Part shown: piece after piece, positions 1 to 64,000 of the stretch
Layout of the letters: each line of letters begins with the position of its first letter
Position numbering within the stretch: position 1 is the stretch's first letter
Source of the DNA: an uncultured Nitrososphaeria archaeon
Lineage (GTDB): Archaea; Thermoproteota; Nitrososphaeria_A; Caldarchaeales; Wolframiiraptoraceae
Assembly: GCA_964655015.1 (NCBI GenBank)
Contig: CAZZKR010000002.1
Location: forward strand, 11,211-75,210
Direction of reading: 5' to 3'
DNA length: 64,000 bases
Made by a program: the position numbers and the translations under genes
Notes under the pieces: model-generated
Seen by the model: only the letters and a program-made list of their open reading frames with translations
Database searches by the model: none
What the model was told of the DNA's origin: nothing

Positions 1-578
1 AACAACTTTTGGAAAAGCACCGCATAAGGGCCATTGACGTAATGGGCTCGGTGGGCTCTGGAAAGACAACATTAATCGAGAAGCTAATAGGGCTGTTGAA
101 GGACAAGTACAGGATTGCAGTATTTGGCGGCGATGTTACGACAACGATAGATGCCGAAAGATTAAGGAGCTCTGGTGCTAAGACGTTGCAAATAAACACC
201 GGCAAAGAATGTCACCTCGATGCCAACCTCGTGAGAAAGGCCCTAAGCAAAATAGACTTGAATAATATCGATTTGCTTTTCATCGAGAATGTTGGAAACC
301 TAATATGTCCAGCCGAGTTTCCGCTAGGAACTGACACTAGAGTTGTTGTCATAAGCGTGACCGAAGGTCCTTACACCCCTCTGAAGCATCCTTACATATT
401 CATGGAAGCAGATGTGGCCGTTATCAACAAGATAGACCTAGCAGGAGCCATGGGTGTGGATGTTAATGAGTTAGAAGCTAAGATAAAAAAAGTTTCTCCG
501 GATGTCGTGGTAGTCAGGACGAGCTGTAAGACCGGCGAGGGTGTAGAGAAAGTAGCCAAGGTACTGGGTCTGTTGTAG
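1..578 (+). CDS. hypB: Hydrogenase nickel-incorporation GTPase HypB, 5'-truncated by the window edge
   Basis: P-loop GSVGSGKTTLIEKL, ENVGNLICP and NKIDL G-motifs. The frame is open back to base 3, so the listed TTG at 9 is probably not the true start. Followed by hypA, hypC and hypD. Confidence 0.9.
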   Translation, partial: QLLEKHRIRAIDVMGSVGSGKTTLIEKLIGLLKDKYRIAVFGGDVTTTIDAERLRSSGAKTLQINTGKECHLDANLVRKALSKIDLNNIDLLFIENVGNLICPAEFPLGTDTRVVVISVTEGPYTPLKHPYIFMEADVAVINKIDLAGAMGVDVNELEAKIKKVSPDVVVVRTSCKTGEGVEKVAKVLGLL

Positions 579-580
579 AG

Positions 581-952
581 ATGCACGAGTTCTCTATAGT
601 ATCGCAACTCGTAGAAAGGGTGGTAGAAGAAGCCAGAAAAAGGGATGCGAAAAGGGTTATAGAAGTCGAGCTAGAGGTTGGTCAGCTCTCATTTCTTAAT
701 CCAGAACAGATGCGCTTTGCGTATGAGGTGCTTTCTAAGGGCACGATCCTAGAAAATTCTCGACTCATCATCAATACGATAGAGGCTCATATTAGGTGCG
801 AGGTCTGTGGGTTTGACGGTAAACCGGACTACGCCGATGATGCCTCTTATCACATCTCAGCCCCTCTATTTTTATGCCCTATCTGTGGAAACCCCGTAGA
901 GGTTTTGGAGGGAAAGGGCTGCATCATAAAAAGGGTGAGACTCGAACTTTAA
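581..952 (+). CDS. hypA: Hydrogenase nickel insertion protein HypA
   Basis: N-terminal MHEFSI motif, about 120 aa, two CxxC pairs (CEVCG, CPICG). Starts 3 nt after the hypB stop. Confidence 0.9.
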   Translation: MHEFSIVSQLVERVVEEARKRDAKRVIEVELEVGQLSFLNPEQMRFAYEVLSKGTILENSRLIINTIEAHIRCEVCGFDGKPDYADDASYHISAPLFLCPICGNPVEVLEGKGCIIKRVRLEL

Positions 953-998
953 ATATCGTGAGAAGTTTATTAGTTAGAGCTCCCCAATCTTCTAAAAG

Positions 999-1217
999 AT
1001 GTGCTTAGCCATACCCGCGAAGGTTGTCGAAAAAGTCGGTAACATAGCCAAAGTAGATTTTGGCGATAATACGCTCAGGGATGTAGACACTTCATTCGTG
1101 GACGTTTCTGTAGGACAGTACGTACTTGTTCATGCTGGCTACGCCATACAGGTACTTAACGAAGATGAGGCTCTCAAGACGATAGAACTGTTGTCAGAGA
1201 TGCTTAGTGAAGGATAA
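999..1217 (+). CDS. hypC: Hydrogenase assembly chaperone HypC/HupF
   Basis: MCLAIPAKV N-terminus with the conserved Cys2, 72 aa, located between hypA and hypD. Confidence 0.9.
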   Translation: MCLAIPAKVVEKVGNIAKVDFGDNTLRDVDTSFVDVSVGQYVLVHAGYAIQVLNEDEALKTIELLSEMLSEG

Positions 1218-1237
1218 ATGGCTATTGGTGAATTTGC

Positions 1238-2329
1238 TTGAGCTTTTTGAAAGAATTCAGGAATAGAGAGTTAGCAGAGGCACTTGTGCGCAAAATCAAG
1301 GATATTCCCATAAAGAAACCGATTAAGATATGTCATGTATGCGGCACACATGAATGGACAATTGTTCATTATGGCTTGCGCTCGCTCCTCCCAGATAACA
1401 TAGAGCTTATCGCTGGACCTGGCTGTCCTGTATGCATAACTCCTGCGTTGGATATTGACCAAGCGGCCGAGCTTGCACTTGAAGGCAAGACTGTTGCTGT
1501 CTTCGGGGACGTGTCAAGGTCTATCGGTACCAAATATTCCCTAGAGGGTGTGAGGTCAGAAGGTGGTGACGTGAAAATCGTTTATAGCATACTCGACGCA
1601 CTCAAGTTGGCGGAATCTGATAGAAGCAGGGAAGTCGTTTTCTTCGCAGTAGGGTTTGAGACCACGGCCCCAATCACTGCGCTACACATACTTCGGACAC
1701 CACCGAAAAACTTCTCCATACTCAGCTCGCATAGGTACGTGCCGCCCGCAGTCATCGCTCTTTATTCACGAGGTAAACTGGAAATGGATGGCGTAATAGC
1801 ACCAGGTCATGCCACGACGATAAGCGGCTTGAAAGCTTACGAGCCCCTAGCCAAGGAGTACGGAATACCGGTCGTCGCCTCAGGTTTCGAGCCTGTGGAT
1901 GTTTTGATGTCCGTCTTCATGTTAGTTAAACAGATATCGGAGGGCAAGGCGGAAGTGTTAAACCAGTATTCGAGGTCCGTTACGTGGGAAGGTAATGTCA
2001 AGGCGATGCAAACGATTGAGCGTGTGTTCGATTTAACAGATGCCCATTGGAGGGGCATAGGCACGATAGAACGCACAGGCTTCGTCTTAAAGGAAGAGTT
2101 TAAGGATTATGATGCGAGATACAAGTACGGACTTAAGAGTGTGGACTATGCCAACGAAATGCATCCGGGATGCAGATGCGCCGAGATTATGCTTGGAAGA
2201 ATTAAGCCAACACAATGTCCGCTGTATATGAAGATATGCAAACCGAATAAGCCCATCGGGCCATGCATGGTATCTGTCGAAGGTGCATGTAGAATCTGGG
2301 CAACTCACATGGTGACCCATGACTGTTAA
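1238..2329 (+). CDS. hypD: Hydrogenase maturation Fe-S protein HypD
   Basis: 363 aa with the motifs GPGCPVCITP, FFAVGFETTAP and C-terminal PCMVSVEGAC, all typical of HypD. Confidence 0.92.
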   Translation: MSFLKEFRNRELAEALVRKIKDIPIKKPIKICHVCGTHEWTIVHYGLRSLLPDNIELIAGPGCPVCITPALDIDQAAELALEGKTVAVFGDVSRSIGTKYSLEGVRSEGGDVKIVYSILDALKLAESDRSREVVFFAVGFETTAPITALHILRTPPKNFSILSSHRYVPPAVIALYSRGKLEMDGVIAPGHATTISGLKAYEPLAKEYGIPVVASGFEPVDVLMSVFMLVKQISEGKAEVLNQYSRSVTWEGNVKAMQTIERVFDLTDAHWRGIGTIERTGFVLKEEFKDYDARYKYGLKSVDYANEMHPGCRCAEIMLGRIKPTQCPLYMKICKPNKPIGPCMVSVEGACRIWATHMVTHDC

Positions 2330-2394
2330 TCTACAATCCTATATGGATGGGCCTCTAAGTTTATTAGAATTATTGCAAGAAGAAAACATATGGT

Positions 2395-3441
2395 TTAACA
2401 AATCCTCGGGACAGGGTCGCCGATTGGCGGAGGCAGAAGTCTTCTGCCACCTACTATCGTCTCGAGTACGACGTGTTCATACTTGTCGGTAGCCTCACCT
2501 ATTATCTCTGCATCCCTGCCTTCTGGCGTCTCGCGTATGGCTTCCAGCACTGCCTCGGCCATATGGGGCACTACGGCGATTATCGCCTTTCCTTCGTTCC
2601 CTACCTCGAGCGGGTCTATGCCCAACATCTCGCAGGCAGCCCTAACCCCCTCTCTTATCGGTATTTTCTCCTCTTTTATGTAAATTCCGACCCCTGACTT
2701 TTGAGACCACTCGTTAAGGGCGTTCGATAGGCCACCCCTCGTCGGGTCCTTCATGGCAACGATTCCACCAACCTCCAAAGCCTTCTTTACCATTTTGTTA
2801 AGGGGTGCGACGTCAGACTTTATGACGGTATCGAACCCATAGCCTTCTCTCGAGGAAAGTATGGCTATACCATGGTCGCCGATAGTTCCAGAAACTATTA
2901 TCTTATCGCCCGGTCTAATGTTAGAGTCAAGGAGCCACCTTGCCTCGAGATTCCTGTAGCGTCTAACGACGCTAAGGTTGTAATCTAACGCAGCATGTCT
3001 TCTGCCGATACCAGACGAGTTTATGATGAACTTATCCAAAGCTCCCCTTTCCACTACCTTCGTGTCACCGGTTGCTACGAATACGCCAGCCTCCATGCAC
3101 GTTTCTCTTATGCTTAAAATTATCCTCTCAAAATCCGACAACGGAAAGCCTTCTTCCAAAACGAACCCCATCGCGAGCGCAACAGGCTCGGCCCCTAGCA
3201 TAGATATGTCATTCACAGTTCCTGAAACCGCTAACCTTCCTATATCACCGCCTGGAAAGAACAATGGCTTAACCGTATAAGAATCCGACTTTATCACGAT
3301 GCCGTCCACTACAGCTGCATCGTCCAGCGCCTCAAGGGGGACTTCGGCATTTCCCCAGCTAAGGTTCTTGAGTATGAAGTCTTTAATTAGAGATTGCATC
3401 ACGACACCTCCTGCGCCGTGAGCAAGTGTTATTTTGTCCAA
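2395..3441 (-). CDS. hypE: Hydrogenase maturation carbamoyl dehydratase HypE
   Basis: AIR-synthase-like fold (HGAGG, GDIG) and the diagnostic C-terminal PRIC ending. 348 aa. Confidence 0.92.
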   Translation of the reverse strand: MDKITLAHGAGGVVMQSLIKDFILKNLSWGNAEVPLEALDDAAVVDGIVIKSDSYTVKPLFFPGGDIGRLAVSGTVNDISMLGAEPVALAMGFVLEEGFPLSDFERIILSIRETCMEAGVFVATGDTKVVERGALDKFIINSSGIGRRHAALDYNLSVVRRYRNLEARWLLDSNIRPGDKIIVSGTIGDHGIAILSSREGYGFDTVIKSDVAPLNKMVKKALEVGGIVAMKDPTRGGLSNALNEWSQKSGVGIYIKEEKIPIREGVRAACEMLGIDPLEVGNEGKAIIAVVPHMAEAVLEAIRETPEGRDAEIIGEATDKYEHVVLETIVGGRRLLPPPIGDPVPRIC

Positions 3442-3599
3442 ATGACATCAGCTCCCTACGTTTTGTGTTTCGACCGCTGCTATTTTATACTTATACATAA
3501 CAAAACCAAATAATCTTGGTTCTAAACGCAAAAGTTGACAACCTCCGAAGAGCAATTTAGAATTCGAGCAAGAATAAACTTCGGCAAAATCATGTTATA

Positions 3600-3677
3600 T
3601 GGTGCTCCGGCCGGGATTTGAACCCGGGTCCCGGGCTCGAGAGGCCCGTATACTTGACCGGACTATACTACCGGAGC
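3600..3677 (-). tRNA. tRNA-Glu (anticodon CTC), CCA encoded
   Basis: The reverse complement folds by hand as a cloverleaf. Acceptor GCTCCGG/CCGGAGC, anticodon stem CGGGC/GCCCG with loop CTCTCGA, T-arm CCGGG-TTCAAAT-CCCGG, then ACCA. Confidence 0.85.
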
Positions 3678-3792
3678 TCCCAGCACGTTAATCCCCCTCG
3701 CCCCGTCCATCTTTATGGAGTAGGGAGACAAAAAATATTAGAATTTGGGGAAGATTTAAACCTAGCCACAAAAAAGATTAAAAAAGATTTTT

Positions 3793-4149
3793 TTGAGGCG
3801 AACGGTTTCGATGAAGCCGCTCTATATGGAAGAGCATCGCAAACCTTGGCTCCTTTTTCTTCCATGCTATTTCAAAATATACGAGGACAAGGTGGAGGCT
3901 TATTTTTGGCCATATAGGTGTTTAATTCCAGTTTCGAAGATAACAGAAATTAAGGTTGTAGAAAGGATACCTTGGTATGTTGGATGGGGATTAAGAATTA
4001 ACCCATTCAAGAGAAAACTCTATTTCGCAATCCACCACGGAAAAAGTGTTGAGATACTGAAGAAAAACGGATATTGGAGGTCAGTAGTTTTATCGACCAA
4101 AGATCCTGAAAAATTTGTTTCAATAATTAGAAAATTATTGCCTCTATGA
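3793..4149 (+). CDS. Hypothetical small protein (possible membrane-proximal PH-like domain)
   Basis: 118-aa ORF with no competing ORF. No family motif recognised with certainty, and an alternative ATG lies at 3811. Confidence 0.4.
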   Translation: MRRTVSMKPLYMEEHRKPWLLFLPCYFKIYEDKVEAYFWPYRCLIPVSKITEIKVVERIPWYVGWGLRINPFKRKLYFAIHHGKSVEILKKNGYWRSVVLSTKDPEKFVSIIRKLLPL

Positions 4150-4388
4150 ACTTTCCCCACTCCTTGCACTCGTTAACGCTTAATTGATGTGAACTACGAA
4201 AGCAGTGTTTTTATGGCCTGAATCCGAAAAAGTCAGTAGGAAGATTCATCCAACGGCATCTAGCAACAAGAACGGAACCCACATGGACTACCACAAAATT
4301 TATATCAGGCCCCAGAAGAATTAATCTGAGATTCTTGCCTCACAAATGTATTGGAACCTCATCGTGTTTTTGCATCCTGCAACTAAGT

Positions 4389-6215
4389 ATGAAAGTGGCT
4401 AAGCTGGTCGCAGTAGTAAGCCTCATCGTGTTGTTATCTCTTGCACAAACTGGAGTCGTTGATGCGTTTGACAGTTACCACCCCACAGCAGAAAGCACAC
4501 ATGAGGAGATAACAGAGGAGGCGCTTAAAGATCAAGGTTTCTCGAGCGACGCAATCGAATACGTAGAAGACTTCAACACCTACCAAGATTGGTCAGAGTG
4601 GTGGGACGAGTCCAAGTACAGGCCTGAACATCATTTTGATAGGCTTCCTGGCAAGTCTCATGCGGACGCCTTCAAGGACGGAGTGAGGTATGTAAGGGCT
4701 GAGATGGACTTAGCGAAAAATTTCCTCAAGAAATGTGATACGATGGGAGCCATAGCCGCGATAGGGAGAGCGCTTCATACGGTGCAAGACTTTTTTGCCC
4801 ATTCGAATTACGTGGATCTTTCGGATGCTGATAAGGCGGCAGCAAAGGATGCCCTCTTTGACCCTACAAAGGATCCTCCATCCAATCTTAAGCTGACTGG
4901 CTATGACCCAAATGCGGAGGACCCTTATAACCCGCCGGGAGATCCCTATCCACATGGAAGGGGCAAAGAAGCGAATGCGAAGGATAGCGCCGACCATCCG
5001 CAACATGGAGAGGCGAAAAAAGCTGCCGTTGAAGCCTCAAGAGAAATGGTTAAGAAGATAAAGACGGAGCTGGAGAAGGAGCTGGGCGCAGATAAGGCTA
5101 AAGAACTCTGGAAGAAATTCGCTAATTTTAAGGGAAAGAGGTTTATAATCCTTCTTCCACCTCCCTACGAGGAATACTCGCCCGCAGAAATCAAGAGAAT
5201 CGAAGGTCTAGGTTGCATCCTTGGGCCCTGGGAACTTGCTGGTCTCGACCTGAAGGACTCTAAAAATTTGATAGAGCAGATTAATCTTATAGCTCGGGGA
5301 TTTTCTCCCGAATATCCTTATGGCTTGAATGCTGAAGTAGCTGCCTTCCGCATAACGGCACTAACCGCCGATGTGAGGGATGCAGTGGCTAGAGGTGATA
5401 TACAGGCGGCTCAGGACATCACCAGAACAGCCCTAGACTACTCTAAAAGGATAATAGATGAGGCGAGGTCTATGAATGTGGATGTGGATCAAGCGTTGGT
5501 GGCTTTGTGGGAAGCACAAAATCTCTATGAGACAGGTCATTTTGAAGGAGCGCTTCTAACAATCCCCGCCATAACAAACGACCTCCTTCCCAAAGCATAT
5601 CCTGCGTTTCAAAAACCGCTAGAGTTCAGCATTTACCTAATAAAGGCAACTCATGTGGAGACAGAGAAACCGCTGAAGAATATGGCTGTAGCTCTACAGT
5701 GGCCATATTACGAAGCTAACGTAAAAGTTGGTGAGGAGGGCTATGCCGTCTTAATAGGACCGCCAGGCAAGTTTGAATACATCGTTCCACTCGAGCTTAA
5801 CCTTCTCGGTTTGCCATTACTCGAGTATTTTCCACAACTAAAGAATTATTTTGTATGGACACGGGGTCTCGGCACGGCGCCAGAAGGCAGCCTCACAATG
5901 CTTGACATATCAATCTCCACACTCTTCATACCAGCAGAAATGGCAATACTAATAGCTAACAATGCAATAAACATATTATTGTTCCTCCTCATACTGCTGC
6001 CGATAGCGTGGAAACTCGCAAAGAGACTCAGGTCTCGCGGAATTTGGAGCTTGAAGTCGAAGAAGATCGCTCCTTCATACGAGATGGGTATTAAGAAGTT
6101 CTTTGAGGTCATCGGGTCTCGAAACGAGAACATGTTCCATTCATTCTCCGTTTCTAAGGGAGCTTCACCTGTTTACGCCAGTGAACGTCGACCCAGCATT
6201 ACGCCCCAACGATAG
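4389..6215 (+). CDS. Secreted, C-terminally anchored protein with a His-rich Het-C / zinc phospholipase-C-like N-terminal domain
   Basis: Start placed at MKVAKLVAVVSLIVLLSLAQ (signal peptide). His motifs HEEITEEAL, EHHFDR and LHTVQDFFAHSNYVD. C-terminal TM helix ILIANNAINILLFLLILLPIAW followed by basic residues. Confidence 0.6.
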   Translation: MKVAKLVAVVSLIVLLSLAQTGVVDAFDSYHPTAESTHEEITEEALKDQGFSSDAIEYVEDFNTYQDWSEWWDESKYRPEHHFDRLPGKSHADAFKDGVRYVRAEMDLAKNFLKKCDTMGAIAAIGRALHTVQDFFAHSNYVDLSDADKAAAKDALFDPTKDPPSNLKLTGYDPNAEDPYNPPGDPYPHGRGKEANAKDSADHPQHGEAKKAAVEASREMVKKIKTELEKELGADKAKELWKKFANFKGKRFIILLPPPYEEYSPAEIKRIEGLGCILGPWELAGLDLKDSKNLIEQINLIARGFSPEYPYGLNAEVAAFRITALTADVRDAVARGDIQAAQDITRTALDYSKRIIDEARSMNVDVDQALVALWEAQNLYETGHFEGALLTIPAITNDLLPKAYPAFQKPLEFSIYLIKATHVETEKPLKNMAVALQWPYYEANVKVGEEGYAVLIGPPGKFEYIVPLELNLLGLPLLEYFPQLKNYFVWTRGLGTAPEGSLTMLDISISTLFIPAEMAILIANNAINILLFLLILLPIAWKLAKRLRSRGIWSLKSKKIAPSYEMGIKKFFEVIGSRNENMFHSFSVSKGASPVYASERRPSITPQR

Positions 6216-6427
6216 AAGAAGTTAACCCCCGAAAGACTAGCGTACTAATGCGGCTGTGGTCTAGCTTGGACTATGCTGCCGGAACAGCAGGATAGCTTAT
6301 AAGCGTCTACGGATTAAGCATTTCAACATTAAAACGTTAAAAATCATGAAATCGCCGAAAATATGGCACAATCACGACTAAACCTTAATATTTTACTTGA
6401 TCCGGTAAATCTCTCAGAAACTGTTGA

Positions 6428-6436
6428 GAGGTGATC
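6428..6436 (+). promoter_or_regulatory. Shine-Dalgarno site of the thermosome gene
   Basis: GAGGTGATC lies 4 nt upstream of the ATG at 6441. An AT-rich TATA-like stretch (TTAATATTTTA) lies at about 6385-6395. Confidence 0.5.
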
Positions 6437-6440
6437 TTAC

Positions 6441-8069
6441 ATGTCTATGACAAGGCAACCTATCTTGATATTAAAGGAAGGAACTCAAAGGACGAGGGGT
6501 AGACCAGCTCAGCACAATAACATTTTAGCGGCTAAGATAATCGCTGAGATGGTCAAGAGTACACTCGGACCTAAGGGAATGGATAAGATGCTGGTAGATA
6601 GCTTAGGCGACGTTGTCGTCACAAATGACGGTGCAACCATACTCAAGAAAATAGACGTTGAACATCCTGCTGCTAAGATGATAGTGGAGGTTGCGAAGGC
6701 GCAGGATGAAACAGTTGGTGACGGCACGACCACCGCGGTCATCCTAGCGGGCGAGCTCCTGAAAAAGGCTGAGGAACTAATGGAGCAGAAAATTCATCCG
6801 AGTACGATAATCAGCGGCTACAGGAAGGCATTGGACGTCGCTTATAGGGCCCTCCAAGACATAACGCTGACTATAGACCTGAAGGACAAAGAAACTCTCA
6901 AGAAGGTTGTAAAGACCGCGCTTAGCAGCAAATCGCTAGGGTATGCGCTCGACCACATAGCTAACCTAGCAATAGAGGCAGTCCTTTCGGTCATAAAGGA
7001 AAGGGACGGCAAGCTAGTGGCTGACAAGGATGACATACAAATCGTAAAGAAGGTCGGCAAGAGCCTTATGGAGTCAGAGCTTATAAAGGGTATCGTGATC
7101 GACAAAGAAGTCGTCCATCCTGCAATGCCGAAGAGGGTGGAGAATGCCAAGATAGCTCTACTTGATACGCCGCTGGAGATAGAGAAGACAGAGTTCAGCG
7201 CCGAGATCAGAATTAGAGACCCATCCAAGATAAAGGCGTTCTTGGATGAAGAGACCAACATACTCAAAGAGATGGTTGACAAGATAGTTTCCGTCGGTGC
7301 GAACGTCGTGGTGTGCCAGAAGGGTATAGACGATGCCGCTCAGTTCTTCTTAGCGAAGGCTGGCGTACTCGCCGTAAGACGTGTTAAGAGATCTGACATG
7401 GAAAAGTTGGCGAAGGCTACTGGAGGAAGAATTGTCACCAACATCGAAAGCCTCACTGAAAGAGACCTAGGAAGAGCCGGACTGGTGGAGGAGAGAAAGA
7501 TAGGCGAGGATAGACTAGTTTTCGTTGAGCAGTGCGAGAATCCAGGCGCGGTTTCCATACTGATTCGCGCCGGTCTAGAGAGGCAGATGGATGAGGCCGA
7601 GAGGGCTTTAAACGATGCCATAATGAACCTCATCAACCTCGTGGAGAACAACAAGATAGTACCAGGTGGTGGTGCTACGGAAATAGAGGTAGCCAAAGCC
7701 ATACGAAAAGAGATGGGCAAGCTAACGGGCAAGGAGCAGTTGGCATTCCTTGCTTTCGCAGACGCCGTAGAAATTATACCGAGAACGCTCGCAGAGAATG
7801 CAGGCCTCGAACCCGTTGAGATAATGGCAGCATTAAGACATGCACACGAAAATGACGGCAAAAGCTATGGCATTAACCTCTTCACTGGCAAGGTCGATGA
7901 TATGCTAAAGCTGGGCGTCTTAGAGCCACTGAGGGTCAAGGAGAACGCGCTGAAGTCGTCTCTAGAGGCTGCCGCGATGATATTGCGCATCGACGACGTT
8001 ATCGCTGCTTCGAGGAAGAAGTTTACGGAGAAGAAGAGCGAAGAGGAGAAGAAGAGCGAATCTGAGTAA
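6441..8069 (+). CDS. ths: Thermosome subunit (group II chaperonin)
   Basis: Motifs [24 protein letters not shown] and VPGGGATE. 542 aa with a charged EEKK tail. Confidence 0.95.
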
Positions 8070-8089
8070 ACCTTAAACACCCTAAAAAT

Positions 8090-8524
8090 CTACAATTTTT
8101 GCATTCTTATTATTAAAACTCCATTTTTATACGATTGCTGTACCAACTCCACTTTATATGGCAAAATTACGGTCTTTCTAAAACCGCCGCCACCTTTTAT
8201 AATTATACGCTTGCCCGACATCAAAACTTTTACGTCTTCTTCAGGGCCTGGAACCTGTGCGATTATGCTTACATAATTTCCCTCATCCAGCACTTCATAT
8301 ATGAAACTCCTCAACCCTGCTTTTTTGAGCATCTTACGTACCTCTCTTATCCAGTAGAATAGAACGAACGCTGTGACCAATGCCAGCAAGATTCCTACAA
8401 AACCTCTCTGTATCCTAAGGGTAAGGACAGCGATGACTATGATGAGTACCGCTAGAAGTGCCATTGCCAACGGTCTGAGCTCCTGAACCCTACGGTCTTT
8501 GCTAGTCTGCATGATTTGCACCAA
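8090..8524 (-). CDS. Membrane-anchored small protein with a C-terminal Hsp20/alpha-crystallin-like domain
   Basis: Two predicted TM helices (LAMALLAVLIIVIAVL, ILLALVTAFVLFYWI). These are followed by YVSIIAQVPGPEEDVKVLMSGKRIIIKG...LPYKV...YKNGVLIIRMQK, which matches the ACD pattern. Confidence 0.55.
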   Translation of the reverse strand: MVQIMQTSKDRRVQELRPLAMALLAVLIIVIAVLTLRIQRGFVGILLALVTAFVLFYWIREVRKMLKKAGLRSFIYEVLDEGNYVSIIAQVPGPEEDVKVLMSGKRIIIKGGGGFRKTVILPYKVELVQQSYKNGVLIIRMQKL

Positions 8525-11332
8525 CTACCCTAAAACAATGGATATGTAGTGCAACTCTACTATCCCATTTTCTACTATAATGACGCCGTAGTTAATAACA
8601 TTACCCTCTACCCACTCTAGAACTCTCTTCCCCGTCCATTCTTTTATAAACGCTTGTACCAGCTCTTCCACCTTCTTATAATCCTCAATTGACTTTACGC
8701 TTACTTTACCTTCAGAAAAAACTAAGTGGGCGTTTATCTTTTCAGGTCTCGCTATGGTGACGTTTGCACGCTCGAACAGTATTCTAATAAACTCCTTAAT
8801 GTAAGAAATCCTTTGTTCTTCCTCCGTAATTCCAGGAGGAGGTGCTTCCAGCCCTGCCAACTTTGACAAGAATGCTCTGAACGCCTCTTCGGGTGTAGAA
8901 CCAAGGCCCACATAATATTCCCCAGTAAACGCAGCTCCCACAACGGCTACCGTACCGATCGTTGTTATGACCCCCTCTGCTGGCGCGGTGTATACTGGGA
9001 TGAAGTAAACTGGATAGTCGCCGATTTGGTACAGTATATTATCGCCTATCCTTGGATTTCTGAGCAACGTTTCCATTTGTTTAAAGACTGGGTCCCTTCT
9101 TAGGGCCTCAATCGCCGCCGTTGGTCCTAAAAGCTTAACCGTAGACTCCAAGGGTACCTTATAGACGATTACCTCACCAAGGTGGGGATAATCGTTTCTT
9201 ACCACGGCATAACCCGCAAGGTTCTTTCCTAAAGCGCCTTTAAGTTGTAAAGAAAGTATACCGATGAATTCAACATCCTCAAAACCAGGCGGCTGTGCGT
9301 ATACGAAGTATGTTTCAAGCCCTTCAGGAATCTCGTAAAACTCCCTTGCACCTATAAATGTAGCGGGATCTCTGACATGGTACCTATTGTACATATTGAT
9401 CCTCCATTCAAATAATTCAACGGGGTATCTGGTTTGTTTATACAGCCAACTAGGTATTTCCGTGCTAACGTATTCGACATAAAGGTTTTTGAATAATTCA
9501 CTGAAGAAATCATCACCTATTATTATAAGTTGTATCGTCCCATCGTAGATGTCTATCAACGAATATCCGACGAGGCGTGCGAAGAACTCCCCCCTACTCC
9601 ATGGCACGTTCTCAGCAGGTACCCTGAAGATGAGCGGCATCAACCAGTAGGTCCTTTCACCATCCGTCACCGGAAACATATCGATCGGAGAGTCTCCCCA
9701 CTCATAAGAAAAATAAGGAAATAGAAGTCTCATCCTATCATACACATCCTTATACCTTATTATGTGAACGGTTTTGTCAGGATATGATAGCATGAACGTT
9801 ACGTCAAACAACCAGCTCAACGGTGGCTGAGCATCCACGCCACCTTTTCCTGAGTAGAAATGCCCGGTAACTTCCTTACTCGTATCCTCACCAACTATGT
9901 AAGCCGACCACGTTGTTGAAAGCAAACCACCCTCTCCGTAGTAAATTCTACGCTGCTTGAAGAATTTGCTAGAGTCTTCAATCGTTCCGTCATGCGCGTT
10001 CAGCAAAAGGAAGCCATTCGGTACATGCGTATAAACCATGTGTTCGTTGAACCAACGGTCTTCAGGTCTCACAAAAGCTGGCAGTATCGGTTTCATGGAT
10101 GCACTCCAGTAAAGCGTACCGTTAAACCTTATTATGTCAGAATCTTCGAAATCAACATACGGTATAAGGCCTATTTCTGGCTTGAGCTTCGTGAATGCAG
10201 CATCCCAATCCCATAATCTAATTTTCGATAGTATGTTCTTATTTCTTTCAACGTATAATGGAACCTCATCTTGACGTACCTCCTTTATAGAAAAATTGTA
10301 AGTCAATTCCTTGATCTTATCAAGTTCTGCCAGATAGCGGTTTACTGATATCTCCTGAACGACATAAGGACCCAACCACTCCACTTTTCTCGCATCCGCT
10401 ATGCTGTTCTGTATTGCGATGACAGAGCCTGCTAACAGAACGACGAGCACTATGGTCCCAATTCTTACGTAAATGTTTCCCAACATGCCCGGCTTACGAG
10501 AATCAACGAATGCATAAACCGCAAATAATGTCGCAACAGTTATTGTTGCTATCAAAATCACCTTCGTATTATAATCGATGTACGTTGTGAAGAACGAATT
10601 AAGAGCGGTCCAGAAGAGCCCGACAGCTACTAGTGCTTCTATCGTGGCAATTGGTATTACAACTCTACCTTCCTCTAAATACTTTACGAGTGATGCACTA
10701 ACGCTTTTGAGGAGTTGAGTTATGCCTACCAGAACGACAAGTCTGACCCCTAATGCGCTGAGTAATGGAGGTATAATAAGCAACAGTGCTGGAAGTGCTG
10801 GTACTACCATGCTTTGGGCGAATGCCTCATCAGTAGGTGGTGTGAGTAACGGTAAAGGGAATATCCTCCAAACCTCACCCAGCTTTGAGTCCCATCCATT
10901 CAACATTGCCAGCACTGACATGCCAAAGAGTGCATTCGTGAAGAATAGTGTGCCCACTATCGTTTTAGTTATCTGCCAGATTACAAAGCTACGTACACTC
11001 ATCTTGAAGCTTGAAAAATCTATCAAATCAAGATGGATTATGCCAGGACTTCTGACAATGTTTACGAGCAACTTAAAGAACCAAAAGAGAAGCGACCTTC
11101 TATTCTTAAAATCAACCCTAAAGAATGCTATCGCTGAAAGCACTAGGCCGCCAACCAAAGCATAGTAAAAGGGTCTTATGAAAAGTTCGCCGAACTCTAC
11201 AAAGTTTAGGATTAGGTTGACCGTTTGACTGCCGGTTACGAAAAACGTCAATAGGATTATTATTATCGCCACTATCCTAATTGTCCATTTTCTTGATGAA
11301 AAGCCCCTGTCTGAGTAACGTACGGCTCGCAT
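8525..11332 (-). CDS. Large polytopic membrane protein, UPF0182 (COG1615)-like
   Basis: 935 aa with about 7 N-terminal TM helices and a large soluble region carrying IRLWDWD...YVDFEDSDIIRFNG. This resembles the RLWD / DvDxDRY signature of UPF0182, recalled from memory. Confidence 0.55.
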   Translation of the reverse strand: MRAVRYSDRGFSSRKWTIRIVAIIIILLTFFVTGSQTVNLILNFVEFGELFIRPFYYALVGGLVLSAIAFFRVDFKNRRSLLFWFFKLLVNIVRSPGIIHLDLIDFSSFKMSVRSFVIWQITKTIVGTLFFTNALFGMSVLAMLNGWDSKLGEVWRIFPLPLLTPPTDEAFAQSMVVPALPALLLIIPPLLSALGVRLVVLVGITQLLKSVSASLVKYLEEGRVVIPIATIEALVAVGLFWTALNSFFTTYIDYNTKVILIATITVATLFAVYAFVDSRKPGMLGNIYVRIGTIVLVVLLAGSVIAIQNSIADARKVEWLGPYVVQEISVNRYLAELDKIKELTYNFSIKEVRQDEVPLYVERNKNILSKIRLWDWDAAFTKLKPEIGLIPYVDFEDSDIIRFNGTLYWSASMKPILPAFVRPEDRWFNEHMVYTHVPNGFLLLNAHDGTIEDSSKFFKQRRIYYGEGGLLSTTWSAYIVGEDTSKEVTGHFYSGKGGVDAQPPLSWLFDVTFMLSYPDKTVHIIRYKDVYDRMRLLFPYFSYEWGDSPIDMFPVTDGERTYWLMPLIFRVPAENVPWSRGEFFARLVGYSLIDIYDGTIQLIIIGDDFFSELFKNLYVEYVSTEIPSWLYKQTRYPVELFEWRINMYNRYHVRDPATFIGAREFYEIPEGLETYFVYAQPPGFEDVEFIGILSLQLKGALGKNLAGYAVVRNDYPHLGEVIVYKVPLESTVKLLGPTAAIEALRRDPVFKQMETLLRNPRIGDNILYQIGDYPVYFIPVYTAPAEGVITTIGTVAVVGAAFTGEYYVGLGSTPEEAFRAFLSKLAGLEAPPPGITEEEQRISYIKEFIRILFERANVTIARPEKINAHLVFSEGKVSVKSIEDYKKVEELVQAFIKEWTGKRVLEWVEGNVINYGVIIVENGIVELHYISIVLG

Positions 11333-11343
11333 GCGGCTCGAGT

Positions 11344-12156
11344 TTATTCATTGCTGACTTTAAACTTTTTTATGGTATATGCGCTATTCCAAAGGTAATC
11401 AAAGTAATCCCTAGCAAACTTTGCCAAACTTATGTGCTCTGACCATATAGCTATGGCTGGCCTCTTTCCATTTTCGGCCGCAAATATTATCATAACCTCC
11501 TTTAAATCGCGGATTGCGCCACAGCCAAACATATGCTCCCTGACTCTAACCTCTGCAACCTCAATTAACTTTTTTAAGATTTGTTGGTCAACGTCAGGTG
11601 TGAGCATTATTTGTATCCTGCCGTTCTTCCCCTTGATTGTTATGAAAAATGGTAGCAGCGTGTGCAAAACCTCCTTAGGAAGGGATGGTGCTGCTAATAG
11701 AAGTTCTCGTTCGCAATTGGCGATGAGTTCCTTCAGTTTAGCTAAAATATTCTGCTCTCCCCTCAATATCCAGATATCCGGTTTTTCCTTAGCCCACCTA
11801 TTCTCGAAGATTGGCATGAGCTCGGATATTATTATGTCACCATTTTGTTGGAGTTTTTCTTCAAGCTTCAATTTCATGGTCTCGACGGCCGTAACGGGAG
11901 ATTTTGCATAATATTTTGCAGGTCTTCCACTCCCAACCTCAATCCATCCCTTCTCTTCCAAACTTCCTAATACCTCGTAAATCTTCGAGTAGGGTATCTC
12001 GGCTATGCTACTCAGCTCGCTAGCGGTCAACGGTCCCATTTGAATAAGCGGAAGATATGCTCGGACCTCGTAGTCTGTAAGACCCAAATTTTGCATCGCC
12101 TTTTTAACTCTCTCACTAATTGTTGGATTATTGTTCGTCTTTTCAGGCCAGCCCAT
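11344..12156 (-). CDS. TrmB-family transcriptional regulator
   Basis: N-terminal wHTH LGLTDYEVRAYLPLIQMGPLTASELSSIAEIPYSKIYEVLGSLEEKGWIEV, plus a C-terminal TrmB-type domain. 270 aa. Confidence 0.8.
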   Translation of the reverse strand: MGWPEKTNNNPTISERVKKAMQNLGLTDYEVRAYLPLIQMGPLTASELSSIAEIPYSKIYEVLGSLEEKGWIEVGSGRPAKYYAKSPVTAVETMKLKLEEKLQQNGDIIISELMPIFENRWAKEKPDIWILRGEQNILAKLKELIANCERELLLAAPSLPKEVLHTLLPFFITIKGKNGRIQIMLTPDVDQQILKKLIEVAEVRVREHMFGCGAIRDLKEVMIIFAAENGKRPAIAIWSEHISLAKFARDYFDYLWNSAYTIKKFKVSNE

Positions 12157-12231
12157 ACGATCATAAATTCAAAGGATTGCCGCCTTATATCTGCTTCTTA
12201 GCCATTGGGTAGTTTTCGAGATTTTATGGCG

Positions 12232-14526
12232 CTAGGTACTTAGTTTAGCTGCGATTATCGCTTGGCCGAGTGAGAGTCCACCATCGCCGGGCGGAACCTT
12301 CGTATTCGTGTAGAACCTCAGTCCCCTGGCCTCAATAGTTCGTCTTATCGTTGCCGTTATTTGTTCATTGTAAGCCACACCACCAGTGAAAACAATATTG
12401 CTCACTCCTTCGCTGATTGCGATTTCTAAGGCGAGCTCGGCTAAGCCTAGCGCCAAATAGTTTTGGGCTGAGAAGGCAAGGTCTCTCACCTTCTTTGGAT
12501 CTAGCCCTTTCATTGCCATCTCAGCAATTGACTCTACCATGTGCTTCGTGTTCAGGACTCTACCCTTTATTTCCGGCTTCAGACCTAAGATGTCTGAGCC
12601 ACCTATCGCCGCAGACTCGAGCTTCATGGCAGGCTCGCCCTCATAAGTCCTTTCATAACATATGCCTAATATGGCTGCGATGCTGTCTAAAACTCTACCA
12701 GCACTTGAAGTCTTTATGTTCCTTCCGCCCTTAATTTGTTTCAATATTATTTCTGCCTCTTCTCTGCCTCTCGGAAGCTTATCGACATTCGAAAATAACC
12801 ACTCCTCGCATATACTTGACCCAAACAATATCCCTGCGGCCATCCTTGCTGGATACTTCGCGGCAAGGTCGCCGCCTGGCATTGGATGGTTCTCCAGATG
12901 TCCCAAACGACGGTAACCGTTGTTATCACATAAAAGAATCTCACCACCCCATGCCAGACCATCGCTACCATAACCGAATCCATCGCATGCTATTCCTACG
13001 ACTTCTTCTAGCCCGTATTCTGCCATTACCGAGGCAACGTGTGCATGGTGATGCTGAACGGCCAGCGTCGACACTCCAGTCTTTTCAGCTAGCTCCTTTG
13101 CGAGCCTTGTTGTATGGAACCCAGGATGTAGATCGTGGGCTATTGCCTCCGGTTGCGCCCTAACAAGCTTAGCTAAGTGGTGAACTGCCGACTTCAAAAA
13201 TTCATAAGTTTCTACACACTCTACGTCGCCAATATGCTGCGTCAAGAAAGCTTTATTACCCATAAGGATACAGGCAGTAACGTTAAGCTCACCACCTAAA
13301 GCAAAGACGTTTTTACCGTACTCACAGGATAAGATAACCGGTTCCGGCGCATAGCCCCTCGAACGGCGTATAAAGCTAATAGACCCGTCAACTATCCTCA
13401 CCACAGAATCGTCGCATCTATTGATAATTTCCCGATTGTGGAGGAGCATGTAGTCAACATCCTTTCCGATTCTCACATAGGCCTCTTGATTTTTTATAAC
13501 TATCGGCTCACCTGAAGGGTTTGCACTCGTCATCACGTATGCCGGCTCCTTGCTGTTGAGCAGTAGAAGGTAATGAAGGCCAGTATACGGTAGCATTACG
13601 CCTATGTTGTGGAGGCCTGGCGCTATCTCCTCAGATAGATAGTAATCCTCGCTTTTACGTAATAAAACGATGGGATGCGCTGGGGATTTGAGCAGTTCCT
13701 CCTCTTGGTCACTAACTATGGCGAAAGTCTTTACACTCTTCAAATCTTTAGCCATTATTGCAAAAGGTTTCTGTCGTCTATGCTTAACCTTCCTAAGCCT
13801 TATTATGGGCTCCGAGATCGTCGTTGCCGTCGCTACATGGAATCCTCCGTTACCTTTTACCGCCACTATGTAACCCTCATCGATAAGCTTGGTGGCCTCC
13901 CTTATGGGGTCTTTGCATTCAACCAATTCTCCGTCGTTTGTTGTTAGATAAACGATCGGACCGCATTCGGGACATGCGATAGTTTGAGCATGAAATCGCC
14001 TATTTAGGGGGTCCTCGTATTCAGAACTACAAGATTCGCACATCGGAAAATCTCTCATTGATGTGTTGTGTCTATCGTACGGCGTATCTAATATGGTGGT
14101 GAATCTCGGCCCGCAATTTGTGCATGTTATAAAAAAGTAGCCGAACCTTCTGTCGGCAGGATCTAAGAGCTCCCTGATACAGTCCTCACATATCGCAACA
14201 TCCGCTGGTATCACAGAACCCGCAAACGAGCCTTGCTCCGAACTCGTCACTATCTTAAAATCATTGAAATCGTTCTTAGGTTCTGAGTAATTCACATCAA
14301 CTTTGATTATGCGGGCTAAAGGCGGCTTCTCTTTGATCATCTCGTCCAAAAATGACTTTATGCTGGATTCGGGCCCTTCTACGACTATCCTAACGGTTGC
14401 ATCCTTTAGATTCTGGACTATCCCTTTAAGTCCCCTATTAACTGCGATTCTGTAGATGAAGGGTCTGAAACCCACTCCTTGGACTATGCCCGAAACCCTA
14501 ATTTCGGCCCTAATCTTTTTCATCAA
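12232..14526 (-). CDS. hypF: Carbamoyltransferase HypF
   Basis: N-terminal acylphosphatase domain (VSGIVQGVGFRPF), two CxxC-x18-CxxC zinc-finger pairs, a YrdC-like domain and a Kae1-like C-terminal domain. 764 aa. Confidence 0.93.
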   Translation of the reverse strand: MMKKIRAEIRVSGIVQGVGFRPFIYRIAVNRGLKGIVQNLKDATVRIVVEGPESSIKSFLDEMIKEKPPLARIIKVDVNYSEPKNDFNDFKIVTSSEQGSFAGSVIPADVAICEDCIRELLDPADRRFGYFFITCTNCGPRFTTILDTPYDRHNTSMRDFPMCESCSSEYEDPLNRRFHAQTIACPECGPIVYLTTNDGELVECKDPIREATKLIDEGYIVAVKGNGGFHVATATTISEPIIRLRKVKHRRQKPFAIMAKDLKSVKTFAIVSDQEEELLKSPAHPIVLLRKSEDYYLSEEIAPGLHNIGVMLPYTGLHYLLLLNSKEPAYVMTSANPSGEPIVIKNQEAYVRIGKDVDYMLLHNREIINRCDDSVVRIVDGSISFIRRSRGYAPEPVILSCEYGKNVFALGGELNVTACILMGNKAFLTQHIGDVECVETYEFLKSAVHHLAKLVRAQPEAIAHDLHPGFHTTRLAKELAEKTGVSTLAVQHHHAHVASVMAEYGLEEVVGIACDGFGYGSDGLAWGGEILLCDNNGYRRLGHLENHPMPGGDLAAKYPARMAAGILFGSSICEEWLFSNVDKLPRGREEAEIILKQIKGGRNIKTSSAGRVLDSIAAILGICYERTYEGEPAMKLESAAIGGSDILGLKPEIKGRVLNTKHMVESIAEMAMKGLDPKKVRDLAFSAQNYLALGLAELALEIAISEGVSNIVFTGGVAYNEQITATIRRTIEARGLRFYTNTKVPPGDGGLSLGQAIIAAKLST

Positions 14527-14762
14527 CTACACAAAATTTCCACAAACTATAACATATATTGTACGTTACCGGGATCGATGCTGATAATTAAAGTATTTAC
14601 GCTAGTTTTTGTTGTCGTAAAGAAAGTCTTACAGACTTCATAAAAAAGCGGCAAAGTAAGCGATGGTTTACTCAACATGAGAGAGATAACGTTCAGGACT
14701 TAACGACTCGTGCTTAACTTGCAGAACGCACGTATTGCCGCTTAGTACTTGAATACTTATAT

Positions 14763-15272
14763 ATGATGTTACGGAAAACCTGTAACCGGGACAAGATGCC
14801 CTTAAGGAGAAAGCGTGGAACAGTCGTGATAGGGCTCGGCAATCCGATACTTGGCGACGATATAGTAGGACTGGTTGTCGCATCAGAGCTAAAGAGACAT
14901 CTAGGTGGTCTTGTTGACGTCATAGAGTTGTGCTCTGGAGGTTTAGTCGTGGCGGAGGCGATGCTCGGTTACGAGAAGGCAATAGTCATAGATGCTCTAG
15001 TTGAGGAGGGCACTAAACCCGGAAAAATACTGAGGCTAACACTTGACGATATCAAAACAACACGCAAACGATTTATTGGTTTTCACGATATGGACTTCGT
15101 AACCTCCATTGAACTCGTTAAAGCTATTGACGGAGAGTCTTTTCCGGATGAAGTGGTTATCTTTGGAATAACGATCCAAGAACCACGTCGTTACCAGGAG
15201 GGACTAAGTGAGGAAGTAAGGGCTGCCGTACCAAAATGTGTTGAAATGATTAAAAAAGAATGTGGTTACTAA
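14763..15272 (+). CDS. [NiFe]-hydrogenase maturation endopeptidase (HycI/HybD family)
   Basis: VVIGLGNPILGDDIVG motif and a later IDA motif. Divergent from hypF. The true start may be the internal ATG about 30 nt downstream. Confidence 0.8.
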   Translation: MMLRKTCNRDKMPLRRKRGTVVIGLGNPILGDDIVGLVVASELKRHLGGLVDVIELCSGGLVVAEAMLGYEKAIVIDALVEEGTKPGKILRLTLDDIKTTRKRFIGFHDMDFVTSIELVKAIDGESFPDEVVIFGITIQEPRRYQEGLSEEVRAAVPKCVEMIKKECGY

Positions 15273-15398
15273 TTTAGCACAATTATGCTTAAACTGGTTA
15301 ATGTACTCGTAAAGAGCGTCTTTATATCCGAATGTTTATACGGTGGAGCTACATATCTAAACTTTGCCCCAATGAAGAGCCCAAAGCTCACACGGAGT

Positions 15399-16172
15399 TT
15401 ATGAAGAACCATAGGGTCGCTGAGGGGCGACCCCTTCCTTTTGCTGTCTGAACCACACATCCAACGTAGAGCTGACCCTTACTTTTATACGCTCAAGGTT
15501 GTATTTTATCTCTGGTAACTTTTCGACAAAACTTCCCAGAAGGTCAACGGGGATGATTGCTACGCCACCCTCGATTCGCTTGCTTGAACCGTAGAGCGTC
15601 AGTATTGCTGGAATTATCTCGACGAGTATCCCTCCCTCCCCGAGTATACTTAAGAGGTACTCTGAAAACATTCGTGCCCTTCTTATTTGGTTCTCTGATA
15701 CAAGTGATAACCTCTTTCCACTTAAAACGGCATTCCATCTTTTGCAGTCAAGAAGCAAGACATTGGTATCCCTCGCAGCCAAAACATCTATCTCGCATCT
15801 TTTTCTTAAAAACTGCAGCCTCAGGTTCGTCAACACATTAAACCCACATTCTCTCAGAACTTTTGCTGAAAGGGCCTCGAAATTCTTCCAGGACAAATAT
15901 CTAGCAAGAATTTCAGCAGGAGCGCCATTCTCAATACACTTCAAGACCACGGTTAACTTGACGTCGTCCGCAACCTCGACATCGTTTGCATCAAAGCCTT
16001 TACCGAGCAACCTTGCTACGACCTCATACGCAACATCTCTTGAAACCATGCTGTATGCTGCCAAGGCATCTATTGTGGTCCTATCACCTTTTAGTGTGAG
16101 CTTAAGCAGGCTTTCAGCTACTTTTGTAACTATTTCGGGTTTGATGTTAAGGTCAGATAAAGAGTTCTTCAT
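15399..16172 (-). CDS. Hypothetical protein with a possible restriction-endonuclease-like (PD-(D/E)xK) core
   Basis: WKNFEALSAKVLRECGF...CEIDVLAARDTNVLLLDCKRW resembles the Mrr-type E-x-D...x-C-K arrangement. Its start overlaps the cofE stop by 20 nt. Confidence 0.4.
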   Translation of the reverse strand: MKNSLSDLNIKPEIVTKVAESLLKLTLKGDRTTIDALAAYSMVSRDVAYEVVARLLGKGFDANDVEVADDVKLTVVLKCIENGAPAEILARYLSWKNFEALSAKVLRECGFNVLTNLRLQFLRKRCEIDVLAARDTNVLLLDCKRWNAVLSGKRLSLVSENQIRRARMFSEYLLSILGEGGILVEIIPAILTLYGSSKRIEGGVAIIPVDLLGSFVEKLPEIKYNLERIKVRVSSTLDVWFRQQKEGVAPQRPYGSS

Positions 16173-16914
16173 GCCTCTCCCTTAGTATGATAGAAGCCGG
16201 CACCTCATCCCTCACGTATTTGTAACCTCTAATTATGGCTACAGGTATGCCCTCGGCAGCCTGTCCTATCACGAGTTCGGCTGCACTACACAATTCGTCT
16301 GCCACGCATGTAATCTTTGAGCGCAAGACTCTCCCAAAAAGATCCACTTCGCCCCTTCTATCCCAAAGCGGTTGTATGCCGCTGCAACCTATGGCCACGT
16401 TGATTAGGCCTCTGCGGAAAGGTCTGCCCTGTGTGTCTGATATAATAACGGCAACTCGTGAACCTGTAAGTCTTTCTATCCTTTCTCTTATTCTCCTGGC
16501 TGATAGATCTGGGTCATCTGGCAGTGTGACGACACCACCGTCCTCAGAAGCGTTAGAAGCATCCACGCCAGCGTTAGCACAGATGATTCCGTGTTTCGTC
16601 CTAGATATTATTATCCCGTTGTGTATCCTTAATATGCTCTTTGACTCTCTTAGTATGACCTCAACGTGTCTGGGATCTTTTCCAACCTCTTCAGCTATGC
16701 GTTTCGCTAGCTCGGAAGGTTCTATATCCTCAAGTCGTATTATTTTTCCTTCAGCTCTAGCCACAGCAACATGTGTGATGATGATTACGTCACCATCCTT
16801 TATACCAACGCCCGACTTTTTTGCACCCTCAACTATCATACTGGCTAAGTCATCACCGGGTTTAATGATTGGTAAGCCCTTTATGCCTATGATTTCAATG
16901 CTATTGCTCAACAT
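16153..16914 (-). CDS. cofE: Coenzyme F420-0:L-glutamate ligase
   Basis: Motifs ICANAGVDASN and VIISDTQGRPFRRG. 253 aa, the typical CofE length. Confidence 0.85.
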   Translation of the reverse strand: MLSNSIEIIGIKGLPIIKPGDDLASMIVEGAKKSGVGIKDGDVIIITHVAVARAEGKIIRLEDIEPSELAKRIAEEVGKDPRHVEVILRESKSILRIHNGIIISRTKHGIICANAGVDASNASEDGGVVTLPDDPDLSARRIRERIERLTGSRVAVIISDTQGRPFRRGLINVAIGCSGIQPLWDRRGEVDLFGRVLRSKITCVADELCSAAELVIGQAAEGIPVAIIRGYKYVRDEVPASIILRERHEELFI

Positions 16915-16957
16915 TATCTAACCATTTTAATCGGTAGGATATAAATTGAGTGATGCA

Positions 16958-17257
16958 TTATGCGCCGAACTTGTCTAGTCTTTTCTTGGCCCTAATAGCA
17001 ACGTCGGCTCCGAGCTTTATCTCCGGCTCGCCCGTCTCAATAGTCTTCCGCTTGACGAACAGACCACATCTTCCGTCTGGAAGTAGCTTCACTTGTACAC
17101 AGCTTGCGTATGGACAACGATGACCCGTGCATACCCCGCCTACCCAATCACATAATGGAGGGTTTTGTTTATAGTTCAGCGACTTTTTGACGCATCTAAA
17201 AAACCTGCAAAGAGGGTTGCACACTGGAGTTGGCTCCCTACTAAAACTTTGACTCAA
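16958..17257 (-). CDS. Small cysteine-rich hypothetical protein
   Basis: 99 aa with 8-9 Cys in a compact region (CNPLC, FRC, LCDW, VCTGHRCPYASC, GRC). No family recognised. Confidence 0.4.
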   Translation of the reverse strand: MSQSFSREPTPVCNPLCRFFRCVKKSLNYKQNPPLCDWVGGVCTGHRCPYASCVQVKLLPDGRCGLFVKRKTIETGEPEIKLGADVAIRAKKRLDKFGA

Positions 17258-17381
17258 CCTTTACCCCCTGCCCGTCGGCACGGCCGACAATATTTTTCAA
17301 GTTTTATTCATAAACATTAACATATTAATATTTTGGGCCACCTTTACATGATAATAGTACGCCGGTCCTATCTGGGGACCT

Positions 17382-18776
17382 ATGTTAGTGACGTTGAGCA
17401 TGAGTGCTGAAAACTCGGGCCAATGGTTGGTCGTGACACCTCCGGAGATTCTAGGTGCGGCGCTAAAAGCGGTGGTGCAGGCTTACGCTAGACATAGGGA
17501 AACAAGGCATTCCCTTAAATCATGCCTTTACGAGGTTGTGCGGGGAAAAAAGTATCCTGCAAAATCTGTGGAAATCGCAAGAAGGCTGATTTGGGAGTAT
17601 GGGACAAGAAAGAATCTTTTAGCCAAAATAATAAGTAAAGTGTTAAAAGATGAATCATTTTTGCCCGATCGGAGGATTCTTCTTGAACTTTTTACCTACC
17701 AGGTACTTATAAAAGGATGCAATAGACTTGAGGCAGCAAAATTCGCCCAAGCGGCGAGAATGGTTTTCGGAAAAGAGTGGATGGCACCATTAGAACCGTT
17801 ACTCGGTAGAGTATATGCATTGAAGCTTGAAGATAACAAAATAATAGAGAGTAAGGATGAACTAGAATACATAAGCCTCGTGCATGGACATCCCAAGTGG
17901 TTTGTTGAATATCTCTTTAATATATTGGATAAAGCTGAGGCCATCGAGCTAATGCGCATCAGTAACGAAAAGCCGCCGACCTATTTCGTTCTCAACAGGT
18001 TAAAGGTAACCGAGGATGAAATACTGAGGATTCTAGAAAAGGACGGGGTGGAGTTTGAGAGGGACAAGAGGGCGCCCTTACTTTATAAGATAATCTCGTC
18101 CAAAGCGATAAAGGATTTAGTGGCATACAAACGTGGGCTTATAACGGTTCAAGACTTTTCGAGTGTGTTCTCCGTCATTTCCGCTCAGCCAAAAAGTGAC
18201 ATGAAAATCCTAGACATCTGCGCAGCTCCTGGTATAAAAACCTCTTTGTTTGCGATCTACACACAAAACAAAGCTAGGGTCCTTTCCATCGATATATCAC
18301 CTCATAGACTAAAAACCTACATTTCATATACGCGACGTTTAGGGGTTGAGAATGCTGATGCCGTTCTTTGCGATGCTACTCAAGATCTACCGACACATCT
18401 AAGCGCTGATGTTGTAATACTTGATCCCCCATGCAGTTCTACTGGCCTGTTTTGGCGTGAACCTTCTTATAGGTGGGTCGTCAGACCTACCACGGTAAAG
18501 AAATTTTCAATTATACAGAAAAAAATGTTGAAGAATGCCGCAAAATATGTAAAGAACAACGGCCTACTCGTATACTGTACTTGCAGCATTACGGTTGAAG
18601 AAAATGAAGGTTTAATCAAGGAATTCTTAGCATCCAATCCTAATTTTCAGCTTGAAGAAATTCCTGTAAAATCGGGATCACCGGGACTTTTGGGTTTAGA
18701 TAAGTGTAGAAGGCTTTATCCACATCGCGATCTCTGCAACGGTTTCTTTGTGGCACTACTCAGAAAAGCAGGTTAA
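17382..18776 (+). CDS. RsmB/NOP2-family RNA cytosine-C5 methyltransferase with a NusB-like N-domain
   Basis: Motifs DICAAPGIKTS (SAM), ILDPPCSSTG and YCTCS (the two catalytic Cys motifs). 464 aa. Confidence 0.8.
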   Translation: MLVTLSMSAENSGQWLVVTPPEILGAALKAVVQAYARHRETRHSLKSCLYEVVRGKKYPAKSVEIARRLIWEYGTRKNLLAKIISKVLKDESFLPDRRILLELFTYQVLIKGCNRLEAAKFAQAARMVFGKEWMAPLEPLLGRVYALKLEDNKIIESKDELEYISLVHGHPKWFVEYLFNILDKAEAIELMRISNEKPPTYFVLNRLKVTEDEILRILEKDGVEFERDKRAPLLYKIISSKAIKDLVAYKRGLITVQDFSSVFSVISAQPKSDMKILDICAAPGIKTSLFAIYTQNKARVLSIDISPHRLKTYISYTRRLGVENADAVLCDATQDLPTHLSADVVILDPPCSSTGLFWREPSYRWVVRPTTVKKFSIIQKKMLKNAAKYVKNNGLLVYCTCSITVEENEGLIKEFLASNPNFQLEEIPVKSGSPGLLGLDKCRRLYPHRDLCNGFFVALLRKAG

Positions 18777-18778
18777 CT

Positions 18779-18997
18779 CTATCCGCACGGGTACTCTCTA
18801 GATATAGTATACGGCTTCCCATCAAAGGATACCTTAAACGGTGCTCCGTCAGTTTTGGTTAAACTCCTTTTCTCCAAGATCATCATTAGCTTTTCAGCAT
18901 TTTCGGGCGAAAGAACTGCTACAGCAGGGCGAACGAAGAGTTCATAATACTCTACTTGAAAGAAATAATCTACCTCCCCCAACGTTTGTACGAGCAT
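18779..18997 (-). CDS. Hypothetical small protein
   Basis: ORF only (72 aa), convergent with the methyltransferase. No motif recognised. Confidence 0.3.
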   Translation of the reverse strand: MLVQTLGEVDYFFQVEYYELFVRPAVAVLSPENAEKLMMILEKRSLTKTDGAPFKVSFDGKPYTISREYPCG

Positions 18998-19210
18998 CGG
19001 GAAAAGGTTAACGACCGGCTGAGTTATATCCGGCCAAACATACTCACCATACTTCCTTACTTATCTTTATCCTCATCCATGTTTTCCTATGGTGGATTTA
19101 AATTTAACTACTAACGGATGGAACTAACATTTTATGAGTTTTGCCTCTAAAAATTACGCACGTTTATAATGCTCCTGTCTGATAAATCATTTAAAACGAT
19201 AGGGTGAAAA

Positions 19211-20089
19211 GTGCCCATGGGTAAACCACTCATAACTAATGTGTATAGTAAAGAGGAATCGAATGTTATTGCTTTTGGTGTAATTTTAGGAAGAAGGGCC
19301 GCAGAATCTGTCAATGCGATAAGGGAGGCCAGCTGGTTTATCGAAGTGTTTGATATAGCATCCAAAAGGAATCTTCTCGAAAGGGCAAGGGTTTACGACA
19401 TCGGTGACATAAAGTTAACGTCCTACGACGACTTAGAGAACGTCACAAAAACGACGTCTTCTATACTGTCGGAAGGCAAACTCCCTTTGATGCTTGGCGG
19501 CGGTCACCTTGCAACATATCACGTACTCAAGGCCATGCCGAAAGACGTGATCTTGCTGGTTTTCGACGCACACTGCGACTTACGAGAAAGCTACATGGAC
19601 GAGAAGATCGTCGAGCTTGACTATATTAACGAGAGCGCGATGGTAGATAAAAGGTTGAATGATGCGACATGGCTTAGATGGGCATCTGAGGAAAAGATGT
19701 TTAAAAAGGCCGCGGTTATAGGCGTAAGGTCTGGCGATGAGGAACAATTGGCTTATGCGAAGAAGAGTGGCATACTCCTCATCACCTCTGAGAAATTATT
19801 ATCGCGAAATGGATTGAATGCCGCCGCTAGGATTCTTTCAAACTTGACAAGGGGCAGGAAAGTGTATCTATCTTTGGATATGGATGTATTTGACCCATCA
19901 ATCGCACCCGCTGTTGACCATCCGGAGCCTCTTGGCATAAGCTTTAGGGAGTTTACAAAACTCATTAAAAGCATAAAGGGGAAAATAATCGGCTGCGACG
20001 TAGTTTGTCTCCGCAAGATTCCGGATAACGAGGTGACAGAATTTTTAGCCGCGAGAGCTATACTTGAGATACTTTCTCATGCGACCTAA
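19211..20089 (+). CDS. speB: Agmatinase / ureohydrolase family protein
   Basis: Mn-binding motifs GGGHL, VFDAHCDLR and SLDMDVFDPSIAP. Confidence 0.8.
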   Translation: MPMGKPLITNVYSKEESNVIAFGVILGRRAAESVNAIREASWFIEVFDIASKRNLLERARVYDIGDIKLTSYDDLENVTKTTSSILSEGKLPLMLGGGHLATYHVLKAMPKDVILLVFDAHCDLRESYMDEKIVELDYINESAMVDKRLNDATWLRWASEEKMFKKAAVIGVRSGDEEQLAYAKKSGILLITSEKLLSRNGLNAAARILSNLTRGRKVYLSLDMDVFDPSIAPAVDHPEPLGISFREFTKLIKSIKGKIIGCDVVCLRKIPDNEVTEFLAARAILEILSHAT

Positions 20090-20140
20090 CGAAACTTTTT
20101 TTACATAATAAGGATAAACCGTCCAATAAAGGGTGACGAC

Positions 20141-22411
20141 ATGGACAAGAGACTTCTGACAATAGTCGCAGTTAGCTTGATAGTGCGATTGGCCGTTGCG
20201 CCCTTTTTCGGTCACCCTATAGACATGTTTACTTGGTTAAAAGCAGGAGAGATGACAGCATACTATGGTATAAACGTATATCAGGTTGAAGAGATACCGA
20301 ACTATCCTTGGGGCTTTTACGCCTACCCTCCACTCTGGTTATACTGGACTTCTTTATCCTCACTGTTATATGGACTCGTGCAGAACCTGAACATTTTTGC
20401 GTTTTTTGTGAAGTTGCCCATAATACTCTCTGACATACTCATCGGTCTTATCATTTACAAATTTGTCATATTGCTTAAGAATGACAAGAGTTTAGCCACA
20501 AAAATTTCAGCTTTATGGCTCCTAAATCCGCTCCCGATTTTTATTTCTTCAATATGGGGGATGTTTGATTCGATTGCAGCCCTTTTTGGTTTTGCATCAG
20601 TGTATTACATGTTCAAGGGAAGGTACAGGTTAAGCGCACTCCTATTGAGTGTTGGCATAAGCGTAAAAATTTTCCCAGGTTTACTCATCCTACCAATATT
20701 GCTCTACATCAAGAGAACTCAGGATACTGACTTCAAGAGAAAAGCACTAGAGTACATCCTATATGCATCCATAGTGCCTGTCGTATCTTCAATTCCTTTC
20801 CTTTACGACCCGTTTTCTTATTTTAATAAACTTCTCTTCCACTTCAGTAACATAGGCCAGTTCACATACTGGGTCGCGCTTTCTGGATTTATAAGTTACA
20901 CAAGTTTGGGTTACATAAGTACAACGATTTTTGTTGTAGTTCTTGTGTTGGTTTTTGCTAAAATTTTGACGCGTGAAACATGTTCAAAAGAAATACTAAT
21001 CAAGGGCTCAACGTTGACTTTGTTGACGTTTCTCGCCACGTCGACGAAGGTAAACGTTCAATACGTAACATGGGTCCTGCCATTTTTGCTAATTTACGCC
21101 TTGTATTCTGATGCGAAAGACTACAGGTTAAACTTTCTCATGTTAAATATCGCTGCGTATGCCTTTCTCGTTGGAAGTGTAGGACTGTGTAACGGGTACG
21201 ACTTAGCCTACATCGGAAATCTTACAAATTTAGACTTCAAAGAAATCAACGTATATGGCGCTATCGCGCTGGCAGCAGGAATATTCGGTTCTAGCAGGAT
21301 AGTCGCCCTCCTTTTTGACCTGTCAAAACTTCAAAAGATCAATCTAAGCATAGCGTCAAAATGGGTGGTCATAGCCATCGTCATACTTTTCTTAGTGACC
21401 ATAACAACGTTTCCGACACCTACTGGCATTAGCGTTCCAAGCCTGCCAGTAAGGGTTGGCGTAATCGAAAGTTTGGACTCGGCTTTTGTTTTGAAAGAAG
21501 GTTATGGTGTAGACGATTTCTTAAGTAAGTACAATATAACGCACGTTGTTATACCTTTTAGTATAGATTTCGTTAACACTTATAGAGGATACGAGGAACA
21601 TACGCGTTTATCAGAGTACTCCAAGTTCAGGTTATCTTCTTTCAGCTGGCCTGCTCGAGATTTAAAATGTGTAGTGGAGGAGTTAAAGAGAAGGGGTGTC
21701 TACGTTATATTAGGCGTATATCTTGAACCAGAAAAGTTGAACATACGTTACGGTATACAAGGTTATAGGTCCGTTTGGTTAAAGGAGCTTCATAGAGAAG
21801 TACTGAACGAGTTTGGAATTGTAGAATTCCAAAGAAGACTAAAGCCGGACGGTATGTATGTTTTATTCGAGCAACCATACGCGGAGTACTTCTCATCGAA
21901 AATACTGATGATCGTTAAAGACTTTAACTTCGATGGTGTATTTTTATTGGACAAGTTTAGATATGATGATGAAGCACACATAGAAAGCATCTCATACCTT
22001 TTGGGCAGGCTTACGCCTACTATCAAGGCATATTCAAAACAGGTAATGTTAGGAGATTTGGACGTCAGGACGGAACCACGACATGTGGAAATCCTTGCTA
22101 AAAATGTTGACTACTTGGTGATCAAAACGTCCTTATGGTTAAACATGTTTTATCAAAACAACCTTAACAATACTACATTCACTGATTATAGAAACTATCT
22201 GCCTGATTTGTTGTACTCTTTACCCGATGCTGTAAAGCGTAAGATACTTTTTAGCGTTGATACTATGGACATCGCAGAGGGTTGGATGACTCCAGCGATA
22301 ATTCTCCAAGAGGATATAAATGCGCTGTCACAATTTGATGCAATGAATGGATACGTGATATATCACACAAACAAATATCTACCATATAAGATAACGCTCC
22401 CAGTTAAGTGA
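20141..22411 (+). CDS. Polytopic membrane glycosyltransferase-like protein (GT-C type) with a large C-terminal soluble domain
   Basis: About 13 TM helices in the first 430 aa, including an early acidic loop (HPIDMF). The 320-aa C-terminal domain looks like a TIM-barrel glycosidase. No precise family assigned. Confidence 0.5.
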   Translation: MDKRLLTIVAVSLIVRLAVAPFFGHPIDMFTWLKAGEMTAYYGINVYQVEEIPNYPWGFYAYPPLWLYWTSLSSLLYGLVQNLNIFAFFVKLPIILSDILIGLIIYKFVILLKNDKSLATKISALWLLNPLPIFISSIWGMFDSIAALFGFASVYYMFKGRYRLSALLLSVGISVKIFPGLLILPILLYIKRTQDTDFKRKALEYILYASIVPVVSSIPFLYDPFSYFNKLLFHFSNIGQFTYWVALSGFISYTSLGYISTTIFVVVLVLVFAKILTRETCSKEILIKGSTLTLLTFLATSTKVNVQYVTWVLPFLLIYALYSDAKDYRLNFLMLNIAAYAFLVGSVGLCNGYDLAYIGNLTNLDFKEINVYGAIALAAGIFGSSRIVALLFDLSKLQKINLSIASKWVVIAIVILFLVTITTFPTPTGISVPSLPVRVGVIESLDSAFVLKEGYGVDDFLSKYNITHVVIPFSIDFVNTYRGYEEHTRLSEYSKFRLSSFSWPARDLKCVVEELKRRGVYVILGVYLEPEKLNIRYGIQGYRSVWLKELHREVLNEFGIVEFQRRLKPDGMYVLFEQPYAEYFSSKILMIVKDFNFDGVFLLDKFRYDDEAHIESISYLLGRLTPTIKAYSKQVMLGDLDVRTEPRHVEILAKNVDYLVIKTSLWLNMFYQNNLNNTTFTDYRNYLPDLLYSLPDAVKRKILFSVDTMDIAEGWMTPAIILQEDINALSQFDAMNGYVIYHTNKYLPYKITLPVK

Positions 22412-22423
22412 GCTCATCTGAAG

Positions 22424-22882
22424 TTACTCTTGTTGTAATCGTCTCCATTTAGGCACTTGGGGGTAAACTTTTCCGTCTGCTGAAACCCGTCCACATCCTA
22501 AGCATAGGTGCTTATAGAATGCAACGACATACTTTGCTACAGTAAACTTTTCAAGTTGTACTGGTGCTCCTTCCATCCAGAGCTTAGCCTGCTCTTCGGT
22601 TAATTCTATGCGGTTCCTCTTAATTTTGTTGCAAAGGATTTGCGCTCCTTCAATAGAAAGTACAACATCCTGCCCTTTGATCTTTGCTATGTATAAGCCT
22701 AAGGATTGCACGCCTCGCATTTTTTCTGCAACCTTTATCGTATCGCTTGTAGTCAGTCTAATTTTACCTTCACCAGCCTGTATCAAAACTTTATCGGAAA
22801 AGTCTTCAGCACCATAATGTCTTTCAAGCAGTATCTGGAACGCTGACTTTTTTGAGGAATTTAACAAAATTATCTTTTTCAC
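22424..22882 (-). CDS. PUA-type RNA-binding protein, Nip7/UPF0113-like
   Basis: 152 aa with pre-PUA plus PUA-like organisation (SLGLYIAKIKGQDVVLSIEGAQIL ... YVVAFYKHLCLGCGRV). Its start overlaps the stop of the upstream NOP2/Sun methyltransferase by 4 nt. Confidence 0.45.
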   Translation of the reverse strand: MKKIILLNSSKKSAFQILLERHYGAEDFSDKVLIQAGEGKIRLTTSDTIKVAEKMRGVQSLGLYIAKIKGQDVVLSIEGAQILCNKIKRNRIELTEEQAKLWMEGAPVQLEKFTVAKYVVAFYKHLCLGCGRVSADGKVYPQVPKWRRLQQE

Positions 22883-23823
22883 GAATCATCACTTTCCTTT
22901 ACTATCTTCGCCATAAAGAACCCTTCCGCCTCATGTTCATATGGATAAACTCTTACGCACCGTTCAAGTTCGGGATTAAACTTCTCATTCTGCCATTCCA
23001 GAAGTCCCTTTTTCATCTTTAACCCCTCCAACTTTATGCTCTCCAAGCATGCGTTCGGTTTGTTTGTAATGAGGCGGTCTATGACCCACTCGTTTTCTTG
23101 TGGACTGAGTGTACATGTGGCATAGACCATCGTGCCGCCAACCTTCAAACATTCGAAGCCGGATATAGCTAGGCTAAGCTGAAGCTTAGATAACCGTTCG
23201 GAAGCCCGAAAGCTCCATTTTTTTGCAGCACCCCAATCTTTACTTACTATGCCGAGCGATGTGCATGGTACGTCTACGAGAACTTTGTCAAAAAATCCCT
23301 TAGCCCACAATGGAAACCTCCTCCCGTCAGCTTGCGTGATAATGCAGTTTATAACCCCGCATCTCTGAAGATTAGAAGAGAGCGCTCTTATCCTCTTGAG
23401 ATTCACGTCGTTGGCGACTATTACACCCTCTCCCTGCAGAAATTGTGCTATTTGTGTAGTTTTGCTACCCGGAGCGGCGCAAAGGTCTAGAACGAGTTCG
23501 CCAGGTTTAGGTGATAGCACCTCAACTGGTGCCATAGAAACTGCACCCTGAATGTATATAAGGCCGAGCATGTGTTCGATTGTGTTTGATATATTGACAT
23601 CGTTCACGACCCAATAACCGTACCTCGCCCAGGGTATCTTCTCAAGTTCTACACCCTTCTCCCTTAACATGCACAACACATCTTCCTCCCTAGCCTTTAG
23701 AGTGTTGATTCTAATGGATTGTCGCATGGGTTTTTGATAACTTCCTAGTAAACTTTCGACATCAACTTCTGGTAGGCTATATAGAAGATTTTTGAGGTCC
23801 TCACTCATTTTAATATCATTCAA
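22879..23823 (-). CDS. NOL1/NOP2/Sun-family RNA m5C methyltransferase
   Basis: Motifs DLCAAPGSKT, VDVPCTSLG and YATCTLSPQENE. 314 aa. Confidence 0.85.
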   Translation of the reverse strand: MNDIKMSEDLKNLLYSLPEVDVESLLGSYQKPMRQSIRINTLKAREEDVLCMLREKGVELEKIPWARYGYWVVNDVNISNTIEHMLGLIYIQGAVSMAPVEVLSPKPGELVLDLCAAPGSKTTQIAQFLQGEGVIVANDVNLKRIRALSSNLQRCGVINCIITQADGRRFPLWAKGFFDKVLVDVPCTSLGIVSKDWGAAKKWSFRASERLSKLQLSLAISGFECLKVGGTMVYATCTLSPQENEWVIDRLITNKPNACLESIKLEGLKMKKGLLEWQNEKFNPELERCVRVYPYEHEAEGFFMAKIVKESDDS

Positions 23824-23848
23824 TACTCATCACCCCAAGCCGTTAAGC

Positions 23849-24472
23849 CTACTTGAACACTTCCCCCGTTTTATCAGCCCACATTACGAGGTCAAGTGCT
23901 TCAGGTCTCATACCCAAATCATTAGCAAGTTGTATAAACTTCTTTTCAAGTTCTAGGTACATTCTTTTTGTTAAATTTTTTGGCACCTCTTTTATAACTC
24001 CAACCTCCTTCATGCCCCTTAGTATATGTCTGTCCAAAATCGCTAAACCTTCATAACCAATGTTTCTCAGAAAATGACTTGCCTCTTTATAACCTAGGCC
24101 CTTTATGTTTTTAACAAGCCATTCCCTTGCCTTGTGAGCATCTGACGGTAAGCTCTTTAACGATTTCAAATACGCCCTAGCAGCGACTATGTATCTAGCT
24201 TTTGACTCGGGGAAGCGAACACCGTTTTCTCTTAAAATATCTGCTACATGATCCTCGTCACCATTAAGTAGCGTCGACTCTCCCTTCATCATCGATATTG
24301 CCGCGTCCGCAGCCCTTGCCCTAGTCTGAGGAGTGCATATGCAGAAGCAAAGCTCCGCGAATACTTCCTCATCGCTTTTTCGTAATGTCTCCTTGAATTC
24401 CTTAAGCCTAGCCTCTATCTCTCCGCGCTTCTCCTCGTAGATCTTCAGATACTTTTTGACGATATCATTCAT
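23849..24472 (-). CDS. ogg: N-glycosylase/DNA lyase (archaeal Ogg2-type 8-oxoguanine glycosylase, HhH-GPD)
   Basis: 207 aa. CFCICTPQTRA, the HhH element IKGLGYKEASHFLRNIGY and the catalytic-region motif ILDRHIL. Confidence 0.75.
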   Translation of the reverse strand: MNDIVKKYLKIYEEKRGEIEARLKEFKETLRKSDEEVFAELCFCICTPQTRARAADAAISMMKGESTLLNGDEDHVADILRENGVRFPESKARYIVAARAYLKSLKSLPSDAHKAREWLVKNIKGLGYKEASHFLRNIGYEGLAILDRHILRGMKEVGVIKEVPKNLTKRMYLELEKKFIQLANDLGMRPEALDLVMWADKTGEVFK

Positions 24473-25959
24473 GCTATTTGTTCTTTCGTCACTTTCGGTA
24501 TATGTAGTTGCCTATCAGAAAGTTCAAAAAATAGTCTAGTTTTGCCCATAGTCTCCACATCGATCTCTCTAACTTTGACCACAATAGGTATGTCCCTGAC
24601 CAAGTAGCCTATGAGTAAGCAATAACGTGGGGGTAAAGATGCCGCTATGGTCTTCACACTTTCAGAATCTATGCGCGAAGTTTTTGCTATTGCCTCTAAA
24701 TCAGCTTCGTTGGTAAAGTTAAAGAGGATTATGTTGTCTGCCTGTCTGTATATCGTCTCGGGTATGGAATCGGGTTGATTCGTCACGAAGATTGGTGATA
24801 AGCCTAAGTGCCTCATTCTTGTCACAATATCATCCCAATACGTATCCCTTAGGTAGAGGTGCGCCTCCTCAGCTACGAGGAATAGTGGTGGTAACCTTCT
24901 TGCCTGCAGCAATTCTGTGAGTTTGCTAAGTAAATATTCAACAACCATCCTCCTCGTCGAGGGTAGCAGGTCCCTAAGGTTAACCACGAGCATTTTACCA
25001 CCAATACACTTGACAACGTCTTCGAAGGATGTTACACACTCATCATAGTCTGTAATTATGCCCGTAGCCTCTATTGCCATAAGTCTACTCATTAATGCCT
25101 CCTTTACAGATTCGTGTAGTTGCGTCTTTTGAATAACTTCTATCAAATCCTTAAGGGTAACGTTACCCTTATTCTTCTTTACAACGTTCCATATTCTGAA
25201 GAATTCTCGGCTACTGCTCGACGGCGTGTCGTAAACATGTATCAATATATCCATAAAAGTTCTGAGACCGACGTCTTCCGTCCTAACTTTGAAGTTCTTA
25301 CCGGGCTCGAGTACTTCATGCCGAAGTGCTATACTGCTTCGACTTCCATCAACTTTTCTATTTAGGTTTACGTACTCTCCGTTAATGTCAAAAACTATAA
25401 CCAGGGCTCCATACTCAACCAATGTGGTAGATATCAACTTCATTATGTGAGACTTTCCAGTTTCTTTCTTCCCGGTTATTATGGTCAATCTGCCGTCGAA
25501 AGATTCTGCATCGACCCAGAAATCTTCCCCTCCTATCGTTCCGATATGTATTTTTCGCTTACCTGTTAACTTCATCACGCTTCTCAACAAATCCGCTCCC
25601 GCAGCGGAGATGTTCGACCTAAACCTCGAAGGAAGCCATGAGCTATTGTACACAATTCTATTCCCTTCCACGATACATCTTATTTTACACCTTACAATTC
25701 TTGCCTCTTTTATCATCATGGTTAGTGATCCTGTACCAAATGGGTCGAAAATGTTTTCATGATTCACGATTTCTAACGAAACTTCTCGTAACATGTCTTC
25801 TAGTATGCCGGGGATATCAGCATAGCTTACATCTATCACCTGAACAAGCATGAACTTGTCCCCCTCATTCACCATGAGATACTGACCTTTCTCGACCACG
25901 ACCTCTGAGGGGAATGCCAATATATCCAGCGTATCTTTTTGCTTAGAAAATATCTTCAT
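24469..25959 (-). CDS. herA: HerA-like FtsK/HerA-superfamily ATPase
   Basis: N-terminal HAS-barrel-like region, Walker A GKKETGKS, FDINGEY, Walker B LFLVAEEAHLY and a VTNQPDSIP sensor region. 496 aa. Its stop overlaps the ogg start by 4 nt. Confidence 0.75.
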   Translation of the reverse strand: MKIFSKQKDTLDILAFPSEVVVEKGQYLMVNEGDKFMLVQVIDVSYADIPGILEDMLREVSLEIVNHENIFDPFGTGSLTMMIKEARIVRCKIRCIVEGNRIVYNSSWLPSRFRSNISAAGADLLRSVMKLTGKRKIHIGTIGGEDFWVDAESFDGRLTIITGKKETGKSHIMKLISTTLVEYGALVIVFDINGEYVNLNRKVDGSRSSIALRHEVLEPGKNFKVRTEDVGLRTFMDILIHVYDTPSSSSREFFRIWNVVKKNKGNVTLKDLIEVIQKTQLHESVKEALMSRLMAIEATGIITDYDECVTSFEDVVKCIGGKMLVVNLRDLLPSTRRMVVEYLLSKLTELLQARRLPPLFLVAEEAHLYLRDTYWDDIVTRMRHLGLSPIFVTNQPDSIPETIYRQADNIILFNFTNEADLEAIAKTSRIDSESVKTIAASLPPRYCLLIGYLVRDIPIVVKVREIDVETMGKTRLFFELSDRQLHIPKVTKEQIA

Positions 25960-25961
25960 GT

Positions 25962-27014
25962 CTAATGACCATCCAGAGGATTGAAAAGACTGCTCCTTAC
26001 ATCTCCTATGCAGAAAGCATCTATGTTAAATTCTTGCTTCAGCAACCTTTGCAACGCTAGCACATCTAACTTGTTAAAGGTGCAGTAATTGTGCGCCAAT
26101 AGCAGAGTTTCTGGGTAGCCGTATATCAAGGCATCGCTGCTGAGAAGGTTACCAATTGTGTACAATACATCCTCTACTTCTTTTTCACTTACGTCAAGCC
26201 TATATGGAAAGAAAGTTCTGGACAGGTGGGATACAAGTATCCTACCGAGCTTGTGGATTTTAGGAGAAGAGCATACAGCATCATTCACATCGATTACGCA
26301 CGGTGGGTCTAGTTCTGGTACCAACGATGTTATCTTAGTTCCCAGATAAGATAGGTGTGTCGATTTCGAAAAGGCAAGCACAACGTTGCCGTTTCGTTCA
26401 GCCTCATTGAGCGTCTCACGAATCAGCTGTAAGGAGTTGTCCGCTGGTCCAGCCGTCAGAGAACCATCGAAGAGTAGTATCGAGTCAGAAAATGTTGATG
26501 CTAACGAACGCTGAAGCCACTTCTCGAGCAAGCTGTTAATACTCCTATGTATTGTCTCAAAGTTTTCGCTAAACGGTTGACCATCCATGAGCTCAGACAT
26601 AAAGGTGAATAAAGATAAGTTATCGTCAAGAGATACGAAAAAGATGAGAGGGCCGATTATCCATGATTCGATGCTTCCAGACCTTTTTCTCCTCACCACA
26701 GACCCCCTTAGAGCGGCGAGATAACCAAAAGGCCCCTCAGCTAGCTTTATGACCGAGGTATCGCACGCGATCACATCGCAGACTTTGCCAGATGGTCTCA
26801 CTTTGTAGGCCTTAACGGAGGCCATCTTGTCCAACTCTAGCATGACATCATGACCAATATGATGTCCGAGCCCATCAATACTAACGACAGGCAAGGTCTT
26901 CCTTAGGTTTTCCATCGAGCCCAGTCCCATCTTAGAAAATGCTTTAAATACCTCTAAGAAGTTCTCAATAAAAGGGGTCTCGGTGCTTATGAGGGTACTC
27001 ATCCGCTTCATCAC
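25962..27014 (-). CDS. nurA: NurA-like nuclease
   Basis: 350 aa. Motifs IACDTSV, ILLFDGSL, AFSKSTH and YGYPETLLLAHNY parallel the NurA motifs (DxS, DGS, SKxS, GYPxxLxxA). Sits directly upstream of herA with a 2-nt gap. Confidence 0.6.
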   Translation of the reverse strand: MMKRMSTLISTETPFIENFLEVFKAFSKMGLGSMENLRKTLPVVSIDGLGHHIGHDVMLELDKMASVKAYKVRPSGKVCDVIACDTSVIKLAEGPFGYLAALRGSVVRRKRSGSIESWIIGPLIFFVSLDDNLSLFTFMSELMDGQPFSENFETIHRSINSLLEKWLQRSLASTFSDSILLFDGSLTAGPADNSLQLIRETLNEAERNGNVVLAFSKSTHLSYLGTKITSLVPELDPPCVIDVNDAVCSSPKIHKLGRILVSHLSRTFFPYRLDVSEKEVEDVLYTIGNLLSSDALIYGYPETLLLAHNYCTFNKLDVLALQRLLKQEFNIDAFCIGDVRSSLFNPLDGH

Positions 27015-27071
27015 TAATAACCTTAAGGATTTATGTGCTTATAAATGTTGCGCAATTTGGGTAATTTGCTC

Positions 27072-27503
27072 ATGTCACAAGAAAGAATAAGAGTCAAGAT
27101 AACGGTAGGAAAGGCGAATGTGGAGATAGAAGCACCCCCTGATCTGTTAGAGAAGTCCATAAGGGACGTTATGGCAGCACTCGGTGTTTCAGAGACGTTA
27201 GAGCCCGAATCTGAAGCTCAAAAGCGCACAAGGCCCGTCGAGACGTCCACATGTAGGGGGTTGATAGAAAGCCTGCTCAAGGAGGGGTGGTTTTCCACAC
27301 CAAGACCATTGTCTGAGGTCGTGGCAGAATTGGCCAGAAGAGGTCATCATTATGACCCGACTGCCGTGGCCCACGTTTTATTGGACATGGTAAGGGAGGG
27401 TGTCCTATCTAGAATAGGCCGGCCCAGAAGGTATCTCTATTCAGCACAACCCACATCAGCGGCGAAGGTGGAAACCGAAGAGAGTGAACCCACCGGGGAG
27501 TAA
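27072..27503 (+). CDS. Small wHTH protein, paralog 1 of a three-member local family
   Basis: N-terminal IRVKITVGKANVEIEAPPDLLEKSI module and C-terminal wHTH (LSEVVAELARRGHHYDPTAVAHVLLDMVREGVLSRIG). Start moved to the ATG at 27072. Divergent from nurA. Confidence 0.5.
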   Translation: MSQERIRVKITVGKANVEIEAPPDLLEKSIRDVMAALGVSETLEPESEAQKRTRPVETSTCRGLIESLLKEGWFSTPRPLSEVVAELARRGHHYDPTAVAHVLLDMVREGVLSRIGRPRRYLYSAQPTSAAKVETEESEPTGE

Positions 27504-27995
27504 CTATTTTTTCTCAACCTTGCCCTCCACAAACTCCTTAATACCTAGCATTGTTATGACGTAGTCTCCCCTATCTAGGCGTCTGATGTAGCCCTTCCGC
27601 AAAAGCAGGCTTAGTTTTCCCGATATCGTCTTCTCGGACTTGGCTATGCTTTTCGCCAGTTCCGAAGCATTTATGGAAGGGGACTCGGCCAGACCCAGTC
27701 CATGCTCAAGGTACCTCTTTATGCACAAAAGCATTATCGCCTCGGAAACTGATAGTGCGTTCAGAGGTTTAAGCAGAAAGACCCCCTCGGTTTGGTTATA
27801 CGCTAGGTAGTCCCTCAATTTTTCGATTAAGCTTTGAAGGTCCACAGAATAGCTTATCTTGCTAGCAAGTGAATAGGAAGGTATCACTTTCTCCATAAAG
27901 GATACTATGCTTCTGTAGACGTCATCAGGCCTCCCTTCAAAATCTGCCCGGACATCTTTATACTGTATTGAAACTTTCATGACTTCCTCGCCCAT
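27504..27995 (-). CDS. Small wHTH protein, paralog 2
   Basis: MKVSIQYKDVRADFEGRPDDVYRSIVSFMEKV N-module and C-terminal wHTH (ASELAKSIAKSEKTISGKLSLLLRKGYIRRLDRGDYV). Confidence 0.5.
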   Translation of the reverse strand: MGEEVMKVSIQYKDVRADFEGRPDDVYRSIVSFMEKVIPSYSLASKISYSVDLQSLIEKLRDYLAYNQTEGVFLLKPLNALSVSEAIMLLCIKRYLEHGLGLAESPSINASELAKSIAKSEKTISGKLSLLLRKGYIRRLDRGDYVITMLGIKEFVEGKVEKK

Positions 27996-27997
27996 GA

Positions 27998-28501
27998 TTA
28001 GACCTCCTCTGTCAACACGTTGATGGCAGATGTATTAAAAACATATCTCCCACCATCAACCTTTATGACGAGACCCGACTTTCTCATCTCACTTAGCCTA
28101 GCCCTGGTAACGCTTTCTTCCAAACCTGTGATTACCGAGACCTCTTTAGGAGAGAGCGCATCGTTCTCCAAAAGCCCAAGCACTTTGCCCACGTATGCGG
28201 CCGCGAGACATATAATTATCTTTCTTTTGGCATCTGCCTGTGTTGAGACAACTATCCTGCCGTTTACTATCTGGGCTTTTCCCGAAAGTAGGGACATGAT
28301 GTGAGAAACATCTACAGCTCCCAGAAACTTCTTTATTATCGAGAGGGATGGATAGAGCTCTGAAAGATATTTGTTAACACTCATCCATACTTCTTCGTAA
28401 TTTCCCTCAAACTCGACGGAAACATCGTCATGCTGTATCCTTACCTTAAGACCTTTCACATTTTGCAAAGTCTTTACCAATATAAATCTCAAGAGATGCA
28501 T
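27998..28501 (-). CDS. Small wHTH protein, paralog 3
   Basis: LKVRIQHDDVSVEFEGNYEEVWMSVNKYLSEL N-module and C-terminal wHTH (PKEVSVITGLEESVTRARLSEMRKSGLVIKVDGGRYV). Starts 3 nt after the gatE stop. Confidence 0.5.
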   Translation of the reverse strand: MHLLRFILVKTLQNVKGLKVRIQHDDVSVEFEGNYEEVWMSVNKYLSELYPSLSIIKKFLGAVDVSHIMSLLSGKAQIVNGRIVVSTQADAKRKIIICLAAAYVGKVLGLLENDALSPKEVSVITGLEESVTRARLSEMRKSGLVIKVDGGRYVFNTSAINVLTEEV

Positions 28502-28504
28502 GCA

Positions 28505-30427
28505 TTAAAATTTATCGCTCTCGGATTTGAGTGCCCGAATTGCCTTTATTAGCATGCTGTTTATGAGTGCCCCATCAACCCTTCCTCTGTAATCTTTCAT
28601 TAGCTTACCCATTAACTTGGCCACGGCCTTCTTTTCATCAGCAAAAATCTCTTGCTTGTGCTCTTCAACGAGCATCTTAATCCTATCTTCTACCTCCGAA
28701 ATCGGAGGAGACCAAAGGCCGAGTTCGTCTATGATTTGATCCACGTTTTGCCCTTTCTGTGCTACGGCTGCTAGGACATCCCTAACAGCCTCCTTCGCCA
28801 CCTTGTTACATGACACGAGTTCAAAGAACCTCATTATGTGCGCTTTGGTTATCTTTTCAACGTTAATCCCCTCCCTCCTTAAGCTTCTGAGCACTTCCGT
28901 TAACGTAGAGGCTACGACGGTAGGAGACACTCCAGTTTTCGAAACAATCTCTTCAAAATCTTCAACCACCTCGCTATCTATAAGGTCGTTTGCAAGTTGC
29001 TTGCTGAGTCCATACTTCTCAACAAGTTGTTGAGCCACAACATCCAAAGTCTTTGGAAGCCTTGCTCTCAGCCGCTCAATAAGTTCTTGTGAAATTACAA
29101 TTGGTGGTATGTCCGTCTCCGGATACATCCTTGCCGAGCCCGGCCTCGGCCTCATGTAAACTGTTGTACCATCGGGTCTTGCTGCTCTAGTTTCTTCGGG
29201 TACTCCATCTAAGGCCTCTGCTGCTCTTTCCTTAATAACCTCTACCGCATCCAATGCTTTGTCCCTTTCCGCTGCCACTATGACCACAGCGTCGTATTCT
29301 CCAGCACCTGTTGCATCTTTCAGAGCTTTAACTTCTTCACTCGTTATTCCGTAGTTGGGGAGCTCATCCGTATGGAATATTCCTTCCACATCGCTCCATG
29401 CCTTCACTCTTCCCGCAATCTCTGCACCAAGCCTTATACCGGGCGACGGTTGTAGACCTAGCAATCCAGCAAACCCCTTCAATACTATTGCATACACGAC
29501 CCCACCCGCTTCAAGTTGTCTTTTGATTATTCTGCTGGAAGTTTTAGAAAATATGTGGGTGACGTCAACGGGTTTTGCACTCCAAACGTCTTCCTTCTTA
29601 ACACCGCGTTTTAACAATTCCTCTTTTATCCGCAAAAGGTGCAGTTGTCGCTTAACCTCGTTTTCCACAACCTTTTGAATGAGCTCAAGTTCTTGGACAC
29701 CTTTTATCTCAATGGGTGCCCCATCCTTAATTGATATGTTCAAGTCTTGCCTGACAGTCCCTATGCCTCGCTTAACTTTGCCCGTTGCCCTTAACATTCT
29801 TCCTATGGCGTAAGCTACTTCCATCGCTTCTTCAGGTGATTCGATGACTGGCTCTGTCGAAATTTCTATTAGTGGTATGCCGAGCCTTGATAGGTCATAA
29901 TGGACCTCATCTTTTCTAACCTCTATTATTCTAGCCGCATCTTCCTCGAGGGTTATCATCTGTATGGGTATGGTTTTGTTCTTTATTTTTATTTCCCCTC
30001 CTATCCCGATTATACATGTGCGTTGGAATCCTGTCGTGTTAGAACCGTCTATGACTATCTTGCGCATTACGTGAACCTCATCAACTGGTTTGGAGTCAAG
30101 TAAAAGAGCAACCATGAGGGCGACTTCAAGAGCCTCGGGATTCAAGTTATGCGGAGGTTCCTCATCCATCTCGACCAAGCAAACATTCTTGAGGTTTGCA
30201 TGATAGACTATTGTCCTCTGCTTTTTTGATTCAAAGATTGCCGCCGCGTCTACTGTACCAAGTTCACTCTGAACTTCCCTTAATTTTCTGACAAAAGTTA
30301 TGGTTTCACCGCCCTCGACCTCTTCTGTCGGACAATCACAGAACAATTTCCTCTTTGTGTCTAACTGTCTGTGTATCTCCAGACCGACTTTCAACTTTAT
30401 GCTGGAATAATCCTCCATAACTACCAC
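28505..30427 (-). CDS. gatE: Glutamyl-tRNA(Gln) amidotransferase subunit E
   Basis: KVGLEIHRQL...KLFCDCP N-terminus, an inserted AspRS-like domain and a YqeY-like tail. 640 aa. Overlaps gatD. Confidence 0.93.
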   Translation of the reverse strand: MVVMEDYSSIKLKVGLEIHRQLDTKRKLFCDCPTEEVEGGETITFVRKLREVQSELGTVDAAAIFESKKQRTIVYHANLKNVCLVEMDEEPPHNLNPEALEVALMVALLLDSKPVDEVHVMRKIVIDGSNTTGFQRTCIIGIGGEIKIKNKTIPIQMITLEEDAARIIEVRKDEVHYDLSRLGIPLIEISTEPVIESPEEAMEVAYAIGRMLRATGKVKRGIGTVRQDLNISIKDGAPIEIKGVQELELIQKVVENEVKRQLHLLRIKEELLKRGVKKEDVWSAKPVDVTHIFSKTSSRIIKRQLEAGGVVYAIVLKGFAGLLGLQPSPGIRLGAEIAGRVKAWSDVEGIFHTDELPNYGITSEEVKALKDATGAGEYDAVVIVAAERDKALDAVEVIKERAAEALDGVPEETRAARPDGTTVYMRPRPGSARMYPETDIPPIVISQELIERLRARLPKTLDVVAQQLVEKYGLSKQLANDLIDSEVVEDFEEIVSKTGVSPTVVASTLTEVLRSLRREGINVEKITKAHIMRFFELVSCNKVAKEAVRDVLAAVAQKGQNVDQIIDELGLWSPPISEVEDRIKMLVEEHKQEIFADEKKAVAKLMGKLMKDYRGRVDGALINSMLIKAIRALKSESDKF

Positions 30428-31770
30428 GAGTCCGTGTTAGGCAAACTTCTTGAGTAAATCTCTCCAGCAATATTCTTTAGCATAAGCTTTTTAATCTCTT
30501 CCAATCCGGCCCCATCGCCAAGGTTGCCTAAAGTCCACATGAGCTTAACGAGTGCAACCTCAGAGAGCATATCATCGAGCGGAACGACGCCTGCCTTTAG
30601 TAAATCTCTGCCGCTATCGTAAACGTTCATGTTAACCCTTCCGAACTTGCATTGGGACGTCATGCCGACAAATATGCCCCTTTCTGTCAAACCTCTTATA
30701 ATTGGTACCCAATCGGAGGAAACGTGCCCCAGCCCCGTGCCCTCTATTATGAAACCCTTTATGCCCATGTCGGCTAGAATATTCAATATATCTGGTTTCA
30801 TAGATGGAAAGAACTTTATAAGAAATGCCCTTCCATCAAACTTTGGTTTAAAAACGTATTCATTAGACCCCCTTGGGTTTAAATCATTTGCCACCACCTT
30901 GAGCTCGCCATGCTGATAATAAGCGATTGGTCTTGAATTCACCGAGCGGAATGCGTCCCTGCTGCTTGTATGTAACTTGACGACCCTAGTTCCTTTATGT
31001 AGAGCTATGACGTCATCAGAATGCCATTTATGCATGGCAACGACAACTTCGCCGAAAGGTGCCTTGGCGGCGGTTGCGACGGCAGCAATTAAGTTAGTCG
31101 CGGCATCGCTTGAAGGTCTATCCGAAGACCTTTGTGCACCAACGAGAACTATCGGAATTGGCGGTTTCTGGAGGGCGAAGCTGAGTGCAGCGGCCGTATA
31201 TCCCATAGTGTCTGTGCCATGTGTTAGGACCACACCATCCACGCCTTTACGAATAGAGCGGTCTATTGCCTCAGCCATTCCTATCCAATGTTGAACTTGA
31301 ATATTCTCACTCCACACATTGTACAGTACCTCAGTGTCTATCTTTGCGATTTCTGCAAGTTCGGGAACTATTGCCAAAAGGTCCTCCGCGTCCAAAGCAG
31401 GCCTAACTGCTCCAGTCCTATATTCTACTCTGCTAGCTATGGTTCCGCCTGTACTGATTATGATAACATTGGGGAGGCCGCTGAGGGTTTGGGGTTTAGG
31501 AGGTCGCACGAACGTTGGCCTCACTCCAGCAGAGATTTTGGATACAACCGTATTTTCTGTTACCCTTATGCCTATATTATAACCGTTAGGTAGTTTTAGC
31601 GTTATGTAGTTCGGGTCTGCCAACTCGTATCTAGCCATTAGAATGCCCCTATATCTCCTGCCGTTTGAGATCACCTCGACCTCGTCTCCAATGTTTATGT
31701 TTTCCCGTTCTAGAAGCTCCCTCACCCTGCCTGAGTATCCTTGCAACTCCAGCGTATTCATGTTGTCCAA
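30421..31770 (-). CDS. gatD: Glutamyl-tRNA(Gln) amidotransferase subunit D
   Basis: Asparaginase-type motifs ISTGGTIAS and THGTDTM behind an N-terminal extension of about 90 aa. 449 aa. Confidence 0.93.
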   Translation of the reverse strand: MDNMNTLELQGYSGRVRELLERENINIGDEVEVISNGRRYRGILMARYELADPNYITLKLPNGYNIGIRVTENTVVSKISAGVRPTFVRPPKPQTLSGLPNVIIISTGGTIASRVEYRTGAVRPALDAEDLLAIVPELAEIAKIDTEVLYNVWSENIQVQHWIGMAEAIDRSIRKGVDGVVLTHGTDTMGYTAAALSFALQKPPIPIVLVGAQRSSDRPSSDAATNLIAAVATAAKAPFGEVVVAMHKWHSDDVIALHKGTRVVKLHTSSRDAFRSVNSRPIAYYQHGELKVVANDLNPRGSNEYVFKPKFDGRAFLIKFFPSMKPDILNILADMGIKGFIIEGTGLGHVSSDWVPIIRGLTERGIFVGMTSQCKFGRVNMNVYDSGRDLLKAGVVPLDDMLSEVALVKLMWTLGNLGDGAGLEEIKKLMLKNIAGEIYSRSLPNTDSW

Positions 31771-31855
31771 CTCACGCTTTATTTACACGACATTTTTATT
31801 AACTTATCCGAAAGTTTTTATAAGAACGACTCATTAGAAATTTCCGAAACGTGTT

Positions 31856-33043
31856 ATGAAGAGAACGTCTAGCAGGATTCATAAGATAACCCAAGAGGGT
31901 GCTTTTGCGGTTCTTTCGAAGGCAAGGGAAGTTGAAGCAAAGGGAAAGAATGTGATACATATGGAGATCGGTGAGCCAGATTTTGATACACCCGAAAACA
32001 TAAAGAAGGCGGCGATGGAGGCCTTGATGAAGGGCGCAACGCACTACACGCCGACACCTGGAATACCAGAACTCAGAAAGGCCATCGCAGAGAAGGTCTC
32101 CGCTGAATTGGGCGTTAGCGTTGATTGGAAGAATGTGCTCGTAACGCTTGGATGCAAAGAAGCAATATTTGCGTCTATCGCATCCATCGTGGATGACGGT
32201 GAGGAAGTGATATATCCAAATCCGGGATATCCTGCATACGAATCCATCACGGCGTATGTGGGTGGAAAACCCGTGCCGCTAAGGTTGAGCGAAAGTAACG
32301 GGTTTAGAATGACGCCTGAAGAGGTTAACGAACTAATTACCAGCAGAACGAAGGCAATAATCATCAATTCGCCCCACAACCCATGCGGTTCCGTCCTGAG
32401 GGAAGAGGATGTAAAGGGTATAGTGGAGATCGCGGAAGATAGAAACGCATTCGTGATATCTGATGAAATATACTATCCTATATTGTTTGACGGACTGAAG
32501 CACTACTCGCCGTTATCGTTTGCAAAAAAAGACAACGTGATATTGGTAGATGGATTTTCAAAGAGATATGCCATGACTGGTTGGAGGCTTGGGTATGCGG
32601 TGGTTCCATCGGACCTTGTCGAACCTATGACCAAGCTGTTGAACAACATGACGTCATGTCCAAACCAGTTTGTTCAATATGCCGGTATAGAGGCACTCAG
32701 GGGACCACAGGATTCTGTGAAAAAGATGGTGAAAGCATACGAGGAGCGAAGAAACGTAGTAATGGAAAAGCTCAAAGAGGTAGAGGGCATTACGTATTTA
32801 AAACCACAAGGAGCGTTTTATGTGTTCGTTAATGTCCAAAAGATTTTATCACGTGCTGGTATGACTTCTGAACAGCTGGTCACCAGACTAATCGAGAACT
32901 ATGGTGTAGCAGTTCTTCATGGTTCGTCCATGGGTGCATATGGTGAGGGCTTCATCAGGATTAGCTTCGCTAACTCCATCGAGAATCTGGTTGAAGGTAT
33001 ATCTAGGCTTGGGAGAGCGTTTAGCGATATGCTAAGGCAGTAG
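31856..33043 (+). CDS. Class I PLP-dependent (aspartate) aminotransferase
   Basis: NPGYPAY, INSPHNPCG and the PLP-lysine motif FSKRYAMTGWRLGY. Confidence 0.88.
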   Translation: MKRTSSRIHKITQEGAFAVLSKAREVEAKGKNVIHMEIGEPDFDTPENIKKAAMEALMKGATHYTPTPGIPELRKAIAEKVSAELGVSVDWKNVLVTLGCKEAIFASIASIVDDGEEVIYPNPGYPAYESITAYVGGKPVPLRLSESNGFRMTPEEVNELITSRTKAIIINSPHNPCGSVLREEDVKGIVEIAEDRNAFVISDEIYYPILFDGLKHYSPLSFAKKDNVILVDGFSKRYAMTGWRLGYAVVPSDLVEPMTKLLNNMTSCPNQFVQYAGIEALRGPQDSVKKMVKAYEERRNVVMEKLKEVEGITYLKPQGAFYVFVNVQKILSRAGMTSEQLVTRLIENYGVAVLHGSSMGAYGEGFIRISFANSIENLVEGISRLGRAFSDMLRQ

Positions 33044-33721
33044 CCTGGCTTCGAATACCACGGCCGTCCAGCAAGGCCTAATATGTCTATCATATATTAT
33101 GCTGGCGTTTGGTAACTTCGCTATATAATCTTCCAAATTTTTCAAAAGTTTACTGAAGGGGACGACAGTATATCCCACACACCTATAAGTCATGCCCAGT
33201 TGGGCTAACATCTTGGCGGTCACGTCTATGCCGATTATTGATATCGTCGGAATTAGGAGTCTGCCACCCGGCTTTAGATGTTCCTTCGCACCTTTTAAAA
33301 CGGCATCCAAAACGCTCCTGCCGTCTGACCCTCCGTATGTTTCTGGTTTTAAGCGCCTTGGCGATGGTGTCATGGGTGGGTTTGAGATTATCAAGTCAAA
33401 TCGCTCGTTTTCTACGGGCTCGTAAAGGCTCCCTTGTCTCACGTCAATATTGTACGCGGCATTCAATTCCGCGTTGGCTTTTGCAATTGCCACAGCATCT
33501 GACGATATGTCCGTAGCTACACAACTTCCAGCACCAAGTTTAGAGGCCACTATCGCTAAAAAACCACTACCAGTGCCTAAGTCTAAGACGTATTCACCGC
33601 CTCTTAATGTGATGCAATTCGCCATTAACTTCGAGACAGATAGCGGTCGGTAAACTCTTTTATCCTCATAAAGCTTGATTGCAAGGTTGCCAACTTTTAC
33701 TGTTATTATCTTTTTGTACAT
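33032..33721 (-). CDS. SAM-dependent methyltransferase, HemK/Mtq2-like (NPPx motif)
   Basis: VLDLGTGSGFLAI (motif I) and LIISNPPMTP (NPPY-type motif IV). 229 aa. Overlaps the aminotransferase 3' end by 12 nt (convergent). Confidence 0.7.
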   Translation of the reverse strand: MYKKIITVKVGNLAIKLYEDKRVYRPLSVSKLMANCITLRGGEYVLDLGTGSGFLAIVASKLGAGSCVATDISSDAVAIAKANAELNAAYNIDVRQGSLYEPVENERFDLIISNPPMTPSPRRLKPETYGGSDGRSVLDAVLKGAKEHLKPGGRLLIPTISIIGIDVTAKMLAQLGMTYRCVGYTVVPFSKLLKNLEDYIAKLPNASIIYDRHIRPCWTAVVFEARLLP

Positions 33722-33861
33722 AGGTAAGTCAATCGTAATATATCGCCAGACTTATTATTGCTTTGAAGATCGTAGTAAACCTTAAGGAGGACTAAAAAGG
33801 CAGTCGAATATAGAAAATAGAGGACAGGCATATAAATAAGATACGTTTGGAGATTTCCACA

Positions 33862-33935
33862 GGGCCGGTAGCTCAGTCTGGAAGAGCACTCGGTTTGCAC
33901 CCGAGAGGTCCGGGGTTCAAATCCCCGCCGGTCCA
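33862..33935 (+). tRNA. tRNA-Ala (anticodon TGC)
   Basis: Acceptor GGGCCGG/CCGGTCC with the G3:U70 Ala identity pair. Anticodon arm CTCGG-TTTGCAC-CCGAG, T-arm CGGGG-TTCAAAT-CCCCG. No encoded CCA. Confidence 0.9.
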
Positions 33936-33952
33936 CTAAAAATTGTTGACTG

Positions 33953-34927
33953 TTATGTCCTCATAGAATTGTATAGATGACATTTAACAAAATGGCCGGG
34001 AGCAATTTCCAACATGCATGGCTCTATTTTATCGCAAATCTCTAACCTTTCGGGACATCTTGGATGGAAGCTACAGCCCGGAGGTACGTTCAGAGCTCCA
34101 GGAATCTCGCCGGTTGAGACTATCTTCTTTGGTTTCATCGCCTCCTCCTCATCCGTTATCACGGGTATGGATGAGAGAAGCATCTTCGTGTATGGATGGA
34201 GTGGGTTGTAGAAGAATTCTTCGGTTGATGCGAGCTCCACTATTTTACCTAAGTACATTATGGCTACGCGTGATGCGACGTTTCTCATCAGGCTCAGGTT
34301 GTGTGTTATGAACAAGTAAGACAGATTGAATTCCTTCTGAACTCTCATAAGCATGTTTATGATTTTTGCTTGGATTGATACGTCGAGGGCCGACGTCGGC
34401 TCGTCTAGGATTATGAATTTCGGGTTTACAGCCAAAGCCCTGGCGATTGCTACCATCTGCTTCTCACCGCCACCTAGCTCCGTAGGATACCTGTCCATGT
34501 ACTCAACTGGGAGCTCAACCATTTGTAATAATTCAGCTACTTTTTGTGTAGTGTCCCCATGACATATGCCATGAACCTTTAAGGGTAGCTCTATAATCTG
34601 CCTAACGGTTCTCTTAGGATTGAGTGAGGTAGCGGGGTCTTGGAATACCATCTGAATTTTCTTTTTTAATGAGAGAGGCCTCTTTTCAACTCCCATGGAA
34701 ATATCCATCCCTTCAAATAGAATTTTACCGGAAGTTGGTGCGTAAAGTCCGACTATGATGTGCCCTGTCGTGCTCTTTCCTGAACCTGACTCGCCCACGA
34801 GACCGAATGTCTCCCCGTACTTTACGTTGAAACTGACGTCATCAACGGCTTTAATGATGCCCTTACTGACCTTGAAATACTTCTTGAGGTTTATGACTTC
34901 CAATATGTTTTCGCTCGACATGTTCAC
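33953..34927 (-). CDS. Peptide ABC transporter ATP-binding protein (OppF/DppF type)
   Basis: Walker A GESGSGKST, signature LGGGEKQ, Walker B ILDEPTSALD and the C-terminal oligopeptide-ABC extension. Confidence 0.88.
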   Translation of the reverse strand: MNMSSENILEVINLKKYFKVSKGIIKAVDDVSFNVKYGETFGLVGESGSGKSTTGHIIVGLYAPTSGKILFEGMDISMGVEKRPLSLKKKIQMVFQDPATSLNPKRTVRQIIELPLKVHGICHGDTTQKVAELLQMVELPVEYMDRYPTELGGGEKQMVAIARALAVNPKFIILDEPTSALDVSIQAKIINMLMRVQKEFNLSYLFITHNLSLMRNVASRVAIMYLGKIVELASTEEFFYNPLHPYTKMLLSSIPVITDEEEAMKPKKIVSTGEIPGALNVPPGCSFHPRCPERLEICDKIEPCMLEIAPGHFVKCHLYNSMRT

Positions 34928-35904
34928 TCACCATAAAGGAAACACGCCACTTCACGATCGTTTCCTGCTTTTATCATTCTTGGTTGCTTTTTTTCGCATA
35001 TCGGCATCGCATGCTCGCACCGTGTAACGAACCTACAACCTAAGGGTGGATTCATGTAATCTGGAACCCTGCCCTTAATTCCTGAAGGGACTCCCCCGCC
35101 TGTCAGCTTAGGTACAGCAGCGAGAAGGCCCTTCGTGTATGGATGGAGTGGCTCACGGAATAGGTCGGGCGTTCTTGCAGATTCAACAATACACCCAGCA
35201 TACATAACGTAAACTCTGTCCACGAAGCCTTTGACGGCACCAAGCGCATGGCTGATGAGTATAATTGAAGTACGTTTCTCTTCAACTATCTGTTTTAGTA
35301 GCCTTAAGATTTGGTCTTCTATCGTTACGTCGAGCGATGTGCCAGGCTCGTCTGCTATTAGCAATTCATGTGCCGATGCAAGCGCCATAGCTATACATAC
35401 TCTCTGCCTCATGCCTCCGCTGAGCTGGAATGGATAACTATCGAGTATTCTTTCAGGCTCCGGAAGCGCAGCCTCTCTCAAAAGCCTAATCGCCTCCTCC
35501 TCTATTTCCTTTTTTGACAAGTTTTTTCCCATTTCGAGGTTAGCGTACTTAACTACATCGAAAATCTGGTCCCTTATTTTGAATACAGGATTCAATGCCG
35601 CGGTGGGGTCCTGAAATATTATGGATATGCTCCTTCTCCTGAGCCTTTTTAGTTCGCTGTCATTCATCTTCATGACGTCTTTTCCTTTGAAGTATATTTT
35701 GGCTTTCGGTACTATGGCGTTCCAAGGGAGAATTCTCATTATCGCTTTCATTGTCGTGGTCTTGCCACAACCTGACTCTCCTATCAGCCCTACCTTTTCT
35801 TTCTCGTTTACAGTTAGAGCAACGTCGTTTAAAACTTTCAGTATGCCCCCATAAACCTTGAAATGCACTTGAAGTTCCTCAACGTTTAGCAAAGCGCTAC
35901 TCAT
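34924..35904 (-). CDS. Peptide ABC transporter ATP-binding protein (OppD/DppD type)
   Basis: Walker A GESGCGKTT, signature LSGGMRQR and Walker B LIADEPGTSLD. Overlaps the next gene by 4 nt. Confidence 0.88.
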   Translation of the reverse strand: MSSALLNVEELQVHFKVYGGILKVLNDVALTVNEKEKVGLIGESGCGKTTTMKAIMRILPWNAIVPKAKIYFKGKDVMKMNDSELKRLRRRSISIIFQDPTAALNPVFKIRDQIFDVVKYANLEMGKNLSKKEIEEEAIRLLREAALPEPERILDSYPFQLSGGMRQRVCIAMALASAHELLIADEPGTSLDVTIEDQILRLLKQIVEEKRTSIILISHALGAVKGFVDRVYVMYAGCIVESARTPDLFREPLHPYTKGLLAAVPKLTGGGVPSGIKGRVPDYMNPPLGCRFVTRCEHAMPICEKKQPRMIKAGNDREVACFLYGE

Positions 35905-35926
35905 GTTTTCAAACCTCCATATTCAT

Positions 35927-36835
35927 TTAACGAGCCTCAGCTGCGTATATGTCTCTAATTCCATCCCCCAGCAGGTTAAAGCCAAGTACTATCACCGCTA
36001 TCGCAATCGCAGGGAATACAGTAATCCACCATATGGTCGGCATATACTTGGCTCCATCTGATAGCATCGTTCCAAGGTCAGGTGTCGGAGGTTGTGCTCC
36101 AAGTCCCACGAAACTGAGGGCTGAACCAAGGATGATTACCCATGCAGCGTCGAGCGTAACCTTAGTCAATATGGCTCCAAGACAATTCGGCAGAATCTCT
36201 TTAAACATTATATGCAGCTTGCTCGCACCGATTATCTCGGCAGCCTGAACAAACGGTTCCATACGTAACGAAGATGCCATGCTGTACACGAGCCTAGTGT
36301 ACCACGGCCACCACATGAGTGACACTGCCATCATAGCATTAAAGATGTTGGGCTCTAACACCGCACATATGGCTAGGGCTAGGACGAGCGGAGGAACCGC
36401 GACGAATATGTCCGCTATTCTCATTATAACCGTGTCTACCCATCGGTCCCTGTAATAGCCGGCTATTAGGCCGAGTATCACGCCAGGCGGTGTGACTATG
36501 GCTAGAACCGTGGCCGCCATCATAAGGGAGTACCTGAAACCAAAAATTATTCTTGTGAGTACATCCCTTCCGAACTGGTCTGTACCAAATGGATGAGCTA
36601 GGCTGGGCGGTTGGTTTGCGTTCGCGAAATCCACATAATGCTCAGCATGATGAGGATACGGTGTTACATACGGTGCTAAAATGGCAAGCGCGACCACCGC
36701 GATGACAATCACGAGGCCTGCGATAGATAACGGGTTTCTAGAAAATTTATACCATGCCTTTTTGTAGTCCTCCGCTTTCCTCGGCGATATTATGCCTACG
36801 TCTTTTAATTTTTCTATTAAAAACATAATACACAT
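35927..36835 (-). CDS. Peptide ABC transporter permease (OppC/DppC type)
   Basis: Six TM helices and the EAA-like loop AAEIIGASKLHIMFKEILPN. Confidence 0.85.
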   Translation of the reverse strand: MCIMFLIEKLKDVGIISPRKAEDYKKAWYKFSRNPLSIAGLVIVIAVVALAILAPYVTPYPHHAEHYVDFANANQPPSLAHPFGTDQFGRDVLTRIIFGFRYSLMMAATVLAIVTPPGVILGLIAGYYRDRWVDTVIMRIADIFVAVPPLVLALAICAVLEPNIFNAMMAVSLMWWPWYTRLVYSMASSLRMEPFVQAAEIIGASKLHIMFKEILPNCLGAILTKVTLDAAWVIILGSALSFVGLGAQPPTPDLGTMLSDGAKYMPTIWWITVFPAIAIAVIVLGFNLLGDGIRDIYAAEAR

Positions 36836-36838
36836 TGC

Positions 36839-37864
36839 CTACTTCGCCCTCTCTACCATTCTTATCCTCGGGTCTAATAGGGACACTATTATATCCACTA
36901 TTATGTTTGCTATAGCAAACACTAGTCCTGTAACCATGACCACGCCTACTATGGCGTTCAGGTCTTTCCTGAGCATCGCTATTATGCCGTATCTTGACAT
37001 TCCAGGCCAATTAAATATCGATTCTACAAGGAATGCCCAACCCATAAGCGATGCGATGTCTAAGCCCATTATGGATATTGTCGGTATCAGTGATGGCCTC
37101 ATCAAATATTTTAAAACTATCAACCTTTCGGGTAAGCCATGCGCAATGCTTGCAAGTATGTAATCCTTATTCAGATTCTCAACGACGCTAGCACGAGTTA
37201 TTCTGGCCTCCTGTGCAATCGGCCCAAGCGCTAAGGCGAAAGATGGTAGAATAAGATGAGATACGGCATCTACGAACACCGAAAAGTTTCCTGTAATAAG
37301 CGAATCTATTGTGAGCAGTCCTGTTATTCTTGGTGGCGGTACCACGCCTGGGCTAAGCCTTCCGACCGTAGGTGCAATTTGCAATATGTATCCAAAGATC
37401 AATAGGAATATTATCGCGAAGACAAACGCGGGGATTGTTACGCCTATGTATGCGAATCCCCTTACAAGGTTGTCAATCCAAGTGTTAGCCTTTCTACCCG
37501 CAAGCATGCCTATAGGTATGGCGATAATCACGTCGAATATGAGCGCAAAGAGTAGTAGCTCTAGCGTTGCGGGTAAGAACTCTGATATGTCTACCAGAAC
37601 GTCGCGCCTTGTTACTAGCGACTCGCCCAAGCTACCGCTAAACACATCCCTTAGCCAATAAATGTACTGAATGGGTAACGGCTCATTGAGTCTAAGTTGT
37701 TCTCTGAGCTTTTCTATAGCCCATTCTGGAGCCCTAGGGCTCAGAGCCATCCTAGCAGGGTCTCCTGGCAAAACCCTGGCTAATGTAAATATCAGTATCG
37801 AAAGCCCTAACAACACAAATACTGTGTAGCCTACCCTTTTCGCAATGTATGTAGCAAGCCTCAA
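36839..37864 (-). CDS. Peptide ABC transporter permease (OppB/DppB type)
   Basis: LPGDPARM N-terminal motif and BPD-transporter topology. 341 aa. Confidence 0.85.
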   Translation of the reverse strand: MRLATYIAKRVGYTVFVLLGLSILIFTLARVLPGDPARMALSPRAPEWAIEKLREQLRLNEPLPIQYIYWLRDVFSGSLGESLVTRRDVLVDISEFLPATLELLLFALIFDVIIAIPIGMLAGRKANTWIDNLVRGFAYIGVTIPAFVFAIIFLLIFGYILQIAPTVGRLSPGVVPPPRITGLLTIDSLITGNFSVFVDAVSHLILPSFALALGPIAQEARITRASVVENLNKDYILASIAHGLPERLIVLKYLMRPSLIPTISIMGLDIASLMGWAFLVESIFNWPGMSRYGIIAMLRKDLNAIVGVVMVTGLVFAIANIIVDIIVSLLDPRIRMVERAK

Positions 37865-37932
37865 CCTTAGCCCCGTCCAAAAAATAAAAAATTAGGAGGT
37901 AATATCCATTTTCTTAATTCTTACTTATTAAA

Positions 37933-39609
37933 TTATCCGAACAGCTCTGCCTTCTTTTCGGGGAAGACCTCGATGAGTCTTAGGTCGAAGAAGTAGCCTA
38001 AAACTGGCACTCCTTCGCCTTTGGCAGCATACCAGTCAATGTAGTAAGAGTAATAGACCCTCCTCTCAACCATGTCGAATACGAACAGTGATGGACAAAG
38101 ATCTACGATGTAGTGCTGTAGCTCGGCATATTTGGCAAACCTTTCATGAATATCGATAGTCGCTACAGCGTCTTCTATCATAGCATCTATCTCAGGGTCA
38201 AGTAACCACTCATTCTGCTCCCATGTGGGCGCAGACTTCGAGTGGTACCTAGACTCTAATATTGAGCCTGCCTCTAAATAGTGCGGGGCGACGAATATCG
38301 AGACTATATGCGGACTTGTCTCCGGTCTTGCCATAGCATCTATCACCGTTAACCATGGCACCTTCACGACTTTGACTTTGATTCCGATCTCTTCCATGTT
38401 CTGGGCAAAGAGTAGAGCAACCTTCTCCTCATCTGGAACCTCGGCTACCCACCAGTATTCAATTTCATATTTGTCGAGCTCAGGATAGTATTTCGACTTC
38501 ATGAGCTCCTCTCTGGCCTTGTCTAAATCCCTCGTGTACTGAGGTACGGTTGGATCGTGCCCCGGAACTACCGCCGCTACAGGACCCCTAGCGGGCTTTG
38601 AACCTACAAATATTTTCTCCACTACGGTATCATAGTCAAAGGCATACGCCATGGCTTTCCTGAAGTGAATATCATCAGTGGGTGCCTTCTTCGTGTGTAT
38701 CATTAAGTAAAACATACCGCCGCTTGGTATGTAAACGAGTTCTGCACCCCTAAGTTTTGCCATCTCAAGAAGGTTTTCATACGGCTGCCACTGGTCTGTT
38801 ATATCAAGCTCGCCCCTTGCAAACATCGTTCTTATTGTAACGGGTTCCGTTGTACCGATGAACTTGACCTCGTCAGGTGCGTTTGGTTTAACGTATCCCC
38901 AGTAATCCTCAAAGCGCTCAAAGATCACGTACTCTTCAAGCTTTACTTCCTTTAACTTATATGGTCCGGAACCCGCATCGTTAGTTAATAACCAAGACTT
39001 TCCGTAATCTCCAAACTCTCCATAAGGACCTGGCGTCTTGATATTCTTCATGACTAGGTCCTTATTCAGTATATATAGCCTTACAAGCGTTGTCAGGAAC
39101 GGACCGAATGTCGTCTTCAGTTTAAACTCGACAGTGTAATCATCTACTGCCCTAACCTCTTCCAAGTATGGCGAAAGCAAGTAGGAATATCCCTCACCAA
39201 TCGTTACGAACCTTTTGGCCGAGAAAACAACATCTTCAGCTGTAAGCTCCGTCCCATCATGGAATTTTACGCCCTTTCTTAAGTAGAACGTCCAAGTGAG
39301 CCCGTCCGGTGAGACCTCCCATCTTTCGGCCAGATGAGGCACCACTTCACCAGTTTTTGTGGGGTAAACAAGCGTGTCATATAAGTTCACGAAGGCGCTC
39401 GAGCTAGCTTCATCCGAGCCTACGGCCGGGTCCAGTGTCGGAACGTTTGCAAACGATATCGTTAGGGTTCGCTTTAATACAGGCGTCGGTGGAGTAGGTG
39501 TTGGTGCAGGTGGCGCGGCAAGGTACCATGCTGCTGCGCCGACTATGGCTATGATAACTATGATTGCAATTACGGCCGCAACAACTGATCTTTTTACCAT
39601 GTTTTTCAC
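37933..39609 (-). CDS. Peptide ABC transporter substrate-binding protein (family 5)
   Basis: N-terminal anchor helix plus a Pro/Thr linker (APPAPTPTPPTP). 558 aa with family-5 SBP-like sequence (FHDGTELTAEDVVFS). Confidence 0.85.
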   Translation of the reverse strand: MKNMVKRSVVAAVIAIIVIIAIVGAAAWYLAAPPAPTPTPPTPVLKRTLTISFANVPTLDPAVGSDEASSSAFVNLYDTLVYPTKTGEVVPHLAERWEVSPDGLTWTFYLRKGVKFHDGTELTAEDVVFSAKRFVTIGEGYSYLLSPYLEEVRAVDDYTVEFKLKTTFGPFLTTLVRLYILNKDLVMKNIKTPGPYGEFGDYGKSWLLTNDAGSGPYKLKEVKLEEYVIFERFEDYWGYVKPNAPDEVKFIGTTEPVTIRTMFARGELDITDQWQPYENLLEMAKLRGAELVYIPSGGMFYLMIHTKKAPTDDIHFRKAMAYAFDYDTVVEKIFVGSKPARGPVAAVVPGHDPTVPQYTRDLDKAREELMKSKYYPELDKYEIEYWWVAEVPDEEKVALLFAQNMEEIGIKVKVVKVPWLTVIDAMARPETSPHIVSIFVAPHYLEAGSILESRYHSKSAPTWEQNEWLLDPEIDAMIEDAVATIDIHERFAKYAELQHYIVDLCPSLFVFDMVERRVYYSYYIDWYAAKGEGVPVLGYFFDLRLIEVFPEKKAELFG

Positions 39610-39750
39610 CTAAAGTTTGTAAATTTGTATCGCTTTTTCATTTATAAGTTTTTTGTAAATTTTTAAGTGAGAAAACTTCTTTTTAGCAACAAAAAATAAA
39701 GGGCAAAAAATTTTAAATACAGTGTAAAGTAAAAAATTGACTGAGGGTAT

Positions 39751-40797
39751 ATGGTTGGAAGATATGAATACGAGTTAGGAAAAGCTGCTGATGTTCTCGT
39801 TCGAGAACTTTTCAAGTTAAAGCCCGGTGAAACGTTCATCATAACTGCGGATACGGAATCCGACCCGAGGGTTGTGGACGCAACAGCCAGGGCCGCCTTC
39901 TCCGTTGGAGCCAAGCCGATGGTCATATGGTTGGCTTCACCGTTGGGGGTTGGAAAGGCAGCTGACCCGATGCTACCACTTAAACCCTTGACGGCCGCGT
40001 TGAAGGAGGCCGATGCATGGGTCGAATTCAACAATCAGTGGCTGCTTTACTCTACACCATGGGACATTGCCATGGAGGAGAACAAGAAGCTAAGGTATCT
40101 CTGCCTCGTCGGTATGGATGTGGACATGATGATAAGATGCATCGGCAGAGTTGACTTTCCAACTTTGAAGGAATTCCAGACGAAGGTTGTGGAGCTGACT
40201 AGGAAAGCCAAAAGGATGAGGATAACCACACCAGCTGGAACCGATGTTTCCTTTGAAAACGACCCAAGCAGGCCAATACTTTTAGAGGTTGGCTATGCCG
40301 ATACGCCGGGACCTCACTTCATGTCTGGTCAAATAGGGTGGTCTCCAATATTTGAAACAATCAACGGAGTGATAGTGTTTGACGGGTCGCTCTCACCACC
40401 AATAGGTTTACTGAAAGAACCAGTTAAGCTCCACGTGAAAGAGGGCAAGATTGTAAAGATCGAAGGGGGCAAAGAGGCAATAGAGTTTGAAGCATGGCTA
40501 AAGAGCTTCGATGACCCGAACATGTTCTACATGGCACACGTATGCTATGGTTTCCATCCAAACGCAAAGCTGACAGGCGCAATCCTAGAGGATGAAAGGG
40601 TCTGGGGATGCACCGAGTGGGGAATCGGTAACGTGGGACCCATGTTGGCACCACCTAAGGGTAGGCCAGCAAAATCCCATACTGACGGAATATGCCTTAA
40701 CTCTTCAGTATGGCTTGATGACGTTCAACTACTCGACAAGGGCAAAGTTGTTCATCCGGAACTCATAGAGTTGGCTAAGAAGTTAGGTAAAGCATAA
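39751..40797 (+). CDS. Aminopeptidase-T-like (M29-related) protein, paralog A
   Basis: LKPGETFIITADTESD opening, like COG2309 proteins. Same length and architecture as the adjacent paralog. The metal-ligand region is less canonical (SHTDGICL). Confidence 0.55.
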   Translation: MVGRYEYELGKAADVLVRELFKLKPGETFIITADTESDPRVVDATARAAFSVGAKPMVIWLASPLGVGKAADPMLPLKPLTAALKEADAWVEFNNQWLLYSTPWDIAMEENKKLRYLCLVGMDVDMMIRCIGRVDFPTLKEFQTKVVELTRKAKRMRITTPAGTDVSFENDPSRPILLEVGYADTPGPHFMSGQIGWSPIFETINGVIVFDGSLSPPIGLLKEPVKLHVKEGKIVKIEGGKEAIEFEAWLKSFDDPNMFYMAHVCYGFHPNAKLTGAILEDERVWGCTEWGIGNVGPMLAPPKGRPAKSHTDGICLNSSVWLDDVQLLDKGKVVHPELIELAKKLGKA

Positions 40798-40831
40798 AAC
40801 AATATCTCTATAATTATTTTTATTTTGGGAG

Positions 40832-41881
40832 GTGATGTATTTGATCGATTTTGAGAAGATTGAGCAAGGCGTTATTAACATGTTTAGGGTCAATATGGGA
40901 GTTAAGCCGGGCGAGAAGATACTGGTCGTTACAGATTTTCCAACAGCAGAAGAGTGGAGAGTAAAATCGAGTGAGAAACTTTTGGATGCGCTTAAGAGAT
41001 CACTCCTAGCCAAGATGGTGAGTGAGATTGCGATGAAGAATTTCCCCGAATGCACTGTTGAATTTTTCGCATACCCATCAGTCGGTAAACACGGAACTTA
41101 TCCAGGAAAGGACGTCGAGGAGAGGATGAAGGCTGCTGACGTCGTTGTTGCAATAACAACATACTCGCTAACGCATACAGATGCACGAGTAAATGCATGT
41201 AAGGCTGGCGCAAGGGTTGCAAGTATGCCGATGTTCCTACCCGAGATGTTCTATCCTGGCGGACCAATGGCAGCAGACTACCAGAAGATTGCTGAGGAAA
41301 CAAAGAAGATTGCTAAGTTGCTTACCGAGGCGAATAAAGCAAACATCAAAACGGAAACTGGCACAGACATAACGTTTAGCTTAGAAGGAAGAGAGGGAAA
41401 AGTAGATGCTGGTATATTTAGAGAGAGGGGCTCATGGGGCAACTTGCCCTCAGGAGAAGCTTACATAGCTCCCTTAGAGGGGACGGCTAACGGTAAGGTC
41501 GTCGTAGAAGTAGGGTGGTACCCAGACCTGAAAGAGGAGATGGTTTTAACCTTTAAGGACGGTTATGTGGTTGAGATCTCTGGCGGCGGTGAAGTGGGTG
41601 ATAGATTCAGGAGTCTTTTGGCCTTGGAAAAAACCGAACAGCCCTATATTTCGAGAAGAAATCTGGCCGAACTTGGTGTAGGAACAAACCCATACGCAAG
41701 ACGTCCGGACAACGTTCTGGAAGCGGAAAAGATAAGGGGCACCGTCCACATCGCGATCGGTGATAACTCGCACATGGGCGGAAAAGTTGAATCCGATATA
41801 CATGAAGACTTCATAATACCGCGTCCGACGTTGACATTGGACGGAAAAGTTGTTATGAAAAACGGAGAGTTATTGATTTAA
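40832..41881 (+). CDS. M29-family aminopeptidase (aminopeptidase T/S-like), paralog B
   Basis: VKPGEKILVVTD opening and the C-terminal ELGVGTNP...EAEKIRGTVHIAIGDN...ESDIHEDFI metal-ligand pattern. Confidence 0.7.
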   Translation: MMYLIDFEKIEQGVINMFRVNMGVKPGEKILVVTDFPTAEEWRVKSSEKLLDALKRSLLAKMVSEIAMKNFPECTVEFFAYPSVGKHGTYPGKDVEERMKAADVVVAITTYSLTHTDARVNACKAGARVASMPMFLPEMFYPGGPMAADYQKIAEETKKIAKLLTEANKANIKTETGTDITFSLEGREGKVDAGIFRERGSWGNLPSGEAYIAPLEGTANGKVVVEVGWYPDLKEEMVLTFKDGYVVEISGGGEVGDRFRSLLALEKTEQPYISRRNLAELGVGTNPYARRPDNVLEAEKIRGTVHIAIGDNSHMGGKVESDIHEDFIIPRPTLTLDGKVVMKNGELLI

Positions 41882-41896
41882 AAACTAAAAACTTTT

Positions 41897-42163
41897 TTAA
41901 ACCTCTAAAACCTCACCATTTCTTTTGTGTATGTGGAGAACAATGGATGATGTAATCGCCTTTATGCCTTCTATTTTTAGTATATTTGTCTTTAAAATTT
42001 CTCTAAACTTTGAGATGGATTCCGTTTCCATTATAGCTATGACATCATAATCTCCACTAACTTCAAATACATCGATTACCTCGGGTATATTGTTTAATAT
42101 TTTACAAACGTGGTCAAGCTTGTTTGACTCCACGTATACGTGAAGAACCACGGTAATTGTCAT
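41897..42163 (-). CDS. Stand-alone Lrp/AsnC ligand-binding (RAM) domain protein
   Basis: 88 aa. VYVESNKLDHVCKILNNIPEVIDVFEVSGDYDVIAIMETES matches the RAM-domain pattern. No HTH present. Confidence 0.7.
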   Translation of the reverse strand: MTITVVLHVYVESNKLDHVCKILNNIPEVIDVFEVSGDYDVIAIMETESISKFREILKTNILKIEGIKAITSSIVLHIHKRNGEVLEV

Positions 42164-42182
42164 TTCCTACCAGAGCAGTATC

Positions 42183-42234
42183 AAAATCAATATGCTTATT
42201 AATATTCCTCAAAATACGTTTAAATATTGATTTT
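42183..42234. promoter_or_regulatory. Perfect 11-bp inverted repeat in the divergent RAM-protein / permease intergenic region
   Basis: AAAATCAATAT (42183-42193) and ATATTGATTTT (42224-42234) are exact reverse complements, 30 nt apart. Confidence 0.3.
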
Positions 42235-42263
42235 ATTTTTGTCAACCGCTAGATTATTCGGAT

Positions 42264-44138
42264 TTGTTGCGAGAAAGAAGAAAAGTCGTTACGTTAAAAA
42301 GAGATATCGGTTGGCTTGGGTCTTTTGCCATCGGTTACGGTGATGTAGGTGCAGATATATTCTTGGCTCTAGGTGTTGTATTCCTCTATGCAGCAGGAGC
42401 AGCACCCTTCGCTTTCATGATCGCTGCCGCTGTCTACGTGCTTGTCGGACTGACATATGCAGAGTTAAGTTCCGTCTATCCCTATGCGGGAGGGAGCCAA
42501 GTCTTCGCCCTCAGGGGGCTCAACAGCTTGTTTGGATTTTTAGCAGGTTGGGCGCTAATGCTAGACTATGTAATATGTATATCGTTGTTCTCTCTTGCTG
42601 CCGCTGGATATCTTAAGTTCCTTTTACCTGAGCTCTATACTTTGAATCTGGGTATATCCCCGCTAGGTTTGATAGCGCTAGTGCTTGTGATGTCTCTTCT
42701 ACTCATCAATTATGTCGGTATAAAATACTCCACAAGCTTCACGACTATGTTGGTCGTGTTTGGTCTGGTAATCGAGGCGATCATACTGCTTCTAGGTTTT
42801 ACACTATTATTTAATACGGAAACCATGTTGCATCAATTGAACATTTTTGGAAATCCCAAAGTCTTATCAGAGGTGGAATATTTCTTCCCCGGGTCGACAC
42901 AATTCAATAATTTTGTCTATGGAATCACAGTAGCTATTGCTAGCTTTATCGGAATAGAATCCATATCGCAAGCGGCAGAGGAAACGAGAAAACCGTACAA
43001 ATGGATACCGAAAGCCGCCAAGCTCACCATATTAGCGGTCATGTTATCTGTTCTTCTGTTCGCATTTTTAGCATCCGGTAGCATGAGTTGGGAAACAATA
43101 GCAATATCTTACGAAAATTCCGTTGCCGTTTTAACTTCAAAATTTCCAGTTATAGGCCCGTCCTTCTCAACAATAGTCGCCATAACCGCATTCATTCTTT
43201 GCTACGCTTCTGCCAATACGGGTGTTATAGGTATCTCTAGGCTCATGGCCAGCATGGGCAAGTTTAGGCTCATGCCTAGATGGTTCTATCACATACATCC
43301 GGTATTTAGAACACCTACAAGGACGTTACTCATTTTCGGATGTATAGGGGCGCTATTAGCTTTGATAGGTGACATTCCCTTCGTGGTCAGCCTATACAAC
43401 TTCGGTGCACTATTGAGCTACATGATTTTGATGGCTAGCTTTATCAGGCTTCGAATGGTTGACCGCGACGTCTACCGTCCTTGGAAAGTACCTTTAAACA
43501 TCAGCCTCAAGTTTAGGGGCAAGGTCGTTGAGCTACCATTAGTAGGACTAATAGGGTTGCCTGCCACGTTTATTCTATGGTTACTCGTGGTAATATTACA
43601 TCCAAACGGGAGGCTGTTTGGTTTTATTTGGGTTGCGATAGGGCTGGCTTTGTATGTATTCTATCGTAAATCACATAAACTTCCGCTGATAAGCAACGAG
43701 GAAGGCTCATGGGTAGTGCCCTCGTCCTACGTTATGGAGGTAGCCGTTTTAGTGGATCCGATGGAGGACTACGAGGCAATCAAAAAGACGATACGTCATT
43801 CATATGACAAGAGGTACAAAATAAGACTTCTAAGCGTTATAAATCACATCGCGGAAAAAGAGCCAAACCTAAAGGAATTGCAGACATCGGTACTAAGCGA
43901 CCTTGAAAAGTTGGCGATCGAGCTTAGAAAGGAAGGCTACGAGGTAACCTATGACATCTTCTTGGGAGACTTCGAAGAAGCGATCAAGCAAGAGATTTCT
44001 GCTTTCAACGTAGATTTTATAATTTACATAAAACCCTCTTTCAAAGAAACACTGGTTGGTAAGCACCGTGAAGAAACCATAAACAGGTTATCGCAAGAAT
44101 ATCCTGGACGGTTTATGATATTAAGAAAAGCAGAATAA
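42264..44138 (+). CDS. APC-family amino-acid permease fused to a C-terminal universal-stress-protein-like domain
   Basis: About 12 TM helices with APC-like sequence (GAGAAPFAF, YAELSSVYPYAGG). The C-terminal 120-aa region is alpha/beta and Usp-like. Confidence 0.78.
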   Translation: MLRERRKVVTLKRDIGWLGSFAIGYGDVGADIFLALGVVFLYAAGAAPFAFMIAAAVYVLVGLTYAELSSVYPYAGGSQVFALRGLNSLFGFLAGWALMLDYVICISLFSLAAAGYLKFLLPELYTLNLGISPLGLIALVLVMSLLLINYVGIKYSTSFTTMLVVFGLVIEAIILLLGFTLLFNTETMLHQLNIFGNPKVLSEVEYFFPGSTQFNNFVYGITVAIASFIGIESISQAAEETRKPYKWIPKAAKLTILAVMLSVLLFAFLASGSMSWETIAISYENSVAVLTSKFPVIGPSFSTIVAITAFILCYASANTGVIGISRLMASMGKFRLMPRWFYHIHPVFRTPTRTLLIFGCIGALLALIGDIPFVVSLYNFGALLSYMILMASFIRLRMVDRDVYRPWKVPLNISLKFRGKVVELPLVGLIGLPATFILWLLVVILHPNGRLFGFIWVAIGLALYVFYRKSHKLPLISNEEGSWVVPSSYVMEVAVLVDPMEDYEAIKKTIRHSYDKRYKIRLLSVINHIAEKEPNLKELQTSVLSDLEKLAIELRKEGYEVTYDIFLGDFEEAIKQEISAFNVDFIIYIKPSFKETLVGKHREETINRLSQEYPGRFMILRKAE

Positions 44139-44243
44139 TTACAGAATTAAATTCGTTGTGTGAACGCTTCTAAGCAGTATGGTTGGAGATTTTAACATAC
44201 CACGCCTCCTAGATCGCTACCGTTTGATTATTAAAAATCAGGT

Positions 44244-44339
44244 TGGCGCCGCGGGTCGGATTCGAACCGACGACCAACGGGTTAACAGCTTCAGCCCCTC
44301 TATAGGGTCCGCTGCTCTACCGAGCTGAGCTACCGCGGC
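44244..44339 (-). tRNA. tRNA-Asn (anticodon GTT), CCA encoded, with a 19-nt intron at a non-canonical position in the anticodon stem
   Basis: The hand fold of the reverse complement gives acceptor GCCGCGG/CCGCGGC and D-arm GCTC-AGCTCGGTA-GAGC. After GCGG a 19-nt insert (ACCCTATAGAGGGGCTGAA) follows. Removing it yields stem GCGGG/CCCGT with loop CTGTTAA. T-arm GTCGG-TTCGAAT-CCGAC, discriminator G, then CCA. Confidence 0.7.
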
Positions 44340-44389
44340 TTAATTGTTAGAATATTATGCAGGACGTTTTAAATTTTTAGTTAAATTTG

Positions 44390-46042
44390 CTAACCCATAG
44401 ATATTGAAACGTATTTTGATTTGTTATAGCTTTCAAGATTCTTTCTTCTTTTAAGGGCGGCCCTTATAAATCCTAGGTATGCCGCCTCAGGTTTCCCTGG
44501 TCTTGAGATAAACTCTGCATGGTATTGGGTTGCTATAAAGTATGGATGGTTCGGTAACTCAATGATCTCAACTCTTCGACCATCTTCGGACATGCCCGAA
44601 AAGATCATGCCTGCACGCGTTAATATATCCCAGTATGCCGGATTGACCTCGTACCTATGACGGTGTCTTTGACGTATTATGCTGGAATTGTAGAGCTTAT
44701 GCGCCAACGTTCCTGGTTTTATGAGAATCTCGAACCCTCCGAGCCTCATCGTGCCCCCTAAGTTTTCAAGATTACGTTGCTCCGGTAAAAGGTCTATAAC
44801 TGGATGCGGTGTATTTGCCGATACTTCCGTGCTGTTAGCGTCCTCAAGACCGCAAACATTTCTCGCATATTCAACGACTGAGAGTTGCATACCAAAGCAT
44901 ATTCCGAGAAACGGTATGCCGTTCTCTCTAGAATACTTGATCGCGTTTATCTTCCCCTCAACACCCCTTTGACCGAATCCGCCCGGTACTAATATTCCAT
45001 CATACCTACTAAGCATGTTTACCCTTTCAGGATTTAGCTCAAACTCTTCTACGTCTATCCAATCTATAATCGCCTTTGCGCCTGCATAAGCTGCTGCATG
45101 TATTAGCGCCTCCCTTACGCTAACGTAAGAATCTGTGAGCTTGGTATACTTGCCACACACGGCAATCCTAACTTCTTCTTTGGCATTCTTCATCGAGGTG
45201 ACTATATCGCTCCACTCCTTTAGCTTTGGCTGTCTCCAGCTAAGGTTAAGCCTGCCGGTTATAAAAACACCCATGCCCTGCTCTTCCAGTATTAGTGGCA
45301 CCTCGTACACGTATTCTACATCGTAGGAGCAAAAAACTGCGCTCTCCGGAAGCGTCCCGAATAAAGCTATCTTACTTCTCGTCGCTCTATCTATCGGCTT
45401 TTCGCATCTTGCCACTATGGCATCCGGTTGTATGCCTATCCTGCGTAGCTCGTTTACGCTATGCTGCAAGGCTTTTGTCTTAAATTCCTCGGTAGCCTTC
45501 AGTATAGGTACCAGAGCTACATGGATGAAAAGTGTGTTCTCGAAACCTTCCTCGAGACGCATTTGTCTAGCAGCCTCTAAAAATGGTTGTCCTTCTATGT
45601 CACCCGCCGTGCCGCCTATTTCAACAATGGCTATATCAACATCATTCCCTTCCGCAACCAACCTTATTCTACGCTTAATCTCATCGGTTATGTGGGGGAC
45701 TATCTGGACACACTTGCCTAAGTAATCCCCGCGTCTTTCTTTGGTAATGACCTCCAAGTAAACCTGTCCTGTCGTGATATTGTTGCGCTTCGAAAGTGTG
45801 ATATCTAGGAACCGTTCATACCATCCTATATCTAAGTCGGTTTCGCCACCATCGTCGGTAACGAAAACTTCACCGTGAGCATACGGGTTCATCGTACCAC
45901 TATCAACATTTAGATAAGGGTCTATCTTGATGGCAGTTACCTTATAACCCCTAGCCTGCAAAATCCTGCCAACAGAAGCCGCGACTATGCCCTTACCAAC
46001 CGACGAGACTACGCCGCCTGTTACGAAGATATATTTCGGCAC
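44390..46042 (-). CDS. pyrG: CTP synthase
   Basis: MPKYIFVTGGVVSSVGKGI N-terminus and glutaminase-domain motifs GICFGMQ and HRHRYEVN. 550 aa. Confidence 0.95.
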   Translation of the reverse strand: MPKYIFVTGGVVSSVGKGIVAASVGRILQARGYKVTAIKIDPYLNVDSGTMNPYAHGEVFVTDDGGETDLDIGWYERFLDITLSKRNNITTGQVYLEVITKERRGDYLGKCVQIVPHITDEIKRRIRLVAEGNDVDIAIVEIGGTAGDIEGQPFLEAARQMRLEEGFENTLFIHVALVPILKATEEFKTKALQHSVNELRRIGIQPDAIVARCEKPIDRATRSKIALFGTLPESAVFCSYDVEYVYEVPLILEEQGMGVFITGRLNLSWRQPKLKEWSDIVTSMKNAKEEVRIAVCGKYTKLTDSYVSVREALIHAAAYAGAKAIIDWIDVEEFELNPERVNMLSRYDGILVPGGFGQRGVEGKINAIKYSRENGIPFLGICFGMQLSVVEYARNVCGLEDANSTEVSANTPHPVIDLLPEQRNLENLGGTMRLGGFEILIKPGTLAHKLYNSSIIRQRHRHRYEVNPAYWDILTRAGMIFSGMSEDGRRVEIIELPNHPYFIATQYHAEFISRPGKPEAAYLGFIRAALKRRKNLESYNKSKYVSISMG

Positions 46043-46145
46043 AAAAATGATACTTTAGAGCTTAATATAAACATTTGTAAAAGGCTCTCGGCGATTTTAC
46101 GAACGTTGCTACTCATAGAAAATTTTTGGCCAGAAAGGTTTAAAA

Positions 46146-46162
46146 GTTAGGCACTACCTAAC
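46146..46162. promoter_or_regulatory. Candidate operator palindrome upstream of the DtxR/MntR-family gene
   Basis: GTTAGG-CACTA-CCTAAC is a perfect 6-bp inverted repeat. It lies between a TTTAAAA TATA-like box (about 46137-46143) and the GTG start at 46169. Confidence 0.35.
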
Positions 46163-46168
46163 ATAGTC

Positions 46169-46603
46169 GTGCCTAGAAATCTTAGCAGGATTGAATCCTG
46201 CTATCTCAAACGCATATACACATCAACCGTCGAGGACGGAAGGCAGATTACGAGCGGCGATCTTGCTAAGATGTTTAACGTTAAAACGCCCTCGGCAATA
46301 GACGTTTTGAACAAATTAGAGAAGAAGATGTACATCAAGAAAGAAAAGTACGGACACATCACATTGACCCAAGCGGGCTATAGGGTTGCGGTCGAGCTAT
46401 TACACGCCCACAGGGTCTTTGAAGTTTTTCTTGTTGAGACCCTCAAAATGAAGTCAAATGAAGCGTGCGAGGTAGCGGATTATGTGGATCATGTACTCGA
46501 TAAGGAGGTAATAACTAGGCTTTGTGCCTACCTCAATAAACCCGAGAAGTGTTGTCACAACCGTACCATAATCCATGTAGGGTGCGAGGCGAGGAGAAAA
46601 TGA
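46169..46603 (+). CDS. DtxR/MntR-family metal-dependent transcriptional repressor
   Basis: N-terminal wHTH plus a dimerisation/metal-binding helix region (HRVFEVFLVETL...EACEVADYVDH). The stop overlaps the next ATG (ATGA). Confidence 0.78.
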   Translation: MPRNLSRIESCYLKRIYTSTVEDGRQITSGDLAKMFNVKTPSAIDVLNKLEKKMYIKKEKYGHITLTQAGYRVAVELLHAHRVFEVFLVETLKMKSNEACEVADYVDHVLDKEVITRLCAYLNKPEKCCHNRTIIHVGCEARRK

Positions 46604-47598
46604 ATCTGAAACCCGCGTTTTTAATGTTCCTTATATTGGCCCTGCTCCTCTCAGCACAGCTTACTGTTAACGCGACCGCAAAATTGATTGTTGTGGTGTC
46701 TACGCCGACGTTAGTACCACTAGTCAAGTCGGCTGCTGGAGATTACGTTGAAGTCATAAGCGTGGTGCCGTTTGGGACAGACCCGCATGAGTACCAACTC
46801 GTTCCCAAGGATTTGGAAAAAGTATCTAACTCGGACCTGCTAATCATTACAGGACATTTCAAATGGGAGGAGGAACTCGCATCGTTCGTAAATCGTGGTT
46901 CAATCTTAAAACTACACGAAGCGTTAGGTGGAAAGCTGAGATTGCTTAACCTTCCAAATGGTGACATAAATTTACACGAATGGTGGCTTTTGCCGCATAA
47001 CGCCAAGCTCGCCATAAGAGAGATAGCGTCCAGATTAGCGGCGATAGATAGCTACAACGCCAAGATTTACGCGAGTCTTGCCGAAAAATCCGTAGAATCT
47101 ATAGACAATGTCTTAGCTGAGGCTGAGAGAACGTTAAGTGAAAAAGGCTTTACCGGCAACGTCGCAATCTGCTCAACACCAATCGAGCAATATCTACTCG
47201 AAGGGTTTGGTATGCGTTGCATGCTTGTATTGGAAGAAGAGGAGTTGACCGGTGTAAAGCCCCTAACCCTTGAGAAAGCAAGAACGATGCTCGCCGATAA
47301 CTCTCTCAAAGTAATTGTGTTAGCTGACATCAGCGAAGGTACTAGTGGGGCAGATGCTGCAAAGAAGCTTGCTGAAGAGACGAACACGTACCTCCTAAAG
47401 CTCATTGTGATGTCAAAAAATGACTGGGATTACGAGACGCTTCTTGCGTATAATGCGGGATTAATTAGTAGTGTGCCTGGTATATCAAGGACGAACTCCG
47501 GAACGAGTACGCTCATGAGCATATTGGTCTCGGTATTATCCGTAGTTGTCGTACTCGAGGCAATATTCATACTAAGGTTAAGGGTGAAGAGGTCATGA
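46600..47598 (+). CDS. Metal (Zn/Mn/Fe) ABC transporter substrate-binding protein (TroA/ZnuA cluster 9)
   Basis: Start placed at MNLKPAFLMFLILALLL (signal/anchor). DPHEY and NLHEWW metal-ligand motifs and a C-terminal TM helix. Confidence 0.72.
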   Translation: MNLKPAFLMFLILALLLSAQLTVNATAKLIVVVSTPTLVPLVKSAAGDYVEVISVVPFGTDPHEYQLVPKDLEKVSNSDLLIITGHFKWEEELASFVNRGSILKLHEALGGKLRLLNLPNGDINLHEWWLLPHNAKLAIREIASRLAAIDSYNAKIYASLAEKSVESIDNVLAEAERTLSEKGFTGNVAICSTPIEQYLLEGFGMRCMLVLEEEELTGVKPLTLEKARTMLADNSLKVIVLADISEGTSGADAAKKLAEETNTYLLKLIVMSKNDWDYETLLAYNAGLISSVPGISRTNSGTSTLMSILVSVLSVVVVLEAIFILRLRVKRS

Positions 47599-48371
47599 AG
47601 TCTGTCGAAACTTCAGGATTAACCGTTAGGCTGAATGGCTTCGAGGCACTGAGCAACGTAACTCTATCTCTGAATCATCCAACATTTACGGCAATCATAG
47701 GACCAAACGGTGCTGGTAAGACTACGTTACTCAAAACGATTCTCGGACTCATAAGACCACAAAGCGGAAACATCAGGGTTATGGGATTGGATCCGATAAA
47801 AGAACCAAAAAAAGTTAGGTCGATGGTTGGTTATGTTCCACAGAGGGATAGGACATCTATCTTCGTTCCAATGAAGACAAAAGACGTCGTAATGATGTCA
47901 AGACTAGCGTCGAAAAGACCGCCGAGGTGGGCAACGGAGTATGATGAAATCGTTGTAAGAAAAGTTCTACGAATTGTGGGGGTTGAAGATTTAGCGGATA
48001 GAAGGTTTGACGAGCTTAGCGGTGGACAACAACAGAAGGTCCTGATAGCTAGGGCCATAGTCTCCGAGCCCAGACTATTATTACTCGATGAACCTTTTAA
48101 TGGCATTGACGTGAGAAGTCAGTATGAAATAACGAATCTCATCACTGGCCTGAAAGAGAGCGGTGTCTCAATTATAATTGTCACACACGACGTGAGTGAC
48201 ATCATTAACCTTATCGACAACATTGTTATATTATACAGAAGGGTTATAGCGGCAGGTAAACCAGAAGATGTTCTGAAAGAAGACATTTTGAAAAGCGTGT
48301 ACGGTGATAGAATCAGGGTTTGTTCTTATGAACCGTGTTTAATGTTCGTACCGAGAGATTCACATGGTTGA
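47595..48371 (+). CDS. Metal ABC transporter ATP-binding protein (ZnuC/TroB type)
   Basis: Walker A GPNGAGKTT, signature LSGGQQQK and Walker B LLLDEPFNGID. Confidence 0.88.
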   Translation: MKSVETSGLTVRLNGFEALSNVTLSLNHPTFTAIIGPNGAGKTTLLKTILGLIRPQSGNIRVMGLDPIKEPKKVRSMVGYVPQRDRTSIFVPMKTKDVVMMSRLASKRPPRWATEYDEIVVRKVLRIVGVEDLADRRFDELSGGQQQKVLIARAIVSEPRLLLLDEPFNGIDVRSQYEITNLITGLKESGVSIIIVTHDVSDIINLIDNIVILYRRVIAAGKPEDVLKEDILKSVYGDRIRVCSYEPCLMFVPRDSHG

Positions 48372-49191
48372 CCTATTATCGCCTTTTTTGATAAAGGCCT
48401 ACGTTGCCGTTCTAATTATGGCGGCTACATCTATAATCGGCTCTATCTCTGTGCTGAGAGGTATTGCCTATATGCCCGCCGAGGCGGCTCATACGGCATT
48501 AGGCGGTGCGGCCTTGGGAATCCTGCTCGGTTATGTGGCTAACATAACAGTAGACCCATATGTGGTTGCGGCAATTTTCGCCAGCATCACGACGCTTTTT
48601 GCAGGCTACGTGGGAAGAAAGGGCGGCCCAGAGGCGGTTGCGACAGCACTTGCTGGCGCATTAACGCTTGGTGTCTCCATTTATGCGTTTGTGAGATACA
48701 TTTTGCCCGCACAACTTAGGGTCGTTTTGGACGGCTATCTTGTAGGTGACATACTTCTCCTAGGAGACTCGGATATAGTTACGCTCTCGATTCTAACTAT
48801 TGTATGTATGCTCATCTTTGCCATTTTCTACAACGAGATAATTTATGTGTGCTTCGACCCTGAAGGTGCCGAAGCCATGGGCATGAATGCCTCCTTCTAC
48901 GACTTTATGATTTTCTTCTTGATAGGTTTAGCTGGTAGTGTGGCAACTAAGACCGTAGGTACCCTTATCGTCTATGCTCTCATGATAGCGCCGGCCATAA
49001 CGGCAAAAGAGCTATCAAAAAGTATTAATGGTATGCTGACCCTTAGCGTAACCCTCACCCTCGTAGCAGGTTACGGAGGCCTGGCGTTTTCTATTATATT
49101 CAACATGCCAAGTAGCGGCTCCATAGCAATATTCGCGAGTGCTATATATGTGGGCACGATATTAGCCAAGAGACTGGCTCCAAAGCGGTGA
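48364..49191 (+). CDS. Metal ABC transporter permease (ABC-3 family, ZnuB/TroC type)
   Basis: 275 aa, 8-9 TM helices, overlaps the ATPase gene by 8 nt. Confidence 0.85.
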   Translation: MVDLLSPFLIKAYVAVLIMAATSIIGSISVLRGIAYMPAEAAHTALGGAALGILLGYVANITVDPYVVAAIFASITTLFAGYVGRKGGPEAVATALAGALTLGVSIYAFVRYILPAQLRVVLDGYLVGDILLLGDSDIVTLSILTIVCMLIFAIFYNEIIYVCFDPEGAEAMGMNASFYDFMIFFLIGLAGSVATKTVGTLIVYALMIAPAITAKELSKSINGMLTLSVTLTLVAGYGGLAFSIIFNMPSSGSIAIFASAIYVGTILAKRLAPKR

Positions 49192-49236
49192 AGGTATAAT
49201 TACGGCCTTGTTTTATGAAAAGATAAAAGGGTGAAT

Positions 49237-49308
49237 GGGCCGGTAGCGTAGCGGAAGCGCGCCCGCCTCGCACGCGGGAGGTCGCGGGTTCGAGTCCCGC
49301 CCGGTCCA
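49237..49308 (+). tRNA. tRNA-Ala (anticodon CGC), the integration target
   Basis: Acceptor GGGCCGG/CCGGTCC with G3:U70. Anticodon arm CCCGC-CTCGCAC-GCGGG, T-arm GCGGG-TTCGAGT-CCCGC, discriminator A. Confidence 0.9.
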
Positions 49309-49310
49309 CT
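49273..49310 (+). repeat. att copy 1 (tRNA-proximal): 38-bp perfect direct repeat covering the 3' half of tRNA-Ala(CGC)
   Basis: CGCGGGAGGTCGCGGGTTCGAGTCCCGCCCGGTCCACT is identical to 53678-53715. The identity extends to 44 bp (49267-49310 versus 53672-53715) with one mismatch. Confidence 0.9.
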
Positions 49311-50259
49311 AAATCGTTCTTTTATTGCTTCTGGAGGCTTTCTAGGGTATGACACACGTAAGGCATATACTCAGCAGCTAAATGTTAGAGTATACTCTAA
49401 CGGTTTGGGAGCGGGCGTTAGAGTATACTCAAACTGTTCAGACATAGACTGGCCCTATGTCGAGGAGGCCATCTACGCGAATTATAATCGCAAATGGGCT
49501 AGGAGATGCCTGGCATTGATGAGGCGCTACGGTCATATTCTCTACTCATTCAATGCCTCGGAGCTAATGGTCCTGAAGCCCTCCAAGCGCGTTGAGGTCA
49601 TGAAAGCCTTAAGCATGCTGGCCAGAATGTTGGGGCTTAGGGATAGATGGAAGGCTATAAGGGAGGCTTATGGGCTCAAATGGTCCTTGGAGATAGATAA
49701 CGTGCCGCCCATCCTAACATCCCAGGCATATTCATCCCTGCTGTCCAAGGCTAGGAGGATGCTCCACTCATCGGGCAATTATAAGGATGCCTTGGAGTTC
49801 ATAGCATTATCGGGCTTAAGGGTTGGAGAGGCATTGGAGGTCATGAAGCTCTACAGTAAAGATGGTGAGAATTATCTTAACAAAGAGCTGATGCTCTTGG
49901 AACACTTCAGGTATCCTGAGATCTTCATGAGGAGGAGTAAGAAAGCATACATAACGGTTCTGGATAGCTACATGCTAAACCTTCTAGACCACGCTAAGCC
50001 CGTAACATATGATGCCCTGAGATCCAGCATTAGGAGAAGGCTTGGGGGAGGACATTGCCCAAGCATATTCAGGAAGATATGGGCGACATTCATGAGACGG
50101 CATGGATTAGAGCCCGAGGCCATAGACCTGCTGCAGGGCAGGACACCCAAGAGCATATTCCTGAAACACTACTACAGGCCCGACCTCAAGCATCTAATCG
50201 AGGATGTCAGGGAGGGCCTCAAGTATCTGAGAGCGGAGCTTGGGATCAATAAATGCTAG
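49309..50259 (+). CDS. Tyrosine recombinase, C-terminal catalytic fragment Int(C) of a partitioned integrase
   Basis: Catalytic-domain motifs GLRVGEALEV (Arg I), IFRKIWATFM, LQGRTPKS and FLKHYYRP (Tyr). The frame is open from within the att repeat to the stop at 50259. The first conventional in-frame start is TTG at 49405. Confidence 0.8.
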   Translation, partial: LNRSFIASGGFLGYDTRKAYTQQLNVRVYSNGLGAGVRVYSNCSDIDWPYVEEAIYANYNRKWARRCLALMRRYGHILYSFNASELMVLKPSKRVEVMKALSMLARMLGLRDRWKAIREAYGLKWSLEIDNVPPILTSQAYSSLLSKARRMLHSSGNYKDALEFIALSGLRVGEALEVMKLYSKDGENYLNKELMLLEHFRYPEIFMRRSKKAYITVLDSYMLNLLDHAKPVTYDALRSSIRRRLGGGHCPSIFRKIWATFMRRHGLEPEAIDLLQGRTPKSIFLKHYYRPDLKHLIEDVREGLKYLRAELGINKC

Positions 50260-50509
50260 GTAGATGCCTACGCCTAGCCGCGAGCATATCGAGGTAGAAT
50301 GCTAGAACCTCTTCGGCGATAAGTGGATTAGCCTCCACATCCACCTCTTCAACCACACCATCATCAAGCCTGTAGAGGAGGAGCTTACCGCGCTCCAAGC
50401 CCAAGGCATATAACTCAAGCTGGAGCTGCAGGAATCCCCAGAGCAGGAGCTTCTCCCTCTCGCTATATCTCCTGAGGACCTTGAGCTCATGGATCATGCC
50501 ATCCCTCAC
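50246..50509 (-). CDS. Hypothetical protein (element cargo)
   Basis: 87-aa ORF with a GTG start, convergent with Int(C) and overlapping it. No motif recognised. Confidence 0.35.
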   Translation of the reverse strand: MRDGMIHELKVLRRYSEREKLLLWGFLQLQLELYALGLERGKLLLYRLDDGVVEEVDVEANPLIAEEVLAFYLDMLAARRRHLPSIY

Positions 50510-50643
50510 AATAGGGGCTTAAAGACTTGGGGGGAGGCGAGTCATCATAGCTCTCGAGACCTCCAAGGACCACGCTATACTTTTGATCTTCATCAAGGCC
50601 AAGCCTATGATTCCCCTAAACGCTAACCTTGCTCACAGCGCTC

Positions 50644-51732
50644 CTAGCCCTCAGCATGACGCCCCTTAACCTCCTTAACTAACTCCCTAAGCATTTCGAC
50701 GTCTAAGCCCCTAATCGTTTTGGCTATTTCGGACTTGCAATAAAGTACGGTTAATAGTTGGTCCTTAGGATAAGAGAGCAAGGTCTCAAGCTCCCTAACA
50801 ACATATCCCAAGGCAATATCAGCATTCTCAGAACCACACTTCCTAAACACCTTGATTAGATCATGGAAAGCCTCATGCCCATCCCTGCATACGGTCATGA
50901 ACCTTATATCTTCTCTAGGTCTCCTCTCACCGCATATATCGCATGTCCTAGTTTCTTGGGCTTCTCCAGATGCTTGAGGCCTAGAGGAAGCTCCTCCAGA
51001 GCAACCCTTATATTCCTCGGAGGTTGTTAGCATGCTAACAGCCTTAGAATCATACAAGCCTTCCTCCTCCAAAGCCCCGAACTCTACAAGAAATTTCTCA
51101 TACTCCCTCTCTATAACCTCAGGGCCCCTCTTCATGATCTCCTTAACCAGACTTGAGGCCTCCCTCCTACCGAGACCATGCGTGGTGATTATCTTAGAGG
51201 CTAAGACTTGATCCTTAGAATCCCTGAGCTTTGAGACCTCATATAGCGTGGAGAAATCCTTGATCTTTGGGGCTAGAATGTTCTTAGCCTCATCACATAT
51301 GTGACCTATTGATAACATCATGGAGACCCATGAACGATCCCTGTTAAGCCGTTTACCTATCTCCACAACGCTCATCCCCAGCTCTTTATGCATGTAGGCC
51401 ACTTTCCTGGCTATGTCGAATGGATGCATGTCGGATCTCTTGAGGTTCTCCTCCAAGCTTATGGCCAATGCCTCCTCATCGTTGCACTCTACAATTTTAG
51501 CCTCCACGATTTTGCGATCAAGACACTTTAACGCGTTAAACCTCATGTAGCCCGAGATTAGCTCATAGCCCCCATCATCCAGCATCCTAACGATTATGGG
51601 TTCTATCTGGATGCCCCTCCGGATGCTCTCCGCGATCTCATCCACCTCATGCTTCTCGACCACTATCCTCTCGGCCCATTTCGGAATCCTTATGCTATCG
51701 ACATCCAGCTCCCTAACCTCTATGACCTTCAT
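50644..51732 (-). CDS. ParB/Srx-fold N-terminal domain protein with an HTH and a C-terminal Cys/His region
   Basis: IEPIIVRMLDDGGYELISGYMRFNALK occupies the ParB-box position, followed by the HTH MSVVEIGKRLNRDRSWVSMML. The C-terminal region reads CDICGE...CRDGHEAFH. It is the largest ORF of the element (362 aa). Confidence 0.65.
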   Translation of the reverse strand: MKVIEVRELDVDSIRIPKWAERIVVEKHEVDEIAESIRRGIQIEPIIVRMLDDGGYELISGYMRFNALKCLDRKIVEAKIVECNDEEALAISLEENLKRSDMHPFDIARKVAYMHKELGMSVVEIGKRLNRDRSWVSMMLSIGHICDEAKNILAPKIKDFSTLYEVSKLRDSKDQVLASKIITTHGLGRREASSLVKEIMKRGPEVIEREYEKFLVEFGALEEEGLYDSKAVSMLTTSEEYKGCSGGASSRPQASGEAQETRTCDICGERRPREDIRFMTVCRDGHEAFHDLIKVFRKCGSENADIALGYVVRELETLLSYPKDQLLTVLYCKSEIAKTIRGLDVEMLRELVKEVKGRHAEG

Positions 51733-51738
51733 GAATCA

Positions 51739-52080
51739 TCACCCCTTAACAACCTCGACCCTATACTGCCTAGAGCCCCTAGAGCCCTCAACAACTACCT
51801 TGAGCCTCAAGCCCCTTAAGCCGCCATGCTCATCCGCGATATACTTGAGCTGGCCTAGGAGGCTATTCTTACCCACCTCATCCCTCCAGGGTATAAGCCA
51901 CGTAAACTTATCGCCGCTATCCGGGAGCCTTATGATCAGTGGAAGCCTAAGGCCATACCTGGTTGATATGGGCCCATTAGGTTCCTCAACGACCTCTATC
52001 ACGTTAATGCCCGGTGCCGGATGGAACAATGGAGGCCTATCATCCTGCTTCTTGATCCTGACGATCTTTCTCCAGGCCAT
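51739..52080 (-). CDS. Hypothetical protein (element cargo)
   Basis: 113-aa ORF, tightly packed between the 75-aa wHTH gene and the ParB-like gene. No motif recognised. Confidence 0.4.
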   Translation of the reverse strand: MAWRKIVRIKKQDDRPPLFHPAPGINVIEVVEEPNGPISTRYGLRLPLIIRLPDSGDKFTWLIPWRDEVGKNSLLGQLKYIADEHGGLRGLRLKVVVEGSRGSRQYRVEVVKG

Positions 52081-52307
52081 TAATTCTCACCCTTAACGAA
52101 TACGTAGCTCTTTGTCGTGTCTATCATCCTGAGTTTCCCTTTGGCCACTAACTCTAACAGCAGAGCTCTAGCAGAATGCCATGAGATGCCCAGATGATAT
52201 GCCACGTAATCTATGCTCACGGGCTTACCTGCACTTTCAACTATCTCCATGGTTTTGTCCATCAGCTTTAACCTCTCAGCCTTAATCCTCTCCAACATGC
52301 CTCTCAC
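52080..52307 (-). CDS. Small wHTH DNA-binding protein (element cargo)
   Basis: 75 aa. VSIDYVAYHLGISWHSARALLLELVAKGKLRMI fits a winged-helix pattern. Its stop overlaps the next start by 1 nt. Confidence 0.5.
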   Translation of the reverse strand: MRGMLERIKAERLKLMDKTMEIVESAGKPVSIDYVAYHLGISWHSARALLLELVAKGKLRMIDTTKSYVFVKGEN

Positions 52308-52355
52308 TTCTCGAAAGACATATCAACATCGAGCCCTCATATTGATCAGGTCACA

Positions 52356-52787
52356 ATGCGCAAGGGGATCAGCCTACTAAACCCCGACAAAGAAGTGGAA
52401 TTAAGGATGGAGACTGAGAGGGCTGAGAGCATAGATGATGCAATCCTAGCAGCCCTCAGGATCCATGTAACCCCCCTCACCTTTAACGATCTGCTAAAAC
52501 TGATGCCCGAGCGCTTCAGGCATGGGGAAAAGCTGAGCAGGGCATTGAAGCGTCTTATCAGGGATGGCATGGCCCAGGAGGTGATCGTTATCATGATGGA
52601 TGAGGTGGTCAAGGCATACGCATTAATGACCGATACGCGGATACTAGTCAGTATACCCGTAATGGATTTGAGGAAAGAGGGCTATAAGGTGCTGATAGGC
52701 TTCGCATATGAAGGGCGGAAAGAGCCCTACGATTTATACGAAGTTAAAGCAGACTACATCCTCATACACATCGATCGAGGTGATTAG
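52356..52787 (+). CDS. Hypothetical protein with an N-terminal wHTH-like region (element cargo)
   Basis: 143 aa. IDDAILAALRIHVTPLTFNDLLKLMPE...LSRALKRLIRDGMAQEV. Divergent from the 75-aa gene. Confidence 0.45.
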   Translation: MRKGISLLNPDKEVELRMETERAESIDDAILAALRIHVTPLTFNDLLKLMPERFRHGEKLSRALKRLIRDGMAQEVIVIMMDEVVKAYALMTDTRILVSIPVMDLRKEGYKVLIGFAYEGRKEPYDLYEVKADYILIHIDRGD

Positions 52788-52792
52788 AAGAC

Positions 52793-53053
52793 ATGAGGAG
52801 GTTGATTATCGGATTGATTATATTCATGGCAGTTATGTGGGCTTTGGTAAATTTCTCTTATGTGAGACAGGTTATAGAAGCATTGGATGAAGCTCATAAA
52901 GCATTAGATGAGGGAGACTATGAAGAATATGAGCGCTGGCACTCGCTTGTCCATAACAGGATTTCACATATGGTCATATTCAACATAATCTACTTTCCCT
53001 TAATTACCTTACTAATTTATGCCTATCGCAAATCACAGGTAAGAGGGAAATAA
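52793..53053 (+). CDS. Small two-TM membrane protein (element cargo)
   Basis: 86 aa with hydrophobic helices at both ends (LIIGLIIFMAVMWALV, VIFNIIYFPLITLLIYA). Confidence 0.4.
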   Translation: MRRLIIGLIIFMAVMWALVNFSYVRQVIEALDEAHKALDEGDYEEYERWHSLVHNRISHMVIFNIIYFPLITLLIYAYRKSQVRGK

Positions 53054-53109
53054 AGGATACTGCATCCATAACATGATAGGCCTTGAACTTCCGCGGCTTG
53101 GCTCGAATA

Positions 53110-53125
53110 GGATAGTCGACTATCC
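53110..53125. repeat. Perfect 16-bp palindrome GGATAGTCGACTATCC nested within 10-bp inverted arms
   Basis: Read directly from the sequence. The outer arms are CTTGAACTTC (53082-53091) and GAAGTTCAAG (53149-53158). Lies in the convergent gap of the element. Confidence 0.8.
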
Positions 53126-53133
53126 GCATTGCA

Positions 53134-53451
53134 TCACATCGCATCGCAGAAGTTCAAGCCCCCTACTAGCCTTTTAGAGACATCCTTCCTGACCATATAT
53201 GCTGAGGGTTTTACTTCTTTATGTCTCGGGAGCTCTATTATGCATGTCCTGACGGTCTTATAGCCCTCTATGGTCTTCACCCTATGGACCACCTGTATCC
53301 TAGGCCTGAAGCATCGATGCTTTGGATCATGAATCCATTCCAGGTATGGCCCATAGCCCTGGAGCCCGCATTTAGGACATCTTATAACCCTAGGCCTGCT
53401 GTTTAGCATGCTAAACGCCTTCCCCGTAATACCCTCGGGCATTCTGGACAA
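53134..53451 (-). CDS. Small zinc-ribbon-like protein (element cargo)
   Basis: 105 aa. IRCPKCG plus later His/Cys residues (HDPKHRC). Confidence 0.4.
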   Translation of the reverse strand: MSRMPEGITGKAFSMLNSRPRVIRCPKCGLQGYGPYLEWIHDPKHRCFRPRIQVVHRVKTIEGYKTVRTCIIELPRHKEVKPSAYMVRKDVSKRLVGGLNFCDAM

Positions 53452-53494
53452 TAAGCCTTTAACAATCTAACGAGGCTCGATCAGGTGATCAGGC

Positions 53495-53715
53495 ATGCCC
53501 ATACTAACGCGTAGGCTTAGAGAGTTCCTAGAACATCCGGAGGCATTCAGCCCAAGCTATAGGAGATACTTGAGACATGTTCTGAAGCATAGAGTCGGCA
53601 TGGCCTATGAGGAGCTCGAATACATCAATGAGAAAGTCCCAGAGCTGCTGGAGGAAATAGAATCCAAGAGACTCGCGCGCGGGAGGTCGCGGGTTCGAGT
53701 CCCGCCCGGTCCACT
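53495..53715 (+). CDS. Integrase N-terminal fragment Int(N), reading into att copy 2
   Basis: ATG at 53495 preceded by the GGTGATC SD. The reading frame across the att repeat is the same frame as Int(C) at the other end ((49405-49273) and (53678-53495) are both multiples of 3). As integrated, the ORF runs on to a stop at 53758. Confidence 0.75.
53678..53715 (+). repeat. att copy 2 (distal)
   Basis: Identical 38 bp to 49273-49310. Lacks the 5' half of the tRNA. Confidence 0.9.
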
Positions 53716-53773
53716 CCTAATTAAGTGCGAAACCTTTTTTATAGGGCAGCGTCTCTAACTCTCTTGAGTTGGA

Positions 53774-53914
53774 ATGGGTAAGAGAGGAGTTAGCAAATAC
53801 TTAGTTTATCTTCAAGATGAACAGGTTGGTAGATGGCTTAAGAATCTTGCTCGGGGAAGTCCTATAACTGCTGAGGTTGCTTTGAGAAGACTTAGTAAAC
53901 TATGTGAGCTTTTT
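53774..53914 (+). pseudogene. N-terminal remnant of a second, unrelated archaeal integrase
   Basis: VGRWLKNLARGSPITAEVALRRLSKLCELF resembles, from memory, the N-terminal ...NLARGS.ITA.VYLRRL..FCE motif of euryarchaeal integrated-element integrases. No catalytic domain follows. Confidence 0.35.
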
Positions 53915-54009
53915 AGGATCGGAAATCTAACTATTCTCGGCTTAAATCTCGCATATCTTCCGTTAAAGCTACTGAAAGTATTTGCTAGAGTTTCAACAGA
54001 CCTTCTAGC

Positions 54010-54532
54010 CTCTCTATAATCTTCTGAAAAAGCAACAAGTCTAACGAGAACACTAAAGCACGGAAGGGAAAGCTTTCTCAATATTTCCTGAGTATAAAGT
54101 GCTTCTAGCATCTTTTTATCGATTTCTTCAATATCTGGTTCTGGTAATAATGGGATGGGGCATATTACTTATGTGAAAGTGTTCAATTTCTTTTTACTAC
54201 ACCACCAAAAATTTTCCTAAAAAGTAAAGATTGACCGAAGTTTGACGATAAATAAGCATATAGATATCCAATAGGAACATTTTCTCTGAATATCACCCTT
54301 AATTAATGTTCAGAAACGCCAATATAACTCTTCCAACACTTCCTGATCTTGTTACAAGTATCCAATTATTTTGAACTAAATACTCTTTACCCAAATTTTT
54401 TACTCTTTTCCCTGTAAATACGAAATTGAGTATGTCTTTAGATGATATAAAGGGGACTCCATTTTTCGTGTAAGTGCGCTTAAATCTAGATGGATAGAAA
54501 ATCTTATTACAAAATTCGTAAATGTATCGCAT
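54010..54532 (-). pseudogene. Degraded type I restriction-modification specificity (HsdS)-like gene
   Basis: Three frame segments on the minus strand. They read ...GVPFISSKDI...ILVTRSGSVGRV (54532-54299), then VIFRENVPIGYLYAYLSSNFGQSLLFRKIFGG (54296-54183), then IPLLPEPDIEEIDKKM. Stops and frameshifts separate them. The order matches a single HsdS target-recognition domain plus conserved helix. The 3' limit is approximate. Confidence 0.45.
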
Positions 54533-54580
54533 AATTTAAATTAGTGAAAACTAAATAAGAAACTAAGGAGGAAAAAGGAA

Positions 54581-55354
54581 ATGCCGCCCAAAATCGAGGA
54601 GGTAGAAGTTAGTGAAAAGGAACTTGAAAATCTTTTAGTGGAGAACCCCGACGCTATTGAAAGAGGTATGAAAATTTTAGGACGTCAAATACAAACTGAT
54701 AACGGACCTTTAGACATTTTGGCTGTTGATGAGGATGGAGTATTGACTTTAATTGAGTTGAAGAATGAGGTTGATGACGGACAATTGGACCAAGGATTAC
54801 GTTATTATGATTGGGTTAGAACTAACATTCAATGGATCTCTCGGAACTTTAAAGAGGTTGATGCTGAGCAAGAGCCAAGGTTGATTCTCATTGCTCCAGC
54901 CTTCTCTGATAATCTACGAAGGATTGCAAAATACGTAAACGTGAACCTGGATTTAATAGAGTATCATGTTATTCAACTTCCCGATGGAAAAAGAGGGGTT
55001 CTTTGTCATCGAATAGAAACTGGAGGCCCTCCTGAACCACCAGTTGTTCCTACAAGAGAGGGTAACTTAAAACGTATCGAGAATGAAAAAGTAAGACAAC
55101 TTTGTGCAGAATGTCTTAAGGAATTGGAGAATAAGGGGATTGAAATAAGACCGATACAAAACTATTGGTTTTCTATATGGTACAAAGGTAAGCGGTTTAT
55201 GTATCTTGGTTGTAAAAAGAAGTTTTTTGTTTGTGAGATACAAAAACCAGATGGGTCATGGACTAAAAGAATAAGGATCACGATAAAAGAGGAGTGGGAA
55301 AGGATGTTTAATAACGAAGTTATGCCAACTATAAGTAAAATCGAGTCTGAGTAA
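54581..55354 (+). CDS. PD-(D/E)xK nuclease, NucS/DUF91-like core at the N-terminus, uncharacterised C-terminal domain
   Basis: GPLDILAVDEDGVLTLIELK...QGLRYYDW matches the RecB-like D...D/E-x-K...Q-x-x-x-Y pattern of NucS-type nucleases. Strong SD (AAGGAGG) about 10 nt upstream. 257 aa and intact. Confidence 0.6.
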   Translation: MPPKIEEVEVSEKELENLLVENPDAIERGMKILGRQIQTDNGPLDILAVDEDGVLTLIELKNEVDDGQLDQGLRYYDWVRTNIQWISRNFKEVDAEQEPRLILIAPAFSDNLRRIAKYVNVNLDLIEYHVIQLPDGKRGVLCHRIETGGPPEPPVVPTREGNLKRIENEKVRQLCAECLKELENKGIEIRPIQNYWFSIWYKGKRFMYLGCKKKFFVCEIQKPDGSWTKRIRITIKEEWERMFNNEVMPTISKIESE

Positions 55355-55411
55355 GAGTATTTTGATGAGCGAATTATTTAAGGAATTTAACGGATACATT
55401 AAAAACTACTA

Positions 55412-55972
55412 GACTTTGTTTAGAAACTTACCCAAGTTACCGACAATAACATAATCACAATGTGGACATTTCCCATTCCTTGCTTTCAAAGATTCATAAG
55501 ATATGGGCTTCTTGCATCTAGGAGATTTTATGTTTTTCTTTTAGCCATGCTTCTTCCTAATTTTCAGCCAAATCGAGCACCATAAAATTATCCCTATAGC
55601 ACTTAAAACAATTCTCATATCTCCTATTCCAATAATAATATTTCTGAGCGTTACTTCTTCAGAAGATAATTCATTTATGATCTCCCAAGTTTCACTGGTA
55701 TAGAGAATTGCCTCCACTGTAAAGTTAATGAGCATGTAAATAAGTAAGGGAAGTAAAGAACCCAGCAAAGCTCTTGTAAATTTTCTCTTTATTGAGTAAA
55801 CCAAAAGAATAAGAAGAGAAGCAAATACCGAGAGTGAGAATAAATTTCCTTGAACAAAATGTAAGATTCTAAAGTTAGCTTTTTCTAGGGAAACAAATAA
55901 AAAACCTGTTAAAATAAAAGCTAGGAATGAAACTCCTATGGCTAAAGCAACTTTTTTAGCTTCTGGTATTTT
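55412..55972 (-). pseudogene. Decayed membrane-protein gene with an in-frame TAA and a zinc-ribbon-like tail
   Basis: The listed 87-aa ORF (55541-55804) is preceded in frame by 56 open codons (55805-55972) that have no ATG/GTG/TTG start. After its TAA it continues in the same frame as KKNIKSPRCKKPISYESLKARNGKCPHCDYVIV, ending at a TAG at 55409-55411. Confidence 0.35.
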
Positions 55973-56268
55973 TCACTTCACTTTAACCTTTTTATGAAAA
56001 ACTATGCTATAACTAAGATTTGTTTTTGAAATATAACTTTAAATTTTTCAAGTAGGACGATATGCTACTATGATACCCACTGTTCAACCCAACGACTTAG
56101 AAAGCTTATCTTTGGGTTGCATGTAGGTTGCTAAGAAATTAATAAAATTGAGTAGTTAAGCCTATGATTGCCTTTTAATACCTTCCGAGGAGCTTTCCCT
56201 GTTTTAATCGGAGCTATCGAGGCGCTTAAGCTCATTGATGATGGAAGAGACCTTCTAGATAGATTCTT

Positions 56269-56899
56269 ATGAGCAACGAAGTGAGGTGGGTTGATTTGAA
56301 CAGAAAAACCGTCATCATGATCATTCTTGCAGCGGCAATCATGGTTAGCGTATTTTACGCTTGGTACTTTCGACTTTATGGTGCTACAGAGACGTTGAAA
56401 GAAGATTTTGAAAACGGGTTCGATGAATGGGTCGCAAATGCGGATGTGCCACTTGACCCCAACAACTCTGGGCACCTCATCGAATGGAGCATAACACATT
56501 CAAACGACGTCGCTAGCTCCGGCCGATACTCATTAAAGTTTTTCATTGACGGACGGCAGGACGATGGAACAATATGGATAGAGAAAAATAGCTGTACAAA
56601 AAGGCACTCAAATACGAGTTAACATCTTCTTTGACTTCTATAGTGACCATGAAAGCCTCGCAAACACTAGAGCTGTCATATGCGCTTATGCTGGCGTACA
56701 GAAAGCCAGAGCTGAGGAACATTTCACCGTAATTGGAAACGCGAACGAAGTTGAGGGCTGGAAAAGATACAGTTACACGACAAACATAGACACTGGTTCC
56801 AGTGAAGAAATATGGGTCGCGCTAGGCATCTCAGTACGCTGGGAAACTCACATGACGTACTACATCGACAATGTTGAAGTGAGAATCCTTTACCTTTAA
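56269..56899 (+). pseudogene. Frameshifted gene for an N-terminally anchored secreted protein (jelly-roll/CBM-like)
   Basis: ORF 56269-56622 ends shortly after an A5 run (56584-56588). The +1 frame from 56588 stays open to the TAA at 56897-56899 and encodes protein-like sequence (IAVQKGTQIRVNIFFDFYSD...WKRYSYTTNIDTG...THMTYYIDNVEVRILYL). Confidence 0.5.
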
Positions 56900-56907
56900 A
56901 TATATCG

Positions 56908-57129
56908 TTGAAGCTTTCTGCTGGAACTGTAACCCTTTTCGCATTCGATGAAGGACAAGGGTTAAGCGAACACACAGCACCATACAATGCTATGGCATTC
57001 GTACTTGAGGGAGATGTAGAAATAACCATCGGTGGAGAAGGCGAAGTGGTGATACTGCCTGTTAACAAGCCCCGTGCGGTGATAGTAAAAAAGAAATTTA
57101 AAATACTCCTAATAATGATTAGGTCATAA
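56908..57129 (+). CDS. Cupin-domain protein, apparently N-terminally truncated
   Basis: GTVTLFAFDEGQGLSEHTAPYNAMAFVLEGDVEITIGG is the cupin motif-1 region. An in-frame stop lies 33 nt upstream of the TTG start. Motif 2 reads PRA where PHA is usual. Confidence 0.5.
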   Translation: MKLSAGTVTLFAFDEGQGLSEHTAPYNAMAFVLEGDVEITIGGEGEVVILPVNKPRAVIVKKKFKILLIMIRS

Positions 57130-57163
57130 CCTAAACCCAAGAGCTCACAAAATAATGAAATTT

Positions 57164-57358
57164 TTATTGGGAGAAGTTTTGTTTTTCGAAGTTAAGAGTG
57201 TCCATTTCAACAGCGTGGCTTGTTATTTCTAGTGAGCAAGCGTGGTACTCAGAGCAGAATTTTTCGCATTTTTCTGCCCATATTCTCTCCTTATAGGCAA
57301 GACCGCATTCTTCGCAAATATAGAAAGTGAGCCCTTCTTTTTTCACTTCTTTCACCAT
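57164..57358 (-). CDS. Small Cys-rich (zinc-ribbon-like) protein
   Basis: 64 aa with CEECG...CEKFC...HAC. Located downstream of the ferritin-VIT1 gene on the same strand. Confidence 0.45.
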   Translation of the reverse strand: MVKEVKKEGLTFYICEECGLAYKERIWAEKCEKFCSEYHACSLEITSHAVEMDTLNFEKQNFSQ

Positions 57359-57478
57359 GACAGCTAAGCATCCCCCTAATTATGTGAGAAATGACTTCGG
57401 GTATTTGAGGTTTTGGGAGAAACATGCATGTGTTATATCTATGGAAGTTAGCCTTCCATCTTCAGCTAATGTTTTCTA

Positions 57479-58375
57479 TTAATCTATTTCTATGTTTAAG
57501 AATGTTCTTACGAAAAATCCTATGACAAACGTCAAGCCCGCTATTCCCAGGCTGATTAACGTCATTTCTAGAAACCTCCTTCTAAAGGGTACATCTTTTG
57601 CAACTGATATGTAGAATGTGAATAAGAAGATAACGATGATTGCGTTCACTATTGTCAAGCTTAGGCAAGCATACACATTCGTGAGAATCAAGTATGGTGC
57701 TATCAAAAACAGAACTGCAATGATATAAGCGATGCCGGTGTATGCCGCAGCCTTAAAGGGATTTTTGTTACCCCCCTCCGATTTGGTCGATAAGTATTCT
57801 GATGTGGCCATCGACAGCGACGCTGCAACTCCCGTAATCAGCCCAGTCATCGCGACAATGCGTGTGTTTTGAAGGGCAAAAGTATAGCCTGCTAAGGCAC
57901 CAGTAAGCTCCACAAGCGCATCGTTCAAGCCTAAAACCATGGATCCAACATACCTCAACTTTTCCTCGTCAATTAGATTTGTAAGTTGATTTTCATGTTC
58001 ATCCTCGTCTTCTATAATGTCTTTGGCGTCGGGCACAAACTCGGATATTTTTTCATAAATTGCTTGAGCCTTCTCTTCGCCTTTTTCCATAAGCTTTATT
58101 CCAAAAGTTATCCCAAAAATTTTTGATATCAAAAAATATTTCCATACCCTCAGGTTGTTCGGCTTTACATCCTTGTGAGTGTGTTCTCTCCAAAAATTGT
58201 AATGTCTTAATTCATCATCTGAAATACGCTTTAAAACTTCCCTATTTTGCGGGTCTTTTACTGACCGTGCCAAGCGCTCATAGATGAAATGTTCCGTAAT
58301 CTCGTCTCTTTGAGCATTTATTATGAGCTTTTCAACTTCTTTATCCAGCATCTTTATTATAGTAGTAGGTCTCAA
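57479..58375 (-). CDS. Ferritin/rubrerythrin-like domain fused to a VIT1/CCC1 iron transporter domain
   Basis: N-terminal di-iron four-helix motifs (EITEHFIYERLA, DELRHYNFW, EDEDEHENQL). The C-terminal part has 5 TM helices with GLNDALVELTGALAG, typical of the VIT1 family. Confidence 0.8.
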   Translation of the reverse strand: MRPTTIIKMLDKEVEKLIINAQRDEITEHFIYERLARSVKDPQNREVLKRISDDELRHYNFWREHTHKDVKPNNLRVWKYFLISKIFGITFGIKLMEKGEEKAQAIYEKISEFVPDAKDIIEDEDEHENQLTNLIDEEKLRYVGSMVLGLNDALVELTGALAGYTFALQNTRIVAMTGLITGVAASLSMATSEYLSTKSEGGNKNPFKAAAYTGIAYIIAVLFLIAPYLILTNVYACLSLTIVNAIIVIFLFTFYISVAKDVPFRRRFLEMTLISLGIAGLTFVIGFFVRTFLNIEID

Positions 58376-58421
58376 TCATCTAATAAAGATGTTGTCCCTT
58401 AATTTTTTGGATGGTTAAAGG

Positions 58422-60365
58422 TTACTTTGCCGTTAATTGTGTCAGAATGTGTTTTAGGGAAGCTGTTGCTACGCAGACGTACAGGTCTGCGGCGCCATAG
58501 TACATGTATATTGTGTCACCTCTAACCACCGCGCCGCATGGGAACACCACGTTTCTTACGTAGCCTTCCCTTTCGTAGCTTGTGAGGGGTTCAAGTAGGT
58601 AGCCGGTGGTTCTAGCGATGACGTTTTCAGGGTTTTTTGCGTCAAGCAGGGCCGCTCCAACCCTGTATACGTTGTCTGCTGAAACTCCGTGATAGAATAG
58701 AAGCCAACCACACTCTGTTTTTATGGGCGGTGTTGCCAATCCAACTTTTTTACCGTCCCACATGCCAATCCTAGGCCTTATAAGTTTGAAACTCAAAAGC
58801 TTGTTGGGGTCTATCGAATCCAAGGAGCTTATGTAATCGTACACTATGTTTATGCCTCCTGTCCTGTGAATGAATATGTATTTGCCGTTTATTTGTTCTG
58901 GAATTATGCAGGCGTTCTTGTCGTCGATGCCCGGAGGCGAAATTATCTTGGGTTTTTCCCAGTTCCACTCGTAGGCTAGAAAGTCGTCCACTTTGATGGA
59001 TGTAAGAGCCACCTTTGGTGGATTGACATTGTCGTAGGCCGTATAGAACATGTACAACTTATCCCCAATTCTTACTATTCTCGGGTCCTCGCAACCTGAA
59101 TGACCCGGTGTCAGCTTCATTTCATAGGCTTCTCTTGGAACGTATATCGGCTTGTCTAATCTTTCAACGATACTGAAACCATCTTTTGTGACGGCTAACC
59201 CTATGGTTGAAGTTTTATCAGTAGACAGAGCTCTATAGAGAATGTATATTTTTCCTTCAAGCTCTATGGTCGCAGGATTGAAGGTTGCAAGACTTTCCCA
59301 ATCATGTGCTGGATTAGGCTTAATTATCGGGTTTTGAGGATATCTGGTGAACGCTGGCATAGCCTTAGCCTTCATAACATCCATAATCTCCTTCACTTTA
59401 ACTGTTGCCAAGCAGCATGTAGTGTCGGCTGCACCATAATATATTTTCAGTTTACCATCCTCGAGCAGTGCTGACGTTGGAAAAACAACCCTCGGCACAT
59501 GTCCATAATATTCGTAGAACTCCTCAGCCACCATGAAGGGGTAGTCCGTTTTTGCCAAGACCTTCCTTGGATCTTTTAGGTCAAGCAAAAGCGCTTCAAT
59601 ACCGAAGACACGGCTTTCAACATCATGTAGGAAGTAGTTTTGAATGTACGAGTATATGAGCAGCCAGCCATCCTTCAGCTTTATCGGCGGGGCTCCAACC
59701 TCTATGTGATCTAGCGAACTCCTCCTCGGGTCAGGGGTCAAAACATGTTCCTTAAGGTTTTTGTACCAATCCTCCATCTCGCTGTACCAGAAGGCAGGAT
59801 CATCTCCGAGTTGTGCGATCCCAATGTAGGCTGGAGGTCTGTCTGTATTAACTGTTAAGACGGCGGTGAGTTTTCCACCTATGCGCTCTGGAAAGAGTGC
59901 CATGGCCTTAGCGTTAAAGGGTGTGACCAAGTATTTGTTCTCAATGGTTTTCAAATCCCTGCTGATAGCAACACCAACCCTGATTCCCTCAGCCCGAGGA
60001 GGCATGGTAGATATAGCCGTGTAGAAAATGTAATATTTCCCATCAATGTACGTTACCCTAGGATCCTCGCATCCAAACCTTTCCCAATCCTCTTCTGGAA
60101 ATATGAACCTCCTCCTATCTGAAAAGTTCACACCATCCCTACTTTTTGCTATGCCTATAGAGCTGAAGCTCGAACCTTGCTTCTTAAGCAGGTCCGAGGA
60201 CGATATGGCCCTGTAAAGCATGTAGTAAGTTTTGCCACTCTTAATCACGCTCGGATTGAAAACGGCGTAAGCCTCCCAAGCCCTTTCACGGGTGGGAGAC
60301 AAGATAGGGTTGTGCTCGTACCTCTCCATAATTCTCACACCCAACAATTGTTTAGAGATAAACAA
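58422..60365 (-). CDS. Tandem double GH130/DUF377 (beta-propeller glycoside phosphorylase/hydrolase-like) protein
   Basis: Two complete repeats, each with NPIL/NPII...FNP...YRA...GCEDPR...PPIK..GWLL.Y...YYGAAD. The true start is probably MERYEHNPIL (ATG at 60329). Confidence 0.75.
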   Translation of the reverse strand: MFISKQLLGVRIMERYEHNPILSPTRERAWEAYAVFNPSVIKSGKTYYMLYRAISSSDLLKKQGSSFSSIGIAKSRDGVNFSDRRRFIFPEEDWERFGCEDPRVTYIDGKYYIFYTAISTMPPRAEGIRVGVAISRDLKTIENKYLVTPFNAKAMALFPERIGGKLTAVLTVNTDRPPAYIGIAQLGDDPAFWYSEMEDWYKNLKEHVLTPDPRRSSLDHIEVGAPPIKLKDGWLLIYSYIQNYFLHDVESRVFGIEALLLDLKDPRKVLAKTDYPFMVAEEFYEYYGHVPRVVFPTSALLEDGKLKIYYGAADTTCCLATVKVKEIMDVMKAKAMPAFTRYPQNPIIKPNPAHDWESLATFNPATIELEGKIYILYRALSTDKTSTIGLAVTKDGFSIVERLDKPIYVPREAYEMKLTPGHSGCEDPRIVRIGDKLYMFYTAYDNVNPPKVALTSIKVDDFLAYEWNWEKPKIISPPGIDDKNACIIPEQINGKYIFIHRTGGINIVYDYISSLDSIDPNKLLSFKLIRPRIGMWDGKKVGLATPPIKTECGWLLFYHGVSADNVYRVGAALLDAKNPENVIARTTGYLLEPLTSYEREGYVRNVVFPCGAVVRGDTIYMYYGAADLYVCVATASLKHILTQLTAK

Positions 60366-60419
60366 ATATAAACAGTTCTAAAACATTTATTATGTTGCAC
60401 TTTTATAATATATTGTTAT

Positions 60420-61418
60420 ATGGCTTTGCTTGAGAAGTACTGGGGCAATCCGATAATCTCCCCTGAACCCAGCCATCTTTGGGAGTCCTTCCAAACATTT
60501 AATGCTGGGGCAATCCTGCTAAACGGCAAGATTCATCTGTTATACAGGGCTGTTGGTGACGATTGGGTTTCAAGGTTTGGATACGCTTCCTCAGAAGACG
60601 GGTTTAAGATGGATGAGAGGCTTCCAACACCTGTTTACGAGAGAGCCTTTACCATGGGACCGTTCACGTCTTTTTCACCTTCAGGTGGCGGCTACTATGG
60701 TTGCGAAGACCCTAGGCTTGTAGAGCTCGAAGGTAGAATTTACATGACTTATAACGCATTTGGTCCACAAGAATTGAGGGTTGGCTTAACGTCCATCTCC
60801 GTCGAAGATTTTTTGAACAAAAGATGGAGATGGAGCAACGAGAAACTCATCACCCCTCCAAACGAGGTCCATAAGAACTTCGCAATCTTTCCAGAAAGGA
60901 TATGCGGTAGAATCGCAATCCTGCACAGCATCTCTCCAGAAATATCAATAGCATATTTTGAGGATCTTGAATTTGCGGAGGGTGAATGGGTGAGAAGCCA
61001 CTACCATCCGACGGCAGTTGCTGGGGGATGGGAGGCTGAAGTAAAGGGATGCGGCCCTCCTCCAATAAAAACTGAAGAGGGCTGGTTGCTATTTTACCAC
61101 GCGATAGATAAGGGAGAACCTTGGAAATACAAGGTAGGGGCGATGATTTTAGATTTGGAAAACCCTGAAAAAGTGCTTTACAGGTCAAAAACACCCGTTC
61201 TTGAACCGGACCAATGGTACGAAAACAGCGGTTACAAACCTGGAGTCGTCTATACGTGCGGGGCTGTCGTAAAAGGTGGAAGGTTAATCCTGTATTATGG
61301 CGCAGCAGACAGCTATGTGTGCGTTGCTCACGCGTGGTTAGATGAATTTCTCTATGCATTAAAGGAGAGGAAGGAAATCCATTATCAAAAGGAAAACATG
61401 GATCCGCATGTGACTTAG
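60420..61418 (+). CDS. GH130/DUF377 family protein (single domain)
   Basis: NPIISP, FNAGAI, YRAVG, GCEDPR, PPIKTEEGWLLFYH and YYGAADSYVCVA. Divergent from the double-domain gene. Confidence 0.8.
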   Translation: MALLEKYWGNPIISPEPSHLWESFQTFNAGAILLNGKIHLLYRAVGDDWVSRFGYASSEDGFKMDERLPTPVYERAFTMGPFTSFSPSGGGYYGCEDPRLVELEGRIYMTYNAFGPQELRVGLTSISVEDFLNKRWRWSNEKLITPPNEVHKNFAIFPERICGRIAILHSISPEISIAYFEDLEFAEGEWVRSHYHPTAVAGGWEAEVKGCGPPPIKTEEGWLLFYHAIDKGEPWKYKVGAMILDLENPEKVLYRSKTPVLEPDQWYENSGYKPGVVYTCGAVVKGGRLILYYGAADSYVCVAHAWLDEFLYALKERKEIHYQKENMDPHVT

Positions 61419-61479
61419 CTCGTGAATGACGCTCCCCTTATGCGTCTAAATTACGAGTTTATCCTCCACAAAATTAAAA

Positions 61480-61493
61480 TACGATTTGTCGTA
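61480..61493. promoter_or_regulatory. Short inverted repeat upstream of the DtxR-FeoA regulator gene
   Basis: TACGA-TTTG-TCGTA lies about 26 nt upstream of the ATG at 61519, next to an AT-rich TATA-like stretch. A weak signal. Confidence 0.2.
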
Positions 61494-61518
61494 AAAATAT
61501 TTTTTGGTGTTCGTATAA

Positions 61519-62193
61519 ATGTCCTCGGTTGAGGAAAAAGTCACCCCTGTAATTGAGGAGTATCTTGAATGCATCTATAGGCTCGAGGAAAAATACGGTG
61601 TAGCCAGAACTAAAGACATCGTTATCATGATGAAAGTAGCTCCGGGTACTGTAACGAATACTGTTAGGTTGCTGAAGAGGAAAGGGCTTGTTACGCATCA
61701 GCCTTACCGTGGCGTTAAGCTTACGGATAAGGGCCGCAGGTTAGCCATTCAGGTGGTAAGGAGGCACAGGCTTTCTGAGTGTTTGCTTGCAGACATCCTT
61801 CACATAGATTGGGAAAAAGTTCACGAACTTGCCTGCAATCTTGAGCACAGCCTAACTGAAGAAATTATTAAGCCTTTGGAGAAGGCTTTGAACCATCCAA
61901 AAAGATGCCCTCACGGAAACCCCATTCCGACGAAATGTGGAGGAATAATTGAGGAGGAATCGGTTCCTTTAACAGAACTTGATGTTGGCGCTCAGGGTGT
62001 TGTTGCGAAAATAGTAGATGAGCATAGAGACGTACTACAGTACTTGGGTAAATTAGGTGTTTTCCCCGGAACCTCCGTAAAAATTTTGGAAAAGAATCCT
62101 GTAGACGATTCAATCACGTTAATGATTGAAGATGCCCGTCACATGCTAAGCCGTCGAATAGCATCTGTCGTCTATGTTAAGCAATCGTGTTGA
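61519..62193 (+). CDS. DtxR/IdeR-family iron-dependent repressor with a C-terminal FeoA/SH3-like domain
   Basis: wHTH (ARTKDIVIMMKVAPGTVTNTVRLLKRKGLV), a metal-binding helix region (RRHRLSECLL...HELACNLEH) and a C-terminal FeoA-like segment (GAQGVVAKIVDE...LGVFPGTSVKILEK). Confidence 0.8.
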   Translation: MSSVEEKVTPVIEEYLECIYRLEEKYGVARTKDIVIMMKVAPGTVTNTVRLLKRKGLVTHQPYRGVKLTDKGRRLAIQVVRRHRLSECLLADILHIDWEKVHELACNLEHSLTEEIIKPLEKALNHPKRCPHGNPIPTKCGGIIEEESVPLTELDVGAQGVVAKIVDEHRDVLQYLGKLGVFPGTSVKILEKNPVDDSITLMIEDARHMLSRRIASVVYVKQSC

Positions 62194-62207
62194 AAATAGT
62201 GATCTAA

Positions 62208-62474
62208 ATGATTAAAAGAACGATTCCGCTAACTGCATTGAAAGCTGGAGAGACGGCGACGATAGTTTCTATAGACGCTTTTTTCGGCAAGGGATGCGGA
62301 AAGAGATGGGGGTTTGAAAAGAGGCTTATGGATATGGGTTTAACGCCTGGCACGAAGGTTACCGTTGTAAAGTCTGCTCCATTCCATGGACCTATTGAAA
62401 TTCTCGTCAGGGGCTCGAGACTTGTACTTGGCAGAGGCGTTGCCGAAAGGGTTCTGGTTGAGGTTGAAGAATGA
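62208..62474 (+). CDS. feoA: Ferrous iron transport protein A
   Basis: 88 aa. LKAGETATIVSI...RLMDMGLTPGTKVTVV is the FeoA SH3-like pattern. The stop overlaps the feoB start. Confidence 0.8.
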   Translation: MIKRTIPLTALKAGETATIVSIDAFFGKGCGKRWGFEKRLMDMGLTPGTKVTVVKSAPFHGPIEILVRGSRLVLGRGVAERVLVEVEE

Positions 62475-64000
62475 TGGTCGAAAAAAGGCTTCGCATAGCC
62501 TTAGCTGGAAATACGAACGTTGGAAAATCGGTCATATTTAATTATCTCACCGGCTTACATCAACATATTGGCAACTGGCCTGGAAAAACCGTGGAAAAGG
62601 CCGAGGGAACCCTCCATTTCAAAGGTTATACAATCGACGTCATTGACCTGCCCGGAATTTATTCTCTCTCCACTTATTCCATTGAGGAGCAAATTTCGAG
62701 GGAGTACATTGTTGTTGAGAAGCCGGATGTTGTGATAAACGTCGTTGATGCCTCTGTTCTTGAAAGAAACCTTTACTTCACGTTGCAGCTTATGGAGTTG
62801 GGCGTCCCACTTGTTTTGGCGTTAAACCAAGTTGACATTGCTAAAAGGAAAGGCATCGAGATTGATGTAGAAAAATTAGAAAAGCTTCTGGGCATACCTG
62901 TTGTTCCAACAGTCGCAATAAAAGGTATGGGGATTTCCAAGCTATTAGAAAGAGTTATTGGTGTCGCAGAAAGAAAGGAAACTCCGAAGACGGTAATAAA
63001 GTTTGGAAAAGAAGTTGAAGATGGAATAGCCAGGCTTGTAAAGATGCTGGAGGGGGGCCATCATCGCTATCCGCCGAGGTACGTGGCGATCAGACTGCTA
63101 GAAGGGGATGAGGAACTGGAAAAGGAAATGGAACGGCTTAATCCTGAAGTGGTTGCTACAGCCAAGAAAATTTCAAGGGAACTCGAGGAACTCCACGGAC
63201 ATAGTTGTTCAACAGTTATAATGGCCGAGCGGTACGAAATCGCTGGCCGCATAGCTAGGGAGGTGCAAAAACTTGTACCCCCTATAAAACCGAGGTTTGA
63301 AGAATGCCTCCACAATCTTACAACCCATAAAATTGTTGGATACGTTATAATGGTTCTTTCACTCCTTGCAATATTCTATTCCGTCTTTACTATAGGAGGA
63401 CACATCTCAGAGTTTTTAAATGAGCTATTTTATGGCACAGAACCACTCTTCTACGAGCTTTTTGGAATAGGAGCCATCGGAAAGCTAGTGTGGAGCGTAA
63501 TGGAAGGACTTATCGCTGGTGTAACGATTGCGTTGCCGTACATCGTTCCATTCTACGTCATTCTCTACTTCCTCGAAGATTCCGGATACCTGAGCAGGAT
63601 CGCATTTTTGATGGATAACATTATGCATAAAATCGGGTTACATGGGAAGGCCGTTATTCCGTTAATTCTTGGCTACGGGTGCAACGTTCCAGCCTGCTTG
63701 GGATGCAGGATCATGGAAACCGAGAGGGAGAGACTTCTCGCCGTTTTTGTAACGACGCTTGTACCATGTGCAGCCCGCACAATAATAATTCTTGGTTTAG
63801 TTGGCGAATACTTGGGTATTGAATATGCATTGGCGCTTTATATCTTCAATTTAGCGATAATATTCGTTCTTGGAAGGTTGGCGTTTAAGGTTCTGCCAGG
63901 TGAACCCACTGCCCTAATCATGGAAATGCACGATTATAGATTGCCTCACCTAAAAACTGTTTTGAAGCAAACATGGTTTAGGTTACTTGAATTCATCAAA
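62471..64000 (+). CDS. feoB: Ferrous iron transport protein B, 3'-truncated by the window edge (absent from the ORF track because it has no stop)
   Basis: MMVEKRLRIALAGNTNVGKSVIFNYLTG (G1), DLPGIYSL (G3) and LNQVD (G4), then the membrane-domain sequence GYGCNVPA. The frame is open through base 64000. Confidence 0.9.
   Translation, partial: MMVEKRLRIALAGNTNVGKSVIFNYLTGLHQHIGNWPGKTVEKAEGTLHFKGYTIDVIDLPGIYSLSTYSIEEQISREYIVVEKPDVVINVVDASVLERNLYFTLQLMELGVPLVLALNQVDIAKRKGIEIDVEKLEKLLGIPVVPTVAIKGMGISKLLERVIGVAERKETPKTVIKFGKEVEDGIARLVKMLEGGHHRYPPRYVAIRLLEGDEELEKEMERLNPEVVATAKKISRELEELHGHSCSTVIMAERYEIAGRIAREVQKLVPPIKPRFEECLHNLTTHKIVGYVIMVLSLLAIFYSVFTIGGHISEFLNELFYGTEPLFYELFGIGAIGKLVWSVMEGLIAGVTIALPYIVPFYVILYFLEDSGYLSRIAFLMDNIMHKIGLHGKAVIPLILGYGCNVPACLGCRIMETERERLLAVFVTTLVPCAARTIIILGLVGEYLGIEYALALYIFNLAIIFVLGRLAFKVLPGEPTALIMEMHDYRLPHLKTVLKQTWFRLLEFIK

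Follow-up and report, generated by a model that had tools for sequence, protein, structure and literature searches.

Gene organization of the locus

The window analyzed here is a stretch of 64,000 nucleotides from an uncultured archaeon of the order Caldarchaeales (family Wolframiiraptoraceae), whose genome of 1.17 Mb is streamlined. Three small genes, ORF1 to ORF3, lie between the nurA-herA pair on one side and the gatD-gatE operon on the other, and this is the single locus of their family in that genome. The features are as follows:

24469-25959, minus strand: herA, downstream of nurA in the same operon (PF01935, 55.4 bits, cut-off 23.2)
25962-27014, minus strand: nurA, the divergent partner of ORF1 (PF09376, 31.2 bits, cut-off 21)
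27039-27046, no strand assigned: TATA box TTATAAAT in the nurA/ORF1 gap, position conserved in 78/78 loci
27045-27503, plus strand: ORF1, a 152-aa frame with a beta-hairpin and helix N-module, a disordered linker and a C-terminal winged helix-turn-helix (wHTH)
27049-27072, no strand assigned: operator-like array of three TGNNNA hexamers, TGCGCA-ATT-TGGGTA-ATT-TGCTCA, with a period of 9 bp
27087-27179, plus strand: N-module of ORF1, residues 15-45 of the 152-aa frame (AF2, hhalign, MAFFT)
27252-27446, plus strand: wHTH of ORF1, residues 70-134 (AF2, Foldseek)
27504-27995, minus strand: ORF2, 163 aa, with the N-module, a helical/hairpin middle part and a Csa3/ArsR/MarR-type winged helix
27998-28501, minus strand: ORF3, 167 aa, paralog of ORF2
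28505-31770, minus strand: gatD-gatE operon, directly upstream of ORF3-ORF2

All three reading frames are present where the original prediction placed them and have one two-module architecture, and both the C-terminal wings of the form G(V/Y/L)(L/I)xR/K...RY/DY and the N-terminal peptides that it quoted are found in the translations. The tight spacing it described also matches the sequence: 3 nt separate the gatE stop codon (28505-28507) from the ATG of ORF3 at 28501, 2 nt separate the ORF3 stop from the ORF2 start, and the stop codon of ORF1 (27501-27503) stands directly against that of ORF2 (27504-27506). A Shine-Dalgarno-like GGAGGT motif is located within the end of ORF3, and on the basis of this junction sequence ORF2 is annotated as translationally coupled to ORF3. 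Convergent 3' ends that abut or overlap are seen in 25 of 42 loci. Some of the start codons call for revision. ATG 27045 is part of the TATA box, and the true start of ORF1 is almost certainly ATG 27072, which gives a protein of 143 aa like that of orthologs beginning with MSQE; the ortholog length of 153–156 aa makes TTG 28468 or GTG 28459 a more likely start for ORF3 (153–156 aa). The genus-conserved start of nurA is ATG 27002, and the nurA/ORF1 intergenic region therefore measures 69 bp.

A shared N-terminal module

The three genes had been described as paralogs of one another, which is correct over the full length for ORF2 and ORF3 (BLASTP, 3e-12; hhalign of the two family profiles, 99.5% and E 7e-23) but not for a set of three equal members, as ORF1 shares the N-module alone. 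BLASTP gives no signal between ORF1 and ORF2/3, and N-module HMMs run against the ORFs of the host genome link ORF2 with ORF3 and do not reach ORF1. Profile-profile comparison by hhalign aligns the N-modules of ORF1 and ORF2/3 over 39–42 columns at 77–85% probability (E 2e-5 to 6e-6) with a score of 41.0, against a mean of 12.8 (sd 2.6, maximum 23.2) for 100 column shuffles and 14.2 for the reversed alignment. Furthermore, 48 N-modules taken from all subfamilies are aligned by MAFFT free of internal gaps, so that the proposed N-terminal similarity holds in a multiple alignment as well as in the profile comparison. The protein encoded at 6786-7223 of one related locus (L092) is an intermediate matched by both family HMMs. 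At the sequence level no alignment is obtained between the winged helix of ORF1 and that of ORF2/3.

A profile of the N-module alone returned 95 matches from 1.84 billion representatives, nearly all of them proteins of 55–180 aa with the module at the N-terminus. Two 370-aa proteins among the matches are real fusions to a nuclease-like domain, and an ORF2/3-like protein fused to a PD-(D/E)xK-like domain is found beside an XPB-type helicase (L142), a rare arrangement with an island-like context. Long repetitive matches look like bias artefacts, as inspection of one of them (P0169) indicated, and were rejected. Two to four paralogs per genome carry the module, and further paralogs are found in Bathyarchaeia.

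The AF2 model of ORF1 consists of two strands (15–21 and 24–30), a helix (35–45), a disordered stretch (49–65) and the wHTH (70–134, pLDDT about 94). That of ORF3 (mean pLDDT 79) has a hairpin (18–33), three helices (35–49, 53–59 and 65–72), a second hairpin (76–85) and the wHTH (91–155, pLDDT about 90). The winged helices have pI values of 9.6, 9.7 and 8.1 in ORF1, ORF2 and ORF3, respectively, and the N-module is acidic. All top Foldseek matches of both models are wHTH domains, which places the C-terminal domains in this fold at the superfamily level; these matches are generic winged helices with E above 1e-3. For ORF1 the best are isolated winged helices, namely that of HOP2 (TMt 0.83), BlaI, Fur and PadR, and for ORF3 they are generic wHTH regulators such as MarR and the C-terminal domains of FNR/CRP. 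Across 254 homologs ORF1 retains about 45% identity between classes, with E95, G100, Y103, D104, T106, A107, H110, L112, D114, R123, G125, Y130 and Y132 invariant between them. These residues lie in the HTH helices, including the recognition helix, and in the wing, and this fits the invariant TG/CA of the DNA motif described below.

All Pfam and NCBIfam models stay below their cut-offs on the three proteins, and PDB sequence profiles give nothing significant for either family. Penicillinase_R (PF03965) scores 19.2 bits on ORF1 with a gathering cut-off of 22.6, and it is the sole Pfam family that recurs below threshold among the ORF1 orthologs (20 of 47, best E 1.2e-4). ORF2 is matched by MarR at 19.5 bits (cut-off 24.6) and ORF3 by HTH_24 at 17.2 bits (cut-off 21.9), the other Pfam matches of the MarR/ArsR/TrmB/HTH_24 kind being lower. 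Weak PADLOC matches of ORF2/3 to Csa3, CasR and CARF3 go down to E 9e-7 at the level of the wHTH only; likewise, the Csa3 model TIGR01884 covers only the wHTH part at about 18 bits with a cut-off of 60.2, and the place of the CARF domain is taken by the hairpin-helix module. A match of the ORF3 N-terminus to Arcadin-2 (NF053561, E 0.012) was rejected as a chance match because it involves a single one of 20 family members and, at 15.3 bits, is far under the cut-off of 290. The N-module, which the original prediction could not place in any family, stays below threshold in Pfam, NCBIfam and the PDB sequence and fold searches, and assignment to a well-known regulator family, which would have spoken against the original prediction, was not found, all curated cut-offs being missed. 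Judged by these profile and fold comparisons, the N-module of about 35 residues is a new module outside the curated families. A search of the literature found no description of this family or its neighborhood.

Conservation of the two flanks

Both NurA and HerA domains score above their cut-offs and are encoded by adjacent genes 2 nt apart. The pair is coupled to ogg, and herA is behind nurA in the related loci too. We collected 80 species loci from Caldarchaeales and Bathyarchaeia, 74 of which have at least 1.5 kb of sequence upstream of the ORF1 ortholog, and in all 74 of these nurA-herA is adjacent and divergent to ORF1. The divergent arrangement noted at the outset is thus strictly conserved, although the gap of about 57 bp given with it becomes 69 bp from the conserved nurA start. 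Four additional loci have the same arrangement; two other families of the phylum account for three of them and another Caldarchaeales genus for the fourth. The arrangement differs in more distant lineages: in L092 co-directional genes for NurA (71 bits) and HerA (51 bits) come immediately after four family genes, and in L094 the order on one strand is gatD-gatE, two family genes, nurA-herA. ORF1 orthologs are present in nearly all Caldarchaeales and Bathyarchaeia examined. The degree of cross-class identity, the universal presence, the several paralogs and the co-directional operon of L092 would suit a structural partner of the HerA-NurA machine better than an ordinary local regulator.

The other flank is the gatDE operon. 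A cassette of the ORF2/3 family has gatE co-directionally upstream in 36 of 62 loci. These are drawn from Bathyarchaeia, from Wolframiiraptoraceae and further families of the phylum, and from two unplaced lineages, and they include 16 of the 20 genomes in which ORF1 and the cassette are not linked. The cassettes of Caldarchaeaceae and Calditenuaceae stand beside ORF1 and nurA-herA with gatDE not nearby, and the pair in Caldarchaeaceae has its own promoter. Co-transcription of ORF3-ORF2 with gatDE is plausible at the present locus, where TATA-like boxes are also seen in the short gatE-ORF3 spacer. Neighborhood profiling, which had been proposed for deciding between nurA-herA and gatDE as the partner of the family, finds both to be conserved neighbors across classes. 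An operator related to the one described below was looked for upstream of gatD and of ORF3 and was not found. One Bathyarchaeia subgroup has a conserved gatD promoter element, TTGTTGTGCGATAAAGTTAAAG, with a half-site-like TTGTGCG, and we judged it an over-interpretation to read this as an operator.

The promoter between nurA and ORF1

The hexamer array lies between the TATA box and the start codon of ORF1 and begins two bases past the TATA box. The latter is apparently common to the divergent nurA and ORF1 units: ATG 27072 of ORF1 is about 26–29 nt from its center and ATG 27002 of nurA about 40 nt distant in the opposite direction, a geometry that would make the ORF1 mRNA leaderless. The TATA box, one base and TTGYNCA follow each other with identical spacing in 78 of 78 loci, and loci L087-L089 and L096 carry the hexamer element in addition. 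An inverted repeat of the form TGNNCA-N3-TGNNCA (6-3-6, at most one mismatch) is found in 34 of the 55 unique sequences (62%) against 5.6% of shuffles. Its central dinucleotides covary, as in TGCTCA/TGAGCA, TGTGCA/TGCACA, TGAACA/TGTTCA and TGTACA/TGTACA, and the density of the motif is 20.9 per kb in the 120-bp promoter against 0.028 per kb in the rest of the loci, which is about 740-fold. A conserved site with dyad symmetry is therefore located in the promoter region between the two units, as in an autoregulated divergent repressor. In the host genus the palindrome is degenerate, with two mismatches per pair. For transcription toward nurA, the first hexamer, beside the TATA box, may in part serve as a BRE, and this would count against its being an operator.

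Within the 1.17-Mb genome the full three-hexamer array has one site, at this promoter, and a relaxed pattern adds one other, unrelated match. The generic dyad is found at 13 sites genome-wide (26 on both strands, with about 35 expected on the both-strand count), which is at or below chance, and the few perfect dyads elsewhere are inside coding regions. A wider regulon is thus unsupported, the array being unique and the dyad unenriched.

ORF1 as a possible regulator of nurA-herA

Because ORF1 always stands head-to-head with nurA across a conserved operator-like motif, it is probably a dedicated regulator of nurA-herA. Archaeal repressors classically have such a divergent layout, in which the operator lies between TATA box and start site. 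We propose that ORF1 is a small protein which binds DNA as a dimer or oligomer; its N-terminal hairpin-helix module would oligomerize and its C-terminal winged helix would read the DNA. ORF1 may bind the TGNNCA hexamers of the array, which have a 9-bp period and contain 6-3-6 palindromes, and regulate the divergent nurA-herA(-ogg) operon together with its own gene, most likely as a repressor and autorepressor. The array at 27049-27072 would extend from about -22 to the ORF1 start, and in the nurA direction it would cover the position where TFB contacts the BRE; elements of both promoters would in this way be covered, and one bound oligomer could shut both units. ORF2 and ORF3 are old paralogs with the same N-module, a different winged helix of Csa3/ArsR/MarR-like type and an extra middle part, carried behind gatD-gatE in most lineages. 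DNA binding is probable for these two proteins as well, and they may associate with ORF1 in mixed oligomers by way of the common module. Taken as a whole, the proposal of a putative (auto)repressor of the shared nurA-herA/ORF1 promoter, with ORF2/3 as paralogous DNA binders that perhaps co-oligomerize, seems to us somewhat probable from the gene order, the predicted structures and the covarying motif. The model accounts neither for the conserved gatDE link nor for ORF2 and ORF3 having no detected operator.

The same gene order can also be read in terms of protein contacts. ORF1, possibly together with ORF2 and ORF3, might be a physical subunit of HerA-NurA, a DNA-recognizing loader or adaptor acting through the N-module with autoregulation as a secondary property. 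We regard this as unlikely. In its favor, ORF1 is adjacent to and co-occurs with nurA-herA in every locus examined, it is more strongly conserved than local regulators usually are, L092 combines the family with NurA-HerA in one operon, the fusion in L142 joins an ORF2/3-like protein to a nuclease-like domain beside a helicase, and the top Foldseek match of the ORF1 wHTH, albeit a weak one, belongs to a recombination factor. It is also favored by the rarity of a Rad50 zinc hook above cut-off (6 of 41 genomes of the order, none in the host genus) and by a motif search of the host genome, in which Mre11/Rad50 candidates were not found. On the other hand, the interaction is conjectural, the ORF2/3 cassette is often far from nurA-herA, and a sequence-specific palindrome at the promoter of the family itself would be required by a transcription factor and not by an end-binding factor. 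Some lineages with ORF1 do have Rad50, as the same 6 of 41 genomes indicate, and Nitrosocaldus, reported to encode both Mre11 and Rad50 (PMC5797428), likewise counts against the subunit role. These Rad50 hooks and the presence of both genes in Nitrosocaldus also weaken the idea, considered separately, of ORF1 as a replacement for Mre11-Rad50. A broader version, in which ORF1, ORF2, ORF3 and the Bathyarchaeia paralogs would form through the N-module a hetero-oligomeric core loader or specificity factor of HerA-NurA in Nitrososphaeria and Bathyarchaeia, with the array autoregulatory and the gatDE placement tying dosage to a housekeeping operon, appears quite doubtful.

It is improbable, in our opinion, that ORF2 and ORF3 act on behalf of gatDE, whether as regulators of the operon or through a role in Gln-tRNA formation, with the closeness of ORF1 and nurA-herA a result of tandem duplication. 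The conservation of gatD-gatE ahead of the cassette in several lineages, including most genomes in which ORF1 is unlinked, speaks for such a role, as does the tight spacing here; but Caldarchaeaceae and Calditenuaceae keep the cassette with ORF1/nurA-herA and away from gatDE, the gatD upstream region yielded no conserved operator, the two proteins carry basic winged helices most like those of DNA-binding regulators, and we know of no GatDE partner that resembles them. We give equally little credence to three ordinary, functionally unrelated winged-helix regulators or nucleoid proteins kept by inherited gene order, which would agree with the generic wHTH similarity, with an N-module that has no assigned function and with the compact, stable gene order of small genomes. 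Gene order is seldom kept across classes without selection, and the divergent ORF1-nurA pair kept in every one of the 74 loci, the promoter motif conserved with covariation and the abutting or overlapping convergent 3' ends all argue against it. The original prediction had suggested a regulator or adaptor set of an accessory system. HerA-type ATPases do occur in defense systems, HerA here matches the PADLOC HerA and mad8 models generically, and the rare nuclease-domain fusion has an island-like context; nevertheless, ORF1 and NurA match no PADLOC model, ORF2/3 do so at the wHTH level only, and the locus is single-copy, vertically conserved across classes, nearly universal in the Caldarchaeales and Bathyarchaeia examined, placed beside the core genes ogg and gatDE, and part of a streamlined genome. 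A mobile or defense-type system is thus hardly credible, and the phyletic pattern of the locus already comes close to refuting this suggestion.

Comparison with known systems

HerA-NurA is the archaeal DNA-end resection motor, and we know of no regulator or partner of it beyond those Mre11-Rad50 operons that model crenarchaea and euryarchaea possess. In those sections of a 2026 review of NurA on which we draw, the neighbors discussed are herA, mre11 and rad50 only (PMC13748450). The present locus gives this question a named candidate and a precise DNA site, both conserved in Caldarchaeales, Bathyarchaeia and two further families of the phylum, and a single recombinant protein of 143 aa with a duplex of 50 bp would suffice to check the putative regulation. 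The locus further yields a new module, N-terminal and some 35 residues long, as a marker of an undescribed archaeal family, and reveals a second conserved link of that family, to the gatDE operon.

The operon herA-mre11-rad50-nurA of Sulfolobales encodes the same pair of NurA nuclease and HerA ATPase, whereas nurA-herA here is without mre11-rad50, stands beside ogg and is always paired with a divergent wHTH gene. The nearest likeness of ORF1 is to BlaI, MecI and CopY (PF03965), small dimeric winged-helix repressors with dyad operators overlapping a divergent promoter. The order of domains is reversed in ORF1, with the predicted oligomerization module N-terminal and the wHTH C-terminal; moreover, its N-module is unrelated and no sensor protease of the BlaR/MecR type (BlaR1/MecR1) is present at the locus. 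The best weak matches of the ORF2 and ORF3 winged helices are Csa3/CasR, ArsR/SmtB and MarR, but these two proteins lack the CARF domain, the ArsR metal site and the MarR-type helical dimer interface, and their hairpin-helix N-module and middle part are foreign to those families. In the archaeal repressors LrpA, MDR1, Phr and TrmB, which act downstream of the TATA box, a dimer bound to a palindrome that lies ahead of the start site blocks the recruitment of RNA polymerase, often with autoregulation. The action proposed for ORF1 would be alike, while the protein families and their dimerization domains differ.

Gene arrangement and start codons

ORF1, ORF2 and ORF3, small winged-helix (wHTH) genes, are all real in the window and lie where they had been predicted, flanked on one side by the DNA-end resection genes nurA-herA and on the other by gatE-gatD, the genes of Gln-tRNA formation:

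24469-25959, minus strand, herA
25962-27014, minus strand, nurA
27045-27503, plus strand, ORF1
27504-27995, minus strand, ORF2
27998-28501, minus strand, ORF3
28505-31770, minus strand, gatE-gatD

The original prediction was also correct in its spacings: 3 nt separate the gatE stop from the first ORF3 ATG, the ORF3-ORF2 gap is 2 nt, the stops of ORF1 and ORF2 converge with zero spacer, and TTATAAAT is located at 27039-27046 in the nurA/ORF1 gap. Because ATG 27045 falls within this TATA box, the true start of ORF1 is almost certainly ATG 27072, which yields a protein of 143 aa beginning with MSQE as its orthologs do. Ortholog comparison gives ATG 27002 as the nurA start kept within the genus. 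ORF3 probably begins at TTG 28468 or GTG 28459, since its orthologs measure 153-156 aa and the longer N-terminus is not kept beyond the genus. A GGAGGT motif lies within the end of ORF3, ahead of ORF2. Two TATA-like boxes occur in or beside the 40-nt gatE-ORF3 spacer (28477-28515), namely ATAAATTTTAAT, which overlies the gatE stop, and TTTATAT, some 26 nt ahead of GTG 28459. Because of them ORF3-ORF2 may have a promoter to itself and yield a 153-aa protein from a leaderless mRNA instead of relying on read-through from gatE. The assembly (1.17 Mb, 94% complete) contains these three family members only. Its closest genome records are Candidatus Terraquivivens (Wolframiiraptoraceae, Caldarchaeales, formerly Aigarchaeota), and ORF1 is 92% identical to its T. 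yellowstonensis counterpart (locus L004).

A common N-terminal module

By sequence, ORF2 and ORF3 are clearly paralogs, matching over their full length in BLASTP (3e-12) and as family profiles (99.5% probability, E 7e-23). In a maximum-likelihood tree their duplication predates the split of Caldarchaeaceae and Wolframiiraptoraceae, and the single strong Bathyarchaeia copy clusters with ORF3. BLASTP found no match between ORF1 and ORF2/3, and when the 12,164 open frames of the genome were searched with the ORF2/3 N-module HMMs, ORF1 was not recovered. Profile-profile comparison aligns the first 39-42 columns, at 77% and 51% probability with small family alignments and at 85% (E 6e-6, score 41.0) with a 55-member ORF2/3 alignment drawn from related loci, against control scores of 12.8 ± 2.6 for 100 column shuffles (maximum 23.2), at most 32.5 for block shuffles and 14.2 for the reversed alignment. 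The predicted N-terminal similarity persists in a proper multiple alignment, where MAFFT aligned 48 N-modules from all subfamilies without an internal gap, and a protein of a distant genome (L092 6786-7223) matches both family HMMs. Judged by these comparisons, the N-module common to ORF1 and ORF2/3 is real. The winged helix of ORF1 has no detectable relation beyond fold to those of ORF2/3; thus, of the three paralogs originally proposed, ORF2 and ORF3 are related over their full length, and ORF1 shares the N-module alone, at profile level.

The AF2 model of ORF1 consists of a beta-hairpin (residues 15-30) and a helix (35-45) with pLDDT 72-81, a disordered acidic linker (49-65) and a winged helix (70-134) with pLDDT about 94. 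The ORF3 model has the same hairpin-helix, followed by two short helices, a second hairpin and a winged helix (91-155). The winged helices are basic (pI 9.6, 9.7 and 8.1) and the N-modules acidic. None of the three proteins scored at threshold in curated libraries (Pfam, NCBIfam, PADLOC). Below threshold, Pfam offered Penicillinase_R for ORF1, a hit repeated in 20 of 47 orthologs, and MarR, HTH_24 and TrmB for ORF2/3, and the weak NCBIfam and PADLOC matches fell on the wHTH parts of Csa3, CasR and ArsR; PDB sequence profiles and Foldseek returned nothing besides generic winged helices. When 1.84 billion representative proteins were searched with a profile of the N-module only, just 95 matched, nearly all of 55-180 aa with the module N-terminal. 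Since the curated libraries stayed below threshold and so few proteins were found, the N-module is, as far as these profiles reach, confined to the ORF1/ORF2/ORF3 family and absent from the libraries searched, in agreement with its predicted place outside known families.

An identity with arcadin-2 was rejected as a chance match (1 of 20 members). Five repetitive proteins of 0.8-2.4 kaa from the N-module search (P0169, P0178, P0197, P0244, P0249) score through many short partial stretches, and P0169 on inspection has the appearance of a compositional or repeat artefact, not of a family member. Two others of about 370 aa, P0204 (L142 2107-3237) and P0242 (L143 3559-4689), carry an N-terminal domain of about 195 aa with a PD...E-x-K nuclease-like motif (PDGVI...YELK) before a complete ORF2/3-like unit. 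At L142 this fusion gene is preceded by a nuclease-like small ORF and an ORF2/3-like protein without the N-module, and followed by an XPB/Rad25-type helicase (ResIII + ERCC3_RAD25_C).

Two conserved gene neighbourhoods

Scanning one genome per species gave 451 species with an ORF1 relative, and the best 80 loci were examined. They come from Caldarchaeales and many Bathyarchaeia. Upstream sequence extends 1.5 kb or more in 74 of them, and in every one of these nurA lies immediately upstream of the ORF1 ortholog on the opposite strand, followed by herA. The same divergent pair occurs in two other families of the phylum (L087-L089) and in another Caldarchaeales genus (L096). A phylum survey found ORF1 matches in 135 of 401 genomes, including all but one of the Caldarchaeales sampled, all of them strong. 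In distant lineages the family genes share a strand with NurA-HerA: at L092 four of them lead directly into NurA and HerA, and at L094 the order is gatD-gatE, two family genes, NurA-HerA. Between the gatDE-linked genes and NurA-HerA, L094 also holds four tandem genes on the opposite strand (4932-6003) for winged-helix proteins of 83-91 aa, which weakly match the wHTH part of the ORF2/3 profile. In one distant genome, G116 (L091 4816-7655), ORF1-like and ORF2/3-like genes stand directly upstream of a 152-aa ORF and then a RecJ/GAN-like DHH-CID/DHHA1 protein, again a setting with a DNA-end nuclease but one that lacks nurA-herA.

Of the 78 loci that extend far enough downstream, about half have an ORF2/3-family gene, here called the cassette, converging on ORF1 (40 by tblastn, 42 by HMM scan). 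Since the 3' ends abut or overlap at 25 of 42 loci (0 to -31 nt), the ORF1 and ORF2 transcripts must, to judge from this layout, overlap or share a terminator. This stop-to-stop arrangement, at 27501-27506 in the window, is conserved among loci L004-L083; in the window a T6 run follows the ORF1 stop, within the end of ORF2. In Bathyarchaeia a weaker family member and an ORF1-like paralog precede the strong copy, making four family genes per genome. A search of 21 genomes without a cassette at the ORF1 locus found one elsewhere in 20, and in 16 of these 20 places it sits co-directionally behind gatD-gatE, with other paralogs filling the gap. Overall, gatE is upstream within 3 kb at 36 of 62 cassette loci; the exceptions are Caldarchaeaceae and Calditenuaceae, where the cassette stays with ORF1 under its own promoter. 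Locus comparison thus upholds the conservation of both neighbourhoods, and nurA-herA/ORF1 and gatDE/cassette are simply two conserved units that meet in this genus. An operator upstream of gatD was looked for and not found. One Bathyarchaeia subgroup (L123-L129 and L136) has a conserved gatD promoter, TTGTTGTGCGATAAAGTTAAAG, in which TTGTGCG, located upstream of the TATA box, resembles an ORF1 half-site; this may be coincidence or a BRE.

A putative operator between nurA and ORF1

In an alignment of the 160 bp upstream of ORF1 orthologs, all 78 loci show a TATA box, exactly one base, and then TTGYNCA, beyond which further TGNNCA hexamers recur every 9 bp. If one mismatch at most is allowed, 34 of the 55 distinct sequences contain a 6-3-6 inverted repeat, compared with 5.6% of shuffled controls, and its register is constant across loci. 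The central dinucleotides of the repeat vary by lineage and remain complementary (TGCTCA/TGAGCA, TGTGCA/TGCACA, TGAACA/TGTTCA, TGTACA/TGTACA), which is the signature of a dyad-symmetric, putative protein-binding site. Dyads number 20.9 per kb within the 120-bp promoter region and 0.028 per kb over the other 988 kb of these loci, and the pattern recurs at L087-L089 and L096. The window has TGCGCA-ATT-TGGGTA-ATT-TGCTCA at 27049-27072, and this full three-hexamer array occurs once in its genome, at this promoter; the generic dyad shows no genome-wide enrichment, and its other perfect copies lie inside genes. The HTH helices and wing of ORF1 are invariant between classes, which matches the invariant TG/CA positions. 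A second TTGYTCAA copy, about 20-40 nt to the nurA side of the TATA box, is conserved in Bathyarchaeia (L026-L082) and L087-L089, where it coincides with the nurA start codon or shortly precedes it, and is absent in Terraquivivens. In Bathyarchaeia it adjoins a repeated TCACCAA, which may be the Shine-Dalgarno region.

Proposed regulation and alternative explanations

Archaeal transcription usually starts about 26 nt downstream of the TATA box. With the box at 27039-27046, this spacing would have ORF1 transcription begin no more than a few bases from ATG 27072, so that the mRNA would be leaderless, and nurA transcription, in the opposite direction, about 14 nt before ATG 27002; Bathyarchaeia promoters fit the same geometry. 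The hexamer array would then span the stretch between the TATA box and the start site of ORF1 and, in the nurA direction, cover the side where TFB would contact a BRE, and because it covers both, an ORF1 dimer or higher oligomer joined through its N-modules could repress both units at once. We consider such an oligomer, a putative repressor of nurA-herA and ORF1 acting via the array, the best explanation and a moderately probable one. That ORF1 as one family member is tied in function to nurA-herA through the conserved operator-like site is almost certainly correct.

A physical partnership of the family with HerA-NurA, which we regard as rather unlikely, would accord with the high sequence conservation, the presence of several paralogs and the same-strand operon at L092. 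It also gains from the scarcity of Rad50 hooks: the zinc hook (PF04423) exceeds the cut-off in 6 of 41 Caldarchaeales genomes (this one and 40 others) and in no Terraquivivens genome, which leaves room for another DNA-recognition factor, and motif searches of the 94% complete assembly gave no Rad50-hook or Mre11 candidate. However, some ORF1-bearing lineages do possess Rad50, and both Mre11 and Rad50 are reported for Nitrosocaldus (PMC5797428). A gatDE-related role for ORF2/3 seems improbable, and we give similarly little credence to the idea that nothing beyond inherited synteny holds these genes together. The regulator or adaptor set of an accessory system originally suggested is disfavoured; the family is inherited vertically, and its belonging to an accessory or defence system is highly improbable.

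The literature searched contains no description of the ORF1/ORF2/ORF3 family or of its nurA-herA neighbourhood. The family is a real, uncharacterised and vertically conserved group of winged-helix proteins whose N-terminal module is new, and it adjoins genes whose genomic context, in the excerpted text of a 2026 NurA review, is given as herA, mre11 and rad50 alone (PMC13748450).

Follow-up and report, generated by a model that had tools for sequence, protein, structure and literature searches.

An integrated 4.4-kb plasmid-like element of a Caldarchaeales archaeon with an SSV-type integrase gene very probably split by its own integration

Fuselloviruses measure about 15 kb, and the plasmid pSSVi about 5.7 kb. 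SSV-type ('suicidal') integrases are defined by the Pfam family PF16795, an attP site within the integrase gene and att sites of 40–50 bp (PMC8371274). For the integrases of SSV2, pTN3 and pT26-2, site-specific integration and excision without accessory factors have been studied biochemically (PMC7253208). The separated halves of these integrases are inactive, and excision requires intact integrase in trans (PMC8371274, PMC7253208). In Saccharolobus solfataricus, the small integrative plasmid pSSVi carries an SSV-type integrase and spreads with fusellovirus help (PMC8371274). [quoted passage not shown]

The locus described here was found in a 64-kb window (the full stretch of DNA that was analysed; all coordinates are positions in it) from a thermophilic hot-spring archaeon of the Caldarchaeales that is close to 'Ca. 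Terraquivivens yellowstonensis'. Very probably, a plasmid-like element of 4,405 bp is integrated here, and its SSV-type integrase gene was split by that integration. The case is a clean and recent one; the mechanism was known from archaea before and is not new. The target gene, the boundaries and the integrase parts are as follows.

49237–49309, plus strand: complete tRNA-Ala(CGC) gene, restored at the left junction (ARAGORN; Rfam RF00005, 65.5 bits)
49267–49310, plus strand: attL, the 44-bp core; it starts in the anticodon loop and ends 1–2 nt past the tRNA 3' end (repeat search)
49311–53715, plus strand: inserted element, 4,405 bp (empty-site contigs L088–L097 have window position 49310 joined to 53716)
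49273–50259, plus strand: Int(C), frame open out of attL; codons 62–389 of the rebuilt gene, with core-binding and catalytic domains
53484–53489, plus strand: GGTGAT, putative Shine-Dalgarno-like motif, 5 nt before the Int(N) ATG (read from the sequence only)
53495–53758, plus strand: Int(N), codons 1–61 forming a helical N-domain; the ORF crosses attR and stops in host DNA
53672–53715, plus strand: attR, second 44-bp core copy, with G at 53677 where attL has A (repeat search)

An earlier note on this DNA had described a repeat derived from tRNA-Ala(CGC), 38 bp perfect or 44 bp with one mismatch, and ARAGORN, Rfam and a repeat search confirmed it. The two 44-nt copies (49267–49310 and 53672–53715) are spaced by 4405, contain a perfect stretch of 38 nt and differ only in A at 49272 versus G at 53677. 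A 30-nt repeat core occurred in two exact copies in the window, versus none expected (100 shuffles). The second copy of the element (contig L001) shows 3 substitutions over 4,585 nt relative to the window copy. Its repeats are identical at 44/44 positions and lack the mismatch of the window copy; the att core is therefore 44 bp. GC content was 0.484 in the element versus 0.445 in the host flanks.

A search for the empty tRNA site had been proposed as a check. Exactly the predicted site (49310 joined to 53716) was recovered as an unbroken alignment at 99.6–99.9% in 10 other metagenome contigs, with a tRNA-Ala(CGC) identical to positions 49237–49309. The insertion boundaries were thus confirmed independently. 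In the samples of two of these contigs, the occupied allele is present as well (ERZ27289264, occupied L001 and empty L091; ERZ27289263, occupied L002 and empty L096). The earlier note had named presence of the 4.4 kb in an unrelated context without the repeat as evidence against its reading. This did not occur: relatives without the insert have the precise empty site, not the 4.4 kb in a different setting.

The ORF at 53495, said to follow a Shine-Dalgarno sequence and to enter the distal repeat, does enter it, is preceded by the SD-like motif GGTGAT and as integrated has a length of 87 aa. The annotatable ORF of Int(C) begins at TTG 49405, but its frame is already open at 49273 and continues to a stop at 50259. 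Joining 53495–53677 to 49273–50259 rebuilt, as the earlier note had claimed, a single 389-codon ORF on a 4,405-bp circle, regardless of where within the repeat the crossover was placed. A lack of N-terminal homology had been named as a further refuting observation. Int(N) alone matched the N-terminus of an intact 383-aa homolog (P0223; BLASTP E 5e-08), and a profile of N-fragments matched a profile of intact N-termini with an hhalign probability of 92.6% (E 4e-07). The rebuilt protein is collinear with P0223 (residues 3–373 versus 1–359, E 5e-32). Fused, undivided integrase copies were found in L006, L018 and L021.

Because any two ORFs join in phase with a one-in-three chance, the phase match might be a coincidence, with an unrelated small gene at 53495 and a conventional integrase using a separate att site. 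This reading was rejected and is given next to no credence. Homology links the N-fragment to the N-terminal part of intact family members, and in every complete relative it lies at the end opposite Int(C). Moreover, 12/12 N-fragment clusters cross a tRNA-like peptide and diverge just after it.

The ORF leaving the tRNA-proximal repeat had been taken for a tyrosine recombinase. It matched Pfam PF16795 (Phage_integr_3) with 32.6 bits (gathering cut-off 27) over residues 223–361, and PF16795 was precomputed on nearly all homologs. The catalytic residues R244 (49819), K284 (49939), R328 (50071), R351 (50140) and Y361 (50170) are all intact, invariant across a 22-sequence family alignment and aligned with the SSV1 motifs FRK...QGR...HY. 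SSV1 integrase catalytic domains were the sole matches in a PDB sequence search, and fusellovirus integrases the sole matches in a search of 50,697 virus records, with about 31% identity over the catalytic core. A structure search of the 389-aa protein had also been proposed. In the AlphaFold model (pLDDT 78), residues 116–389 are folded. Foldseek gave its best E-value to archaeal XerA (9.5e-04), followed by the SSV1 integrase catalytic domain (TM 0.57–0.62, probability 1.0), which had the best target coverage and the highest identity among the matches. The assignment to SSV-type (partitioning) integration was upheld by these Pfam, PDB sequence, fold and virus-record searches. It further agrees with an attP within the ORF, a tRNA-derived att and the homology of the N-terminal part. 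The element thus shares with SSV1 and SSV2 the catalytic family, an attP inside the integrase ORF, division into Int(N) and Int(C) upon integration and an att of about 44 bp matching the 3' part of a tRNA gene, whereas their hosts are Sulfolobales. MAGs of Nitrososphaeraceae and Nitrosocosmicus contain the integrase family in abundance.

On the circle, the integrase would be encoded by one 389-codon ORF, in which the 44-bp attP makes up codons 62–74 and copies the host tRNA-Ala(CGC) between its anticodon loop and its 3' end. The integrase, predicted to be active, would have recombined attP with the tRNA gene (attB), which would have restored an intact tRNA at attL. The same recombination would have cut the integrase gene, with Int(N) left at the far right end, where it runs into attR, and Int(C) at the left end, where its frame emerges from the tRNA. 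Judging from the published work on SSV2, pTN3 and pT26-2, the split would lock the element in, gene disruption acting as the directionality switch. By the same work, re-mobilisation would depend on an episomal copy, or a related incoming one, that supplies intact integrase.

For the search for a circular form, a circle-junction pattern was validated on in-silico circles. The junction proposed for checking was not recovered, with 0 matches in IMG/VR and JGI metagenome contigs. Likewise, the exact 389-aa protein was absent from a collection of 15 billion proteins, none of the close homologs recovered (at least 57% identity) was full length, and the window contains no second SSV-type (helper) integrase. 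These results, with the published inactivity of split halves (PMC8371274, PMC7253208), would suit a fossil insertion that integrated once and is now immobile, with decaying pseudogenes as halves and old lineage sorting behind the polymorphism. This is nevertheless unlikely. Every invariant catalytic residue is intact, and both integrase halves are under strong purifying selection, with the lowest dN/dS in the element (0.07–0.15; Int(N) 0.065–0.113, Int(C) 0.106–0.154). As had been noted, both repeats and both fragments look undegraded. Against a fossil also stand the merely 3 substitutions between two copies and the occupied and empty alleles sharing samples in backgrounds otherwise 99.6–99.9% identical. 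Finally, diverged relatives (4.4–4.6 kb, 75–80% nucleotide identity, same gene order) occupy tRNA-Ala(CGC), tRNA-Ala(TGC) and tRNA-Thr(CGT), and three different tRNAs require repeated mobility. In one relative (L004), both att copies match the tRNA variant of its own host.

The earlier note had called the insertion possibly still excisable. This holds only with a helper copy, because published split integrases cannot self-excise. Self-excision would require expression of both Int(N) and Int(C) while the element is integrated, and their assembly into a working integrase. Int(N) indeed retains its own start codon and the SD-like motif, and an in-frame ATG lies near the start of the integrase fragment in two relatives (P0002, L004). 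The break falls into a predicted disordered linker between folded parts, where split proteins can reassemble, and both halves are under strong purifying selection. Regular episomal phases explain this selection equally well, however, and no junction was seen in IMG/VR or JGI contigs. SSV2 Int(N) and Int(C) showed no interaction in solution, and truncated integrases were inactive (PMC8371274). Self-excision is accordingly considered unlikely, slightly more so than a fossil.

As cargo between the integrase halves, the element encodes a ParB-family and a small wHTH protein, together with four small proteins of unassigned function.

50246–50509, minus strand: ORF of 87 aa without family match; the slot that it fills, between Int(C) and the ParB gene, is variable
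50644–51732, minus strand: ParB/Spo0J-family protein, 362 aa, ParB_N and HTH (Pfam, TIGR00180, PDB)
51739–52080, minus strand: conserved 113-aa ORF, arranged like an operon with the genes for wHTH and ParB (dN/dS about 0.2)
52080–52307, minus strand: 75-aa winged-HTH-like protein, weak matches only (Pfam EutK_C/FaeA below cut-off)
52356–52787, plus strand: conserved 143-aa ORF (dN/dS 0.14 versus L004)
52793–53053, plus strand: 86-aa ORF for a putative membrane protein, hydrophobic segments at both termini (dN/dS 0.22 versus L004)
53134–53451, minus strand: 105-aa ORF with a CxxC motif (dN/dS 0.25–0.39)

The ParB-family protein scored 78.9 bits against TIGR00180 (cut-off 58.45), matched Spo0J/Noc/ParB in the PDB (E 4e-15) and has an unassigned, Cys/His-rich C-terminal region of about 160 aa after the HTH. 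Despite this ParB, the 4.4 kb contain no ParA, that is, no ORF for a P-loop ATPase, and thus no ParABS cassette. The wHTH protein weakly matched phrog_31115, 'replication initiation protein' (E 0.004). The 113-aa ORF is kept in four relatives (L003, L004, L098, L099), and the slot between Int(C) and ParB is filled in relatives by ORFs of 181–188 aa. In Pfam, PHROGs and NCBIfam, the four small cargo ORFs had no assignable function, and no element ORF matched a replication protein of the primase-polymerase or helicase type. Episomal upkeep would probably be through the ParB-family and wHTH proteins; autonomous replication is an assumption, because a replication initiator is not recognisable.

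A provirus or virus satellite like pSSVi, packaged by its own or a helper capsid, is an improbable but more serious alternative to a plasmid than those above. SSV-type integrases are best known from fuselloviruses, four small ORFs (including one that has hydrophobic segments) lack an assignable function, and a missing Rep is expected of a helper-dependent element, for which pSSVi is a published precedent (PMC8371274). Against it, no capsid, packaging or fusellovirus signature protein was found among the element ORFs in Pfam, PHROGs and NCBIfam; 0/6 cargo ORFs matched virus structural families or SSV core families (VP1/VP3 capsid proteins, DnaA-like ATPase). Relatives of the integrase family were absent from IMG/VR viral contigs, and a ParB-family gene is typical of plasmids. 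To our knowledge, all known archaeal dsDNA viruses are larger than 4.4 kb.

A plasmid-like element is thus preferred, and compared with fuselloviruses it is, at 4.4 kb and with a ParB-family gene, both smaller and unrelated in cargo, as the earlier note had stated. Its description as much smaller applies to that comparison and not within the family, where the Int halves lie only 1.6–7.7 kb apart in at least 10 of 80 genomic relatives. pSSVi resembles it as a few-kb non-conjugative element with an SSV-type integrase split on tRNA-gene integration, an integrated copy that is largely silent and rare episomes. It differs in phylum and cargo (no sequence relationship detected), and its spread with a helper is documented, whereas helper dependence of the present element would be hypothetical. 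Plasmids of the pRN family and pSSVi-like plasmids have a recognisable replication protein, whereas Pfam, PHROGs and NCBIfam revealed none here. The pTN3 and pT26-2 integrases of Thermococcales are likewise suicidal, belong to PF16795, switch targets among many tRNA genes and require intact integrase in trans for excision (PMC7253208, PMC8371274). They are found in Euryarchaeota, on larger plasmids or virus-like elements, and tandem or chimeric integrations, in contrast to that family, were not seen for the element. The thaumarchaeal NitEve-E3 carries an SSV1-like integrase that is split when it integrates, but it also encodes an MCM helicase and so has a far larger module for replication (Krupovic et al. 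2019, PMC6563490). Thaumarchaeal att sites are mostly short (median 17 bp, versus 44 bp here), and the ParB/wHTH mini-element layout is absent from that study (PMC6563490).

Two DNA motifs lie beside the att core.

49334–49347, plus strand: GAGGCTTTCTAGGG, a DNA motif within linker codons, invariant in five relatives, one of them with a different target tRNA
49384–49434, plus strand: palindrome GTTAGAG-N4-TCWAAC in two copies, 49384–49401 and 49417–49434 (repeat and conservation analysis)

In the AlphaFold model, codons 62–115 form a predicted disordered linker between the helical N-domain and the folded recombinase. From the model and the conservation, the att core, GAGGCTTTCTAGGG and both palindromes would all fall within this linker, whose DNA would be free to act as recombination and binding sites. 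The two palindromes, which flank the att core, are candidate protein-binding sites. Their copies encode a duplicated peptide, VRVYSN, in the linker, and the palindrome stretch has a low dS with a dN/dS above 1.

Features of the insertion in tRNA-Ala(CGC) were called in the window as follows:

49237-49309, tRNA-Ala(CGC), called by ARAGORN and Rfam
49267-49310 and 53672-53715, direct repeat (44 nt, one mismatch, spacing 4405), from the repeat search
49334-49347, invariant GAGGCTTTCTAGGG, inside integrase linker codons
49384-49401 and 49417-49434, two GTTAGAG-N4-TCWAAC palindromes, inside integrase linker codons
50644-51732, minus strand, 362-aa ParB/Spo0J-family protein (TIGR00180 above cut-off; PDB Spo0J/Noc, E 4e-15)
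53495, start of an ORF that enters the distal repeat, preceded by GGTGAT at 53484-53489

The 30-nt core of the repeat was present in exactly two copies in 64 kb, with 0 expected from 100 shuffles. An open frame starts within the tRNA at 49273 and runs to a stop at 50259. Fusion of this piece to the ORF at 53495, anywhere within the repeat, gives a single 389-codon ORF on a 4,405-bp circle. The tRNA, the direct repeat, the SD-bearing ORF, the open frame and the 389-codon join had all been claimed in an earlier note, and each was found in the window. The element is small, with seven or eight ORFs.

The insertion is real and was resolved to the base pair. An empty site was built in silico (...49310 joined to 53716...) and aligned through the junction at 99.6-99.9% in eight contigs (L088-L094, L097). 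In the window, 5,390 bp lie between the end of the ABC-3 permease gene and the NucS-like gene; in these eight contigs the distance is 984 bp. The empty site also aligned in L095 and L096, contigs beginning within or shortly before the tRNA. A single tRNA-Ala(CGC) followed by CCTAATTAAGTGCGAAACC was present in 10/10 empty-site contigs. The proposed comparison with related genomes lacking the insert returned the exact empty tRNA site. The ten contigs originate from Great Boiling Spring samples at 77 C and 85 C (according to JGI record names), three ENA assemblies and two Logan runs. The NucS-like protein 3' of the element (54581-55354) matched many other contigs exactly. A second occupied copy, contig L001, shows 3 substitutions relative to the window element over 4,585 nt, and its repeats are 44/44 identical. 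Occupied and empty alleles were recovered from the same assembly in two cases (L001 and L091 in ERZ27289264; L002 and L096 in ERZ27289263). Nearly all contigs bearing close relatives of the element were 4.5-5.1 kb long, which would be how an assembler renders the occupied branch where occupied and empty alleles form a bubble.

A 3.3-kb low-GC island (53723-57001; GC 0.37 versus 0.445 for the window) lies directly 3' of attR. No flanking repeat was found for it, and it contains the following genes:

54581-55354, NucS_C-like gene
54299-54532, minus strand, fragment of a type I restriction specificity subunit
53774-54019, decaying 81-aa ORF

The island is present in every empty-site contig and is swapped for 12 nt in the occupied L001, and there are therefore three haplotypes: one with both element and island, one with the element alone and one with the island alone. 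The 81-aa ORF just past attR was considered as a remnant of a second integrase and rejected. It had no Pfam, PHROG or NCBIfam match, its homologs were short and unnamed only, and it was frameshifted in most relatives.

Identity of the rebuilt 389-aa protein was assessed by family, structure and virus searches. Residues 223-361 matched Pfam PF16795 ('Archaeal phage integrase') above the gathering cut-off, and PDB sequence matches were solely three SSV1 integrase catalytic-domain entries. R244, K284, R328, R351 and Y361 were among the invariant columns of a 22-sequence family alignment, and all are kept in the window copy. The AlphaFold2 model (mean pLDDT 78) comprised a helical N-domain (1-61), a disordered segment (62-115) and a well-folded part (116-389). 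Every top-ranked Foldseek match in the PDB was a tyrosine recombinase; archaeal XerA had the best E-value (9.5e-04), and the SSV1 catalytic domain had the best target coverage (TM 0.57-0.62, probability 1.0) and the highest identity. The virus records searched, 50,697 in all, gave matches to fusellovirus integrases only, with ~31% identity. No match to PLSDB plasmids and no relatives of the family in IMG/VR were found. PF16795, the SSV1 PDB entries, the fold search and the fusellovirus matches thus agree on the proposed SSV-type membership. In the published definition (PMC8371274), suicidal integrases have PF16795, an attP internal to their own gene, and a tRNA-gene att that spans 40-50 bp; the locus layout fits this definition. 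An integrase of conventional type, with its att outside the gene, was rejected, as attP is inside the integrase ORF.

Lack of N-terminal homology had been set beforehand as the result that would speak against a rebuilt integrase; such homology was found, via an intact relative and by profile comparison. A search with the N-part alone returned 12 clusters, all of short proteins, with residues 1-62 being 66-89% identical to the window. Because 12/12 clusters pass through the tRNA-like peptide GRSRV[RQ][IV]PPGP and diverge after it, all are attR junctions with differing flanking contexts. An exhaustive HMMER search yielded 644 relatives, some of 350-410 aa with the catalytic match beginning near residue 100. 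Among these, P0223 (383 aa) is an intact gene. By BLASTP, the rebuilt protein (3-373) aligned to P0223 (1-359) collinearly, as a single block (E 5e-32), and the N-part alone aligned with E 5e-08. An initial profile comparison with four intact N-termini only was weak (probability 21%). After addition of P0223 and three further family proteins (P0155, P0198, P0159), the N-fragment profile matched the profile of the eight intact N-termini with 92.6% probability (E 4e-07). In P0223 and other long forms a tRNA-like peptide lies between N-domain and catalytic part, and attP is therefore internal there too. Two contigs of ~11.5 kb carry the P0223 gene (L006 1446-2597, L007 2827-3978), with genes for Kelch-repeat, NosD-like and laminin-G-domain proteins as neighbours. 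The tRNA-like peptide inside P0223 reads GDLNPRP, which points to an attP of opposite orientation.

Diverged relatives of the whole element (L003/L004, L098 and L099; 75-80% nucleotide identity) have a gene order identical to the window element: Int(C), variable ORF, ParB, 113-aa ORF, wHTH, ~150-aa ORF, ~85-aa membrane ORF, ~105-aa ORF, Int(N). They are targeted to an intron-bearing tRNA-Ala(CGC) (L003/L004), tRNA-Ala(TGC) (L098) and tRNA-Thr(CGT) (L099). In L004, both att copies bear the own host's sequence variant. The tRNA-Ala(CGC) targets in L003 (421-512), L004 (131-222) and L005 (43-118) carry a ~20-nt insert past the D-arm, a non-canonical intron position, and because of this insert ARAGORN called tRNA-Gly(GCC) in L003 and L004. 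The slot between Int(C) and ParB (window 50260-50643, L004 1180-1725, L098 7856-8422) contains an 87-aa ORF in the window versus unrelated 181-188-aa ORFs in relatives, and appears to be a site of cargo exchange, with synteny in the rest of the element.

Selection was estimated by the Nei-Gojobori method for the window versus L004 and versus L098. dN/dS was 0.065 and 0.113, respectively, for Int(N), 0.106 and 0.154 for Int(C), and 0.14-0.25 and 0.19-0.39 for the other ORFs where measurable. Int(N) and Int(C) are not decaying pseudogenes, and the integrase gene must have been intact long enough for selection to act. In the 31 codons past att, dN/dS exceeded 1, with a dS of just 0.12-0.21 versus 0.6-0.9 elsewhere. 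GAGGCTTTCTAGGG and the palindromes are kept even in L099, despite its different tRNA target. Att core and motifs together occupy codons 62-115, matching exactly the disordered segment predicted in the AlphaFold2 model. This linker stretch would be constrained as DNA, by recombination and putative binding sites, and only weakly at the protein level; GAGGCTTTCTAGGG and the palindromes are candidate arm or regulatory binding sites within coding sequence. The predicted location of the att core and its conserved flanking motifs in a disordered linker offers a concrete, testable answer to how attP co-evolves with new tRNA targets.

For detection of the circular form, a degenerate junction pattern was used, TAGAATCYMARAGACTCGC-N(55-80)-GAGGCTTTCTAGGG, which matches circles built in silico from the window element and from L004 but not the window as integrated. 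It gave 0 matches in the two collections searched, IMG/VR and JGI metagenome contigs; this negative result is not decisive, as the element occurs in ENA and Logan samples. Exact look-up of the 389-aa protein in a protein collection found none, and no second SSV-type integrase was found in the 64-kb window. Separated halves of suicidal integrases are reported to be inactive, and excision to require an intact integrase in trans (PMC8371274, PMC7253208). The insertion had been considered recent, undegraded and possibly still excisable. The first part was supported, with selection on both halves and a near-identical copy in L001. Since the halves are reported inactive, the window has no second integrase, and neither a circle nor an exact intact protein was found, the element would still be excisable only if a helper copy is present.

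Among the element ORFs, no ParA, recognisable Rep, capsid or packaging protein was found with Pfam, PHROG and NCBIfam, and orf113 and orf143 had no match to PDB sequences. A ParABS cassette was rejected, as ParB is present with no ParA in the element. A fusellovirus provirus was likewise rejected, given that these searches found no capsid or packaging protein and that the integrase family lacks IMG/VR relatives. The C-terminal half of the ParB-family protein (residues ~200-362) had no family match and holds a Cys/His cluster, CDICGERRPREDIRFMTVCRDGHEAFH; this region could be a zinc-binding domain acting in replication or site recognition. It is conceivable, if rather unlikely, that the 4.4-4.6-kb elements form a family of minimal integrative replicons, not described before, in thermophilic Caldarchaeales and in Nitrososphaeria related to them. 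These would replicate without a known initiator type, perhaps via the ParB-family protein with its Cys/His-rich C-terminal half, the wHTH protein or a helper virus, and the integrase attP and flanking putative protein-binding sites would lie in a stretch encoding only disordered linker. If true, this would be a dual-use coding arrangement, and would explain how the recombination site tracks new tRNA targets within the gene.

The mechanism itself is already known, self-splitting integration being a documented archaeal speciality. NitEve-E3 of Thaumarchaeota has an SSV1-like split integrase, and cryptic integrated elements of Thaumarchaeota range down to 2.6 kb (PMC6563490). An SSV-type integrase is also carried by pSSVi, a small integrative plasmid (PMC8371274). 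As these precede it, the element is another case of a known type. No description of the ParB-carrying mini-element family was found in the literature cited for suicidal integrases and thaumarchaeal elements. Well-documented cases of the suicidal type are hereby extended to Caldarchaeales. The locus is a natural test case: the same hot-spring populations provide the occupied site, its exact empty counterpart and a third haplotype, the element is tiny, and its diverged relatives have switched among three tRNA targets. It provides a compact system for how elements with a self-destroying gene persist and exit, and how an attP located in coding sequence evolves together with new tRNA targets.

The integrase family was shown to be frequent among Nitrososphaeria and Bathyarchaeia MAGs. 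With each species represented by one genome, a scan gave 115 confirmed loci (closest 47% identical) in Nitrososphaeraceae, Nitrosocosmicus, Nitrosopumilales, Bathyarchaeia and Calditenuaceae. With an N-domain HMM, fused intact genes were detected at 2/80 kept loci, and the intact P0223 locus (L006) was classified likewise. At ~10/80 loci, Int(N) followed Int(C) on the same strand at a distance of 1.6-7.7 kb. At ~5/80 the N-domain was 0.5-0.75 kb upstream, and these are probably long-linker intact genes; at 61/80 no N-domain was detected with this HMM. Int(C) was immediately preceded by a complete tRNA at 6/80 loci, in a test blind to reverse-oriented att sites and intact genes. Some Nitrososphaeraceae genomes are multi-copy for the family: L031, L042 and L050 lie within ~55 kb on one contig of MFD04212.bin.2.239, and many contigs of CRAIB_MAG96 and of Nitrosocosmicus MAGs carry it, with at least 9 contigs in a single MAG. 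In soil ammonia oxidisers, this pattern suggests that the elements have hotspots or spread in bursts.

Flanking proteins of the window share clusters of at least 90% identity with MAGs labelled 'Candidatus Terraquivivens yellowstonensis' and 'Thaumarchaeota archaeon'; together with exact protein matches, these clusters indicate a host close to the former. A 96-nt tRNA at 44244-44339 (minus strand) was called tRNA-Tyr with anticodon ATA by ARAGORN and scored 52.9 bits with the Rfam tRNA model; its length and odd anticodon suggest an intron-bearing, mis-parsed tRNA.

What the first reader, a model, noticed from the sequence alone, without database searches (positions are those of the whole stretch)
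49311..53677. Element cargo has no recognisable replicase, capsid or packaging gene, only ParB-like and small DNA-binding proteins
Apart from the integrase, the element encodes eight ORFs. These are a 362-aa ParB/Srx-fold protein with an HTH and a Cys/His tail, two wHTH-like proteins (75 aa and 143 aa), a zinc-ribbon-like protein, a two-TM protein and two or three unknowns. I see no Rep (RepA/primase-polymerase/MCM/rolling-circle HUH), no Walker ATPase and no obvious structural protein. Several explanations fit. The ParB-like protein or an unknown ORF may be a new kind of initiator. The element may be a satellite mobilised by a helper virus or plasmid. Or it may persist only in integrated form.
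Basis: inference. Interest (0 to 1): 0.62.

Follow-up and report, generated by a model that had tools for sequence, protein, structure and literature searches.

The report
Minimal tRNA-integrating archaeal element without replicase
This is a 4.4-kb mobile element inserted in a tRNA-Ala gene of an uncultured hot-spring archaeon; it has a self-splitting (SSV-type) integrase and a small set of DNA-handling genes but no recognisable replication or capsid gene, which fits the known class of archaeal "cryptic integrated elements", though as a family I did not find described.

Summary
The element is 4405 bp, bounded by 44-bp att repeats (49267-49310 and 53672-53715) at the 3' half of tRNA-Ala(CGC). 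Three other metagenome contigs carry the same locus at over 99% identity with one att copy and no element, so the insertion is precise and polymorphic.

Circularising the element fuses int(N) (53495-53715) to int(C) (49311-50259) into one 389-aa SSV-type "suicidal" integrase.

The cargo:
- A wHTH-like protein (75 aa).
- A ParB/Noc-type protein whose C-terminus carries a Cys/His motif.
- An 87-aa ORF that is the remnant of a conserved 181-aa Cas4/lambda-exonuclease-like nuclease, broken in this copy.
- A 143-aa wHTH-like protein, a two-TM protein and a Zn-ribbon-like protein.

No Rep, P-loop, capsid or packaging gene was found by Pfam, PHROGs, NCBIfam, PADLOC or motif scan.

About 35 relatives, all from metagenomes, share the synteny under purifying selection. 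All 18 resolvable junctions are integrated forms and none is attP. Element depth is 0.1-0.15 of the left flank.

Best reading: a non-autonomous integrative element, mostly carried passively in the chromosome. A satellite or a new initiator cannot be excluded. It is a new family within a known class, of moderate interest.

The parts
49237..49309 (+). Host tRNA-Ala(CGC), the integration target, intact after integration
   Evidence: ARAGORN; Rfam tRNA 65.5 bits
49267..49310 (+). attL, 44-bp direct repeat (3' half of the tRNA)
   Evidence: the repeat finder family D2. The empty-site contigs L120-L122 keep a single copy
49311..50259 (+). int(C): C-terminal, catalytic part of the split SSV-type integrase. 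The frame is open from 49311; the listed ORF starts at an in-frame TTG at 49405
   Evidence: Pfam PF16795 E 3.7e-8; PHROG integrase 5e-13; family profile matches SSV1 integrase 3VCF at E 1e-5; in frame with int(N) across att
49384..49434 (.). Two 18-bp palindromes (GTTAGAG-N4-YTCWAAC) 33 bp apart inside int, about 75-125 bp from the att core. Candidate protein-binding sites (parS, operator or recombination accessory site)
   Evidence: Both copies at the same 33-bp spacing, and nowhere else, in 14 of 15 relatives despite about 60% integrase identity (one copy in L044); the Val codon is GTT in 28/28 cases
50246..50690 (-). Pseudogene of the conserved 181-aa Cas4/lambda-exonuclease-like PD-(D/E)xK nuclease. 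Only the 87-aa C-terminal ORF (50246-50509) is left; the upstream end is approximate
   Evidence: Three-frame comparison with intact homologues shows a deletion, a stop and frameshifts. Family motifs PD...ExK...QxxxY. AF2 pLDDT 81.8. Foldseek top hits Cas4 SSO0001 at E 5.5e-7 and lambda Exo
50644..51732 (-). ParB/Noc-type protein: N-terminal ParB domain, HTH domain, and a C-terminal Cys/His region unlike the usual ParB C-terminus
   Evidence: PDB profile search: Noc 7NG0 at E 5e-28. GxxRxxA and ENLKR invariant; C264 and C267 invariant, C282 and H286 nearly so
51739..52080 (-). 113-aa protein with predicted OB-fold topology; candidate ssDNA/nucleic-acid binder
   Evidence: AF2 pLDDT 87.9, order b1-b2-b3-alpha-b4-b5. 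The weak PDB hits are mostly OB folds. BFVD hits to uncharacterised viral proteins, best E 3e-5, TM 0.63. dN/dS 0.13-0.48
52080..52307 (-). 75-aa wHTH-like protein, first gene of the o75-o113-parB-(nuclease) operon
   Evidence: Weak wHTH profile hits; conserved in relatives; dN/dS 0.13-0.33
52308..52355 (.). Divergent intergenic (promoter/operator) region, conserved in relatives
52356..52787 (+). 143-aa protein with a weak wHTH-like N-terminal half; the most variable module in the family
   Evidence: MJ223 MarR-like, E 0.04
52793..53053 (+). 86-aa protein with two hydrophobic (TM) segments; present in only some relatives
   Evidence: Sequence; family listing
53134..53451 (-). 105-aa Zn-ribbon-like protein (conserved CPxC...H...C core of about 58 aa)
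   Evidence: only marginal family hits
53495..53715 (+). int(N): N-terminal part of the split integrase, ending inside attR
   Evidence: Joining 53495-53715 to 49311-50259 gives a continuous 389-aa ORF; int(N) is conserved in relatives
53672..53715 (+). attR, second copy of the 44-bp repeat (one mismatch to attL)

Best explanation
The element belongs to an apparently undescribed family of minimal (about 4.4-4.7 kb) tRNA-integrating elements of thermophilic Nitrososphaerota archaea.

Shown:
- It integrates by an SSV-type 'suicidal' tyrosine integrase whose gene contains attP and is therefore split into int(N) and int(C) on insertion.
- The insertion is precise, and occupied and empty sites coexist in nature.
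- The family is under purifying selection and sits in several different tRNA genes.

Inferred:
- It encodes no polymerase, primase, helicase or known initiator, so it is not an autonomous replicon. It is copied mainly passively, as part of the host chromosome.
- Any circular form is rare and transient. It would have to be copied by the host replisome, or would simply re-integrate using the integrase gene that circularisation restores.
- The conserved operon (wHTH protein, OB-fold protein, ParB/Noc-type protein, Cas4/lambda-exonuclease-like nuclease) handles the element's DNA during that phase. ParB probably binds the two conserved 18-bp palindromes and acts as a ParA-less clamp, for retention or silencing in the manner of KorB or Noc. 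The OB-fold protein and the nuclease would process or protect DNA ends or single strands.
- This particular copy has lost the nuclease and, with int split, is probably trapped unless a related element supplies integrase.
For: - Element limits and empty site.
- SSV-type integrase.
- No known replicase, ATPase or structural family, and no Walker A motif.
- 93% coding, with no AT-rich non-coding stretch.
- Depth in four hot-spring metagenomes: element 12, 12.5, 7.6 and about 4x; left flank 82, 85, 66 and 33x; right flank about 27-47x. Nothing higher in four more runs.
- Junction census in 35 distinct contigs: 8 attL, 10 attR, 0 attP.
- Purifying selection on o113, o181, ParB and o75, with dN/dS 0.03-0.52.
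- A 99.45% identical element lies next to tRNA-Phe in one contig and tRNA-Lys in others.
- ParB/Noc similarity with GxxRxxA and ENLKR conserved.
- Palindromes conserved at the DNA level.
- Nuclease and OB folds.
- Literature: split integrases need an intact int supplied in trans (PMC8371274). Many thaumarchaeal cryptic integrated elements lack an identifiable Rep (PMC6563490).
Against: - Purifying selection on four DNA-handling genes, and recent spread to different tRNAs, imply a functional extrachromosomal or transfer stage. That stage could include real replication by an unrecognised initiator.
- The depth and junction data come from assemblies. The Logan contigs (k = 31) cannot span the 44-bp att repeat, so a rare or condition-induced episome would be missed.
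- No binding, CTPase, nuclease or ssDNA-binding activity was tested.
- The link between ParB and the palindromes is a guess. They could equally be integrase or regulator sites.
- No structure was predicted for the 143-aa and 105-aa proteins or for the ParB C-terminal region, so a hidden initiator fold is not excluded.
Confidence: 0.5

Rival explanations
1. Satellite or hitch-hiker. The element replicates and/or spreads only with a helper virus, plasmid or vesicle system of the same host, as pSSVx and pSSVi do with fuselloviruses. Its own genes serve integration, regulation and DNA protection.
For: It is very small, has an SSV-type integrase and has no capsid or packaging genes. The family has spread across different tRNAs and host lineages (GC 0.41-0.60) while staying intact. 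Integrated pSSVi shows barely detectable episomes until SSV2 infects (PMC8371274). The OB-fold model resembles uncharacterised proteins of archaeal viruses (SBFV3, AFV2, His1, SEV1).
Against: No gene of the element has a relative in IMG/VR or INPHARED. pSSVx, by contrast, shares ORFs with its helper (own knowledge). pSSVx also carries its own prim-pol replication protein (PMC4158269), and pSSVi a putative one (own knowledge); this element has none. No candidate helper is known for this host.
Confidence: 0.2
2. Autonomous mini-replicon with a new initiator. One of the DNA-binding proteins (ParB-like, 75-aa wHTH or 143-aa wHTH-like) recruits the host replisome to an element site such as the paired palindromes. 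Alternatively, the nuclease and OB-fold protein drive recombination-dependent replication.
For: Four or five DNA-binding or DNA-processing proteins are conserved under purifying selection. The paired palindromes have a fixed 33-bp spacing. wHTH proteins initiate replication of some plasmids, and this was proposed for the 2.6-kb element NitUzo-E2 (PMC6563490). An exonuclease-plus-binder pair recalls the ssDNA-binding, annealing and nuclease operon of rudiviruses (own knowledge).
Against: Element depth is well below chromosomal depth and no attP junction was seen. ParB proteins are not known to act as initiators. The nuclease is dispensable: it is a pseudogene here and absent in L032. The 143-aa protein is the least conserved module. 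There are no iteron arrays or AT-rich unwinding region.
Confidence: 0.2
3. A dead remnant. This copy is simply a decaying, trapped insertion with no remaining activity.
For: int is split, the nuclease gene is broken, and attL and attR differ at one base.
Against: All other genes are intact, including a joined int ORF with no stop. The insertion is still polymorphic, with empty sites at over 99% identical flanks and a nearly identical copy in another assembly (L025), so it is recent. The L032 lineage also lacks the nuclease but is otherwise intact.
Confidence: 0.1

Closest known systems
Archaeal elements with SSV-type ('suicidal', type I) integrases: fuselloviruses SSV1/SSV2, pSSVi, pTN3/TKV4, the pT26-2 family, and thaumarchaeal NitEve-E3
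   Same: The integrase has the PF16795 domain. attP lies inside int. [quoted passage not shown] Chimeric att ends are seen in relatives, as in the Badel 2020 specificity-switch model (PMC8371274).
   Different: The integrase is too divergent for tblastn against phage and plasmid records. None of the cargo is shared with those families. There is no DnaA-like ATPase, capsid, prim-pol or helicase gene. The host is an uncultured Nitrososphaerota lineage.
Cryptic integrated elements of Thaumarchaeota (Krupovic et al. 2019, PMC6563490), e.g. [quoted passage not shown]
   Same: A small tRNA-flanked element with an integrase and wHTH-type proteins, and no identifiable replication, virion or conjugation genes.
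   Different: It carries a distinct conserved operon (wHTH, OB-fold, ParB, Cas4-like nuclease). In that study ParB was reported only in large ICEs, next to TFIIB. Here ParB sits in a 4.4-kb element without TFIIB or any conjugation genes.
ParB/Noc/KorB CTP-dependent DNA clamps
   Same: N-terminal ParB domain with GxxRxxA and ENxxR boxes and a following HTH domain. The best structural relatives by sequence are Noc and ParB (E 1e-24 to 5e-28).
   Different: There is no ParA partner in the element. The C-terminal dimerisation domain (PF23552) is replaced by a region with a conserved CxxC...C...H motif. Only one Arg of the GERRxRA patch is kept in this clade. CTP binding was not tested.
Cas4 / lambda exonuclease / RecB-family PD-(D/E)xK nucleases, including Cas4-like nucleases of archaeal viruses
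   Same: PD...ExK...QxxxY motifs and the same fold (4IC1 at E 5.5e-7; lambda Exo at 1e-4).
   Different: It lacks the four-Cys Fe-S cluster of Cas4, is only 181 aa, and is not linked to CRISPR. It is inactivated in the window copy.
Fusellovirus satellites pSSVx and pSSVi
   Same: About 5-6 kb and capsid-less. pSSVi has an SSV-type integrase and is mostly integrated.
   Different: Those carry their own replication protein (shown for pSSVx in PMC4158269), and pSSVx shares ORFs with its helper. Neither holds here.

Membership tests
SSV-type (suicidal, type I) integrase element | Integrase with the Phage_integr_3 (PF16795) catalytic domain | tested here: met
   Pfam E 3.7e-8, above the gathering score. 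The family profile matches SSV1 integrase structures 3VCF, 3UXU and 4DKS at E 1e-5
SSV-type (suicidal, type I) integrase element | attP lies inside the int ORF, so integration splits int into int(N) and int(C) | tested here: met
   Joining 53495-53715 to 49311-50259 gives one 389-aa ORF with att inside it. The same layout occurs in relatives
SSV-type (suicidal, type I) integrase element | Insertion at a tRNA gene with a direct repeat, and an empty site in related genomes | tested here: met
   44-bp repeat; empty site in L120-L122
SSV-type (suicidal, type I) integrase element | A free circular form carrying intact int | tested here: not met
   0 attP among 18 resolvable junctions and no terminal overlaps. 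The assemblies used cannot exclude rare circles
ParB/Noc/KorB CTP-clamp family | ParB N-terminal domain with the GxxRxxA and ENxxR nucleotide-binding boxes | tested here: met
   G61, R64, A67, E95, N96 and R99 are invariant in 26 sequences; aligned to Noc GERRWRA/ENLQR
ParB/Noc/KorB CTP-clamp family | Central HTH DNA-binding domain | tested here: met
   KorB E 1e-7 and HTH_ParB E 8.5e-5; the profile alignment reaches residue 207
ParB/Noc/KorB CTP-clamp family | Canonical C-terminal dimerisation domain (PF23552) | tested here: not met
   None of the 26 family members carries PF23552, whereas bacterial hits do. The C-terminus instead has CxxC...C...H
ParB/Noc/KorB CTP-clamp family | Cognate ParA ATPase and parS site | tested here: inconclusive
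   There is no Walker A motif in the element, so no ParA. The paired 18-bp palindromes are a parS candidate only
ParB/Noc/KorB CTP-clamp family | CTP binding and hydrolysis, and clamp closure | not testable with these tools
   Needs biochemistry
Cas4 / lambda-exonuclease PD-(D/E)xK nucleases | Catalytic D...ExK plus the QxxxY motif and the matching fold | tested here: met
   In intact relatives: D85, E94, K96 and Q114 are invariant and Y120 is at least 90% conserved. Foldseek 4IC1 E 5.5e-7, probability 1.0
Cas4 / lambda-exonuclease PD-(D/E)xK nucleases | Four-Cys Fe-S cluster of Cas4 proper | tested here: not met
   No conserved Cys in alignments A2 and A4
Cas4 / lambda-exonuclease PD-(D/E)xK nucleases | Intact gene in the window | tested here: not met
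   Deletion, stop and frameshifts
OB-fold ssDNA-binding proteins | Five-stranded barrel with a helix between strands 3 and 4 | tested here: met
   AF2 model, pLDDT 87.9, element order b-b-b-alpha-b-b
OB-fold ssDNA-binding proteins | Significant structural or sequence match to a characterised SSB | tested here: not met
   Best PDB hit E 0.047. No Pfam or PHROG family, even for distant relatives. The BFVD hits are uncharacterised proteins
Known replication initiators (RCR HUH, prim-pol/AEP, MCM/SF3 helicase, Orc1/Cdc6, RepA-type) | Profile match or catalytic motifs (HUH+Y, Walker A/B, AEP motifs) | tested here: not met
   No hit in Pfam, PHROGs or NCBIfam. No Walker A; the only HUH-like string lies outside the annotated reading frames. 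HHpred-level search of the 143-aa and 105-aa proteins was not possible
Virus satellite (pSSVx/pSSVi type) | Genes shared with a helper virus | tested here: not met
   No relatives in IMG/VR or INPHARED
Virus satellite (pSSVx/pSSVi type) | Packaging into helper particles | not testable with these tools
   Needs particle-fraction sequencing or culture
Cryptic integrated element (sensu Krupovic 2019) | att-flanked, integrase-encoding, and without virion, conjugation or casposase hallmarks | tested here: met
   definition in PMC6563490

The most novel reading that the evidence does not exclude
The family is a self-sufficient mini-replicon that starts replication without any known initiator class. 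Either a ParA-less, Zn-binding ParB/CTP clamp loaded on the paired 18-bp palindromes recruits the host replisome, or the exonuclease plus OB-fold pair primes recombination-dependent replication. This would be a new way for archaeal episomes to replicate.
Probability: 0.12. Interest if true: 0.75.

Novelty: new variant of a known kind. Interest (0 to 1): 0.4.

Why it matters
Uncultured thermophilic Nitrososphaerota (relatives of Caldarchaeales) have almost no characterised mobile elements. This family is small, abundant in several hot-spring metagenomes, still mobile, and fully delimited by matched occupied and empty sites.

That makes it a compact test case for three questions:
- How do 'suicidal-integrase' elements survive without a replicase?
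- What does a ParB clamp do without ParA?
- Could such an element serve as a vector backbone for these archaea?

Elements without an identifiable replication gene are already a recognised and common category, so the absence of a Rep is not in itself surprising.

Tried and rejected
- Free circular relatives. I checked terminal overlaps and att context in 35 distinct contigs. The apparent full-length integrases (326-381 aa) are read-through into the tRNA. The L001 and L049 'extensions' are host flank. L111 (4425 bp) is only a unitig broken at att.
- A search with the 87-aa fragment returned only itself, because the truncated protein is its own cluster representative. I registered relatives through the listing of cluster members so that they could be folded.
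- Sequence-profile searches of the 181-aa and 113-aa families against the PDB and Pfam gave nothing usable. Only structure prediction helped.
- GTDB genomes, IMG/VR, INPHARED and PLSDB hold no close relative of any element gene.
- Contexts of distant relatives of the 113-aa protein were short contigs of small unknown genes and were uninformative.
- No RNA run holds the element.
- Rfam found only the tRNA. The bacterial promoter and terminator scan is at chance level and does not apply to archaea.
- No element protein matches PADLOC, so a defence-island reading of the cargo is rejected.
- The 'joint' seen in runs X5 and X6 carries 34 unrelated letters and looks like another tRNA-bearing contig, not an excision product.

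Full report
**1. What is there**

The window is archaeal. The host's CTP synthase is 87-92% identical to proteins of MAGs labelled 'Nitrososphaerota archaeon' and about 67% identical to Candidatus Caldarchaeum. The runs that hold the sequence are almost all hot-spring metagenomes.

A tRNA-Ala(CGC) gene lies at 49237-49309. Its last 44 bases (49267-49310) recur at 53672-53715 with one mismatch. These repeats bound a 4405-bp insert.

Three independent metagenome contigs (L120, L121, L122) match window 44000-49310 and 53672-58999 at 99.4-99.98% identity. They join the two stretches through a single att copy. The element is therefore a precise, site-specific insertion that is polymorphic in nature. 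Its real right end is 53715, not 53677.

**2. The integrase is the self-splitting SSV type**

The ORF at 53495 runs into attR. The frame downstream of attL is open from 49311 and contains the 284-aa ORF that starts at 49405. Joining 53495-53715 to 49311-50259 gives one uninterrupted 389-aa ORF.

The C-terminal part matches Pfam PF16795 'Archaeal phage integrase' and a PHROG integrase family. A family profile matches the SSV1 integrase catalytic domain (3VCF) at E 1e-5.

This is the type I or 'suicidal' arrangement reviewed in PMC8371274. Integration splits int, and excision then needs an intact int from another copy. The ORF at 53495-53758 is therefore int(N), not cargo.

**3. The cargo, gene by gene**

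- *ParB-like protein (50644-51732, minus strand).* It matches ParB_N, KorB and HTH_ParB and TIGR00180. A profile of 26 family members matches Noc and ParB CTP-clamp structures at E 5e-28 to 1e-17 over residues 5-207. GxxRxxA (G61, R64, A67) and ENLKR are invariant. The C-terminal region carries CxxC...C...H, with C264 and C267 invariant and C282 and H286 at least 90% conserved. It lacks the usual ParB C-terminal domain.
- *113-aa protein (51739-52080, minus strand).* No family matched in Pfam, PHROGs or NCBIfam. AlphaFold2 with 22 relatives gives pLDDT 87.9 and the order b1-b2-b3-alpha-b4-b5, an OB-fold topology. PDB matches are not significant, but most are OB folds: RPA, the SSB-like PrgE, uS12, Teb1 and hSSB1. 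In the viral structure library it matches uncharacterised proteins of about 110-140 aa. These include proteins of archaeal viruses and DUF669 proteins; the best has E 3e-5 and TM 0.63. The family is rare: 53 representative clusters among 1.84 billion, none annotated.
- *87-aa ORF (50246-50509, minus strand).* Relatives have a 181-aa gene here that overlaps the end of parB. In the window the N-terminal half carries a deletion of about 25 aa, an in-frame stop and frameshifts. The intact family shows invariant E23, E32, E33, N34, PD85, E94-L-K96 and Q114, with Y120 at least 90% conserved. The model (pLDDT 81.8) matches Cas4 SSO0001 at E 5.5e-7 and lambda and LHK exonucleases at about 1e-4 to 1e-5. 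It has no Cas4 cysteine cluster. The L032 lineage lacks the gene cleanly, so it is accessory.
- *75-aa and 143-aa proteins.* Only weak wHTH-type profile hits.
- *86-aa protein.* Two hydrophobic segments.
- *105-aa protein.* A conserved CPxC...H...C core.

No Walker A motif occurs in any frame of the circularised element. The only HUH-like string lies outside the annotated reading frames. The element is 93% coding and has no AT-rich gap. PADLOC finds nothing in the element.

**4. A family**

The ParB protein has about 25 close homologues (37-72% identity), all from metagenomes. There are none in 185,579 GTDB representative genomes and none in IMG/VR.

About 35 distinct contigs share the synteny: int(N)-att, Zn-ribbon protein, (TM protein), (143-aa protein), then the divergent 75-aa, 113-aa, ParB and 181-aa genes, then int(C)-att-tRNA. 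L025 is the same element at close to 100% identity in another assembly.

Different members sit in tRNA-Ala, tRNA-Lys and tRNA-Phe genes (ARAGORN). One further member, L042, has an Asn-type (GTT) anticodon arm at attL. Their GC content ranges from 0.41 to 0.60.

Pairwise dN/dS is 0.13-0.48 for the 113-aa gene, 0.03-0.34 for the 181-aa gene, 0.22-0.52 for ParB and 0.13-0.33 for the 75-aa gene. These are working genes.

A 99.45% identical element lies next to tRNA-Phe in L112 and tRNA-Lys in L113-L116. L042 has unlike att ends. This fits the int(N)/int(C) reshuffling model of PMC8371274.

**5. Tests of the three readings**

*Free circles.* No contig has terminal overlaps. Among junctions with at least 120 nt on both sides there are 8 attL, 10 attR and 0 attP. 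The candidate exceptions (L001, L049, L111 and the long integrase ORFs) were examined and rejected.

*Depth.*

| Run | Element | Left flank | Right flank |
|---|---|---|---|
| X1 | 12x | 82x | about 34-45x |
| X2 | 12.5x | 85x | about 35-47x |
| X3 | 7.6x | 66x | about 42x |
| X4 | about 4x | 33x | about 27x |

About one genome in seven to nine carries the element. It is not multicopy. Four more runs show nothing higher.

One caveat applies. These are k = 31 contigs that break at the 44-bp att repeat, so rare circles cannot be seen.

*Larger parent or helper.* None of Int, ParB, the 113-aa protein or the 181-aa protein has a relative in IMG/VR. The integrase has no tblastn hit in the phage or plasmid collections. 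The best archaeal plasmid hit for ParB is 34% identity over half its length, in a 37.7-kb Saccharolobus plasmid.

**6. A conserved DNA site**

Two 18-bp palindromes (GTTAGAGTATACTCTAAC and GTTAGAGTATACTCAAAC) lie at 49384-49401 and 49417-49434, inside int just past att. Fourteen of the 15 relatives examined have two copies, exactly 33 bp apart and nowhere else; the fifteenth (L044) shows one copy at this threshold. This holds although the integrases are only about 60% identical. The valine codon is GTT in 28 of 28 cases.

This is constraint at the DNA level. It suggests two dimer-binding sites on one face of the helix. Which protein binds them (ParB, a wHTH protein or the integrase) is unknown.

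**7. Interpretation**

The most economical reading (confidence 0.5) is a non-autonomous integrative element.
- It is replicated passively with the chromosome.
- It is moved by a suicidal integrase.
- It has a small operon that manages its DNA during a rare extrachromosomal phase.
- ParB would act as a ParA-less clamp, inferred by analogy with Noc and KorB from my own knowledge of those families.
- This copy, lacking the nuclease and with int split, is probably trapped.

The rivals:
- A satellite of an unknown helper (0.2).
- A mini-replicon with an unrecognised initiator or recombination-dependent replication (0.2).
- Plain decay (0.1).

Purifying selection and recent mobility argue that some extrachromosomal stage exists. 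Nothing here shows how DNA is copied in it.

**8. Comparison and novelty**

Membership in the class of SSV-type-integrase elements, and in the 'cryptic integrated elements' of PMC6563490, is met on the features I could test. That paper already notes that many such elements lack an identifiable replication protein.

The cargo operon and the integrase clade are not found in the catalogued viruses, plasmids or GTDB representative genomes searched here. Four literature searches found no description of them. I rate it a new family (variant) of a known kind, with interest 0.4.

Noticed in passing
window 49384-49434; also L004, L026, L028-L032, L040, L046, L047, L111, L112: Two 18-bp palindromes (GTTAGAG-N4-YTCWAAC) exactly 33 bp apart inside the integrase gene. 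They are conserved at the DNA level across the family and found nowhere else in the elements. A likely protein-binding site of unknown partner.
   Followed up: partly
window 50246-50690 (minus strand): The conserved 181-aa Cas4/lambda-exonuclease-like gene is a pseudogene in this copy, and in the near-identical L025. The L032 lineage lacks it altogether.
   Followed up: yes
window 53716-56000: A low-GC (0.33-0.39) stretch lies right of attR. It holds a 77-aa fragment of a type I R-M specificity subunit (54299-54532, minus strand) and a 257-aa NucS_C-like protein (54581-55354) that matches PADLOC candidate systems PDC-S18 and PDC-S11. Its depth is about half that of the left flank, so it is itself a variable island at the same tRNA.
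   Followed up: partly
L112 versus L113-L116; L042: Elements 99.45% identical lie next to tRNA-Phe(GAA) in one contig and tRNA-Lys(CTT) in others. L042 has an Asn-type attL and an Ala-type attR. These look like chimeric int(N)/int(C) ends, secondary-site integration, or assembly chimeras.
   Followed up: partly
window 49310-49315 (loose ends in runs X1-X4): Several different sequences follow the tRNA-Ala gene in the same metagenomes, and none is the element or the right flank. Other occupants or strain variants therefore use this site.
   Followed up: no
window 44244-44339 (minus strand): ARAGORN calls a 96-nt 'tRNA-Tyr' with anticodon ATA. It is probably an intron-containing archaeal tRNA whose anticodon is mis-read.
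   Followed up: no
window 52308-52355 and 53452-53494: GATCAGG occurs only three times on the + strand of the whole window: once in one of the element's two divergent promoter regions and twice, in tandem, in the other. It may be a shared operator.
   Followed up: partly
window 46169-49191: The host operon next to the tRNA is an ordinary metal-uptake cluster: an iron-dependent (DtxR/MntR-type) repressor followed by ZnuA, ZnuC and ZnuB-like ABC transporter genes.
   Followed up: partly
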